Assembly (NCBI RefSeq): GCF_006345805.1
Contig: NC_043018.1
Location: forward strand, 22,630,001-22,694,000
From: Octopus sinensis
Lineage: Eukaryota
DNA: 64,000 bases
Reading direction: 5' to 3'
Position 1 is the first letter of the stretch. Every line of letters starts with the position of its first letter. The notes beneath the pieces are model-generated. The model had not been told where the DNA came from. It saw only the letters and a program-made list of their open reading frames with translations, and ran no database searches. Below, in pieces: positions 1 to 64,000 of the stretch. The position numbers and the translations under genes are program-made.

Positions 1-1915
1 TCCTAACTACTCCCACATTTTGCGGTGCAGTTTAACCAAAACTGGGTATCTTATAGTCATGATTCATATCGAGCCCTTCTGAGTATTAGCGCGCGTCTAC
101 GATTTAAAAAAAAATTTACCATCATTTTTTTTCCATTTTAATGCATTTTTTCGATATTATATAAGGGAAGTAACTCTCTAAAAATGTCTACGATGAGTCA
201 ACGATTTTAAAAAAAATTTACCATCATTTTTTTTCCATTTTTAATGCATTTTTTGGCTATAACTCTCTAAAAATGCTTATATAGTTATTTCCCTTACAAA
301 CCCAAGCAATGCCGGGCGATACTGCTAGTATAGGATAAAATTTTTTTCAGAAAAAGTTTCACCTAAAGTGGCAGCATATTAAAAGTTTAAAAGTTAAAAT
401 TTAAAATTATAAACAAGGGCAAAAGAAAAATTATTTCTATGCCAATATGCTGATAACATCGTCAATTTCCACATTTCATTATACATCTCTCTCTATATAA
501 ACGGCAGTTTGTCTGTGTGTGTTTCTGTGTGTCTGTTTGGTTGTACCCTCACCCTGACCACGGCTTTCAACCGATTCTGATGAAACTTGACACACACATA
601 GCCCAATGTCATAATTCAAAACTAACGCAGCGAAAATTTTGAAAAGTTCCCCCAGTTCTGAAAAAAATCGATAAATTCGACATGGGGTCGAGAATCAGAA
701 ACACAAACCATAGACTGTCTAGGGGACGCAACTCGACCTTTTTAACTAAAAAAAAAATTTACCATAATTTTTTTTCCATTTTTTGGTTATAACTCTCTAA
801 AAATGCTTTATAGTTATTTCCCTTACAAACCCGAGCAACGCCAGGCGATACTGCTAGTCCACTATAAATACATGTTGTGCTATATCCCCTCTCTCTCTTT
901 CGGAGAGGCACTGAGCACCTACACGGACACACACACGGCAGTAACTTCCGCCTACCGAATTCAATGACAAAGCTTCGGTCGACTCGGGGCTAGAGCGGAA
1001 GACACCTACCCAAAGAGCCATGCAGTGGGACTGAACCCGAAACCATGTAGCTAGGAAGCAAGCTCCCTAACCACACAGCCATGTATATATATGGATAGAG
1101 AGTGGTGTGTGGCTATATTGTAAGAAGCTTGCTTCCCAACTACATGGTTCCAAGTTCAGTCTCACTCTGCAGCACCTTAGGCAAACGTCTTCTACAATAG
1201 CTTCAGGCCTACCAAAGCCTTATAAGGGGATTTGGTAGGTGGAAACTAAAAGAAGCTCATTATATGTGTGTGTGTTCTCTCACATTCATCTTCTATATTG
1301 ACCTCACACTGCTCTCTTTCCAGATGGATGAAGCCATGGATTCAACTCTTCAGCAAGACACTCACTCCTCTCCCTCTGCCATACTTTCCTATTCCTCAAC
1401 TTATACCCTTCTCAGTTGAGGGATCTTGTCTAGTAGGTAATTGGTGACTTTGCCAGTATTGATGCCTCGAAAAAGAAAAAAAAAACACAGCATACAGTGA
1501 AGTGGTTGGCATTATGAAGGGCATCCAGCTGTAGAGGCCAGACAAAACTGACATTGGAGTTCTGTGCAGCCAGTTGGCTCCTCAGTTCATGTCGAACAGT
1601 CCAACCCATGCCAATATGGAAAATATGACATTAAATGGTGATATTATGCATGCTCATATACAGTTAAAGTCAGAGTCTAATAAGAAGTACAAAAAATTTT
1701 TAGGAAATCAACTTTTTATTCAGCAAAAGAGACTGACAGAATAAGTACTAGGCTTACAAAGAATAAATCCTGGGGTCGATTTGCTCAATCGACTAAAGGT
1801 GGTGCTCCAGCATGGCCATAGTCAAATGACTGAGTAAAAGAGGAAGAACACAACACAACACCCAGTCTAGGAATTGAAATCAGGATCTCGCAATCATCAG
1901 TGCAACACCCTAACC

Positions 1916-2114
1916 CAGTGCTATTCAAACTTGTTGCTGGAGTGGAACCCCAAGGAAACATTCCACTGGCTCGAGGAACCCCTGTCCAAAAACTTAATAG
2001 TCATATGCACACATATCTGCACAGGAGTTAAAAATTACTGCCGAATTTAGCAGTTTTGTAACTTCTTGCGGAACCCCTGGACTGAACTGGCGGAACCCTG
2101 GTTGAAAAGCACTG
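1916..2114. mobile_element. hAT-type MITE
   Basis: CAGTGCTATTCAA...TTGAAAAGCACTG TIRs; 8-bp TSD CCCTAACC on both sides. Confidence 0.8.
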
Positions 2115-2179
2115 CCCTAACCACTAGGTGACATAGCCTCACTAAAATGTAAAATAATAATGATGTAATTACAACTAAC

Positions 2180-2359
2180 CTTGGAATCAAGGGTGAATCG
2201 ATGGTACATCCCAGCTGGTAACACTATAAGATCTTTTTTCTCAGAATATATACGGATCCACTTGTCATTTTTGTCCCGTACATCAAAGTAACCAGACCCA
2301 TTCAATATCAAACGAATTTCATCATCAGTGTGAAGGTGTTCTGAGAAGAAGGTCTTCAT
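2180..2359 (-). CDS. ADI1: Acireductone dioxygenase, coding exon 3 ([60 protein letters not shown]); gene continues beyond the left window edge
   Basis: Cupin metal ligands in [10 protein letters not shown] and YHRF; TTTCAG acceptor and GTTAGT donor; 180 nt. No terminal exon (AMRLF..PVW) found in 1-2179. Confidence 0.95.
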
Positions 2360-4029
2360 CTGAAACAAAAAAAGAAGACGGTAAAGAGACAACATCATGT
2401 AATGAGGATATTTTTTCAGATGAGGACAGCTGCATAAAGAAGTATTGATCTCTAATTGTGGAGGGAACCTGAGGAAGAGGTAGACCCAGGACGATGTGGG
2501 ACAAGGTGGTGGAATATAAATCTTCAGATGTAGAGTCACATAGAAGCAATGACATGTGACTAAGACATCTGGTGATCTGCTGTGCTCGAGAAGACCTTTC
2601 AAGCTAAGTGAACATCGTGGCAGACATTATGATCACCATGCAAAGAAATAACAGGTAACCTAAGGCAACTGTTTTTTTATGTTTATTCACCACTAATCTG
2701 CTGCCCTGGATTAATCTGGTACCTTATAAACTGACTTTGAAAGCATGAAAGACAAAAATAACCCTCACCAGGATTCGAACTCAGACTGCAGCAAACCCGG
2801 AAAAGTACCACAAAGCATGCTGTATTCAAATTTCTAATGACTAATTCCACAACTTTTTCCACCTCTGCACTCAATTCACTCACCCACCACTGCAGCAACC
2901 CACCCTGTCCTCCAACACCACTGAGCTGCAAAATCATCAGCACAGAGGGCAAAATGCTCGGCGGCATTTCATCTGTCTTTATGTTCTGAGTTCAAATCTC
3001 GCCAAGGTCAACTTTGCCTTTCAACATCCTAGGGTCAATAAAATAAGTACATCAACTCTAGTGCTCAACTGGTACTTATTTTATCGACTCAGAAACAATA
3101 AAAGGCAAGTCAACCTCAGCAGAATTTGAACTCGGAACAAGCAAACTGACTAAATACCGCTAAGCATTTTGCCCAGCATGCTAACAATTCTGCCAGCTCG
3201 CTGCCCTAATAACAATAATAATAATAATCCATTCTACTAAAGGCTCAAGGTCTGAAATTTTTAAGGAGGGGTCTAGTTAATTAGATCGACCTCAGTGTTT
3301 TATTGGTACTTAATTTATTGCCCTCCCAAAGAATGAAAAGCAAAAGCGAGGTGGTGAAGCACAATCTTCAGATTTTGGGCCTCACAGAGGCAATGACAAG
3401 CGACTGAGACCTTTGGCAATAGGCTGTGCTTGAGAAGACCTGGCAAGCCAAATAAGATCATAGACATGGCCAATGCCAGTGTCACATAACTGGCCCATTC
3501 ATTAGCTGGACAATATGCTGTGCTTGTGAAAACCTATTGAGCCGAGTGAAATCATAATCGTGGCCGATACTAGAACCACCTGCCTGGCACCCAAGCCAGT
3601 GGCACATAAAAAGCACCATTTGAGCATTGGGCCTCATGGAGGCAGTGATGGGCGACCAAGAGCTTTGGCAATATACTGTGCTTGTGTAGACCTGTCAAGC
3701 CAAGTGAGACCATAGTTCTGGCCAATACCAGTGTGAGATCAAAGGCATCTGTGCTGGTGACGTGTAAAAAACACCCACTGCACTCTTGGAGTGGTTGGCA
3801 TCAGGAAGGGCATCCAGCTGTAGAAACCTTACCAAATCAGATCAGAACCTGGTGCAGCTTCCCAGTAACTTAGTGATTCAGCAAAAGAAGCCGATAGAAT
3901 AAAGACTAGGCTTACAAAGAATAAGTCCTGGGGTCAATTTGCTCGAATAAAAGCGGTGCTCCAGCATGGCCAGTCAAATGACTGAAACAAGTAAAAGAGT
4001 AAAGAGTAGGAGTATAAATGCACACTAAC

Positions 4030-4143
4030 CATATTATCGAAATTAGGAAATCTAGAGGGATGGATATCCACTGTATCATCATAGGTGTAACCAAATTCTT
4101 TCTTTAAAGGTTCAAATTCACCATTGTAGGAATCGACATCAAT
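4030..4143 (-). CDS. ADI1: Acireductone dioxygenase, coding exon 2 (IDVDSYNGEFEPLKKEFGYTYDDTVDIHPSRFPNFDNM)
   Basis: Not in the ORF track; translated by hand. TTTTCAG acceptor and GTTAGT donor; 114 nt, phase 0/0; matches the ARD segment (xGYxYxD.I.I.....PNY..K) between exons 1 and 3. Confidence 0.88.
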
Positions 4144-4362
4144 CTGAAAAGAGAAAAATAAATGTTCTTAATAGATCTTTAGAAACACGGAAATGGATTT
4201 GTGGTTAAGAGTTTCACTTCACTTCTCAAACACATGGTTCCAGGTACAGTTCCAGTGCATGGCGCCTTGGACAAGTGTCTTCTGCCATAGCCCCAGGCTA
4301 ACCAAAGCCTTACAAGTGGATTTGGAATAAGGAACTAAAACTAAAGTTCATCACACATACAC

Positions 4363-4423
<61 letters not shown>

Positions 4424-4901
4424 ATAGGAAAGAATGGAGCTGAACGAAGATTTAACAAAATTCCTTTATTTTATTTTCGTTGTGAGTTTGCTACCAAGGT
4501 ATCAGTTATCTTTCGAATTATCCGTAATAAGATAATTCATTTGTCTACTTAAATAAATATATATATATATATATTTGGTAAAATAGAAAGATGAATAATC
4601 TTGTTGCAGATTAATCAAAAGTTTAACCGATACCTTGGTAGCAAAAATCACAGCAGAAGAAAGCACGGTTGGAGATAGAACCATTGGTGTTGCAACCATG
4701 CGTTGGTGCAGATAATTGAATTTTAATATTATTAGTGAATTGAAGAAATGGAGTTGAACGAAGATTGAACAGAATTCCTTTTATTGCATTCTACACATGT
4801 TTCAAAAGCCACAATTTTCCAAATTCTGATTGAAACATGTGTAGAATGCAATAAAAGGAATTCTGTTCAATCTTCGTTCAACTCCATTTCTTCAATTCAC
4901 T

Positions 4902-4937
<36 letters not shown>

Positions 4938-5912
4938 TACTAGACCAAATTTCTGGCAAACTTGGATCTGGAAGTGGCCTGGATTTCTGGATTTTGGGGG
5001 GTTTCCAGAGACAGCCTAAATATATATCTCAAATATAACAAAAAACTATATTGTGTTTTGTAGATTATGTTGATATTTTGAAAATACCTCACAGAGTGAT
5101 GATCATACCTAGGGTAGTTTGGGTTGCCCTTTTTTTGTTTGTTTAGCCACCCTGCCAAGGATAAGGCAAAGTCATGGTGATAGCTCCTACATAACGAGTA
5201 TGTGTTCTGCAGTGTCTAGCATGTTGTCTGCTATCTTGCTCCAGGTTGGGCTGGTGGCTTACTTGATACCCAAATGTTGCCTGTGTCAAACATCATCATC
5301 ATCATCATCGTTTAACGTCCGCTTTCCATGCTAGCATGGGTTGGACGATTTGACTGAGGACTGGCGAACCAGATGGCTGCACCAGGCTCCAATCTTGATC
5401 TGGCAGAGTTTCTACAGCTGGATGCCCTTCCTAATGCCAACCACTCCGAGAGTGTAGTGGGTGCTTTTACGCGCCACCAGCACGAGGGCCAGTCAGGCGG
5501 TACTGGCAACGGCCATGAAAATATTATTTTTTACGTGTCACCTGCACAAGTGCCAGTAAGGCAACGCTGGTAACGATCATGCTCAAATGGTGCTTTTTAC
5601 GTGCCACCAGCACGAATGTCAGGTAGCCGCTCTGGAAATGATCATGCTCAGATGGTGTTCTTAGTGCTCCACTAGCACGGATACCAGTCATCGAATTTAA
5701 TAACAGATATCTACACATAGTTACTCTTTTACTTGTTTCAGTCATTTGACTGCGGCCATGCTAGAGCACCGCCTTTAGTTGAGCAAGTCGACCCCCAGGA
5801 CTTATTCTTTGTAAGCCTAGTACTTATTCTATCGGTCTCTTTTGCCGAACTGCTAAGTTATAGGGATGTAAACACACCAGCACCGGTTGTCAAGCGATGT
5901 TGGGGGGGACAA

Positions 5913-5951
<39 letters not shown>

Positions 5952-6275
5952 CGACAGGCTTCTTTCAGTTTCCGTCTACCAAATCCACTCACAAGGCATT
6001 GGTCGGCCCGGGGCTATAGCAGAAGACACTTACCCAAGGTGCCATGCAGTGGGACTGAACTCCGAACCATGTAGTTGGTTAGCAAGCTACTTACCACACA
6101 GCCACTCCTGCGCCTGTTTTTTTGTTTGTTTTTTGTTTTTTTTCGTGACCGAAGCATAAACTGTATATTGACCCAAATTTCTACCAGATCGTTTATGTTA
6201 GAATTTAAAAAAAAAAAACCATTTACATTCCCAATGTATTTACGTTTTTGTAAATTCGTAATTACAAAAGAAAGA

Positions 6276-6547
6276 GGCAATCTTTCGTCTCTAGTAGACC
6301 TTTCCGTCGATTTCCGTAAAAAACTTCTTTTTTTTTTACATGTGGGCTTGTGGGAACTTTTGAAGTAATGAGAGCGAAAGACACTAAGAGAAAGCGATTG
6401 TATGACGAGGGAAGTTCTTTTGAAGTTACCGTGCATGGGAAGCATTGATGTACATGTGTGTGTGTAAGTTCCCGCAAGCCCATATGTAAAAAAAAAAAAA
6501 ATTTTACGGAAATCGACGGAAAGGTCTACTAGAGACGAAAGATCACC
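6276..6547. mobile_element. Same MITE family, shorter copy
   Basis: Same TIRs; TSD AAGAAAGA at 6268-6275 and 6548-6555. Truncated copies at 8143-8480 and 52335-52697. Confidence 0.8.
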
Positions 6548-6840
6548 AAGAAAGAAAAAAAATCACGAGTTTTAGCAATCACTGAATAGCGGGATTCTGG
6601 TTTAAGCCCTCCACCCCCACATTACCCCTCTTTTACATGTTTCAGTCATTTGACTGCGGCCATGCTGGAGCACCGCCTTTAATCGAGCAACTCGACCCCA
6701 GGACTTATTCTTTTGTAAGCCCAGTACTTATTCTATCGGTCTCTTTTGCTGAACCGCTAAGTAACGGGGACATAAACACACCAGCATCGGTTGTCAAGCA
6801 ATGCTAGGGGGACAAACACAGACACACAAACACACACACG

Positions 6841-6874
<34 letters not shown>

Positions 6875-7121
6875 TACGACGGGCTTCTTTCAGTTACCGT
6901 CTACCAAATCCACTCACAAGGCTTTGGTCGGCCCGAGGCTATAGTAGAAGACACTTGCCCAAGGTGCTACGCAGTGGGACTGAACCCGGAACCATGTGGT
7001 TGGTAAACAAGCTACTTACCACACAGCCACTCCTGTGCCCTCGTAACTTTTTTACTTTTTGAAATTTTCAGAAAAATTTTACGAATTTCTGTTCTTCCCA
7101 CGAGAATTCATTCGATTAAAC

Positions 7122-7154
<33 letters not shown>

Positions 7155-8826
7155 TCTTAAAAGCTCTCTTTCGAATTGTTTTACGATCAGAGTTTAAAAT
7201 ATGGGCAGTCCGAATTTTTTACTTATGTGTGTGTGTGTCTGTATTTGTCCCCTTAGCATTGCTTGACAACCGATACTGGTGTGTTTATGTCCCCGTCACC
7301 GAGCGGTTCGGCAAAAAGAGACCGATAGAATAAGTACTGGGCTTACAAAGAATAAGTCCCGGGGTCGATTTGCTCGACTAAAGGCGGTGCTCCAGCATGG
7401 CCGCAGTCAAATGACTGAAACATGTAAAAAGAGTAGTAAAAGAGGACCTTTTTTTGCCTAACCGTATAAATTTCTTTTGTAAGCTCAGTACTTATTCTAT
7501 CGGTCTCTTTTTGCCGAACCGCTAAGTAACGGGGACATAAACACACCAGCATCGGTTGTCAAGCAATGCTAGGGGACAAACACAGACACACAAGCACACG
7601 CATACATATATATATACATATATACGACGGGCTTCTTTCAGTTTCCATCCACACAAATTCGCAAAAAAAAAATTTGGCTGTTGTTTCTAGTATGTGGAGA
7701 GACCACTTCCGGGCTTTACGTGTCGGTTGACAAGCACCGACGCATTTGAGCGAATGCAATTATAAACAATGGAAATAGTTGTGTAGAAGTTCACGGGATA
7801 TAACGAAGGTGGGGCAAGAGGGTACAAAATTTAAATTTTGAAATGCTAATTTTTTTGGCCAAGATTAGAATCCCCGTTGACGTCTCCACCAAGTGCGCCC
7901 CGCGTGGAGGGTGTACTTGTAAAAAATTACCAAAACTTTGATGCAAGGTTTAAATTTTAGACAACTTCGAAACAGCAATGTGTATCGAATACTTAGGTAT
8001 TGTCTCGCAGAGGTTCGTATCAAAACAGCATTCGGCGAAGTTTCTATGCCGCCATGGCGAAGTTTCGCATGTCGTAGCACAGATTGCCATATCGACGGAA
8101 ATCTGTGCTACTACAACCGAAACTATGCCGCCATGCCGCCTTGGCGATCTTTCGTCTCTAGTAGACCTTTCCGTCGATTTCCGTAAAAAAATTTTTTTTT
8201 TTTTACTTATGGGCTTGCGGGAACTTTTGAAGTAATATACATACATATACACATACACCGAGTAAAAAAATTTCAGTTATCTCTTTCTTTCACACATTAC
8301 TCTGTCTCTTCACACACACTAACAGAAGCACTTCACTTACACAACATACTGTCTGTCTCCCACACCCCATCAAACACACACACACATGTACATCAATGCT
8401 TCCTCTGGACGGTAACTTCAAAAGAACTTCCCTCGTCATACAATCGCCTTGCATATTTGTTCTTACCTATTTCACGTGTGTATGTAAAATCCGCAAATTT
8501 CCAAGCAGAAAACCGAATCGAATTAAGCATTTGCTTCCACGGAAATACCCGAAGTGAGATATTTTGATTTTGTCGAGTTACATCGAAGGAATGAACCAAA
8601 ACTATTTTTCTGTAGACACAGCCACACTATGTATAAGGGTGACAGAATATTTAGCGGAGACAGCAGAAATTTAGAAAAAAAAAATTTGGTGACAAAATAA
8701 ATCCAATTTCAAACTATATTTGGTTTAAAAAGCTTTACTTCACACAGTTAATAGAGGTACTAGCTAACGAGAAAACCAGGTCAAGATGAATGCATTTAAC
8801 ATATTAATAACTAAAAGAAAACTTAC

Positions 8827-8952
8827 TTCGTAATATTTAACGCCTAGCTCGTCTAGCTGGGCTAGGCTAACATCTTGGTTGGGCTCTAGTTTTTGAGGGA
8901 GATACTGTTCTTCCCCACCACTGACATCTTCCATGTACCAAGCTTGCACCAT
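8827..8952 (-). CDS. ADI1: Acireductone dioxygenase, coding exon 1 (MVQAWYMEDVSGGEEQYLPQKLEPNQDVSLAQLDELGVKYYE)
   Basis: ATG at 8952; the MVQAWYM start is typical of eukaryotic ARD; 126 nt, phase 0, followed by a GTAAGT donor. Confidence 0.93.
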
Positions 8953-9016
8953 TATGGTTAATTGTGGAGTAAAACACCCGCTACGAGCTTAATTCACTCT
9001 CTGCCTACCGCGCGCG

Positions 9017-9026
9017 CTTTATATAG
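9017..9026 (-). promoter_or_regulatory. Putative TATA box of ADI1
   Basis: CTATATAAAG on the minus strand, followed by a GC-rich GCGCGCGG run, about 65 nt upstream of the ATG. Confidence 0.5.
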
Positions 9027-11103
9027 TGGAGATGTGCTGTGGTGAGAGGTCGGTCGATTGAGGCTGTTCATCAGGTGGGGATGGTACAATTTGTGTGTGA
9101 CTGGTTGATCGCATATAATTGTTGACTACACTGTAACATGCATTGTTCATATAGGGCAATGTCCTAATTATCCGTCTGGGTGAAAATTACTCGGGTTTGG
9201 GACTAAAACTATTTTTAAATCTTTTATCTTCAACTTGTTTCAGTTGTTAGACTGCAGTACATGCTGGGGCATCTTCTTCATGGGTGTTTTGAGTCGAACA
9301 AATCGTCATCCCACAACTTATTTTTAAGTTTAGTACACATTTTATTCGTGTCTTCTCCCGAACAGCTGGGCATGCTCTTTTACTCTTTTACTTGTTTCAG
9401 TCATTCGACTGCGGCCATGCTGGAGCACCGCCTTTAGTCGAGCAAATCGACCCCCGGGACTTATTCTTTGTAAGCCCAGTACTTATTCTATCGGTCTCTA
9501 TAGCCGAACCGCTAAGTGACGGGGACGTAAACACACCAGCATCGGTTGTCAAGCAATGCTAGGGGGACAAACACAGACACACAAATAGACACACACATAC
9601 ATATGTATATACATATATACGACAGGCTTCTTTCAGTTTCCGTCTACCAAATCCACTCACAAGGCATTGGTCGGCCCGGGGCTATAGCAGAAGACACTTG
9701 CCCAAGATGCCACGCAGTGGGACTGAACCCGGAACCATGTGGTTGGTTAGCAAGCTACTTACCACACAGCCATGCCCGCGCCTATTTTTCTAGCATGCTT
9801 CAATTTTTCTAAAATTAAATAAAATAATGATGAATACACTAGATGAACAAAATGAATAGTAATCTTTCCTACTTTAGGCATACGGCCCGTAATTTTGGGG
9901 TCGGAGGCCCAAGGGTCAGCGAACTAGGGTTATTACAAGTGGGGTAAATATAGAATTCTTGGGAGTAATGAGAACTCATTAGACTTACTCTTTTTTACTC
10001 TTTTTACTCTATTTACTTGTTTCAGTCATTTTGACTGCGGCCATGCTGGAGCACCGCCTTTAGTCGAGCAAATCGACCCTGGGACTTATTCTTTGTAAGC
10101 CCAGTACTTATTCTATCGGTCTCTTTTGCCGAACCCCTAAGTGACGGGGACATAACCACACCAGCATCGGTTGTCAAGCAATGCTAGGGGGACAAACACT
10201 CACACACACTTATATATATATACATATATACGACAGGCTCCTTTCAGTTTCCGTCTACCAAATCCACTCACAAGGCATTGGTCGGCCCGGGGCTATAGCA
10301 GAAGACACTTGCCCAAGATGCCACGTAGAATTATATAAAAAGAAAAGTGTTTATTGTTACGACAGATTTTTTCGATAAATTTTTATATTAACACCCGCAC
10401 GATTTTCACTAAGAAAAAAGAAAAGGGCGATCTTTCGTTACAAGAACACTACAAAGCACGTGTGTTTATTTACATTTGTGGCCAAAGAAAAGAAACTTGG
10501 ATTTTTTGCGTAGCATGACCTAATATTTTTCAAGGACCATGACCTCCTAATATGCTGCAAATCCCTTATTTTCGTTCGGAAGAAAGGGGTGGGGCAAGGG
10601 GGAATTATATTTAATTACGAACCGTGTAATTTACACTTTGGAAAATTTATTTCTGTAAAATGTTTTTTTTTCTTAAACACACAAGATATAGTCTATAAAT
10701 TTAGGATGTTTTTGAAAGATACTATATTTTATCATAATATATATATACTTTCTCACAACAATTAAGATATTTCTTTTAAATCGTTCATCCCCCCTTCCTG
10801 CCCACACACACAAAAATTAGTTTGGGCGCGATTTTTTTATATTCTTCTTCCTTAGATCAATGGGGTTGGGGGTGAAAATTCCGAGGTTTCTACCTCACCC
10901 CACCCCGTTTTTAGAACCCCAAGACGGGTTTTGTAACAGGAATTCATTCAACGTAAAAAAAAAATTTTCCTATGATTCCGGGATGGTGGGGTACCTCCCT
11001 CCCACACACACACTAGGATTCCACGCAAAAAATCCGAGGGTTTTTTTTTTTCCCTTAGTAAAAACCTTGCAGGTTTAATATAAAAATTTAGCTATTTTTC
11101 TTC

Positions 11104-11255
11104 TGGCATGAAGAGGCAGTCAAAAAGTTGCTGCTTTTTGCAACAACCTACCTTTGCAAACAAGGATTTTCCACTCTAAATGAACATAAAAACCAAGCAG
11201 AGTAATCGATTGGACCCCGAAGGCTGTATCCAAATTGCTCTGGCGTCAAAATCCT
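11104..11255 (+). mobile_element. hAT (Buster/ZBED-like) transposase dimerisation-domain remnant
   Basis: AVKKLLLFATTYLCKQGFSTL, frameshift, then KTKQSNRLDPE..I.IAL. Confidence 0.65.
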
Positions 11256-12759
11256 TCTGTTGCATATCATTTGTTTTATATGTATAATGGTATTCTCCAT
11301 ATAAATAGATTCAATAAAGCTTTTGAATTCAAAGAATCTGATTTCCTTCCTTTCAAATCAAGGCGGGTAACATCGGTGTAAATAAATATATTTTGTGCTA
11401 ACTGGTTAAAAAAACAAATTCCCTGATACCTGGTCCTAACACCTGTTGCCAAGCGGTGACAGTAGGGACACACACAAAAACACAGGAGCATATAAAGGTA
11501 CCTGAAGCCCAGTTACAACTACAGCCGGCTATTACCAGTAAAGGTTTTAGTTGCCAACTTTGTACAAGACATTGTAGATCTTTAGCTGGGCTAAAAAGTC
11601 ACATTCGATCACAGCACCAGTAACAGTTAAGCTTCGTGCAATGGCCATACTCGATAACGAGGGGGCAGTCATAATATATATATATAAAACTGTAGTTGTG
11701 TGAGTGTCTGTCCCCTTCGATTTAGATTCCTAACTACTCCCACATTTTGCGGTGCAGTTTAACCAAATTCGGGTATCTTATAGTCGTGATTCATATCGAG
11801 CCCGTCTAAGTATTAGCGCGCGTCTACGATGAGTCTACGATTTTTAAAATAATTTAACATCATTTTTTATTCCATTTTAATGCATAATTTTTCGTGTGTC
11901 GATGGCGGCGGAGTTGGCGTCCATGGTCACACCTGCACCTGTTTGGTTCTCCCCCTTCTTCCCTCCATCGTGAAGCTGTGGGGAAGGGAGTGTAAGGAAA
12001 TCAACGTCGTAAAGCGTTGTCAAGGAGATCAGCGTTCTTTTAGAACAACGACTTCATGGCTTGAAGACACCAAAACAGAAATGGCTAAGAAAGCCCGAAT
12101 TGGCATCTATAAGGGAAGTAACTCTCTAAAAATGCTTATATAGTTATTTCCCTTACAAATCCGAGCAACGCCGGGCGATACTGCTAGTATATATATATAG
12201 ATAGATAGATAGATTGTGGTTAAAAATTTCACAATGTCATGCTTTGGGGTTCAGTCCCATTTCGTGAAACCTTGAACATGTGCCTTCTACTATAGCCCTG
12301 GGCATGCTTCAATTTTCTTTTAATTAAATAAAATAATGATGAATACACTAGATGAACAAAATGAATAGTAATCTTTCCTACTTTAGGCACACGGCCCGTA
12401 ATTTTGGGGGCGGAGGCCAGTTGATTAGATCGATCTCCAGTATGCAACTGGTACTTACTTTAATCGACCCTGAAAGGATGAAAGGCAAAGTCGACCTCGG
12501 CGGAATTTGAACTCACAACGTAAAAACAGACGAAAAATCGCTAAGCATTTCGCCTGGCGTGCTAACGTTTCTGCCAGCTCGCCACCTTTCAAAATGAATA
12601 ATAATAATAAGATGAAGAGACTCTCCCGTCGAAGACGACGTATGAGAGTTCAGCTTTTGCCGAACGATCTGCACAAATGAGTTGTTTATAGTGATGCATT
12701 ACCTCGCTCGCTCCATCAGATCGACGTAGCCTGAACAGGTGCACGGTATACACCACGTG

Positions 12760-14321
12760 AAGGCGGTGATCTGGCAGAATCGTTAGCATGCCGGGCGAAA
12801 TGCTTAGCGGTATTTCGTCTGCGTCTACCGTTACGTGCTGAGTTCAAATTCCGCCGAGGTCGACTTTGCCTTTCATCCTTTCGGGGTCGATAAATTAAGT
12901 ACCAGTTGCGCACTGGGGTCGATGTAATCGACTTAATACCTTTGTCTGTCTTGTTTGTCCCCTCTGTGTTTAGCCCCTTGTGGGTAATAAAGAAATAGGT
13001 ATTTCGTCTGCGTCTGCCGTTACGTGCTGAGTTCAAATTCCGCCGAGGTCGACTTTGCCTTTCATCCTTCGGGGTCGATAAATAAGTACCAGTTGCGCAC
13101 TGGGGTCGATGATGTAATCGACTTAATACCTTTGTCTGTCCTTGTTTGTCCCCTCTGTGTTTAGCCCCTTGTGGGTAATAAAGAAATAGGTATTTCGTCT
13201 GCGTCTGCCGTTACGTGCTGAGTTCAAATTCCGCCGAGGTCGACTTTGCCTTTCATCCTTTCGGGGTCGATAAATTAAGTACCAGTTGCGCACTGGGGTC
13301 GATGTAATCGACTTAATACCTATGTCTGTCCTTGTTTGTCCCCTCTATGTTTAGCCCCTTGTGGGTAATAAAGAAATAGGTATTTCGTCTGCGTCTGCCG
13401 TTACGTGCTGAGTTCAAATTCCGCCGAGGTCGACTTTGCCTTTCATCCTTTCGGGGTCGATAAATTAAGTACCAGTTGCGCACTGGGGTCGATGTAATCG
13501 ACTTAATACCTTTGTCTGTCCTTGTTTGTCCCCTCTGTGTTTAGCCCCTTGTGGGTAATAAAGAAATAGGTAATTATGTCTGCCGTTACGTGCTGAGTTC
13601 AAATTCCGCCGAGGTCGACTTTGCCTTTCATCCTTTCGGGGTCGATAAATTAAGTACCAGTTGCGCACTGGGGTCGATATAATCGACTTAATACCTTTGT
13701 CTGTCCTTGTTTGTCCCCTCTGTGTTTAGTCCCTTGTGGGTAATAAAGAAATAGGTATTTCGTCTGCGTCTGCCGTTACGTGCTGAGTTCAAATTCCGCC
13801 GAGGTCGACTTTGCCTTTCATCCTTTCGGGGTCGATAAATTAAGTACCAGTTGCGCACTGGGGTCGATATAATCGACTTAATACCTTTGTCTGTCCTTGT
13901 TTGTCCCCTCTATGTTTAGCCCCTTGTGGGTAATAAAGAAATAGGTATTTCGTCTGCGTCTGCCGTTACGTGCTGAGTTCAAATCCGCCGAGGTCGACTT
14001 TGCCTTTCATCCTTTCGGGGTCGATAAATTAAGTACCAGTTGCGCACTGGGGTCGATGTAATCGACTTAATACCTATGTCTGTCCTTGTTTGTCCCCTCT
14101 ATGTTTAGCCCCTTGTGGGTAATAAAGAAATAGGTATTTCGTCTGCGTCTGCCGTTACGTGCTGAGTTCAAATTCCGCCGAGGTCGACTTTGCCTTTCAT
14201 CCTTTCGGGGTCGATAATTAAGTACCAGTTGCGCACTGGGGTCGATATAATCGACTTAATACCTTTGTCTGTCCTTGTTTGTCTCCTCTATGTTTAGCCC
14301 CTTGTGGGTAATAAAGAAATA
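12760..14321 (+). repeat. tRNA-derived SINE head followed by 8 tandem 185-191-bp SINE body units
   Basis: Units start at 12809, 12998, 13189, 13379, 13569, 13754, 13944 and 14133; flanked by the direct repeat GGTATACACCACGTG. Confidence 0.9.
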
Positions 14322-14722
14322 GGTATACACCACGTGTCAAGTGTCTAAGTGTCCGCAGAGCAACGTGAGATGAAGTGTTTTGCTCAAGAATAAAACGCAC
14401 CACCGGGTTTTGGAGCGATATTTTTGGCCCAACCTGTGTATGTATTTATATAAAGACATACAGAGACAGAGAGCGATAGGGGTGGGACAAAACGAGGTGT
14501 TTTTACTGCATTTTTGACTGAGACGAAATATATATTTTACGGATCTTTTCCCTTTGAACATAAAATTACTGCTGTTGTTTGTCAACAACAACTATCGGCA
14601 GTGTATATTTCGTTTGTTACTGTTATTTATAATAATAATAATAATGAAATTATTGTATACAGTGCTCAGGTACACCACAGCACTGTATACAATAATTTCA
14701 TTATTATTATTATTATTATAAA

Positions 14723-15234
14723 CTAGCAGTATCGCCCGCGTTGCTCGGATTTGTAAGGGAAATAACTATATAAGCATTTTTAGAGAGTTACTTCCCTTAT
14801 AGATGCCAATTCGGGCTTTCTTAGCCATTTCTGTTTTGGTGTCTTCAAGCCATGAAGTCGTTGTTCTAAAAGAACGCTGGTCTCCTTGACAACCCTTTAC
14901 GACGTTGATTTCCTTACACTCCCTTCCCCACAGCTTCACGATGGAGGGAAGAAGGGGGAGAACCAAACAGGTGCAGGTGTGACCATGGACGCCAACTCCG
15001 CCGCCATCGACACACGAAAAATTATGCATTAAAATGGAATAAAAAATGATGTTAAATTATTTTTTAAATCGTAGACTCATCGTAGACGCGCGCTAATACT
15101 CAGACGGGCTTGATATGAATCACGACTATAAGATACCCGAATTTGGTTAAACTGCACCGCAAAATGTGGGAGTAGTTAGGAATCTAAATCGAAGGGGACA
15201 GACACTCGCACAACTACAGTTTTATATATATAGA
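14723..15234 (-). mobile_element. Non-autonomous Helitron (about 0.4-0.5 kb family)
   Basis: 5' TC, 3' CCG(C)GCAACGCGGG-type hairpin then CTAG, inserted between A and T. Other copies: 1-328(+), 486-857(+), about 11675-12187(+), 16215-16611(-), 29609-30100(-), 39417-39929(-). Confidence 0.75.
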
Positions 15235-15597
15235 TAACAGTAACAAACGAAATATACACCGTAACAAATATAACAGTAACAAACGAAATATGACATCGTC
15301 TGTGCGTTTGTACTGGTTTTAGCTTTAAGGTTTTGGGATTAGGGTTAGAGTTACGGATAAAAATGGAAAATGAAGAAATTGGAGGGGTAGGAGAGGGGGC
15401 AAAAAAGTCTTTCCGAAAACAGGGGAAAAAACTAAAAGCAGTAGAAATTCACGAACGATTATGGTGGTGCCATGAAGGAAACATGCTTCAGATACACTCG
15501 TTTTAGTTATACAAACGTAACGGAGATGAAATATGTCATAAATAACAGTGACAAACGAAATATACACCATCCGAAGTTGTTGACAAACAACGGCAGT

Positions 15598-15848
15598 ATT
15601 AAACATTTATGGTACATTTTAGAAAAACAAGTAAGGAGTTGATATCCTCCACCATCATCACTACAAGAACTGGAGACTATTTCAGTTGAAGAATGGACAA
15701 AAATTCCTTTGGAAACATTTCAAACTTTGTACAAGTCCATACCTCGTAGAATGCAAGCTGTAATTACTGCCAAAGGTGGTCCTACGCCATATTAAAATAA
15801 ATTTGTTTGAAATTTTAAGCTGTTTCCATTATTTTGTCCAACCCCTGA
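15598..15848 (+). mobile_element. Tc1-family transposon 3' remnant
   Basis: IKHLWYILEKQVRS*YPPPSSLQEL...EEWTKIPLETFQTLYKSIPRRMQAVITAKGGPTPY*, then a TIR-like TTTTGTCCAACCCCTG. Confidence 0.8.
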
Positions 15849-16143
15849 ATATATATATATACATATTGAGAGTAACTCTTAACTATTTCATGCTGAAGTT
15901 GTCCCCCTTCATACGATTTACTTTCTATTTTATTCAACAGAAACTCTCATTACAAGCTGGAATTGTATGCTTTATTCTTTTGTATCTGAAGGATCATTCT
16001 GTTGGTTGTTTTTTATTTCATAATGCTGAACAAATCTTTTATCATTTACTTGTTTCAGCCACTGGACTATGGCCATGCTGGGGCACCATGTTCATAAGTT
16101 CTGATGATCAAATTAATTTTCTCTTTTTTCTCATTGTAATCAG

Positions 16144-16174
<31 letters not shown>

Positions 16175-16624
16175 TATATATATAATATGCTATGTGCCAT
16201 TAATATATATTTAACTAGCAGTATCGCCCGGCGTTGCTCGGGTTTGTAAGGGAAATAACTATATAGGCATTTTTAGAGATGTAAAGTATAATAGCCATCT
16301 CAATATGGCTAACTACAAAGGGGCGGGGTGTTACTGTAGCTTTTTACGTTCTGAGATTTAATAATAAATTTTTAGAGAGTTACTTCCCCTATATATGCCA
16401 AAAATGCATTAAAAATGGGAAAAATTGATGGTAAATTTTTTTTAAATCGTAGACTCATCGTAGACGCGCGCTAATACCCAGAAGGGCTCGATATGAATCA
16501 CGACTATAAGATACCTGCTTTTGGTTAAACTGCACCGCAAAATGTGGGAGTAGTTAGGAATCTAAATCGTAGGAGACAGACAGCACACAACCTCACTTTT
16601 ATATATAAAGATATATTGTATGTG

Positions 16625-16930
16625 AGAGCACATGGCTTAGTGGTTAGGGCATTCGGCTCACGATTGTAAGGTCGTGAGTTCAATTCCCGGCGATGCGTTG
16701 TGTCCTTGAGCAAGACACTTTATTTCACATTGTTCCAGTCAACTCATCTGGCAAAAATGAGTTGTACTTATATTTCAAAGGGCCGGCCTTGTCACACTGG
16801 ATATCCCTGAGAACTACATTAAGGGTACACGTGTCTGTGGATTGCTCAGTCACTTGTAAGTTAATTTCACGAGCAAGCTGTTCCGTTGATCGTATCAGCT
16901 GGGACCCTCGTCGTCGTAACCGACAGAATG
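16625..16930 (+). mobile_element. tRNA-headed SINE with TGTGTCCTTGAGCAAGACACTT core; related copy at about 37940-38210
   Basis: TGGCTTAGTGGTTAGGG A box and GAGTTCAATTCC B box, followed by a conserved central motif. Confidence 0.6.
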
Positions 16931-17149
16931 CTCCTAATATATTGTATGTATTTGTATTTACACTTATTCCACTATTAAATATTCTACTTCATACATTTCC
17001 ATCCATCATCTTGCATGTTCAACTCACTGAGAAAAAAGATGCATTCAACCTTAGCCTATTTACTTACGACACTCATCCATGAATTTCTTACTTTAAGCAA
17101 AACAAAAAACAAATTTAATTTTATATTACAAATTGGAAATTCAGAAGGC

Positions 17150-17666
17150 CTGCCGTTACGTTCTGAGTTCAAATCCCGCCGAGGTCGACTTTGCCTTTCA
17201 TCCTTTCGGGATCGATAAATTAAGTACCAGTTACGCACTGGGGTCAATGTAATTGACTTAATCCGTTTGTTTGTCCCCTCTGTGTTTAGCCCCCTGTGGG
17301 TAGTAAAGAAATAGGTATTTCGTCTGCGGTTACGTTCTGAGTTCAAATTCCGCCGAGGTTGACTTTGCCTTTCATCCTTTCGAGGTCGATAAATTAAGTA
17401 CCAGTTACGCACTGAGGTCAATGTAATTGACTTAATCCGTTTGTTTGTCCCCTCTGTGTTTAGCCCCCTGTGGGTAGTAAAGAAATAGGTATTTCGTCTG
17501 CGGTTACGTTCTGAGTTCAAATTCCGCCGAGGTCGACTTTGCCTTTCATCCTTTCGGGGTCGATAAATTAAGTACCAGTTACGCACTGGGGTCGATGTAA
17601 TCGACTTAATCCGTTTGTCTGTCCCCTCTGTGTTTAGCCCCCTGTGGGTAGTAAAGAAATAGGTAT
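17150..17666 (+). repeat. Three tandem 174-bp units of the same SINE body
   Basis: Unit junctions AAGAAATA|GGTAT at 17314, 17488 and 17662. Confidence 0.85.
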
Positions 17667-18289
17667 GCTGGTGACTCCTCATGTCTATACAAGGAGTATT
17701 TTTCTTTAGGGCGCAGATGTGGTTGTGTGGCAAAAAGCTTGCTTCCCAACTACATGGTTTTAAGTTCAGTCCCACTGCGTGGCACCTTGGGTAAGTGTCT
17801 CCTGCTATAGCCTCAGGCCGACCAAAGCTTTGTGAGTAGATTTGATAGACGGAAACTGAAAGAAGCCCATCCTATATATATATGTGTGTGTGTGTGTATG
17901 TCTTTGTGACTGTGTTTGTACCCCATCACCACTTGAGAACCAGTGTTGGTGTGTTCACATCCCTGTAACTTAGCGGTTTGGCATAGAGACCAATAGAGTA
18001 AGTACCAGGCTTAACAAAAAAATAAGTACTATAGTCAATTCGTTTGACTAAATTAAATTCTTCAAGGCAGAGCACCAACATGGCCACAGTCTAATGACTG
18101 AATATTTTTTGTTGTTTTTGTAAAATCTCAGAAAATAATTAAAAATTCACATTTTTTATCAAATTATTTTGTTATATTTGTCTTTTTAAATATTTCACTA
18201 ACTTTTTGTTATAACTTGGTAAAAGGGTCCGTATTTTGCCAAATTTGTTCCCACAGTCTTCTTTATCCACAAACAGAATTGTAAACTTA

Positions 18290-18323
<34 letters not shown>

Positions 18324-18663
18324 TGTATGGATGTAAGAGGAAGAGAGAGAGAGTGTGTGTGTAAGGAAGAGAGAGAATGTGTGTGTGTATGTGAGAGGGT
18401 GAGAGAGTGTGAGGGAGAGTGAAAGAATGTGTGTGAGATAGAGATAGTGTGCATATGTGAGAGGGAGAGAGAGAGACTGTGTGTGTGTGTGTGTATGAGA
18501 GAGTGTGTGTATGTGAGATAGATATAGTGTGCATATGTGAGAGAGAGACTGTGTGTGTATACAAGAGAGAGAGAGTGTGTGTGTATGTGTATGTGAAAGG
18601 GAGAGAGAGAAAGTGTGTGTGTGAGATAGAGATAGTGTGCATATGTGAGAGGGAGAGAGAGAG

Positions 18664-18699
<36 letters not shown>

Positions 18700-18970
18700 A
18701 GAGAGTGTGTGTATGTGAGATAGATATAGTGTGCATATGTGAGAGAGAGACTGTGTGTGTATACAAGAGAGAGAGAGTGTGTGTGTATGTGTATGTGAAA
18801 GGGAGAGAGAGAAAGTGTGTGTGTGAGATAGAGATAGTGTGCATATGTGAGAGGGAGAGAGAGAGACTGTGTGTGTGTGTGTGTGTGTACGAGAGACTGT
18901 GTGTGTATACAAGAGAGAGAGAGAGTGTGTGTGTATGTGAAAGGGAGAGAGAGAAAGTGTGTGTGTGTTT
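18290..18970. repeat. Compound (GT)/(GA) minisatellite with about 190-bp higher-order repeat
   Basis: The GAGATAGAGATAGTGTGCATATGTGAGAGGG block recurs three times. Confidence 0.8.
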
Positions 18971-19100
18971 TTTCCATATTCACTGGTTTGTAAACAATGG
19001 CTTCTTGCCAGCTTCATTATCTTGCAGTTCACCACGAAAGGATATCCGGTCTTCCTGATATGTCTTGGCATTGTGAGAGCTTCATAAAAAGGCTCCTTAA

Positions 19101-19319
19101 CCCTTTAGTGTTCAGATTATTCAATCAAACATAATGCCTATTGATTCCCATTGATTTGAATTATTCATGCATTATCTCATATCTTCAAGATCTTGATGGT
19201 GTAATTACTTAATGTAGAATAACATTGTAGGGTAGGTGTGAGGGCCTGGATCTGGTCAGTTTGAACATAAAACAGATTAGCTATTTTGGCCGGATATGGC
19301 CGGTTTAAATACTAAAGGG
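19101..19319. mobile_element. piggyBac-type MITE
   Basis: TTAA|CCCTTTAG...CTAAAGGG|TTAA. A related copy split by a SINE lies at about 20850-21480. Confidence 0.7.
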
Positions 19320-20412
19320 TTAAATGGTGCTGTTAGTTTCCAATCTCCTGCATAAGAAATGGCCTGGCTGTTAAGTTATTCAATAGACCCAGAAGATTAT
19401 CACTTCACTTGGACACAAAACAGGTGAAGGTTAACAACAGGAAAGGCCTCCAACTGTAGAAAAACTCAACCACAACGTACTCTTGTCTGACTCATAGAAG
19501 CATGCAAAAGATATTAACACAATGATGATGATATATACACACACGTATACAGATAAGATATGGCCTGGCTGTTAAGTTATTCAATAGACCCAGAAGATTA
19601 TCACTTCACTTGGAAACAAAACAGGTGAAGGTTAACAACAGGAAAGGCCTCTGGCTGTAGAAAAACTCAACCACAACATACTCTTGCCTGACTCATAGAA
19701 GCATGCAAAAGATATTAACACAATGATGATGATATATACACACAGGAGTGGCTGTGTGGTAAGTAGCTTGCTAACCAACCACATGGTTCCGGGTTCAGTC
19801 CCACTGCGTGGCATCTTGGGCAAGTGTCTTCTGCTATAGCCCCGGGCCGACCAATGCCTTGTGAGTGGATTTGGTAGACGGAAACTGAAAGAAGCCCGTC
19901 GTATATATGTATATGTGTGTGTTGTGTGTCTGTGTTTGTCCCCCTAGCATTGCTTGACAACCGATGCTGGTGTGTTTACATCCTTGTAACTTAGCGGTTC
20001 GGAAAAAGAGAACGATAGAATAAGTACTGGGCTTACAAAGAATAAGTCGCGGGGTCGAGTTGCTCGACTAAAGGCGGTGCTCCAGCATGGCTGCAGTCAA
20101 ATGACTGAAACAAATAAAAGAGTATACGTATACAGATACGCTAGCAGACATACCTGGCATTGCTTGGGATTGAAATGGCATAGTTTGTATACAGGTACAG
20201 TTAAGTTGAAACATGTGATAGGGAAAGTGAGGCACTGATGCCAAAACATTTGTGGAGTAAATGAAGGGCTAAGTTGGATCTCTACCTTTTGACCGACAGA
20301 TTTAAAAAATAATTTTTTGTAACTAAACACTTTCAAACTTCATATACTGTTTGTGTTTGTCCCCCCAACATCGCTTGACAACCGATGCTGGTGTGTTTAT
20401 GTCCCGTAACTT

Positions 20413-20701
20413 CATCATCATCATTGTTCGACCGTGGTCGAGACAATGGAATTTACCATGCTACGCCAGACTTCACGGTCCATCATGGCATTACGGAGGT
20501 CCTGTTGCTGGATGCCTGAATCCCTGGAGATTACATTAGGGTAGAAGAGTGTACGCCCTCTGGTATCGTGAGTGGTTGGCTTCCAGAGGAGAAGAGTAGA
20601 AATTACTTCTGTTTCAGCTCTACAACAATGTCCAGCAAACTGGACTCTCCTACCTTTCACAAGAGATGACACAGGTGGTAGTTTTCCATATATTTGCAAC
20701 T
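20413..20701 (-). mobile_element. RTE-type LINE 3' end inserted into a SINE
   Basis: IYGKLPPVSSLVKGRRVQFAGHC...MMDREVWRSMV; (GAT)n tail; GTAACTT direct repeat at 20406-20412 and 20702-20708. Confidence 0.8.
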
Positions 20702-21959
20702 GTAACTTAGCGGTTCGGCGAAAGAGTCTGATAGAATAAGTACTAGGCTTACAAAGAATAAGTCCTGGGGTCGATTTGCTCGACTGAAGGCAGTGCTCCA
20801 GCATGGCTACAGTCAAATGACTGAAACAAGTAAAAGAGAATGGTATTTTAACTCTTTGGCATTCAGACTACTCTGTCGAAATATAATGCTAATTTATTCA
20901 CATTGTTTTGCATATCTTGTAGCTTTCAGATTTTGAAGAAGTAACTCTTTACTCTTTACTCTTTTACTTGTTTCAGTCATTTGACTGCGGCCATGCTGGA
21001 GCACCGCCTTTAATCGAGCAACTCAACACTGGGACTTATTCTTTGTAAGCCCAGTACTTATTCTATCGGTCTCATTTTGCCGAACCGCTAAGTGACAGGG
21101 ACATAAACACACCAGCATCAGTTGTCAAGCAATGCTAGGGGGACAAACACAGACACAAACATACATACATATATATATAGATATATACGACAGGCTTCTT
21201 TCAGTTTCCGTCTACCAAATCCACTCACAAGGCAACAAGGCATTGGTCGGCCCGGGGCTATAGTAGAAGACACTTGCCCAAGATGCCACGCAGTGGGACT
21301 GAACCCGGAACCATGTGGTTGGTTAGCAAGCTACTTACCACACCGCCACTCCTGCGCCTAACTGTTTATTTTTAGAATGACATTGTAGGACAGGTATGAG
21401 AAGCCGGATTGGACTTGTGTGAAGATAAAAAGGTAAAGCAGGTAGAATATTTTGGCCAGATATGACTGGTTGAAATACACATATTTTATACTTTCTATAC
21501 TTAAAAAAGACCCTCATCAGTGAATAATTAATTTGTCTTATTAACCTCATCAATTTCTTTATCAGATTCTTATCTTCTGTTTGTAATTAGGTTTTTTTTA
21601 GTTATAAACCTACAGGTGGACATTAAAATAAGTGTTTGTAATCAATATGATCAATTTCCAATCAATAACTGATACCTATATAAATAAAAAGAATGTGTGT
21701 GTGTATGTGTGTGTGGCTGGGTTACTGTAACAGTAATACGTGATAGCCAAAATGAAAAAAAAAAAGATCAGGGTTAAATGTCAGTTTGAATGTGCGGAGT
21801 GTGGCGACACAATTTAGGAAAAAATTACTTTCATGAGGCACTGAAGTGCAGTTCATCCTCATTTTACCGGTCTATTTTATATTTCTTCACTTATGTGGTC
21901 GTTGAAGAACAATAAAAAGATCAATAACCACACACACACATATAGATAGATAGATAGAT

Positions 21960-21998
21960 AGATATATATTATATACAATTTATATATATATATTATTA

Positions 21999-22065
<67 letters not shown>

Positions 22066-22090
22066 ACAGATAATATATACTATATATATA

Positions 22091-22155
<65 letters not shown>

Positions 22156-22391
22156 CTAGCAAAAACTGTCCGACGAACGGAAACGAGAACTCAGAGTAAC
22201 AGGTTTTGTTGAATTTTCTGCTGCTTTAAATAAGCATTTACTCTACTCTACCATGTTTGAGTACTCTTTTTTCCCTTGTTTCACATTTATGTGTTACTAC
22301 ACTCCGGTATATATAATATAGTAATAGTATATGTATATATATAATATATATAATATATATATATATATATATAATATATAGTATATATATC

Positions 22392-22422
<31 letters not shown>

Positions 22423-22458
22423 AAATATATATATGTGTGTATATATATATATATGTAA

Positions 22459-22499
<41 letters not shown>

Positions 22500-22551
22500 G
22501 TGTATATTATATATATATGTTATTATATAGTATATGTATATATATAAAATG

Positions 22552-22585
<34 letters not shown>

Positions 22586-22678
22586 CATATATATATATGT
22601 TATATATTTATATATATATATTATGTATGTATATATATGTATATATATATATAATATATATATAATATATATATGTAT

Positions 22679-22712
<34 letters not shown>

Positions 22713-22715
22713 AAG
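21960..22715. repeat. (TA)n-rich microsatellite block
   Basis: Long (TA)n runs with a hammerhead-type half element embedded at about 22155-22300. Confidence 0.9.
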
Positions 22716-23154
22716 CATGTATGTATGTGAGGGACGACTGTGTTTTATCTGTTCGTGTATTAGGTATGTGTAATGTGTGTGTATCAAGATGTAATGTCCA
22801 ATATGTCATGTCCAGTCCAATGGTCATTTAATTTAGACTCGTAGGTGATATTTGGGCCGATGTCGTTTCGTAGTCCCAGGTGGTATTTTTCAGCCAGACT
22901 TCAGCATTTTTCTCAAAAATTTGACCCATTAATTTTCGAATGGCCTCATTTCATTTGCGAATGTCCATTGATGCCATCATTATCATCATCATCATCAACA
23001 TTATGGTCGTCGTCGTCATTATCATTATCTTCATTGTTATAGTCGTCGCAGTCGCTTTCGTCCTCGTCGTCGTTGCCATCATCATCATCGTCGTCATCAT
23101 CATCGTCGTCAAACCTGCTGAGTCACTAAGACGGCGTGAAATAAATCTTGCTCA

Positions 23155-23540
23155 GGAGTGGCTGTGTGGTAAGTAGCTTGTTTACCAACCGCATGGTTCT
23201 GGGTTCAGTCCCACTGCGTGGCATCTTGGGCAAGTGCCTTCTGCTATAGCCCCGGGCCGACCAATGCCTTGTGAGTGGATTTGGTAGACAGAAACTGAAA
23301 GAAGCCTGTCGTATATATGTATATACATATGTATGTGTGTGTCTATTTGTGTGTGTGTGTTTGTCCCCCTAGCATTGCTTGACAACTGATGCTGGTGTGT
23401 TTACGTCCCCGTCACTTAGCGGTTCGGCAAAAGAAACCGATAGAATAAGTACTGGGCTTACAAAGAATAAGTACCGGGGTCGATTTGCTCGACTAAAGGC
23501 GGTACTCCAGCATGGCCGCAGTCAAATGACTGAAAGAGAG
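23155..23540 (+). mobile_element. Most abundant tRNA-derived SINE (about 400 bp, internal (GT)/(TA) tract, (AAAGAGT)n tail); more than 20 copies in the window
   Basis: Head GGAGTGGCTGTGTGGTAAG...GGTTCAGTCCCACTGCG with A/B boxes. Other copies include 5730-6095(-), 6640-7035(-), 9385-9775(-), 19744-20120(+), 20945-21360(-), 27495-27830(+), 34620-35095(+), 54425-54825(-), 55421-55815(+) and 58380-58780(-). Confidence 0.85.
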
Positions 23541-23939
23541 AGAGTAAAATTATGTGACTTACACTGCACCACATTGTATCACACAGCGCCACCCCATGTT
23601 ATATCATGTTAGACCACATTATACTACATACCTTGGTGAGCAAACTTGATAGAGAGAGAGAGAGAGTGTGTGCATTTTTGCGTGCAATTTTTGTCCAACT
23701 ACACCACCCCCACTGCATGACAACCCAACCGGGATTGGTATGTTTACGTAGCTGTGTGGTAAGAAGCTTGCTTCCCAACCACACGGTTCCGAGTTCAGTC
23801 CCACTGCATGCAATCTTGGGCAAGTGTCATCTATAGTTTCGGACCAACCAAAGCTTGTGAGAGGATTTAGAAGACAGAAACTGAAACAAGCCTGGCATAT
23901 ATATGCAAATGTATACATACATACATACATACATACATA

Positions 23940-24140
23940 CATGATGATGGCTGCTCCTCGTTATCGAGTACGGCCATTGCACGAAGCTTAACTGTTATTG
24001 GTGCTGTGATCAAATGTGACGTTTTAGCCCAGCTAAAGATTTACAATGTCTTGTACAGAATTGGCAGCTAAAACCTTCACTGGCAATAGCCGGCTGTAGT
24101 TGTTACTGGGCTTCATGTACCTTTGCATGTCATTTAAGTC
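23940..24140 (-). mobile_element. RTE-type 3' end with C2H2-like tail; plus-strand copy at about 11480-11670
   Basis: FSCQLCTRHCRSLAGLKSHIRSQHQ* in the 11.5 kb copy, followed by a shared 3' UTR and (CAT)n. Confidence 0.6.
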
Positions 24141-24149
24141 CTCCTGTCA

Positions 24150-24470
24150 AATTACACTCTCTTCCACATGCCCGACAGATATGATTAGTATGGTGTGTAT
24201 AACACCACCACCAGTGGCCAGGTTGTCACTCATCTGTCTCGCTTTATGACTACGAAGATGACTCTTGAGTTCAGCTTTATTGAGGCAGGGTCTTGCACAG
24301 ACACTGCATGTCAGCATCATAGAAAGACCTTTCCCAGTTTTCTTGAGATTGACTGTCAATCCTAAGGCAGTGCAAGCATCAGAGAATGCATTCAAAATGT
24401 GTTGCATATCAATCTCTGTGTGTGCTACTAGATCACAATCATCTGCATACAAAAGGTCTCTTATACATAC
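24150..24470 (-). mobile_element. Internally deleted RTE-type LINE (RT YADD segment fused to C-terminal zinc finger)
   Basis: IRDLLYADDCDLVAHTEIDMQHILNAFSDACTALGLTVNLKKT joined in frame to TCSVCARPCLNKAELKSHLRSH. Confidence 0.75.
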
Positions 24471-25764
24471 ATAAATACATACATACATACATATGTCGAA
24501 TGACCGTGCAAAAGGAGAGGTGACAATGAATGGCTCCTTTAATGCATCGCACGGTCGATTACAATGAGTGCGAAAAGTATGAATGAGGTTGAGTGCCAGA
24601 AGGAAAAGAGAGACACAACCGATAGAATGTTAAAGAGAAGATGTTATTGATAGATTAATGTGTGCGTCATAAGTACATGTATAATAATAACAACAGACCG
24701 GCCGTCATGTATGCAAAGTGTGTATGTGTGTGCATAAAGTACAGAGTATTGAAAGAGTCTATAATAGGACGCTAGAAGAATGTTCAGGCACAAGGAAGAT
24801 AAATACCAGTTCGTCGTAAGGTACATAATAGTTGAAGTGCTATAACAAGAAGTCGAGGCGAAGAAGCAGAGCTGGTTGAGACACCTGTCATGTAAGAGGT
24901 TGTGGCTACTATGCCGCTGCCGGTCACTTGATACAGGAAGATCTCGCAGGTTGTACTTGCTGTTAACCATGATGAAGTAATTCACAAACAGTGAGGAGAT
25001 TGAGTCTGGCGAGTTGCTGTGTACGTAGAGAGTTTTGTTGGCGACGTTGAGATGGAGGTCCAGGTACTGCTAGATGAAGTGTTGATGTTTCTCCATGTGA
25101 CTGCTGATGTTGTGCTGTCGCTGGAATTGGCTGTGTGCTTTGTGGTCAGTGGTTAGACCTTAGGAGGTCTAGAACCAAAAGACGAAAAATCGGTGTTGAA
25201 GCTACCGTTTTACAATGAACTGTCGGCGCAAACGGAAGTTTAGAAGTGACTGTCTCTCATGACCTTGTCAGAAGGTTGCGATTGGCGCGTAATAGAGCAA
25301 GAGACGAACTGCGCCAATACCAACCAATCAGTGTAGTGGACACAACAGGCTCCAAGCCTCCGAAGGCTAGCTGTTATCTACTACGTCCGTATTTATGTAT
25401 AACAGAGAGAGAGAGAGAATCAACTACACATACATACACACACACGCACGCACACACACACACACATATATATATACATATATGGGTACAGGACGTCACC
25501 AACAGTAAACAACATGAAATACGAAAACAAATGAGTTAAATACGCAAATAACGAGAGGAAAATGGAAAGTAGGAGAAGTAACGCAAGGAATACAAAGAGC
25601 AACCCTTCATCAGTTGTCGACTGTCTATCTACTTCCCGTTTCGAGCAATCGACTATGATATGAGTCTTCGAAGACAGTGGCTCCCATAAATACCAAAATA
25701 AAATTTTGCACCTATGGAGGGTCAAAATTTGGAACAAAAACAGGACAGTGGAGACATACAAGGA

Positions 25765-25805
<41 letters not shown>

Positions 25806-25923
25806 CACACACACACACACATACACTAAGGTGAAGCGAAAAATGTAACTTTCGAAATTGGTAACCAAGAATCGATATTTTGTTGAGAATTAGGGTTAAA
25901 AGAAAGATGTATAAATAACTAAT

Positions 25924-26110
25924 AATTAGGCTTCTCAAAACCAGATAGGAGAAAGCTGATTCGAAGACTACAGATCCAATCCATCACTGGAACTGTAAAA
26001 ATCTGTAAAACTTTCCAGAAGTTTATCATTTAAAAATATATTAGCATGTCTAGATATGCAACTATATATATGAGAATACATGCATAAAACGAAACATACA
26101 AATCCGCACC
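25924..26110 (+). mobile_element. Shorter 3' fragment of the same RLE-type LINE, followed by (TACA)n
   Basis: LGFSKPDRRKLIRRLQIQSITGTVKICKTFQKFII*, then a 3' UTR similar to the 28621 copy. Confidence 0.7.
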
Positions 26111-26689
26111 TATACATACATACATACATACATACATACATACATACATACATACATACATACATACACACACACATACATACACATACACACACACATA
26201 CACACACATACACACACACATACATACACACATACACACACACATACACACACATACACACACACATACATACATACACACACACACATACATACACACA
26301 CACATACACACACACACACACATACATACACACACACACATACATACACACACACATACATACACACACATACATACATACATACATACATACATACATA
26401 CATACATACCTTGTTGATATTGAAATTGCAATGAAGGATCCTTGGATCTAGGTTAGAAACCGGCTTACTCTCTCTCTCTCTATTAGCATGAAATTTTGAA
26501 ATAAAACTGAATAAGGACACACATACATATTTGTCTAATGCATTTAAAATGTTTCTGGTTGAAATGTAATTGTTATATCTTTGTGGTATCTGTGATTTAT
26601 ACATGACTTTGCGGCATTTGTGACTTATCATGAGTCTACGCATGAATGCTTGCGTGCAATACGTACATACATGCATACATAGACAAACA

Positions 26690-26870
26690 GGCTGGATATC
26701 GTTGCTTTGTACAGTGGGGAAGAAAAGGTACGTACTGTCATAGAGGTCATTCGCCCTGCTGACGTGAATACCTGTTGAAAACTGAAGCAAAAAAAAGGAT
26801 AGCTATGGACTGCTGTTTCGAAACCTTCAGCTTCTACATCCAGATACAAATTTGAGAAAGCCAGGGTTTT
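26690..26870 (+). mobile_element. Older RLE endonuclease fragment
   Basis: NRLDIVALYSGEEKVRTVIEVIRPADVN...K..Q...YGLLFRNLQLLHP, a decayed PD..E..K-type motif. Confidence 0.55.
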
Positions 26871-28620
26871 CAGGATAAGAAAGCAACCGACGAACATGAT
26901 CATTACAAATATAATCTGTAAACGGAAGAGTAAAAATATTCGTAACTTTTCTCACATTCAAAGTGTAATAATGTTTTGTTGTTCACATTCTAACAATGGA
27001 ACTGGTTCTCTTTGTAAGAAGCAAGCTCTTACGTTACAGGAAGACTTCACACATTTAAAAATAGAACTACACCACCCGTGACTCGTTAAGTCACCGAGAC
27101 AGTCTGAGTTTCGCAGCGACGGGCTTTTGTTTCGTGGGTTTCTTTTTCTTTTCCAGGTTATTTCGCATGCTTTCAACGAATGTGACATCGAAATCACGCG
27201 CAAACGTCTCCTTTCTCCAGAAAAAGGAATGAGTTGGCTGCTATTTCTCGCACGCCCAGCTACCACGTAACAGGTATTTCGGGTCTTTATCGCAAATAGA
27301 TGCGAAATCTTTGGAGGTGAAATACGTTGAATGCACTCGAAAAAAGCCAATGGAAAAATATTATTTCACACCGAGGTGAAGGTTAACAACAGGAAAGGCC
27401 TCCAGCTGTAGAAAAACTCAACCACAACGTACTCTTGCCTGACTCATAGAAGCATGCAAAAGATATTAACACAATGATGATGATATATACACACAGGAGT
27501 GGCTGTGTGGTAAGTAGCTTGCTAACCAACCACATGGTTCGGGGTTCAGTCCCACTGCATGGCATCTTGGGCAAGTGTCTTCTGCTATAGCCCCGGGCCG
27601 ACCAATGCCTTGTGAGTGGATTTGGTAGACGGAAACTGAAAGAAGCCCGTCGTATATATGTATATATGTGTGTGTTGTGTGTCTGTGTTTGTCCCCCTAG
27701 CATTGCTTGACAACTGATGCTGGTGTGTTTACGTCCTTGTAACTTAGCGGTTAGGCAAAAGAGACCGATAGAATAAGTACTGGGCTTACAAAGAATAAGT
27801 CGCGGGGTCGAGTTGCTCGACTAAAGGCGGTATCTTTTAAAGTCATTTTCACTTTAATATATTTTTTGAATATGCCAAAATTAATTCTTAAAAACTTTTG
27901 AATATTGTTGGTTTCAAGAAAGCTAAAATATAAGCAATTACTCTACAAACAACTTACATTTTTCGAATCACATTCACTTAAAAATATTTCTAAATGGTTG
28001 AAATATTGTATTTAACAAAAGCGACAATAAAAAAAACATTTACTGTAACAAATAAATCTTATTTTTTTTAGTTGTCAAGTCACTGTGTCTAATAGAAAGG
28101 TAAGAGTTTCTTCTCTGTCAGGATTAAATCATTTTCGGAATATTTTCCCATTTTGTACCGTTTTGAGTATTTATACCCCGAAAACCCCTAATATCTCCCC
28201 AACCACTTGTCCGATTTACGCGAAATTCGTTTTATTCCGTTTGTATTTACACTTCAGGGAAACCCTTATTCATAGTATTTTCCCATTATGCACAAGTTTG
28301 GCTGGGTAACATTGCAAGCAAGCAAGCAAGATTCAAGCTGACTTTTAATGTATTATAGATAAACATACATACATACATACATAATACATACATACGTACG
28401 TACATACATACATACGTACGTACGTACATACATACATACATACATACATACATACATACATACATACATACATACATACATACATACGTACGTACGTGCA
28501 TACATACATACGTACGTACGTACGTGCATACATACATACGTACGTACGTACGTACATACATACATACATACATACATACATACATACATACATACATACA
28601 TACATACATACATACATACA

Positions 28621-28940
28621 GTGAAAAAGAGAATACCTACGCTGAACTATTGAGAAATCTGCTGTTACTCTATCCAGGTTACAAGTTCAGGTTTATACTT
28701 GTAATTATTGAGGCCCTGAAATATGTAACACACTGCCTAAATACCAATCTTGAGAAATTAGGCTTCTCAAAATCAGAAAGGAGAAAGCTAATTCGAAGAC
28801 CAAAGATCCAATCCATCAACGGAACTGTAAAAATCTGTAAAACTTCCCAAGAGTTTATCATTTAAATAAATATGAACATGTCTAGATATGTAACTATGTG
28901 CATTAGAATGCATACATAAAAATGTACAAATTTGCTCATA
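28621..28940 (+). mobile_element. 5'-truncated non-LTR retrotransposon with restriction-like endonuclease (R4/Dong-like C-terminus) inside (TACA)n
   Basis: EKENTYAELLRNLLLLYPGYKFRFILVIIEALKYV...LEKLGFSK...IQSINGTVKICKT..FII*; TACA repeats on both sides. Confidence 0.75.
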
Positions 28941-29217
28941 TACATACACACACATACATAATACACACACACACACATACTTACATACACACACATACAT
29001 ACATACATACATACATACATACATACATACATACATACATACTACTTACATACATACATACATACATACGTACACATGCATACTTAAATACCACGCCATA
29101 TTCCCGTGGTCAATTATGGCACCATGAGCAAATGTCTTCTGCTATAGCCTCAGGCCGACCAAAGTCTTGTAAGTGGATTTGGTAGACGGAAACTGAAAGA
29201 AGTCTGTCGTATATATG

Positions 29218-29297
<80 letters not shown>

Positions 29298-29577
29298 TGT
29301 GTGTGCGTGTGTGTATGTGTGTGTGTGTGTGTGTCTATGTGTGTCTGTGTTTGTCCCCCACCCAACATCGCTTGACAACCGATGGGGGTGTGTTTACGTC
29401 CCCTTTGTGGTTCAGCAAAAGAGACCGATAGAATAAGTACTAGGCTTACAAAGAATAAGTCCTGGGGCCGATTTGCTCGACTAAAGGTGGTGCTCCAGCA
29501 TAGCCGCAGTCAAATGACTGAAAGAAGTAAAAGGAAAAGAATAAAAGAATATCTATGTATATATATTTTCATCTATG

Positions 29578-29608
<31 letters not shown>

Positions 29609-30095
29609 CTAGCAGTATCGCCCGGCGTTGCTCGGGTTTCTAAGGGAAATAACTATATAAGCATTTTTAGAGAGTTACTTCCCTTATAAATTCGGGCTTT
29701 CTCAGCCATTTTTGTTTTGGTGTCTTCAAGCCATGAAGTCGTTGTTCTAAAAGAACGCTGGTTTCCTTCACAACGCATTACGACGTTGATTTCTTTACAC
29801 TCCCTTCCCCACAGCTTCACGAGGGAGGGAAGGGGGAGAAGCAAACAGGTGCAGCTGTGAGCGTGGACGCCAACACCGCCGCCATCGACACACGAAAAAT
29901 TATGCATTAAAATGGAATAAAAAATGATGTTAAATTATTTTTAAAATCGTAGACTCATCGTTGACGCGCGCTAATAGTCAGACGGGCTCGATATAAATCA
30001 CGACTATAAGATACCCGAATTTGGTTAAACTGCACCGCAAAATGTGGGAGGAGTTAGGAATCTAATCGAAGGGGACAGACACTCACACAACTAGA

Positions 30096-30212
<117 letters not shown>

Positions 30213-31080
30213 TGTATGTATGTATGTATGTATGTATGTATATAGGAGAGAATTCACGGAAAAAGCACAAGACGAAGACAGGTGGTGTAGAAAATAAGCA
30301 GATGTATTAGCAGGGAATAGAAAAAGTCTTTTATGTTTCGAGCCTACGCTCTTCCACAGAAGGGAACACAGAAAGAAACAAGGAGAGAAAAAGATGTTTG
30401 TAGTATCTACCGATCTATCATGGCGACTCATAAATATGTGTGTATGTGTGTGTGTGTGTATGTGTGTGTGTGTGTGTGTATACACACATACATACATACA
30501 TACACACAATGCATAGGAATGTGTGTATCTACGTACGTATGTATGCATGTGTGTACGTGCATAGTCGCACACATTTCGTTTCTTATTACATCCTTCTTAT
30601 TTCATTCTCTTATTTTTTACTCCTACTTTTTCTCTCACATTCATCTCCTCCTCCTCTCTTTCTCATCCTCCTCCTTTTTTCTTTTACTTCCTGTTTCTCC
30701 TCTTTCTCGCATTTCCTTCTCTGTAACTCAATTCCTCCGTCGTCGTCGTGGACATTTCCCTCTCTCTCCCACCTCATTCAACATCCTTCATCCTTTAGCC
30801 ATCATCCCTCTCAACCTCAAAGGGATCGGCTTGCCAAAACCTCTCCAGTTCACTCCATGTTGAACTACATGCATACAGGCAGCCAGGATCTTGTTTCCAG
30901 GGTCTTGTGGGATATCATGTTCCCACAAACCTCTTTGCTGACTCCCCTTTTTCCTGCCGACCCCCCCACATTTCCCGTCAGGATGGTCTTCAACAATGAC
31001 TTAGGCTACATTGTATTCTTTTGTTCTTTTACTTCTGTCAGTCATTTTACTACGGTCATGCTGGAGCACCATCTTGAAGA

Positions 31081-31138
<58 letters not shown>

Positions 31139-31284
31139 TCGGCACCAGGACTTTTTTTTAAAGCCTAGTACTTTTTCTATCGGTCACTTATGCCGAACCG
31201 CTAAGTTACAGGGACAAACACACCAACAACAGTTGTCAAGTGGTGGTGGGTGGACGGACACAGACACAAACACACACATATACA

Positions 31285-31323
<39 letters not shown>

Positions 31324-31377
31324 CATGTATATGTGTGTGTTTATATCTGTATTTGTCACAAATGCACATATATATAC

Positions 31378-31446
<69 letters not shown>

Positions 31447-31639
31447 TATCATTTTGGAGGCGGGGGCCAGTCGATTACATCGATCCTCAGTACGCAACTG
31501 GTACTTAATTTATTGACCCAGAAAGGATGAAAGGCAAGGTTGACCTCGGCGGAATTTGAACTCCGAACATAAAGACAGACGAGATACCGCTAAGCATTTC
31601 ACCCGGCGTGCTAACGTCTCTGCCAACTCGCCACCTTAA

Positions 31640-32770
31640 AAACTAACTCGTGAGGCTTCTTACTGTTTCAGCTACCAATGAAATTAATTGTGCGTGTGTG
31701 TATATGTTGATGTGTCCAGGTTTTATGTTTCTGTGTGAGAAAGTGTATGATGGTGTGTGGTGTGTGTACTGAGTTGAACAGTGTGTAGGTATGCTCGTAT
31801 AGTTGTATGTATGGTGTCGCTATTGAATTGTGTGTGGATAATGGTGTGTGGTGTGGGTGCAGAGAAGTGTTGAATGTTAGTGTGTGTAGAGTGGGAAGGT
31901 GTTTGTGGGTGTGGGTGTAATAGTGTGCGAAGTGAGTAATGAGTTAAACAGTGTGTATGAGTGTTTGTATAGTGGTGTGTGTGTGTGTGTGTGGTGAGAG
32001 TACCGAGGTAGGCAGTTTTCAGGTGTATAGGTGGAGGGGAATGGTGGTTGAGTGAGGGAGGTGTGTGGGAGTCTGTGTGGGGTTGGTATCAGATGAAGGG
32101 AGGTAGCTAGTTGAGCTCCTCGGGCAGAGACAGTCCGAACACAGACAGATGTTGTAGCGAATGACCGGTAGAGTCGGAATTTGCGCGAGACAGGGGTGTT
32201 ATCGCCGAGTCTGATGTCTCGGAGGTACTCTGCATACCGGTCAGCCAAGTGGCGTCCTGTTTGACCAATGTACAGGGAAGGACAGAGAGAGAGAGCAAGA
32301 GATGCAGTAAATAATATTACTGGAGGTGCAGGTAAAGGAGTTCGTGATGTGATATGGATGGTGGTGGGTGCCAGTGAGGATAATCGTGTTGGAGAGGTAG
32401 GAAAAGGTGCGAGAGCAAGGGAAGGAGCCAGGCTGAGAGGCAGCGGTAGGGAAAAAACTGTAGACTAGGAGGTCATACATGTTACGGGTTCATTTAAAGG
32501 AGGGAAGAGTTGAGTTAAGGAAAAAGTACAAGATGGAGGGGTCGGACTGGAGTCGCTGGAGGGCTCGGAGAATGGTGTGTTGGAGGTTAGAGTGGAGGAA
32601 TGGTAGGTGAATGGAAACGGGTATGGAGGGGCGGGTGCGAAGAGAAAGAGCAGAGGCACTGTCCACAGATCGTGCCCGGGCAAGGGCAGTGTGGATAATG
32701 ATGAGGGGATATCCACATAGCATGAAGTGGCGAGCCATGAGTTGAGACTGTGTCTCAAAGTCATGGTCGT
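31640..32770 (-). mobile_element. Penelope-like element remnant with GIY-YIG endonuclease
   Basis: Frameshifted translation FTCTSSNIIYCISC..CPSLYIGQTGRHLADRYAEYLRDIRLGDNTPVSR at about 32170-32350. Confidence 0.8.
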
Positions 32771-33307
32771 TTTATGAAAAGAAAAAGTTATCCATTTTTC
32801 TGGAAGTTATGAGGAAACAAATACGGGTCGGAGAGACGGGCATATATTGGGGCTAATCCACAACATTATGACCAGGGAAAAGCCGACGGCCACATGAAAA
32901 GAAAAAGTTTTATGAAAAGAAAAAGTTATCCATTTTTCTGGAAGTTATGAGGAAACAAATACGGGTCGGAGAGACGGGCATATATTGGGGCTAATCCACA
33001 ACATTATGACCAGGGAAAAGCCGACGGCCACATGAAAAGAAAAAGTTTTATGAAAAGAAAAAGTTATCCATTTTTCTGGAAGTTATGAGGAAACAAATAC
33101 GGGTCGGAGAGACGGGCATATATTGGGGCTAATCCACAACATTATGACCAGGGAAAAGCCGACGGCCACATGAAAAGAAAAAGTTTTATGAAAAGAAAAA
33201 GTTATCCATTTTTCTGGAAGTTATGAGGAAACAAATACGGGTCGGAGAGACGGGCATATATTGGGGCTAATCCACAACATTATGACCAGGGAAAAGCCGA
33301 CGGCCAC
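32770..33307. repeat. 138-bp tandem repeat, about 4 near-identical copies
   Basis: The TTATCCATTTTTCTGGAAG anchor recurs at a 138-bp period (TCC at 32791, 32929, 33067 and 33205). Confidence 0.9.
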
Positions 33308-33625
33308 GTAATCCGTGTTGTCGTTTATTTCCAGATCATTTGCAGCCGACCAAAACTGTATTGAAAAGCTTTTCCGTCATGACACTCCTGACTTTTGTAG
33401 ATCAGGAAATACTGTCCAATGTATATCTATGAATATTACGAACTGTTAAACAATATAGTCTTTATTTTAGGTGGTAAAGTGTGAGTTGTGGGAATTTTGA
33501 AAGTTGTTTTACGACGCACATTGGACGACCTTGAATGATCCTCTCTTTGCTTCTCATACCTTCCCACTCCTTTTATTTCTCTTTCCCTCCCCGTTCCTCT
33601 CTCTCCTCTCTCTCTCTCTCGCTCA

Positions 33626-33661
<36 letters not shown>

Positions 33662-33677
33662 CCCTCTTTTCCTCTTT

Positions 33678-33777
33678 NNNNNNNNNNNNNNNNNNNNNNN
33701 NNNNNNNNNNNNNNNNNNNNNNNNNNNNNNNNNNNNNNNNNNNNNNNNNNNNNNNNNNNNNNNNNNNNNNNNNNNNN
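33678..33777. other. Assembly gap (100 N)
   Basis: Run of N directly after a (CT)n tract. Confidence 0.99.
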
Positions 33778-34451
33778 ACGCCTGCACCTATTCAACAAAG
33801 ATCCAGATTCCTTTCCCAGATCTGAAGATCTGACCTAAATTACCAAAAAATTGAATATTGACTTTTATCAGATACTTTGTATATTTAATAATAATATAAT
33901 AATAATAATGAAATTATTGTATAGAGTGCCCATGTGCACCTGTCAACTTGTCAAAAGTGTGTATAAAGCATGTACATCATCATCATCGTTTAACGTCCGT
34001 TCTCCATGCTAGCATGGGTCGGACGGTTCGACCGGGGATCTGGGAAGCCAGAAGGCTGCACCAGGCTCCAGTCTTATCTGGCAATGTTCCTACAGCTGGA
34101 TGCCCTTCCTAACGCCAACCACTCCGTGAGTGTAGTGGGTGCTTTTTACGTGCCACCTGCACAGGTGCCAGGCAAGGCTGGCAACGGCCACGGTCGGATT
34201 GGTGCATTTTACGTGCCACCGGCACGGAAGCCAGTCGAGGCGGCACTGGCATCGGCCACGATTCGCTGGCATCGGCAGTAATGTACAAATGTCTGGGAAG
34301 TGAACAGTGTATGAGTCAGATACATGCTTGCATGTGTATGAAGGGGAGAAAATCAGATGTAGTGTTGGCAAGATTCTTACCACACAGGTACAATACTATT
34401 CAAATTCTTCCATTTCTTTTTCAACCTTTCTTCTTCTTCTTTTATTTCCAG

Positions 34452-34568
34452 GAAGTACCTGCCAGTAAGAAAATATACACAATGGGTTGTGTACCAGCTG
34501 CAATACTTTATATAGAGAATCAATTGCCATTGGTGGGCGGCATATTAATTGCTTTCACTTTATTAATA
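34452..34568 (+). CDS. Tetraspanin (TspanC8 subgroup, TSPAN33/5/14-like), penultimate exon (EVPASKKIYTMGCVPAAILYIENQLPLVGGILIAFTLLI)
   Basis: Strong polypyrimidine/TTCCAG acceptor and GTAAGT donor; 117 nt, phase 0/0; ASK.IYT.GC...L..GG motif of the EC2 end and TM4. Confidence 0.8.
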
Positions 34569-35969
34569 GTAAGTGCTTGTTTAACGTTATCTTCAATATA
34601 TTCCTATGAATATGCGCTGGAGTGGCTGTGTGGTAAGTAGCTTGCTTACCAATCACATGGTTCCGGGTTCAGTCCCACTGCATAGCACCTTGGGCAAGTG
34701 TCTTCTACTATAGCCTCGGGCCGACCGAAGCCTTGTGAGTGGATTTGGTAGACGGAAACTGAAAGAAGCCCATCGTATAATTATATATTATATATATATA
34801 TATATTATATATATATATATTAATATATATATATCTATATATATATAGTTTATATATGTGTGTGTGTGTGTGTGAGTTTGTATGTCTGTGTTTGTCCCCC
34901 CAACATCGCTTGACAGCCGATGCTGGTGTGTTATATGTCCCTGTCACTTAGCGGTTCGCAAAGAGACCGATAGAATAAGTACTGGGCTTACAAAGATAAG
35001 TCCTGGGGTCGTGTTGCTCGATTAAAGGCAGTGCTCCAGCATGGCCACAGTCAAATGACTGAAACAAGTAAAAGAGTAAAAGAGGTAAAGAGTATGCATT
35101 AAATGTCACCGTTTGTGTACTCCCTCTGAATCCTCATTTAACCTCTGAGTTGATTGGTTTCCAACCATTTTTACCTACGGATCCTTTGAGTCCAGATTTT
35201 AGTTAGGTGGACTCCCATAGCCATTTGATCATCATCATTATTTCGTCATCATTTAGTGTCTGTTTTTCCATTCTGGCATGGGTTGGACAACTTGACCGGA
35301 ACTGTGTAAACTGGAGAGCTGCATCAAACCCAGTCTGTTTTCGCTTGGTACAGCTAGGTACTCTTTGTAGTGCCAACCACCCCATAGGGTGTGTGGTGTG
35401 TGTGTGTGTGAGTTTGTATGTCTGTGTTTGTCCCCCCAACATCGCTTGACAGCCGATGCTGGTGTGTTTATGTCCCTGTCACTTAGCGGTTCGGCAAAGA
35501 GACCGATAGAATAAGTACTGGGCTTACAAAGAATAAGTCCTGGGGTCGTGTTGCTCGATTAAAGGCAGTGCTCCAGCATGGCCACAGTCAAATGACTGAA
35601 ACAAGTAAAAGAGTAAAAGAGAGTAAAGAGTATGCATTAAATGTCACCGTTTGTGTACTCCCTCTGAATCCTCATTTAACCTCTGAGTTGATTGGTTTCC
35701 AACCATTTTTTACCTACGGATCCCTTTGAGTCCAGATTTTAGTTAGGTGGACTCCCATAGCCATTTGATCATCATCATTATTATCGTCATCATTTAGTGT
35801 CTGTTTTTCCATTCTGGCATGGGTTGGACAACTTGACCGGAACTGTTAAACTGGAGAGCTGCATCAAACCCAGTCTGTTTTCGCTTGGTACAGCTAGGTA
35901 CTCTTTGTAGTGCCAACCACCCCATAGGGTGTGTGTGTGTGTGTGTGTGTATGTGTGTGTGTATGTGTG

Positions 35970-36030
<61 letters not shown>

Positions 36031-37015
36031 CTTCCAGCTTCCATCTACCAAATCCACTCACAAGGCTTTGATTGGCTTGAGACTATAGTAGAAGACACTT
36101 GACCAAGGTGCCACACAATGGGATTGAACCCAAAACCATGTGGCTGGTAAGCAAGCTACTTACCACACAGCCATGCCTGCACCTATTCAACAAAAATCCA
36201 GATTCCTTTCCCAGATCTGAAGAAATACACTAGTTCTTCCTAAACTCAGTAAATCCATGCAAATGGTCCAAGAGTCTCTCTATGTGAATTTGCTTTGAAT
36301 GAATAAAGCTTTGCACAGCACTGAATCTATTTTTCAGCTATGAAACCAGTGGCACAACAGAGGTTTGAGACAACCAGAAACCAACTGCATTTTAGGTTTT
36401 TTAAACTCAATAAACCCATACGAATGTTCCAAGAATCCAAGAATCTGTTTCGAATAGATAAAGTGTTGCACAGAACCAGTGCCATCTGTAATATCCCAAG
36501 TGGTTAAACAGAGAATTAGATGACCATAAACCAACTGAATTTCATTCTCGGAGTGGTTGGCGTTAGGAAGGGCATCCAGCTGTAGAAACTCTGCCAGATC
36601 AAGACAGGAGCCTGGTGCAGCCATCTGGTTTGCCAGCCCACAGTCAAACCGTCCAACCCATGCTAGCAAGGAAAGCGGACGTTAAACGACGATGATGATA
36701 TAAGTTTTACCTTCTCCAATATGGAATTTCTAAAGAGAACTTGGGGTTTTTCACTCCCAGTGTTCTACAGGCTAGTTAACTCATAGATGGGGCCCTAATA
36801 GGTGCTATTTCTCTCAGTCAGAGTAGACCTGAGAACAATACTGGCTAACAGCTGATTCCACACTCCTCAAAAGTCCCCCCATAACCGGATGCAGTTTAAA
36901 GTCTTGCCCATCAGGTTACTCTGAATCAACAATCAAAATTGCACCTTGCTGAGTTCAGGTCCATAACAGAGTCTCAGCACTTTTATCCAAAATATATTCA
37001 AAACCCAAAATTTAT

Positions 37016-37640
37016 CATATAACAAACCCCTACAGAAATCCTGTTCTGATATATAACAAATCCCTACAGATATCCTATGTTGATATATAACAAACCCCTA
37101 AAGAGATCCTATGTCAATATATAACAAACCCCTAAAGAGATCCTATGTTGATATATAACAAACCCCTAAAGAGATCCTATGTTGATATATAACAAACCCC
37201 TAAAGAGATCCTATCTTGATATATAACAAACCCTAAAGAGATCCTATCTTGATATATAACAAACCCCTACAGAGATCCTATGTTGATATATAACAAACCC
37301 CTAAAGAGATCCTATGTTGATATATAACAAACCTCTAAAATGATCCTATGTTGATATATAACAAACCCCTAAAGAGATCCTATGTTGATATATAACAAAC
37401 CCCTAAAGAGATCCTATGTTGATATATAACAAACGCCTACAAGATCTTATGTCTATATAACAAACCCCTACAGAGATCCTATGTTGATATATAACAAACC
37501 CCTACAGAGATCCTATTTTGATATATGACAAATCCCTAAAGAGATCCTATGTCAATATATGACAAACTCCTACAGAGCTCCTATGTCAATATATGACAAA
37601 TCCCTAAAGAGATCCTATGTTGATACATAACAAACCCCTT
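37016..37640. repeat. 34-bp minisatellite, about 18 copies, in the last tetraspanin intron
   Basis: GATATATAACAAACCCCTAAAGAGATCCTATGTT repeated. Confidence 0.9.
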
Positions 37641-37705
37641 CCCAGATCTTAAGGGACAATCCATATTGCCTTATTTAAAGTCTGTTCCTTTATTTTTCCT
37701 TTCAG

Positions 37706-37771
37706 CTGGTGGCAATATGTTTGGTCGGTTGTTTACGAAGTCAGATTTCACGGCAAAAGGCTCGCTGGTGA
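37706..37771 (+). CDS. Tetraspanin terminal exon (LVAICLVGCLRSQISRQKARW*)
   Basis: Not in the ORF track. TTTTTCCTTTCAG acceptor, phase 0; completes TM4 and a short tail ending in W, like TspanC8 C-termini. Confidence 0.75.
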   Translation: MVAICLVGCLRSQISRQKARW

Positions 37772-38748
37772 AAAGGTCACTGTGACATAAGGTGACACTA
37801 TTGAAGAAAATCCCTTTTATATATTTCTTTTTTTATCTTGTTATTTTATTTTCAAATATATATTTTTATATATATCCATAATTACTGTAAATATAACAAA
37901 TTTAATGTTTACTGATTTTGTAATGTAAAACAAAGGTACATGGCCCAGTTGTTTGAGCAATCATCAGGTAATGAGTTTGATTCCCACACCAGGCTGTGAA
38001 CTGTGTTCTTGAGCAAGACACTTTATTTCACATTGCTCCAGTTCACTCAGCTGTAGAAATGAGTTGCGATGTCACTGGTGCCAAGCTGTGTCAGTCTTTC
38101 CTTTGGATGACATAAGTGGTGTAAAGAGGCAAGGCTGGTATGCATGGGTGACTGCTGGTCTTCCATGAACGACCTTGCCTGGACTCGTGCCTTGGAGGGG
38201 GAACTTTCTAGCACCTCCTCATAGTATACATGGTAAACATGTTGCTTAAACATTCGGATGTCATCACTAAATCCTGCTGCATATCACATGGAATTTTTGG
38301 TCTTCCAAAGTCGTCTCGTTCTATACCGTCGACCGACCATTTTTGGCTGTAAATTTCGATTTGAAAAAAATTTGATCAGAAATCAAATATTATGAGGGAG
38401 AAGCTGAAGTGCTGTAATGAAATTTTGAACCCTCTCACGGTTTAAAGCTGTGATAGTTTAGTGTTTTATATCTGGAGGAGGAGGAGGAGGAGGAGGAGGA
38501 GAGGAAGAAGAAGAAGAGTGTGAGAGAGAGAGACAGACAGACAGACAAAGTTAAGGCTGTCAATCAATGCATTTTGTGAGTTGAACCTAATTTATACAGC
38601 GGTACATATTGGCATTAGCAGTAAATATAGAAAAATGGATACAGCTATATACACACACACATGTATGTATGTATGTATGTATGTATGTATGTATGTATGT
38701 ATTTGTATGTATGTATGTTATATGTATGTATGTATGTATGTATATGTA

Positions 38749-38782
<34 letters not shown>

Positions 38783-39416
38783 CTATATATATATCTATAT
38801 ATATATAATTTTATCATGCCCTGTCACTGACTGGTGATAACTTTTGTGATGCCTTCCCTCCAGAATTAAGTGATCAGAGAGAGACAAATGAATACTCATC
38901 CAGCCAGCCAGCTAGCCAGCCATATATATATATATTATATATATATATATATATATAATAATAATAATATGAGGGAATATTATTCCAAACTTAGAGGGAA
39001 AAATTTAATTTAGAAATACTAAATCAAATTTCACAAAATATAATATATATATATATATTATATATATGGCTGGCTAGCTGGCTGGCTGGATGAGTATTCA
39101 TTTGTCTCTCTCTGATCACTTAATTCTGGAGGGAAGGCATCACAAAAGTTATCAACCAGTCAAGTGATAGGGCATGATAAAATAGGGCATGATAAAATTT
39201 ATTTAACTATTGATAATTCTTATTGAATGACAATTGTTTCGCAACTTAAAACATGTAGAGGTAATATATTATATTATGCTTTATAATAAGTAAATTACTT
39301 TATACACTCCTTATGATTTTCTCTTGCTTTATCCTGATCCATTAAGGAGCTTTTTGTATGAGTACCACCAACGGATTAGTTGTATCTATATATTGTGACT
39401 TAAATATATATACATA

Positions 39417-39929
39417 CTAGCAGTATCGCCCGGCGTTGCTCGGGTTTGTAAGGGAAATAACTATATAAGCATTTTTAGAGAGTTACTTCCCTTATAGATG
39501 CCAATTCGGGCTTTCTTAGCCATTTCTGTTTTGGTGTCTTCAAGCCATGAAGTCGTTGTTCTAAAAGAACGCTGGTCTCCTTGACAACGCTTTACGACGT
39601 TGATTTCCTTACACTCCCTTCCCCACAGCTTCACGAGGGAGGAAAGAAGGGGGAGAAGCAAACAGGTGCAGGTGTGACCACGGACGCCAACTCCACCGCC
39701 ATCAACACATTAAAAATTATGCATTAAAATGGAATAAAAAATGATGTTAAATTATTTTTAAAATCGTAGACTCATCGTAGACGCGCGCTAATACTCAGAT
39801 GGGCTCGATATGAATCACGACTATAAGATACCCAAATTTGGTTAAACTGCACCGCAAAATGTGGGAGTAGTTAGGAATCTAAATCGAAGGGGACAGACAC
39901 TCACACAACTACAGTTTTATATATATAGA
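39417..39929 (-). mobile_element. Non-autonomous Helitron copy
   Basis: Same TC...hairpin-CTAG termini and A/T insertion site as 14723-15234. Confidence 0.75.
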
Positions 39930-40045
39930 TATACATACACATACATACACACACAAACATATATTGAACTCATTTGTTTTCATATTTCATGTTGTTTACT
40001 GTTGGTGACATGCTGTACCCCCATATATGCATATGTATATATATT

Positions 40046-40088
<43 letters not shown>

Positions 40089-40188
40089 TATATATATTAT
40101 ATTAGGTTGACAACTAAGTTCCCACCATTTTTTTAAATTAAAATTTTTGAAAAGGTTTAATAAAAAATAACAACTAATTAATCAATAA

Positions 40189-40563
40189 CCCGTGCCGGTG
40201 GCACATAGCACCATCTGTTCGTGGCCGTTACCAGCCTCGCCTGGCCCCCGTGCCGGTGGCACGTAAAAGCACCATCCATTCATGGCCGTTGCCAGCCTCG
40301 CCTGGCCCCCGTGCCGGTGGCACGTAAAAAGCACCATTCGTCCGTGGTCGTTTGCCAGCTCTGTCTGGCACCTGTGCGGGTAGCACGTAAAAAGTACCCA
40401 CTACACTCACGGAGTGGTTGGCGTTAGGAAGGGCATCCAGCCATAGAAACACTGCCAGATCAGACTGGGCCTGATGCAGCCTTCTGGCTTCACAGACCCC
40501 AGTTGAACCGTCCAACCCATGCCAGCATGGAAAGCAGACGCTAAATGATGATGATGATGATGA
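40189..40563 (+). mobile_element. Second abundant short interspersed family with (GAT)n RTE-like tail
   Basis: GGAGTGGTTGGCGTTAGGAAGGGCATCCAGC...CCAACCCATGCCAGCATGGAAA.CGGACG.TAAA(TGA)n. Other copies at 5290-5700, 33976-34275, 36545-36700, 47620-47900, 53305-53570, 57715-57860, 59360-60130, 60245-60605 and 60975-61230. Confidence 0.8.
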
Positions 40564-41102
40564 TGTATTCACCCTTGATGTTTACAACTTCTTCCAAACG
40601 TTCAACAACATTTTCAATACCTCCATTGATAGAAATCACCCAATTTCAACTCGAAAAATTGATGTAACCATGCTCTCAATTCTGCATCAGAATTGAACAA
40701 AACTCTGCGCATAGCATTTGAAAGAGATCAAAAGAGGTGGAAATCCGTAGGTGCCAAATCAGGAGAGTATGCCCTTGTGTGGCAGCACTTCCTAGCCATG
40801 CGGTTGAATGACTTCCTTGGTCATATTGGTGATATGAGGATGAGCGTTATCATGCAGCAGAAGAACTTCAAGCTAACAATTAGGTCTTTTCTCTTGAATA
40901 GCCATATTGAGTCGTTCCATCTGTTGAACATAGAGTTCCCCATTGACTGTTTGGTTCCCTTCAAGCAATTCATAATGGATAATCCCTTCCCAGTCCCACC
41001 ATGCGCACAAAATCGTTTTACGCAGATGAAGATCTTGCTTCACGTGCGGTATCGCTTGTTTACCAGGGTTAAGCCATTCCTTACGCTGCTTCACATTGAT
41101 GT

Positions 41103-41523
41103 TAGGACACCTACCATATTCTGAGCGCCTTGTTTCCCTGGGCATGGATTCACTGAAGCTCCGGTGTCTGGCGACGGACTTGGTAAACGCCCACAAAGTT
41201 GTCAACCACCTCACCAATAACAACACTGAACACCTTTTTGATCTCCATGTGTCTAACACACATGGACATGCCTACAAAGTCAGAAAACAACACAGCTCCC
41301 ATGACTTTCGGAAACATTTCTTCACGCTCAGAGTTGCTGAAGCATGGAATAAACTGCCTGCGTCAGTTGTTGACTGCCATGACACTGCATCCTTTAAGGC
41401 CCTCATGCTTTCCGAAATCCGTCGAAACTACACCTGATTATATATACACTTTAGATGAGTTGTAGTGCACCTGAGCACTGTACACAATGTTTATTATTAT
41501 TATTATTATTATATTATTAACAA
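41103..41523 (+). mobile_element. 5'-truncated CR1-type LINE 3' end inserted in the mariner
   Basis: ORF LKLRCLATDL...TRGH-like...FFTLRVAEAWNKLPASVV; (ATT)n tail. Related 3' fragments at about 34276-34390 (-) and 46040-46250 (+). Confidence 0.8.
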
Positions 41524-42189
41524 ATGTACAGGCACCATTTTTCGTTGCCAGCAACGATTCAGTAAAGAAATTGTTGCTTGTATCCATGAGCAGAATGGTG
41601 ACGAACAAGCAAACCAGTGGAGTTTGTGGCTCTTTGATTTTTGTTGTTGTCGCTTAAAGCATACAGAACCCATGCTCCATACTTCTGAACCTTTCCCATC
41701 GAGTGAAGATGTTTCTCTATAGCAGTGTGGGAGCATTCCATTTTCTCTGCCAGTTCTCTTGTCATTTGACGAGAATTTTTGTGCAAAAGTTGGTTTAATC
41801 ACTCTTCATCGAACTCAACGGGACGGCCAGAATGAGGTGCGTCTTTGAAGTCAAAATTTCCATTTTTGAACTTGGCATACCAATCATGAGTGGTTCTTTC
41901 AGCTATGGCACCTTCTCCATACACAGCACAAATGTTGCAAGCAACTCTTGCAGCCTTAGAACCTTGATTAAAAGCAAAAATAAGGAGGTGTTGAAAATGC
42001 TCGTTTTTCTTAACTTGACATTCCAGTTTAATAATTTGAACATAAACAAAAATTAACTGGAAAAATACAAAAGAGATTCCAAAATCATCCAAAAATTCTT
42101 GAAAAATATAGATTTTCAAAATTTAAAAACAATAAATTCAAAAATTTTTTTTTTAAATGGCGGGAACTTAGCTGGCAACCCAATATATC

Positions 42190-42825
42190 TTGGTGGATTC
42201 CTCCTTTTCGCCTTCGGCCCAGTGCGTCCATGCTGCCAACAAAGCACGCGGAATTCTGTTCTTGATTCGACGGTCATTCGGAATGCTCACAGCAGCCATA
42301 TTCCTACCACTCTATGTCACGCTGGTGAGACCCATATTGGAGTACGGGATTCAAGCCTCTTCTCCTTATCTCCTCAAAGACATACAGCATCTCGAAAGAG
42401 TCCAGAAGCTGGCTACCCGCATGGTTCATGGTCTCAAAAATTTGTCCTACGAAGAAAGGCTGAGGACGCTCGACCTTTATTCTCTTGAAAAACGTGGTGA
42501 TCTCAATCTCGCCCACAACATCATAAGCGGAAAGTGTAACCTCTCGAAAGAGCTGTTCTTCACTCCTGCTCCAGAGCGTTGGCTGCGGGGTCATTCCGAA
42601 AAGCTCTACCTGCGACGATTTCATCTCAATCGAAGGAGAGGAGCTTTCTCTGTCTGGGTTGCGGATCCGTGGAACAAGCTGCCAGACGAGATGGTGAAGA
42701 TGCCGACGACCGCTTGACCTCAAGTGGCCTGAACTCTTTACATGAACACCACCCTGTACTTAACTCCATGTCCCCCTACATGGCCTTGCTATTTGCTTTT
42801 GAGCCAAATTAACTAACTAACATAT
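42190..42825 (+). mobile_element. 5'-truncated CR1-type LINE 3' end (second family)
   Basis: ORF with LYVTLVRPILEYGIQASSPY, LERVQKLATRMV, LSYEERL and WNKLPDEMV; (AACT)n tail. Confidence 0.85.
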
Positions 42826-42935
42826 ATATATATTAAGTATTTTCAAAGTGGAAAAATTTACAGATTTTTTCTCTTACAAGGTTTTTCACGCTAACTACTG
42901 ATAATATCTTATAAAGATTTTATCCTTAATTTTAA

Positions 42936-42976
<41 letters not shown>

Positions 42977-43065
42977 CATATATATGTGTGTGTCTCTGTG
43001 TGTAAAGAATCATTTAAAAAATTTTGTTTTTAGAAGCATTGACTGTGTTTCATATTATACAGCCA

Positions 43066-43906
43066 AAAAAGTAATATTTCGAGCATAGTATAGCTGTGAA
43101 AACAGCGGAAAGATTGGGTATTGCTACTTTTGTAAGATGGAAAAAGTTCTCAGCTGAAAGTCACAGGATTTGAACCTGCACTCCTCAGATACCGTTTAAT
43201 TTGATGGAGATTGTTGTCAGCAGGCAGTTCAGCTCAATGGTACAGTACTCAGCTGGTATGCGAGGGGTACTAGTTTGAGTCCCGTAGCTGTCTGCTGACA
43301 ACTTTGTAAGATGGAAAAAGTTCTCAGCTGAAAGTCACAGGATTTGAACCTGCACTCCTCAGATACCATTTAATTTGATGGAGATTGTTGTCAGGAGGCA
43401 GTTCAGCTCAATGGTACAGTACTCAGCTGGTATGCGAGGGGTACTAGTTTGAGTCCCGTAGCTGTCTGCTGACAATTTTGTAAGATTGAAAAAGTTCTCA
43501 GCTGAAAGTCACAGGATTTGAACCTGCACTCCTCAGATACCGTTTAATTTGATGGAGATTGTTGTCAGCAGGCAGTTCAGCTCAATGGTACAGTACTCAG
43601 CTGGTATGCGAGGGGTACTAGTTTGAGTCCCGTAGCTGTCTGCTGACAACTTTGTAAGATGGAAAAAGTTCTCAGCTGAAAGTCACAGGATTTGAACCTG
43701 CACTCCTCAGATACCGTTTAATTTGATGGAGATTGTTGTCAGCAGGCAGTTCAGCTCAATGGTACAGTACTCAGCTGGTATGCGAGGGGTACTAGTTTGA
43801 GTCCCGTAGCTGTCTGCTGACAACTTTTACCATCTTATAAGGGTAAAACCCCAACCTTTCTGCTGTTTCCATGGCAGCTATACTGCATTTGAAATATTAC
43901 CTTTGT
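43066..43906. mobile_element. Foldback-like element: about 80-bp terminal inverted repeats enclosing 4 x 174-bp units, each with a tRNA-like sequence
   Basis: TIRs at about 43066-43147 and 43821-43906; units start at 43147, 43321, 43495 and 43669; tRNA-like cores at 43223-43293, 43397-43467, 43571-43641 and 43745-43815. Confidence 0.75.
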
Positions 43907-44186
43907 GTCAGTAAAATACAATTTATTTTTTCCAGCCATTTCTTCATGTTGAACCATTAATCCCTACATATTTTTCTTCTCCTTCCTCCTTTTTTTCATT
44001 CTCTGTCCTTTTTTTATACCTCTCAACTCTTTCTCTCAAACAGCACAGGCTTGAACCGTCAAAGACTTTTCCATTCTTCCCAAGTATTAAACTAATACAC
44101 CTGCTTGTTGTTCCTTCACCTGTCTTCATCTTTTGTTTTTTTTTGTTTTCTGTAAATTTGAATTTTATATATATATATATATATAT

Positions 44187-44217
<31 letters not shown>

Positions 44218-44325
44218 TATACTGGAGTAAACACATAAATGTGAAACAAGGTGGAAAAAAGAGTACTCAAATACCAGTGGTAGAGTAATATGCTTTATTT
44301 AAAGCAGCAGAAAATTCAACAAAAC

Positions 44326-44362
44326 CTGTTACTCTGAGTTTCCGTTGCCGTTCGTCGGACAG
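44326..44362 (-). ncRNA. Minimal hammerhead-like motif with CCGACGA core, inside a spacerless palindrome (44290-44452)
   Basis: CTGT-CCGACGA-A-CG GCAA CG-GAAAC-TCAGA-GTA-ACAG; plus-strand mirror at 44379-44416; degenerate half copy at 22166-22202. Confidence 0.55.
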
Positions 44363-44670
44363 TTTTTGCTAGCAAAAACTATCCGACGAACGGCAACGGG
44401 AAACTCTGAGTAACAGGTTTTGTTGAATTTTCTGCTGCTTTAAATAAAGTATATATATATATATATATATAATAATATGTTACAATTACTCAATAGTCAA
44501 GATAAAACTATGAGTTTCAGATGCCGAAGTGGAAATCCACAACACCATCTCTTCGGTTATCTGGCCATCTGAAAAACTTTTAATCTTAATTTATATAAGT
44601 AGCAGAATTATAAACACAGTAATTTCCCTTTATATAACGGTATTTTTTCATAGCATTTTTTCAGACGGCC

Positions 44671-44733
44671 AGATAACCGAAGAGATGGTGTTGTGGATTT
44701 CCACTTCGGCATCTGAAACTCAGAGTTTTATCT
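44671..44733 (+). ncRNA. Hammerhead-like motif with CCGAAGA core, inside an inverted repeat (44476-44757)
   Basis: AGATAA-CCGAAGA-GATG..CATC-T-GAAAC-TCAGA-GTT-TTATCT; stem I is 6 bp and perfect. Confidence 0.45.
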
Positions 44734-44866
44734 TGACTATTGAGTAATTGTAACATATTATTCTATAGATAAATTTCCTCTATTTACATAATATTGAGGT
44801 CTCTTTCTTCTTTTTGTTATCTTACCATTTTTACCAATATATATATATATATATATATATGTATAT

Positions 44867-44922
<56 letters not shown>

Positions 44923-44986
44923 ACATGCACATTTATATATACATGCACACATACATGCACATTGCATATATGTAAACCTAAGAATA

Positions 44987-45026
<40 letters not shown>

Positions 45027-45493
45027 ATTATATATATATATATACATATTTTATATATATATATATATATATCATCAACAATCAAGGAACGGCCATAATA
45101 GGCCATTCACCCACTAGAAATAACAGCCAAGCTTCAACCGCAATAAAAATTAATTCCGTAAACCAGGAGAAAATTTAAAAAACATTTACCCTGTAATTTC
45201 TTATACGATGCACCGTTTCATCTGCTGTTTAATGGTAAACTAACCTGATTAAATTAAATCAAGCCAATCTTCCATAGGCCCTCAGATTCTTCAGTAAGAA
45301 ATAGCCCAAGTCGGAACAGATATTTTCACGAGGCATTTCCGACCCTGCCAAGGTAATATCTGACCTAAAATTTTCAAATCATCGCACTCGCGCCAAATTT
45401 ATCAGCAGCAAATAAATATAAGCCGTCGATTCCATTACGGAATAACCAGAAAATTCATAATAATCATATAGGGTGGCAAAAAAAATTTTGTAA

Positions 45494-45527
<34 letters not shown>

Positions 45528-45529
45528 CA

Positions 45530-45584
<55 letters not shown>

Positions 45585-46899
45585 TATTCTTAGGTTTACA
45601 TATATGCAAATGTGCATGTATGTGTGCATTTCTGTCTATGATGTGTGTATGTATGCACATGCATTCAATCGTATATACATTTGTTCTCTCACCCCTATTT
45701 TCCATTCTACTTCAATGCGTTTCCTCCTCCTACCACAACTCCCCACCTCACCACTAATATCCTTTATAAATGTTTTTTTTGTTTATTCATTTGAAGAAGA
45801 AAGAGAAAATAAAAGAAAAGAAACTGTTATGTTTTTTTTTAAATAAATATATTTTTAAAAATATACATTTTTAGTCTTTTGTTTTGTTATTTTCACGTCG
45901 TATTTGTTTAGACCCAGGTGAGCCCTGATCCAGCAGACCTGTAATTATAAGGACATTCCATATACGACCATCTCACTCTTTATTCAAACATAGTTGACTT
46001 GTTTCAGTCATCAGTTGTTAGTTGTCGGAGCACTGCATCCTTCAAAACTCCATGCTTCCTGAGATTCGCCAACACTACACCTGATTTTCTCCCCCTCCAT
46101 ACACATGCAAGCATGTATCTGACTCATACACTGTTCACTTTCCAGACATTTGTATATTACTGCATATACTTTATACGCACTTTTTGACAAGTTGTGGTGC
46201 ACCTGAGCACTGTATACAATAATTTCATCATTATCATTATTATTATTATTATTCGACTGATTGTTTACTGCATTGATGGGTTTTAACCAAATGAAGTGAC
46301 TTCAGTACTTATTGTTTTAAGTCTGGCAGCTATTTTATCATTCTCTAAGTTATGGGAATGTAAACAAACCAATATTGGCTGTCAAGCAGTGAGGATGACA
46401 AACATACATACACACACACACACAATAAAAAATTATTAATGAGAGATTATCAGTCAGGAAAGAATACTTCTTAAGCTCTCTACTAATGCAAATACACCAG
46501 ACTCACAGAAAGATTCTTTGATTGGTGTAGAATTCTAGGTGATGCTAAGGCGACATCCAAAGTTGAAGTCCATCATCAGTTGACTTTGTAAATGCATTGT
46601 TGCTTGTAAAGCCATAATTAATATGTTTACACAGTGATATACAAAGAAAATGTATAAATAATGGGCTTTACACATTTATTAATTTGTGCAATGTAGACTT
46701 ACAGGTGTTTCTGATACACATTTTTGGTGCATTGATGGTTGCATTGACTCAGTCAGTCGATTGATTGAAAAAGCAAACATCATCATTACTGTTACCCTTT
46801 TACGTCCATTTTCCATGCTGGCATGGGTTGCATTGTTTGACCGGAGATGGCTAAGCATAAGACCACACCAGACTTCACTGTCTGTTTTGGCAAGGTTTT

Positions 46900-47378
46900 T
46901 ATGGCTGGATGCCCTTCCAAAAGCCAGCCACCTTACGGAGTGGACTGAGTGCTTTTTATGTGGGACCAGCACCAGTGAGGTCTGCTTTCAAATTGTCTTT
47001 ACAGCTGGATGCCCTTCCTCACACCAACTACCTTACAGAGTGCTTTTTATGTGGCACCAGCACCAGTGAGGTCTACTTTGGAATGGGCATTACAGTTGGA
47101 TGCCCTTCCTCACACCAGCTACCTTACATAGTGCTTTTTATGAGGCACCAGCACCAGTGAGGCCTACTTTGAAATAGGCTTTACAGCTGGATGCCCTTCC
47201 TCACACCAACTACCTTACAGAGTGCTTTTTATGAGGCACCAGCACCAGTGAGGCCTACTTTGGAATAGGCTTTACAGCTGGATGTCCTTCCTCACACCAG
47301 CTACCTTACATAGTGCTTTTTATGTGGCACCAGCACCAGTGAGGCCTACTTTGGAATGGGCTTTACAGCTGGATGCTG
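46900..47378. repeat. 91-bp tandem repeat derived from the (GAT)n-tailed SINE
   Basis: The CTGGATG anchor recurs at 47005, 47096, 47187, 47278 and 47369. Confidence 0.85.
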
Positions 47379-47985
47379 TATTAATTTTGGTGATTATATT
47401 CTTGTCACTTTTTGGTCCCAAGTCAATCCTCGTAGACCTTAGATCAAAGAGACTTCATTCAACTTTTAAAATACACTAGGATAGCACATTTTTTATTATA
47501 TTTTTAAATGGATTTGCTTATCTTTCATTTTATGTGTTGCTGTTGGAGATTGTGTTTGTGTTGGTGACAGAAACACACATGTACACATACACACATTTAT
47601 ATATATACATATACAATATCATCATCATCATCATCATCATTTAGCGTCCGTTCTCCATGCTAGCATGGGTTGGACGGTTCAACTGGGGTCTGTGAAGCTG
47701 GAAGGCTTCATCAGGCCCAGTCAGATCTGGCAGTGTTTCTACGGCTGGATGCCCTTCCTAACGCCAACCACTCCGTGAATGTAGTGGGTGCTTTTTACGT
47801 GCCACCCGCACAGGTGCCAGACAGAGCTGGCAAACGGCCACGAAACGGATGGTGCTTTTACGTGTCACCGGCACGGGGGCCAAGCGAGGCTGGCAACGGA
47901 ACATTTTACAATTCTAATAATTAAAAATTTATTTAAAAAAAAAAAAAAAAAAAAAAGGGTAATGATATTATAGAAACAAGCTTAG

Positions 47986-48041
<56 letters not shown>

Positions 48042-48235
48042 GTAGGTCCCGGGTTGAGTCGGGTTAACCACAGTAAATAAGGTACTCAATACATAGCAGA
48101 GTAAATTAATTTATTTTATAGAAGGAGCTTCTACAGGACTAGAACTGTTTCATTCAAATGAAATCATCAGGAAGCTTCCTGATGATTTCATTTGAATGAA
48201 ACAGTTCTAGTCCTGTAGAAGCTCCTGCTATAAAA

Positions 48236-48283
<48 letters not shown>

Positions 48284-49186
48284 GGTCCCGGGTTGAGTCG
48301 GGGTTAACCACAGTAAATAAGGTACTCATACATAGCAGAGGAAATTAATTTATTTTATAGAAGGAGCTTCTACAGGACTAGAACTGTTTCATTCAATGAA
48401 ATCATCAGGAAGCTTCCTGATGATTTCATTTGAATGAAACAGTTCTAGTCCTGTAGAAGCTCCTGCTATAAAATAAAAATACATATATATATATATATAT
48501 AATATATATATATATATTTAGAAGAAATGAGGTACTCAGAAAATCGGATGGTTTATATTTACAGATATTTATTTGTATATTACAGTTTTTATATATATCA
48601 CATCACTTAGATCATTAGCGCTTTCTCCCATTCTAGTGGGGGTTTTCGAATCAAACTCAGTTCCTGTGTGAGGAGTTTTGACTATTTTATAGTGGACTAT
48701 TTTATAGAGTTTGTAGTGGTGGGGAGGAATAAGACATAGAGAGGAGTGAGGAGAGAGATAAGGAGAAGAGAAAGGTGTAGAGAGAATGTGAGATGTGGTG
48801 TGTGTGTGTTTTTGGATCTGGGATGAGTGCTAAAAAAAAGTATATATATATATACTCACCTCATATTATGTGCATTTATATATACATGTATGTGTGTGTG
48901 CATATATGTGTGTGTAATGTGATGCTTGTGTTTCCAAATTGTTAACTATATACTTTGATCTTAACTAAAACTCAAGTGGCCATTGAGATAAGAAGAACGT
49001 GAAGTTTTAAATTGTTAACAATTCAAAACTAGGCAATGCGAATTTTTGTAAGAGTGAAATTACAGGACACGTCCTGAACTTAATGGTTATACTTTACAGT
49101 TTCCGCAAGCGCCAAATCCCATAAGCTGAGGCAGCCGTAATGCAGGAAACGCCAATGTATATAAATATACGTGTGTGTGTGTGTGT

Positions 49187-49242
49187 AGATAGACAGACAG
49201 ACAGATAGACGATAGACAGACAGATAGATAGATAGATAGATT

Positions 49243-49322
<80 letters not shown>

Positions 49323-49383
49323 CATAGATAGATACATAGATACATAGACAGATAGATAGATACATAGACAGATAGATAGATAC

Positions 49384-49421
<38 letters not shown>

Positions 49422-49430
49422 TGATAGATT

Positions 49431-49463
<33 letters not shown>

Positions 49464-49464
49464 T

Positions 49465-49510
<46 letters not shown>

Positions 49511-49551
49511 CATAGACAGATAGATAGATACATAGACAGATAGATAGATAC

Positions 49552-49607
<56 letters not shown>
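49187..49607. repeat. (GATA)n microsatellite
   Basis: About 420 bp of TAGA/TACA/CAGA variants. Confidence 0.95.
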
Positions 49608-49609
<2 letters not shown>

Positions 49610-50425
49610 GTTTCTTTATTAGCCACACAGGGCTGAACACAGACGGGACAATTTTCAAAGTAGAGCTTTTCTTTTGGGGGAGAAAAAAAAGTGGGGTAGG
49701 TTTTCGATCAAAAGGGATCGTAAAAAAGAAAGGAAAAATAATTTTAAAAAATTTAAAAAACGATCAATAGGGATCGTGTATCCCAGAAATGTCGATCCCT
49801 ATTGATCGTTTTTTCTTTTTTTTTTTTTTTCTTTCAGATAGATAGATAGATGCGCGTGTGTATAAATATATATTTCTTTATTGCCCACAAGGGGCTAAAC
49901 ATCGAGGGAACAAACAAAGAGATTAAGTCGATTACATTGACCCCAGTGCGTGAGTGGTACTTTATTTATCGACCCCGAAAGGATGAAAGGTAAAGTCGAC
50001 CTCGGCGGAATTTGAACTCAGAAAGTAACGGCAGACGAAATACGAATTTCTTTATTGCCCACCGGGGGCCAAACGGCAGACGAAATACGGCTACGCATTT
50101 CGCCCGACGTGCTAACGTTTCTGCCAGCTCGCCGAAGCGTAGGTTTGCGTATAGACATACGCAGATACACATATACAGATATATGTAGACAGAAAACTTA
50201 CACTTGTACACACTCACACATGAACATTCTCAAGTGCGCAGCGTATTCGTAGCACGAGCCAAGAACAGAGCCTCTACATGGTCATTCGAACAGCTTAAAA
50301 TAATCGCCAGTTCTTCCTCAAATTATGCTTTACCGTCTTGTGAAAATAAAAGAAAAGAGAAAAGAAAGAAAAAACGGACACATTAGATAATATAGTGTTA
50401 CACAGTAACTTAAAAAGACGGGGTG

Positions 50426-50854
50426 GGCGATCTTTCGTCTCTAGTAGACCTTTCCGTCGATTTCCGTAAAAATTTTTTTTTTTTTTTACATATGGGCTTG
50501 CGGGAACTTTTGAAGTAATATACATACATATACACATACACCGAGTAAAAAATTTCAGTTATCTCTCTCTTTCACACATTACTCTCTCTGTCTCTTCACA
50601 CACACTAACAGAAGCACTTCACTTACACAACATACTGTCTGTCTCCCACACCCCATCAAACACACACACACACATGTACATCAATGCTTCACATGCACGG
50701 TAACTTCAAAAGAACTTCCCTCGTCATACAATCGCTTTCTATTAGTCTCTTTCGCTCTCATTACTTCAAAAGTTCCCGCAAGCCCATATGTAAAAAAAAA
50801 AAAAAAATTTTTACGGAAATCGACGGAAAGGTCTACTAGAGACGAAAGATTGCC
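50426..50854. mobile_element. MITE with about 95-bp TIRs and 8-bp TSD (Merlin-like)
   Basis: GGCGATCTTTCGTCTCTAGTAGACC...GATTGCC; TSD ACGGGGTG at 50418-50425 and 50855-50862. Confidence 0.8.
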
Positions 50855-51048
50855 ACGGGGTGGTCATGGCTGGGACGCTGTTGCCCATAAGGTCTTCTGA
50901 ATGAGGATTGAACTGAGATTGAACGGGACCGTGTTAGTAAGATTATAACGAAGGAAGTAAATCTTATCAAGGGAGATCATTCAGACGGCATATTATCATT
51001 TAATTGGTGACTGGAGTCACACGGTGCTTGATTAGGTTTGCGAGCATC

Positions 51049-51583
51049 ATGTTTGACAGATATCTCCATTCATTCCACACTTTTCCATCTCATTCCGTTC
51101 TTTCATCTTCTAATTATTATTGTTCTGTATCTTTATCATCGAGGAGCAAATCGAAACCTCGTCTGAATTTCTCGGTGCTTCTATCAACGGTTTTCTTCCT
51201 AGTATCTTCGTTGTCATCGTTTGCAGTGAGAGGAGCAGATGCGAGTGATGATGTTGAAGAATTATGCCAGCAATTAGGCCCTTGTAAATGCAGAATGGCC
51301 AACGAAACAGGTGAGATAAATCTGAAGAATGTTGCCTTCTTCAACGGTAAACCACGTTTCGTTATTGCTCTCAACCAGACCTTCTCCGTGGCCTACAACC
51401 CTTGCGTTGGATTTACGTTGGCACCGGGTCCTGATGTTTCCGATAAGTGCAAAGATGCAGCTGTGTGTGTCTTCAAAGTGTCCGACAAGAACTCTTCCTA
51501 CAGAAACAGGGGTCAGTCGAAGTCAGCCAAGTTCCAATTTGACCAAGAATCCAGCAAATTCTTCATAAGTTATACGTCTCCAG
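51049..51583 (+). CDS. Cation-dependent mannose-6-phosphate receptor / ATG27-like protein, exon 1 (signal region plus N-terminal MRH-like domain)
   Basis: ATG at 51049; hydrophobic signal (FSVLLSTVFFLVSSLSSFA); C..LGPCKC, YNPC..F and C.DAAVC motifs; N-glycosylation sequons NET, NQT, NSS; phase-1 GTAAAT donor. The start codon is less certain than the 3' boundary. Confidence 0.82.
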
Positions 51584-51704
51584 GTAAATACAAACCAACG
51601 TATATACATATTGCACACATAAACAGATATACATATTTCACGTCCAAACTCACATAAATGTGAATGTGTAAAGCTAGGATGATACATATATATTTGTGTA
51701 TGTG

Positions 51705-51736
<32 letters not shown>

Positions 51737-51969
51737 TATATGTGGAGTAGATGAAATTAAGGCGACTGAAGAAGGGGAATTTTCCTTGTTTTGTATGTCC
51801 TGTACTCTATTTTTTCGTTGTTTTAAAAAGATGCCCATTTCCTTGGTTTTGTGTTTATGTTTTCGTTTCTCATTGTGTTCGACGTTTTTTGGTGTCCTGT
51901 ACCCATATATGCATGTATATATACATGTAGAGGTAGGTACGTACATATACGTATGTATATATGCATATA

Positions 51970-52026
<57 letters not shown>

Positions 52027-52954
52027 CATACACGAAGGTGTGTATGTATGCCTGTGTGTATAGAATAATTTTTGCATATACACGAATACACACCTACTTG
52101 TAGAAACAAACACGATTCCCTTCCCCCGTGTGTGTATATATATATATTTAGGTAAATCAAAAACAAACGACGTAGAATTCAAACACAAGAAAGTCAAAAG
52201 GACGTCCACAATGTTGTATTATTAGTCTGACATTCGAAGAAAATAAGTAACAAAGGGAAAGTTAAGCACAGAAGGCCCTACAAACAAAACTGTGCAAGCT
52301 TGAAAAGAGAGACGTAAATAAAATGATAATATAAATGTTTTTTCGGAGAGGGAATTGAAGTAATGAGAGCGAAAGAGACTAAGAGAAAGCGATTGTATGA
52401 CGAGGGAAGTTCTTTTGAAGTTACCGTGCATGGGAGCATTGATGTACATGTGTGTGTGTGTGTGTATGTTTGATGGGGTGTGGGAGACAGACAGTATGTT
52501 GTGTAAGTGAAGTGCTTCTGTTAGTGTGTGTGAAGAGACAGAGTAATGTGTGAAAGAGAGAGATAACTGAAATTTTTTACTCGGTGTATGTGTATATGTA
52601 TGTATATTACTTCAAAAGTTCCCGCAAGCCCATATGTAAAAAAAAAAAAATTTTTACGGAAATCGACGGAAAGGTCTACTAGAGACGAAAGATCGCCGCA
52701 AGATAATATTTCTCCTGTGGCGAGACATATTTCACGAATTAATAGAAGCGAATGACATTTGTTGACAACAATTACGTGATGGCAAAACAAGGAAACACAA
52801 ACACACACACACGCATATGTGTGGGTTTGTGTTACAAAAACCTTTATATTTCGGATGCAAAGGACTATCTTCAGAAGGAAGCAGTCCAAGAAATGTTTGT
52901 TTACATTGGTTTGTTGTTTTATTTTAAACTGCTCGACGTTTGAGTTCAACGCTC

Positions 52955-53009
<55 letters not shown>

Positions 53010-53023
53010 AAACACACACACAT

Positions 53024-53056
<33 letters not shown>

Positions 53057-53059
53057 TTC

Positions 53060-53090
<31 letters not shown>

Positions 53091-53151
53091 CATTTGTTGG
53101 ACCGTTAGCCCCTACACGCAATTTTTTCTCTCCTTGTTTCTTTTCTGTTTA

Positions 53152-53189
53152 TCTTTCTGTCGAAGAGCGTAGGCTCGAAATGTAAAAGA
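53152..53189 (+). ncRNA. Degenerate hammerhead-like motif (CTGTCGA core); related copy on the minus strand at 30327-30363
   Basis: TCTTT-CTGTCGA-A-GAGC GTAG GCTC-GAAAT-GTA-AAAGA. Confidence 0.35.
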
Positions 53190-53769
53190 CTTGTTTTATT
53201 TCTATTCCTGAGCGCCATACTAATACATTATTTGTTTGTACTCCACCTGCCTTCGTCTTTTGTTTATTTTCGTAAACCTTCTCGCTATATATATACATAT
53301 ATCATCATCATCATCATCGTTTAACGTCCGTTTTCCGCGCTAGCACGGGTTGGACGGTTTCGACCGGGGTCTGGGGAGCCAGGGGCTGCCCCAGGCTCCA
53401 GTCTGGTCTGGCAGTGTTTCTACAGCTGGATGCCCTTCCTAACGCCAACCACTCCGCGAGTGTAGTGGGTGCTTTTTACGTGCCACCTGCACAGGTGCCA
53501 GAGGGGTCTGGCATCGGCCACGGTCGGTTGGTGCTTTTTATGTGCCACCTGCACAGAAGCCAGTCGGGGCAGTGCTGATGTATACATATATATACACACA
53601 CTCACACACATATATATATATACATACACACACACACATATGTATACATACATATATGTACATACATGTATTATAAAGTCTTTCTTAACGATCCATTTTA
53701 TGACAATCACACAAGCTAATTTTAAAAACCCATTAAATTTACATTTATACAGAGACATTTCCAGGGGTG

Positions 53770-53950
53770 GGCGCTTGTGGCAGTTCTTCCAGATCGCTCG
53801 TCCTCTTCCATGCCACTTGAAACATTGCATTTAACTCCATCACCTCATCACTGTAAGCTTGCCAAAGCAGTCTCGATGTCTCTATTAGCAGACTTCCCAA
53901 AGTTCAACACAAAATTTCACATCGGGTCTTTGTTCCCATCCATGACAAAA
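53770..53950 (-). mobile_element. Mariner transposase N-terminal remnant
   Basis: Frameshifted KFCVELGKSA.ET..LL.QAYSDEVM...CFKWH...DERSGR. Confidence 0.5.
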
Positions 53951-56781
53951 TCGCAGACTACAACATACATGTGATCAGAAAAGCACAAATTTCACAACTT
54001 GCAAAGTAAACACAGCAATGTCACTTAGCGCACTGCCAGCTCTCACTGGGCTTGCAACCATGTGCTGCCATCTGTTGGCACGCCATAGAACTAGTCCAGG
54101 AACTTTTTGATACCACCTCGTTTCCACAACAGAAGCAGAGGTAATTTATCCCCATTTAGATGTAGAAATTCTATTACAGGGGTTCTCAACCATTTCTTAT
54201 CTATGGACCCCTTTGATTACTATTTTATTCTGGTGGACCCCTATAACCATTTGATGTTTAAAAACTATTTTTCTAAAACCCTTTTCAAAATCCCTATTTT
54301 GTTTTCCTCACATTAATTTTTGTAGATTGAACCATGCAAAATGTTAGAGAAAGAAACCCAACTATTTCTAGTAATACATAACCAATACATACATCTAAAG
54401 CAGGGGCTGTCAACTATTTTCATCTATACTCTCTTTTACTCTTTTACTTGTTTCAGTCATTTGACTGCGGCCATGCTGGAGCATCGCCTTTAATCGAGCA
54501 ACTCGACCCCAGGACTTATTCTTTTGTAAGCCCAGTACTTATTCTATCGGTCTCTTTTGCCGAACCGCTAAGTAACGGGGACATAAACACACCAGCATCG
54601 GTTGTCAAGCAATGCTAGGGGGACAAACACAGACACACAAACACACACACACATATATATACATATATACGATGGGCTTCTTTCAGTTTCCGTCTACCAA
54701 ATCCACTCACAAGGCATTGGTCGGCCTGAGGCTATAGTAGAAGACACTTGACCAAGGTGCCACGCAGTGGGTCTGAACCCGGAACCATGTGATTGGTAGA
54801 CAAGCTACTTACCACACAGCCACTCAGACCCTTTTGATTACTATTTCATTCTGGTGGATCCCTAAAGCCATTTGATGTTTAAAAACTATTTTTCTAGAAA
54901 CTCCTTTCAGAATCCCTATTTTGTTTCTTACACATTAACTTTTGTAGGTTGAACTACGTAAAATGATAAAGAAAGATACCCAGCCATTTCTTGCAATACA
55001 TACATTTAAAGCAAAACTTTTTCAGGAGCCCTTAAATTACTATTGTGGATCCTCAGTTTACTATTTCGCTCTATGGATCCCCAAAAATCCTATACGGATC
55101 TTTAGGGGCCGTATGGACCCTGATCAAGAACCATTGTATTAGAACAAGCAATACTGTTGTAGTTACCATGAGAGAAACTCTCAGACCGGCTTTTTGGGGC
55201 AAAATGCACTCGTCATAAGCAAGAGTACATTTTGGCCCCTAAAGCTAATCTGAGAGTTTCACTCACGGTAACTATCACAGTATTGTTCAGCAAAGAAACA
55301 AATAGAAGAAACATTAGGCTTTAAGAAGAAATAGTCCTGGGGTCAATCCATTCGACTAGAATTCTTCAGTGTGGTGCCCCAGCATGGCCACATGTATCTT
55401 AAGTACCTTACTCTTACATATAGGAGTGGCTGTGTGGTAAGTAGCTTGCTTCCCAACCACATGGTTCCGGGTTCAGTCCCACTGCGTGACACCTTTGGCA
55501 AGTGTCTTCTGCTATAGCCCCGGGCCAACCAATGCCTTGTGAGTGGATTTGGTAGACGGAAACTGAAAGAAGCCTGTCGTATATATGTATATATATATAT
55601 ATGTGTGTGTGTTTGTGTGTCTGTGTTTGTCCCCCTAGCATTGCTTTACAACCGATGCTGGTGTGTTTACGTCCCCGTCACTTAGCGGTTCGGCAAAAGA
55701 GACCGATAGAATAAGTACTAGGCTTACAAAGAATAAGTCCTGGGGTCGATTTGCTCGACTAAAAGGCGGTGCTCCAGCATGGCCACAGTCAAATGACTGA
55801 AACGAGTAAAAGAGTATATGTAGTATGATGCACATATAAGCAGGTAGTCTCTTACGCACTCATACATGTATTTTTCTTACACACACACACACACAGAGTT
55901 GTGTCTGTTTTTGGTGTTTTTGCTTTTAAATAAGGTCACCTCCATATTGTATTGATATTACCTTACGTGACTGAACGTATTTCTTAAAGACGTGTGTGTA
56001 TGTGTGGTATGTGTGTATTTATCCAGTCTGTACGTGTGAACATGTTTGACAGATTAAATATGTATTTGAAAGTTGTTGTTCATTTTTACTTCTGTTTCGT
56101 CCTTGTTTACATGCATGTGTGTGTGTGTGTGTGTGTGTGTATTTAGCTTAAAGGTAGAGCACTCAGCTGTTGTGTTTGTGTACATACAGTATACACACAC
56201 ACACTTGCATATATGCATTGAAACACACACACACACACATTTTTAAAATTTCAGATCAGAGATTATATTTTCCCAGCTGTTTTGTTAATCTATAAGTCGC
56301 AGCTGGCCAATTTTATCATTATTATTATTATGACTTTATTATTATCATCATTATTGTTGTTGTTCTCATTAAGGTGGCAAGCTGGCAGAAGCATTGGTAC
56401 GCTGGGCAAAATGCTTAGTGGCATTTTCGTCCACCTTTATATTCTGAATTCAAATTCTGCCAAGATCAATTTGTCTTTCATTCTTTTTGAGATCAATGTA
56501 ATCAGCTTACTCCTCACCTAAAATTGCTGGCCTTGTGCCAAAATTTTAAACCATTATTATTATTATTATTATTATTAAGGGAGTGAACTGGCAGAATCAT
56601 TAGCACACCGGGCGAAATGCTTAGCAGTATTTCGTTTGCTACTACATTCTGAGTTCAATTTCGCTAGGGTTTGACTTTGCCTTTCATCCCTTTGGGGACG
56701 ATAAATTAAGTACCAGTGAAACACTTGGGTCGATGTACTTGACTAATCTCCTCCCCAAAATTTGTGCCTATAGCAGAAAGG

Positions 56782-56820
<39 letters not shown>

Positions 56821-56934
56821 GAGGCGGTGAGAAGGCAGCAAGCTAGCAGAATCGTTAGTGCACCTGTTAAAATGCTTAGTGGAAATTTCGTCTGCTACTA
56901 CGTTCTGAGTCCAAATTCCACCAGGGTTGATTAA

Positions 56935-57290
56935 CCCCTTACCCGGCAGAAACGAATATATGCGTTTTGACCGAAATCGTTTTTTTCTATCTCTGGCGAG
57001 TTAACTCGTCAAAATATAAACTCACCAAAATCGACAGCAAACGGAAAATAAGATAACCAAATAAAATAACATGTTTTTTTTGTAAAAGTAATATGATTTA
57101 TGAAAAAAACGGGTTAACTCGTTTATGCCCAAAGCGGATATTTAAAATCAATATTATTGAATTAAAATTCATAATAAATAAGGTTTGAAATATACCTCGA
57201 AATCACCATTCAAAACATAGTAAAATAAAACAATTAAAAAATATGTCTGAAAAAATACATTTATTTTCAAAATAATTGTTGGGTAAGGGG
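56935..57290. mobile_element. piggyBac-type MITE inserted in a SINE
   Basis: TTAA|CCCCTTACCC...GGGTAAGGGG|TTAA. Confidence 0.7.
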
Positions 57291-57645
57291 TTAAGTAAGT
57301 ACCAGTTATGCACTGGGGTCAATGTAATCGACTTAATCCCCTCCCCCAAGCTGCCCTTATGGCAAGAATTTGAAATCATTTTCAAGGTGTTAAGCTGGCA
57401 GAATTGTTAGTATGCTGTGCGAAATTTTTAGCGGTGTTTTATGTTTTTACATTCTGAGTTCAAATTCTGCCAAGGTCAACTTTGCCTTTCAGCTTTTTTG
57501 GGGGTTGGTAAAATAAATACCAGTGATACACTAGGGTTGATGTACTTGACTAGACTCCCCCTTTCCCTAAAATTTTACATGTTGCGCCTGTCATAGAAAG
57601 AATTAATCAAAGAGATAAATACCATAAATTTGAAAATTACTATTT

Positions 57646-57696
57646 GTATCCCCGCCTGTCACGCGGGAGACCGGGGTTCGATTCCCCGCCAGAGAG
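57646..57696 (+). pseudogene. 5'-truncated tRNA-Asp(GTC) fragment
   Basis: GTATCCCCGCCTGTCACGCGGGAGACCGGGGTTCGATTCCCCG matches the anticodon and T arms of eukaryotic tRNA-Asp; the 5' acceptor strand and most of the D arm are missing. Confidence 0.85.
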
Positions 57697-57898
57697 GCAT
57701 CATAATTTTATGGCGTTAGGAAGGGCATCCAGCTGTAGAAACACTGCCAGATCTGACTGGAGCCTGGTGCAGCCTTCAGGCTTGCCAGACCCCAGTTGAA
57801 CCATCCAACCCATGCTAGCATGGAAAGCGGACATTAAACGATGATGATGATGATGATGAAATCCCACAATGTGAAATATTCAGCAACAGTACTTTGGA

Positions 57899-58256
57899 GT
57901 CCTGGTTTAGGATAATTGTTGCTGTAATTTAGCCCCAGGAGACATGGTCTTCAGCTGGCTATACGACACAATCTATTTCCTTATAAATCAATCTATAGAC
58001 CAGTGACTAGTTGTCACTTTGAAAACTACATATTTCGAACGGGAATTTGGCAGTGCCACCTCTAGCCGAACAATTATTCTGTGCTGATGAAGGGAAATAA
58101 CCCGGAAATCGCGATACACAGATATTGTTTTGAGCTGAGTTGGGGTGCTAGATTCCCTTGTTCGAAAATATAAGGACACAGATCATGTCGTATAGCCAGC
58201 TGGAGACGATTTCTCCTGGGGCTAAATTACAGCAACATTCGTCCTAAACCAGGACT
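57899..58256. mobile_element. MITE/foldback with about 75-bp inverted arms
   Basis: GTCCTGGTTTAGGA..GTTGCTGTAATTTAGCCCCAGGAGA..CAGCTGGCTATACGACA mirrored at 58181-58256. Confidence 0.6.
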
Positions 58257-59210
58257 GCTATGATATGTTGGCAAAAACCTTTACTCCAAGATAAATACCA
58301 GTTGAGTACTGGAATCGATATAATCAACTTTTCCCCCTCCCCCAAATTTCAGGCCTTGTGCCTATAGTAGAAAGGATTACTCTTTTACTTGTTTCAGTCA
58401 TTTGACTGCGGCCATGCTGGAGCACCGCCTTTAGTCGAGCAACTCGACCCCGGGACTTATTCTTTTTGTAAGCCCAGTACTTATTCTATCGGTCTCTTTT
58501 TGCCGAACCGCTAAGTGACGGGGACGTAAACACACCAGCATCGGTTGTCAAGCAATGCTAGGGGAACAAACACAGACACACAAACACACACACACACATA
58601 CATATATATATATACATATATACGACAGGCTTCTTTCAGTTTCCGTCTACCAAATCCACTCACAAGGCATTGGTCGGCCCGGGGCTATAGCAGAAGACAT
58701 TTGCCCAAGATGCCACGCAGTGGGACTGAACCCGGAGCCATGTGGTTGGTTAGCAAGCTACTTACCACACAGCCACTCCAACATATTTACCTCTACTGGT
58801 GAAAAAGTCCACCAACCATCTTGTTTTACAGTGTTACTTGCCATTATAAGGTAGTAAGTCATGAAAATAAATTGCTTAGCCGCACCTTTTCTGGGTTTTT
58901 TTTAAATGTGGGTTCAATATCTACCAGGGTCAACTTTACTCTTCATCCTTTCATTCAGCCTCTTTCTTCCGCTCATTTCATTGTGCTAAATTGTTGAGGA
59001 CATTGTTTCCGCTCTCCATTTTTTTCTTCCTTATCCTTTCCTGTCAAGAGTGTAAGCTCAAAATGTCAAAAACTTTGCCTATCTTCCTGAGCATCAGACT
59101 AATATACCCTGCTTGTTGTGCCCTCTCCTGTTCTTCTCTTTTGTTTCCTGTACATTTGAACCATGTATATCAAACCTGTCCTCCCACCTTGGGATCTTTC
59201 TTTCTCCTAT

Positions 59211-59245
59211 GTTTCCGACGAAGAGCTCCGCTCGAAACGTCATAC
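59211..59245 (+). ncRNA. Minimal hammerhead-like motif at the end of a Penelope-like remnant
   Basis: GTTT-CCGACGA-A-GAGC TCC GCTC-GAAAC-GTC-ATAC. Confidence 0.5.
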
Positions 59246-60650
59246 CCTCCTTCTTCCCTTCTTTCCTGAGCGCCCAATAATACTTTTTGTTCCACATCTC
59301 GCGTTGTTGTCTTTTTGTTTTCTTGTTTGGATTAACATTATATATATATATATAATGTTATATCATCATCATTGTCTAACGTCTGCTTTCCATGCTAGCA
59401 TGGGTTGGACGATTTGGCTGAAGACTGGCCACCCAGGAGGCTGCACCAGGCTCCAATCTGGTCTGGCAAGGTCTCTACAGCTGGATGCCCTTCCTAACAC
59501 CAACCACTCCGAGAGTGTAATGGGTACTTTTTACATGCCACCAGCATGAGAGCCAGTCAGGAGGCATTGGCATCGACCACTTTCAGATGGTGCTTTTCAT
59601 GTGCCACCAGCATGGCAGCCATTCAGGCAGCACTGGCATCAACCACTTTCAGATGTTGCTTTTTACGTGTCCCTGACACCAGACAGAGGAAACAGGCATC
59701 AAACACATTCAGATGGTGCTTTTCATGTGTCACCAGCACGGGGGCTAGCTGGGGCACTGGCATCGACCACGTTTGCGATATTTATCATCATCATCATCAT
59801 CATCATCGTTTAATGTCTGTTCTCCATGCTAGCATGGGTTGGACGGTTCGACCGGGGATCTGGGAAGCCAGAAGGCTGCACCAGGCTCCAGTCTTATCTG
59901 GCAGTATTTCTACAGCTGGATGCCCTTCCTAACGCCAACCACTCTGTGAGTGTAGTGGGTGCTTTTTACGTGCCACCTGCACAGGTGCCAGGCAAGGCTG
60001 GCAACGGCCACGGTCGGATTGGTGTATTTTATGTGCCACCGGCATGGAAGCCAGACAAGGCGGTGCTGGCATCGGCCACGAGTCGGATAGTGCTTTTTAC
60101 ATACCACCAGACCAGGGATCCTGGCTGGTTCAAACCCATGGCCTCAGTCCACTTATGCATACCTTTCCTTCTTGGGACACAAAACTCTACTTGTGAAGAC
60201 CTGTTGAGGCAAATCAAAATCAAAATCAAAAATCAAAATCGATCAACATCAATGGAAATTGTAGCTGTGATACCAGTGCCGGTGGCACATAAGAGAACCA
60301 TCCGAACGTGGCCGTTGCCAGTGCCGCCCCACTGGCTTCCGTGCCGGTGGCATGTAAAAAGCACCATCCGCTCATGGCCGTTTGCCAGCCTCGTCTGGCA
60401 CCTGTGCCGGTGGCACATAAAAAGCACCCACTACACTCATGGAGTGGTTGGCGTTAGGAAGGGCATCCAGCCGTAGAAACATTGCCAGATCGGACTGGAC
60501 CTGGTGCAGCCTTCTGGCTTCCCAGACCCCAGTTGCACCGTCCAACCCATGCCAGCATGGAAAGTGGACGCTAAACTACGACGATGATGATGATGATGAT
60601 GATGATATTTATTTATTTATTCATTCTTTTTAATATTTGTTTCCTTTCAG

Positions 60651-60863
60651 ATCAACTGTTCAAAACTCATGTGTACCTCCAGTGCAGCCCCGTCGACCAA
60701 CTGAGTGTGATCAAGTCCCGAGAAGCTAACCAATCCCTCTCACTGTTACTGCAGTCTGTCTGTGCATGCCCAGGGGGCTGCACCACACCTCACAATTCCT
60801 TCAGTCCTGGATCCTACATAGTCATCGTGTTCTTCTCAATTTTATTCATATACCTTTCTTTAG
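60651..60863 (+). CDS. CD-M6PR/ATG27-like protein, exon 2 (end of luminal domain, CACP motif, transmembrane helix)
   Basis: TTTCAG acceptor, phase 1/1, GTAAGC donor; QLFKTHVYLQC...LLLQSVCACPGGC...GSYIVIVFFSILFIYLSLG. Confidence 0.88.
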
Positions 60864-61777
60864 GTAAGCAGCCTCTCATTGCTGATATTAGTAGGGACTA
60901 CTATACATACATAAATACATACACACACACACACACACATAAATATATCTGTATATACATACATATATCTATCTGGCTTCCGTGCCAGTGGCACGTAAAA
61001 AGCACCATCTGATTCGTGGCCGTTGCCAGCCTCGCCTGGCACCTGTGCAGGTGGCACGTAAAAAGCACCCACTACACTCATGGAGTGGTTGGCATTAGGA
61101 AGGGCATCCAGCCGTAGAAACATTGCCAGATCAGACTGGACCTGGTGCCGCCTTCTGGCTTCCCAGACCCCAGTTGCACCGTCCAACCCATGCCAGCATG
61201 GAAAGCGGACGCTAAACGATGATGATGATGATTATATATATATACACACATATATATAGTATCTTTCTATCTATGTATATATATATATATATATATATAA
61301 CATCCAGCTGTAGAAACTTTGTGTAGAATCTTTGCCAGATCAGATTATATATACAGCAGGCTTCTTTCAGTTTCCATCTACCAAATCCACCGTCGCTTGA
61401 CAATCAATGCTGGTGTGTTTATGTCCCCATAACTTAACAGTTTGGCAGAAGAGACCAAAAGAATAAGTACTGGGGTTACAACGAATAAATCCTGGGGTTG
61501 ATTTTTTCAACTAAAGCCCTTTAAGGTGGTGCTCCAGCATGGCCACAGTTAAATGACTGAAGCAAGAAAAAGAATAAAAGAATATATATAATTGGTGCAG
61601 GCATGACTGTGTGGTAAGAAGCTTGGCTCCCAACTACATGGATCCAGGTTCAAGCCTCAAACCAACCGAAGCCCTCCGAGTGGATTTTGGTAGACAGAAA
61701 CTGAAAGAAGCCCGTCGTACATACATACATACATACATACATACATACATACACACATACATACACACATACATACA

Positions 61778-61809
<32 letters not shown>

Positions 61810-62342
61810 CATACATACATACATACATACATACATACATACATACACACATACATACATACACACATACATACATACATACATTCATTCATTCATTCAT
61901 TCATTCATTCATTCATTTCTATATTTAAGAGATGAGGAATTATGTACGTTATTTACATTTGACGGATATTTGTCGTCATCTTGTTTGTTGTTAACACAAC
62001 ATTTCGGCTGATATACCTTCCAGCCTTCATCAGGTGTCTTGGGGAAATTTCGAACCTGGGTTCTCATTATTTGATGTTATCATTATTATTATTGTTATTA
62101 TTATTATTTAGGTCACTACCTGGAATCGAACTCAGAATCTTGGGGTTAATAGCCCGCGCTCTTAACCACTACTCCATATGCCCAAAGGCATATGGCATAG
62201 TAGTTAAGAGCACGGGCTACTAACCCCAAGACTCCAAGTTCAATTCCAGGTAGTGACCTGAATAATAATAATAATAATTGATGATAATAATAACATCAAA
62301 AAATACCTTAGGAATGAGAACCCTGGTTCGAAATTTCCCCAA

Positions 62343-62388
62343 GACACCTGATGAAGGCTGGAGGGTATATCAGCCGAAACGTTGTGTT
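62343..62388 (+). ncRNA. Minimal type I hammerhead-ribozyme-like motif (Penelope-type)
   Basis: GACAC-CTGATGA-A-GGCTG..CAGCC-GAAAC-GTT-GTGTT: stem I, core, stem II and palindromic AACGTT stem III. Mirror copy on the minus strand at 61993-62038 has GAAAT. Confidence 0.65.
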
Positions 62389-62862
62389 AACAACAATCAA
62401 GATGAGGATAAATATCCATCAAATGTAAACAATGTATATATAAATAAACACACATGTATATATATGTATAAATATATACATATATATACATGTGTCTGTA
62501 TTTGTACCCCACCACCATCATTTGACAACCAATGTTGGTGTGTTTGCATCCCCATAATTTACAGTTTGCCAAAAGAGACCCATAGAATAAGTACAGCCTT
62601 ACAAAGAATAAGTCCTGGGGTCAGTTTGTTTGACTAAAGGCAGTGCTCCAGCATGGCCGCAGTCAAATGACTGAAACAAGTAAAAGAATATATGCACACA
62701 CACACACATGCAGGTTAGTTTTGTGTGTATATGTGTAAGAGAATAATTGTGGGTATATATTTTCTCAATGAACATATATAAACCTATTTTCTGAACTGTA
62801 TGTTTTAAATCCCTATTTTTTTTATCTTTCATCTTTTTTTTTTTTTGTTCTTCTATCTTCAG

Positions 62863-63026
62863 GAATTCTCTATAAAAGAATTGTCTACTCAGCAGAAGGA
62901 ACTGAACTGGTACCAAACCGGGAAGGATGGGCTTCCTTTTTCACTCTAGTCAAAGACGGTTACTTGTTTTTCATCAGCCCCTGCCTTGGTAACACCATTG
63001 ACTATCGATATTACCAGCGACTCTGA
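62863..63026 (+). CDS. CD-M6PR/ATG27-like protein, exon 3 (cytoplasmic tail GILYKRIVYSAEGTELVPNREGWASFFTLVKDGYLFFISPCLGNTIDYRYYQRL*)
   Basis: Not in the ORF track. Long T-tract/TTCAG acceptor, phase 1; G.LY.R.V..A.G.E..P...W......V.DG family motif; TGA at 63024-63026. Joined CDS is 912 nt, 303 aa. Confidence 0.88.
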
Positions 63027-63316
63027 ATAACACCAGTCAGTTTCTCCCACCCACAAATATATATGTATATATATATATATATGTTTGTGTGAGTGTGTGT
63101 ATGTATATATACATGCTAATATCAAACAGTCAGAATGAGTGTTCGACACTGCATTGGTGGATGAATATTCATTTGTGGGTTAACAAAGCTAGAGATGGGT
63201 TCATGTGAAGTGGTATTCCCATCCAAAAACTGTGACATACTTGAACAATTGTGAAGACCTCTCTGCATGAAACCATTGGTAGTCTTGCAAACACACAAAT
63301 AAAAGAAAACTATGAA

Positions 63317-63368
<52 letters not shown>

Positions 63369-64000
63369 TATACACACACACACGTGTATTTTGGTATTGT
63401 TCTGTTTGTTATTGTCTGATATGTATCCTTTTATATATTTTTGTTTGTTGTTACTTGCTGTTATTCTTTAACTTGCTTGATATTTCTGTTAATCTATGCA
63501 TATGTCTGTGTGTATAAATATCTGTATGTATATATGTTGTTGACATCAGAAGAATTTATAAACCTTCAAGAGAACACGAAATAATTCAGATTTGGAACAG
63601 TGACAATGGCATGTAAATGTTGGGTTGCAAGGTCAAAGGCCACTATAATCTTTAGCTTTACGTGCTTTGAGACCTACTGTTCCTAAAAAAGAATATATAT
63701 TTATGTATATCTGCAGATGTTTGTATGGAAGGAGTGATGTCTCACTTTCAAAACTCTAGTCTTAGTTCAGCTTTTGTTGCTCTTAGTCTTTCATATAATT
63801 CCAAAAACAAAACTGAACGAATCCCGTACACGTATTTTAAATCTTATATGTCACATTATAGTAGTTTGTGACTAGGAAGTAATGTGGGGGGTAGGGAAAG
63901 GATGGGAATGTGTGCCACGGTGCTGGACCATATCATTGAACATCATGGCACAATGCATTCATTAAAACCATGTATACGTGGCACAAAAAATATTTGATAC

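What the first reader, a model, noticed from the sequence alone, without database searches (positions are those of the whole stretch)
43066..43906. Foldback element containing four tandem tRNA-like units with a 17-bp extended acceptor stem
Seen: about 80-bp TIRs enclose 4 x 174-bp near-identical units. Each unit has GGCAGTT-CAGCTCAATGGTACAGTA-CTCAG CTGGTAT GCGAG-GGGT-ACTAG TTTGAGT CCCGT-AGCTGTC. The 7-bp acceptor stem is extended by a flanking 10-bp inverted repeat (GTTGTCAGCA/TGCTGACAAC; 43213-43302). Each unit also has an opposite-strand T-arm, GCAGG-TTCAAAT-CCTGT (about 43161-43177). The ATGCGAG.GGTAC segment resembles tRNA-Ala. Inference: a DNA-transposon-like vehicle amplifying convergent Pol III boxes, or a long-stemmed tRNA-like RNA. 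It fits neither a SINE nor a tRNA gene cluster.
Basis: partly seen in the sequence, partly recalled or inferred. Interest (0 to 1): 0.75.

Follow-up and report, generated by a model that had tools for sequence, protein, structure and literature searches.

The report
tRNA-derived foldback repeat, core amplified fourfold
This is an old inverted-repeat ("foldback", MITE-like) piece of repetitive DNA built around a decayed tRNA-like sequence, whose 174-bp middle was recently copied four times in a row; it is a fairly ordinary genomic fossil in a genome full of similar repeats, not a working tRNA gene cluster.

Summary
There are four 174-bp units that differ at 0-4 positions. Each holds a 71-nt tRNA-like segment inside a 90-nt hairpin with a 17-bp basal stem, and the array lies between inverted arms.

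Their inner 65 nt lie inside every unit. The "opposite-strand T arm" is therefore part of an inverted, 5'-truncated copy of the same tRNA-like sequence and its 3' flank.

tRNA ancestry is plausible:
- Rfam tRNA scores 24.7 bits, above the SINE heads tested in the same window but below the gathering score of 29.
- The forward 5' half joined to the left-arm 3' half restores a perfect anticodon stem and T arm.

The extant copies are not tRNA genes:
- ARAGORN finds nothing at default settings.
- The stable fold is a long hairpin, not a cloverleaf.
- The plus-strand B box is damaged, and the perfect minus-strand B box has no A box.

The array most likely arose by local unequal exchange or slippage at an ACTTT microhomology, not by transposition. 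Mobility is unproven: no second copy was found, and the only candidate target-site duplications (TSDs) are at chance level. The window also holds SINE-derived tandem arrays and a dozen other foldbacks. Interest is low to moderate.

The parts
43053..43918 (.). Whole foldback element: left outer arm, 4 x 174-bp array, right outer arm. A single-unit ancestor would be 344 bp.
   Evidence: Local alignment of the left side against the reverse complement of the right side. Single-strand DNA fold pairs the two ends, -141.5 kcal/mol, z=-7.5. Ancestor length computed.
43053..43128 (.). Left outer arm, the part of the inverted repeat that lies outside the tandem array.
   Evidence: Score 60 against 15.1+-2.4 in shuffles versus the reverse complement of 43828-43935. 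K2P 0.19 with three indels.
43129..43824 (+). Tandem array of four 174-bp units (43129, 43303, 43477, 43651), all in the same orientation.
   Evidence: TRF period 174, 4.0 copies, 98% matches, score 1370. Pairwise differences are 0-4 of 174.
43129..43193 (-). Inverted, 5'-truncated copy of the tRNA-like 3' half, trailer, T run and CCATCTTA. It forms the inner part of the left arm and repeats at +174, +348 and +522. It holds the T arm (43163-43179), a perfect B box GGTTCAAATCC (minus strand, starting at 43176) and a T5 run on the minus strand (A run 43141-43145).
   Evidence: Alignment to the reverse complement of the forward 3' half scores 27 against 12.2+-2.0, reached by 0 of 2000 shuffles. 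Motif positions. Also repeat finder pairs I1-I3.
43194..43212 (.). 19-nt spacer GTTTAATTTGATGGAGATT between the inverted half copy and the hairpin. It repeats in each unit.
   Evidence: Direct reading of the sequence.
43213..43302 (+). 90-nt hairpin: 10-nt leader GTTGTCAGCA, tRNA-like segment, 10-nt trailer TGCTGACAAC, with a 17-bp basal stem. It ends exactly at the unit junction. Further copies are at 43387-43476, 43561-43650 and 43735-43824.
   Evidence: RNA fold -45.3 kcal/mol, z=-6.4. Stem significance. Coordinates.
43223..43293 (+). tRNA-like segment, also at 43397-43467, 43571-43641 and 43745-43815. A box CAGCTCAATGG has 1 mismatch. B box AGTTTGAGTCC has 2 mismatches.
   Evidence: Rfam RF00005 at 24.7 bits against a gathering score of 29, E=0.02, full-length model match. 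Box scan.
43825..43918 (.). Right outer arm. It starts with TTTT (43825-43828), immediately after the last trailer.

Best explanation
This is a decayed, non-coding foldback (MITE-like) repeat whose core derives from a tRNA.

Ancestral form (inferred): about 344 bp. It consisted of a sequence S and, 19 bp upstream of it, an inverted copy of S that starts at the anticodon loop. S comprises a 10-nt leader, a tRNA-like 71-mer, a 10-nt trailer complementary to the leader, a T4-5 run, and about 90 bp of body. This arrangement gave two arms of about 141 nt.

Steps shown:
- The two arms have since diverged to 73% identity.
- Much later, the central 174 bp was duplicated head-to-tail to four copies that are 98-100% identical. 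The central 174 bp comprises the inner 65 nt of the left arm, the spacer and the 90-nt hairpin.

Step inferred: the duplication occurred by unequal exchange or replication slippage between two short ACTTT direct repeats 174 bp apart. The strong hairpin that abuts each unit junction probably favoured it.

The element encodes nothing, and its Pol III signals are relics.

Unresolved: I cannot tell whether the ancestral foldback moved as a MITE or arose as a local inverted duplication. Conditional on this reading, I put the MITE origin at about 0.55 and the local duplication at about 0.45.
For: Array and its youth.

Arms of 141/142 nt running into the units. The fold-back of the whole element.

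Junction microhomology: the left boundary is GCTAC|TTTTGTAAG, the unit junctions are GACAAC|TTTGTAAG, and the right boundary is GACAAC|TTTTACC. The hairpin ends at the junction.

tRNA ancestry:
- RF00005 gives a full-length match at 24.7 bits. In 12500-18000, which holds SINE heads, the best tRNA hit is 17.3 bits.
- Beyond the 17-bp stem, the 5' half is not a copy of the reverse-complemented 3' half (p=0.43). The A-box half is therefore independent sequence.
- The forward 5' half joined to the left-arm 3' half gives a perfect 5-bp anticodon stem (CTCAG/CTGAG) and a GCAGG/CCTGT T arm. ARAGORN calls this chimera at -ps and -ps90. At those settings the real window gives 0 calls, and shuffled windows give about 1.15 per 64 kb.

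Not a working gene.

Context:
- The same window has a SINE insertion with a perfect 15-bp TSD whose internal 190 bp is amplified 8-fold at a GGTAT microhomology, plus a second SINE-derived array.
- At least 12 other foldbacks have arms of 80 nt or more.
- One palindromic family has a second copy 22 kb away.
- A mariner transposase relic lies 2 kb upstream.

Published parallels: tandem-repeat-containing MITEs with a palindrome at the unit junction (PMC3879986), and the foldback element Tetris (PMC4079207).
Against: Only one copy could be examined.
- Nothing related was found elsewhere in the window apart from a 33-nt tRNA-5'-half-like fragment.
- Nothing was found in the metagenome or viral collections.
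- Nothing was found in protein space.

The available collections hold almost no DNA of this organism, so termini, TSD and mobility remain unproven. The only flanking direct repeats are TA/TA and a 5-bp ATACA, both at chance level.

Arm identity is only 73%, against 88-100% in the young foldbacks nearby. Either the element is very old or its arms were never identical.

The tRNA score is below Rfam's threshold, and the 7-bp acceptor stem comes free with any palindrome.
Confidence: 0.55

Rival explanations
1. Local inverted duplication that never moved. A tRNA-derived pseudogene or retro-copy and its 3' flank were copied in inverted orientation by a template switch or hairpin-mediated repair. The core then expanded in tandem.
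For: The window holds many inverted duplications. The arms of some include SINE copies plus flanking DNA at 89-96% identity, for example 54523-55730 and 7250-7575. That is higher than the 76-91% identity between dispersed copies of the same SINE families. No second copy of the arms was found, and no TSD exceeds chance.
Against: A single-unit size of 344 bp with long arms is typical of MITEs. Dispersed palindromic families do exist here. The absence of other copies in 64 kb says little in a genome of gigabase size.
Confidence: 0.3
2. Head-to-head pair of two retroposed copies of a tRNA-derived SINE. The right copy would be full-length and the left copy 5'-truncated at the anticodon loop. A tandem duplication across the junction followed.
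For: The orientation fits 5'-truncated retroposition: 3' ends point outward, and the left copy lacks the 5' half. S is about 185 nt, a typical SINE size. Head-to-head SINE pairs occur elsewhere in the window, at 12419/12762 and 54643/55426. A weak candidate TSD, GTTTCA/GTTTAA, flanks the left copy.
Against: S has no other copy in 64 kb, while the two common SINE families have about 10 and 20 loci. Two independent insertions landing 19 bp apart would therefore be very unlikely. Both arms carry a T4-T5 run directly after the trailer. From general knowledge, such a run is a Pol III terminator and would stop a transcript before the 90-nt body. There is no A-rich or simple-repeat tail, and no convincing separate TSDs.
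Confidence: 0.12
3. A functional non-coding RNA locus. The four hairpins would be transcribed by Pol III or by read-through and processed into small RNAs. Alternatively, the four perfect minus-strand B boxes would act as TFIIIC-binding (ETC-like) sites.
For: The hairpins are very stable, at z=-6.4. All 17 stem positions pair if G-U pairs are allowed. An A box with one mismatch is present. Four perfect B boxes lie 174 bp apart, each followed by a T5 run.
Against: Nothing reaches a gathering score in Rfam. None of six 18-21-nt strings from the hairpin arms occurs in the held supplementary files of the octopus miRNA study, which may be from a different species. The plus-strand B box is damaged, and the minus-strand B box has no A box. 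In unit 2 the leader substitution breaks one stem pair and the trailer substitution turns a G-C pair into G-T, with no compensating change. There are no conservation or expression data.
Confidence: 0.05
4. The tRNA resemblance is coincidental. The unit is simply a palindromic repeat whose stem mimics an acceptor stem.
For: The score is below Rfam's gathering threshold. ARAGORN calls the extant units only at -ps80, where shuffled windows give 17-34 calls. The MFE is a hairpin.
Against: The Rfam match is full-length and includes sequence-level matches in the D loop and T loop. The left arm holds a canonical GGTTCAAATCC T loop in a 5-bp stem. The chimera of the two arms restores the anticodon stem and passes ARAGORN at -ps90. 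The score is higher than anything found in the SINE-rich stretch tested for comparison.
Confidence: 0.1

Closest known systems
Tandem-repeat-containing MITEs of bivalve molluscs (pearl family; DTC84 of Donax trunculus; PMC3879986)
   Same: A short non-coding element with a central array of up to about five core repeats of roughly 150-170 bp. The array is flanked by sequences that hold inverted repeats, and a palindrome lies next to each unit junction as a likely hotspot for copy-number change. Here, four 174-bp units each end with a 90-nt hairpin at the junction.
   Different: DTC84 and pearl carry a microsatellite at one end of the array, only short inverted repeats, and a putative AA TSD. 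This element has no microsatellite and arms of about 141 nt that run into the units. Its unit is tRNA-derived, and no TSD or second copy was found.
Foldback transposons with internal tandem repeats (Tetris of Drosophila virilis, PMC4079207; FB and Galileo)
   Same: A foldback structure with long inverted arms and tandem repeats of about 200 bp, and no coding capacity.
   Different: In Tetris the repeats lie inside both TIRs and so form inverted arrays. Here all four units point the same way, and the array occupies the centre and straddles the arm/centre boundary.
SINE-derived tandem repeats (sSats of squamates, PMC10702118) and the SINE arrays in this same window
   Same: A tRNA-related short repeat amplified locally into a short head-to-tail array. 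Window examples are 12809-14326 and 17150-17666.
   Different: The window's SINE array is a plain retroposon insertion with a 15-bp TSD. The finding has inverted arms and no tail, and it belongs to no SINE family seen elsewhere in the window.
MITEs that captured a SINE module (MER6 with the V domain, PMC6887750)
   Same: A precedent for SINE-type sequence carried inside a Tc1/mariner-type MITE.
   Different: MER6 carries a SINE central domain, not the tRNA-related head, and has no tandem array. Membership of a Tc1/mariner family is untested here.

Membership tests
Functional tRNA gene | Reaches the curated score of a tRNA covariance model, or is called by a tRNA finder at default settings | tested here: not met
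   RF00005 scores 24.7 bits against a gathering score of 29. ARAGORN at default settings gives 0 genes in the window.
Functional tRNA gene | The cloverleaf is the favoured fold | tested here: not met
   The MFE of the 70-nt core is a hairpin at -23.7 kcal/mol, while the cloverleaf evaluates at -5.2. With leader and trailer the fold is -45.3 kcal/mol and is a hairpin.
Functional tRNA gene | Intact internal A and B boxes on the same strand | tested here: not met
   The A box has 1 mismatch. The + strand B box AGTTTGAGTCC has 2 mismatches. The perfect B box is on the other strand and has no 5' half.
tRNA-derived SINE | tRNA-related head | tested here: inconclusive
   The head is tRNA-like at 24.7 bits, more than anything found in 12500-18000, where the best tRNA hit is 17.3 bits. 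It is still below the curated threshold.
tRNA-derived SINE | A-rich or simple-repeat 3' tail, with a TSD of about 5-20 bp around one copy | tested here: not met
   The arms end in ...GTAAAATA and ...GTATAATA with no tail. Only 6-8-bp imperfect candidate TSDs were found, at chance level. By contrast, the SINE at 12762-14321 has a perfect 15-bp TSD.
tRNA-derived SINE | Many dispersed copies | not testable with these tools
   No other copy was found in the 64-kb window. No genome of this organism is in the searchable collections.
MITE / foldback DNA transposon | Terminal or subterminal inverted repeats, small size, no coding capacity | tested here: met
   Arms are 141/142 nt at 73% identity. The element is 866 bp, or 344 bp with one unit. 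The longest ORFs are 46 aa with a start codon, or 49 aa stop-to-stop, and have no homologues.
MITE / foldback DNA transposon | TSD of fixed length or sequence at the termini | tested here: inconclusive
   TA|CAGCC...GTCAG|TA is possible. The 5-bp ATACA repeat is at about the number expected by chance across the boundary pairs tried, and the 2-bp TA repeat carries even less weight.
MITE / foldback DNA transposon | Several copies sharing the same termini at unrelated sites | not testable with these tools
   
Tandem-repeat-containing MITEs (pearl/DTC84 type) | Central array of a few core repeats between flanks that bear inverted repeats | tested here: met
   compared with the description.
Tandem-repeat-containing MITEs (pearl/DTC84 type) | Microsatellite at one end of the array, and an AA TSD | tested here: not met
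   No microsatellite lies between the array and the arms. The flanks are ...TTTCA and CAATTT....
microRNA or other curated RNA family | Reaches a gathering score in Rfam | tested here: not met
   The best non-tRNA hits over the units score 15-24 bits against thresholds of 68-249.

The most novel reading that the evidence does not exclude
The array could be a young, TE-born RNA or chromatin element rather than junk. In one version, four tandem 90-nt hairpins derived from a tRNA gene are transcribed. They adopt the long-hairpin fold, with leader-trailer pairing, instead of the cloverleaf, and are diced into small RNAs. From memory, this is how the mouse tRNA-Ile-like mir-1983 precursor behaves. 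In the other version, the four perfect minus-strand B boxes at 174-bp spacing serve as a TFIIIC-binding (ETC-like) array.
Probability: 0.05. Interest if true: 0.6.

Novelty: new member of a known kind. Interest (0 to 1): 0.25.

Why it matters
The locus is a clean single-locus example of how a palindromic, tRNA-derived repeat can seed a tandem array. The old arms date the foldback and the near-identical units date the expansion. The junctions show the microhomology used, and a strong hairpin sits exactly at each junction. Together with the SINE arrays in the same window, this suggests that this genome readily turns tRNA-derived interspersed repeats into short satellite-like arrays. That is relevant to how satellites are born from mobile elements. 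It is not evidence for a new kind of gene or transposon.

Tried and rejected
1. Looking for other copies.
- Sensitive blastn of the unit, of both arms and of the whole element against the window found only a 33-nt fragment at 56142-56174.
- Exact look-ups of four ORFs in or overlapping the element found nothing.
- One protein search with nine stop-free translations of the element joined by X runs returned 1038 word candidates, none significant.

2. Orthologous locus. The neighbouring exon at 51.3-51.6 kb found only two Logan contigs of 1.0-1.3 kb at 92% identity. They are too short to reach the element.

3. A third-arm hypothesis, in which the 5' half of the tRNA-like segment is just the reverse complement of the 3' half. 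Rejected: beyond the 17-bp stem the similarity is at chance level, p=0.43.

4. ARAGORN at -ps80 as evidence for the extant units. Rejected: shuffled windows give 17-34 calls at that setting.

5. TSD search over all plausible boundaries found nothing above chance.

6. Comparison of termini with other foldbacks in the window found no shared termini.

7. Literature. No paper text holds the unit's sequence. The held supplements of the octopus miRNA paper do not hold the hairpin arms. The Octopus vulgaris repeat paper gives family counts only.

8. Taxon. The SINE sequences look like octopus SINEs from my memory. Searches for the run accessions and for the SINE strings did not confirm this.

Full report
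WHAT IS THERE

Tandem Repeats Finder reports an array at 43129-43827 with period 174, 4.0 copies, 98% matches and score 1370. Read in register, units 1 and 4 are identical. Unit 3 has one private substitution and unit 2 has three. These private differences argue against a simple assembly duplication.

Each unit contains a 71-nt stretch that Rfam's tRNA model (RF00005) aligns end to end, at 43223-43293 and then every 174 bp. The score is 24.7 bits and E=0.02 in a 1.4-kb search against all families, below the gathering score of 29. ARAGORN at default settings calls no tRNA anywhere in the 64-kb window.

It extends the 7-bp acceptor stem to 17 contiguous pairs. The alignment score is 25 against 10.7+-2.1 in shuffles, reached by 0 of 2000. 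The 90-nt segment folds at -45.3 kcal/mol, z=-6.4. The opposite-strand T arm is at 43163-43179.

THE ARMS ARE LONGER THAN REPORTED, AND THAT EXPLAINS THE UNIT

The inverted similarity does not stop at the edges of the array. A local alignment pairs 43053-43193 with the reverse complement of 43777-43918. The arms are 141/142 nt at 73% identity, K2P 0.26. The outer parts alone score 60 against 15.1+-2.4 in shuffles, and the next 100 bp outward score at chance level.

The inner 65 nt of each arm lie inside the repeat unit. On the right this stretch is the 3' half of the tRNA-like segment from the anticodon loop onward, followed by the trailer, a T run and CCATCTTA. On the left it is the reverse complement of a diverged copy of the same stretch (score 27 against 12.2+-2.0).

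Each 174-bp unit consists of an inverted 3' half, a 19-nt spacer and the 90-nt hairpin. The whole 866-nt element folds back with its ends paired at -141.5 kcal/mol, z=-7.5. With a single unit it would be 344 bp.

IS IT REALLY tRNA-DERIVED?

Probably yes, for four reasons.
- The Rfam match is full-length and includes sequence matches in the D and T loops. In a comparison stretch, 12500-18000, which holds SINE heads, the best tRNA hit is a partial match at 17.3 bits.
- Beyond the 17-bp stem, the 5' half is not a reverse-complement copy of the 3' half (p=0.43). The A-box half is therefore independent sequence, not a by-product of a palindrome.
- The two arms have kept complementary subsets of tRNA features. 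The left arm has a canonical T arm (GCAGG-TTCAAAT-CCTGT) and the strand CTGAG, which pairs perfectly with the forward CTCAG. The right arm has the better acceptor strand.
- A chimera of the forward 5' half and the left-arm 3' half is called a tRNA by ARAGORN at -ps and -ps90. At those settings the real window gives no call, and shuffled windows give about 1.15 calls per 64 kb.

ARAGORN's call on the extant units at -ps80 is worthless, because shuffled windows give 17-34 calls at that setting.

The isotype is open. The anticodon position reads GGT. From memory this does resemble animal tRNA-Ala(AGC), but I could not test it.

IT IS NOT A WORKING tRNA OR A WORKING POL III UNIT

The favoured fold of the extant sequence is a long hairpin. 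The 70-nt core folds at -23.7 kcal/mol, while the cloverleaf evaluates at -5.2.

On the plus strand the A box has one mismatch. The B box (AGTTTGAGTCC) has two mismatches, including the C of GTTC. The perfect B box GGTTCAAATCC is on the minus strand in the truncated copy, which has no A box.

Both arms carry T4-T5 directly after the trailer. From general knowledge of Pol III termination, such a run would stop a transcript before the 90-nt outer arm. That argues against the arm being the body of a Pol III-transcribed SINE.

Inside the array, the plus strand has a T4 run only at one of the three junctions (43476), created by the unit-2 substitution, and at the array's two edges (43128, 43825).

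HOW THE ARRAY AROSE

The left boundary reads GCTAC|TTTTGTAAGATGG. The unit junctions read GACAAC|TTTGTAAGATGG. The right boundary reads GACAAC|TTTTACCATC.

The first duplication therefore joined two ACTTT motifs 174 bp apart. This is the signature of slippage or unequal exchange at a microhomology. The 90-nt hairpin ends exactly at the junction.

The units differ at 0-2% of positions, while the arms differ at 27%. The expansion is therefore much younger than the foldback.

A palindrome at the unit junction as a hotspot for copy-number change is what was described for the tandem-repeat-containing MITE DTC84 (PMC3879986).

CONTEXT IN THE SAME WINDOW

The genome is packed with tRNA-derived SINEs. 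Two families have about 10 and 20 loci in the 64 kb.

One SINE insertion, with its head at 12762, has a perfect 15-bp TSD (GGTATACACCACGTG at 12745-12759 and 14322-14336). Its internal 190 bp is amplified 8-fold, with a GGTAT microhomology between the SINE and the TSD. A second array of the same family (3 x 174 bp) lies at 17150-17666. Local tandem amplification of tRNA-SINE-derived units is therefore common here.

Foldbacks are also common. At least a dozen non-microsatellite inverted repeats have arms of 80 nt or more and lie within 1 kb of each other. Two young ones sit immediately downstream of the finding, at 44288-44454 and 44459-44774, with arms 96% complementary. The first of these families has another copy at 22156-22233. 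A mariner transposase relic lies at 40873-41259.

MOBILE OR NOT?

This could not be settled.
- The arms have no other copy in the window.
- Scans of the metagenome and viral collections found nothing.
- Exact ORF look-ups found nothing.
- A protein-space search with all stop-free translations found nothing.

The collections clearly hold very little DNA of this organism. A neighbouring exon finds only two 1-kb Logan contigs at 92% identity.

The flanks allow TA|CAGCC...GTCAG|TA, which would fit a Tc1/mariner-type MITE. A 2-bp repeat carries almost no weight, however, and the 5-bp ATACA alternative is about what chance gives across the boundaries tried.

Against two independent SINE insertions: the sequence is rare locally, while the common SINEs are everywhere. 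A 19-bp spacing would therefore be a striking coincidence. There is also no tail and no separate TSD.

Overall I put about 0.55 on the foldback-relic reading. Within that reading I split about 0.55 MITE to 0.45 local duplication. As overlapping estimates rather than a partition, I put about 0.3 on a local, never-mobile inverted duplication, about 0.12 on a SINE pair, about 0.05 on a functional RNA or chromatin element, and about 0.1 that the tRNA likeness is coincidental.

COMPARISON WITH KNOWN ELEMENTS

The element works like the tandem-repeat-containing MITEs of bivalves (pearl, DTC84). It also resembles foldback elements with internal repeats such as Tetris, and SINE-derived satellites. MER6 is a precedent for SINE sequence carried inside a MITE.

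It differs from them in four ways:
- The unit is a tRNA-derived palindrome.
- The long arms reach into the units.
- All units share one orientation.
- There is no microsatellite module.

Membership of any named family could not be tested, because no repeat library or genome of the organism was available.

VERDICT

This is a new member of a known kind of repeat, in a genome where both of its ingredients are commonplace. Interest is 0.25.

Noticed in passing
window 12745-14336: One tRNA-derived SINE insertion, with its head at 12762, is flanked by a perfect 15-bp TSD (GGTATACACCACGTG at 12745-12759 and 14322-14336). Its internal 190 bp is amplified to 8 tandem copies (12809-14326), and the junction uses a GGTAT microhomology between the SINE and the TSD. 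An inverted copy of the same SINE lies just upstream, at 12419-12577.
   Followed up: partly
window 17150-17666: A second tandem array of the same SINE family, 3 x 174 bp at 96% matches. The period matches the finding's, but the sequence is unrelated.
   Followed up: partly
window 44288-44454 and 44459-44774: Two young foldback (palindromic, MITE-like) elements lie back to back, about 370 bp downstream of the finding. Their arms are about 83 nt (nested inverted pairs of 56 and 32 nt) and 118 nt, both 96% complementary. The first family has another copy at 22156-22233 (94-96% identity). The Rfam miRNA hits here (mir-9 at 50.8 bits, MIR1023 on both strands) are probably palindrome artefacts.
   Followed up: partly
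window, whole: At least a dozen other non-microsatellite inverted repeats have arms of 80-200 nt within 1 kb of each other. Examples are 4726-4909 (100% complementary), 38835-39154, 7250-7575, 54523-55730 and 61941-62440. Several have SINE copies inside their arms at higher identity than dispersed SINE copies show, which suggests frequent local inverted duplication.
   Followed up: partly
window 40873-41259 (-) and 42190-42717 (+): A mariner-type transposase fragment (Pfam PF01359, E=1.3e-22) lies 2 kb upstream of the finding. An ORF resembling the C-terminal region of a LINE reverse transcriptase lies just upstream; it had no Pfam hit.
   Followed up: partly
window 56142-56174: A 33-nt fragment, TAGCTTAAAGGTAGAGCACTCAGCTG..., is 79% identical to the 5' half of the unit's tRNA-like segment and has a more canonical D arm. 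It is embedded between (TG)n runs. It may be another relic of the same tRNA-derived family.
   Followed up: partly
window 32769-33307 and about 33436-33798: A 138-bp x 3.9 array at 100% identity lies next to a run of N, seen as an X run in an ORF translation. This may be an assembly gap or artefact.
   Followed up: no
window 2117-2602 (-) and 51004-51657 (+), 60584-61012 (+): Host gene exons. One is an acireductone dioxygenase (ARD, PF03079, E=8.7e-28) exon near the window start. The other is a cysteine-rich secreted or membrane protein exon at about 51.3-51.6 kb, whose only homologue found is a 195-aa Logan ORF at 92% identity (SRR11869385 and SRR11869391).
   Followed up: partly
window 37017-37639, 46947-47376, 48005-48521, 19352-19744: Further minisatellite or short tandem arrays: 34 bp x 18, 91 bp x 4.7, 238 bp x 2.2 and 201 bp x 2.
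   Followed up: no
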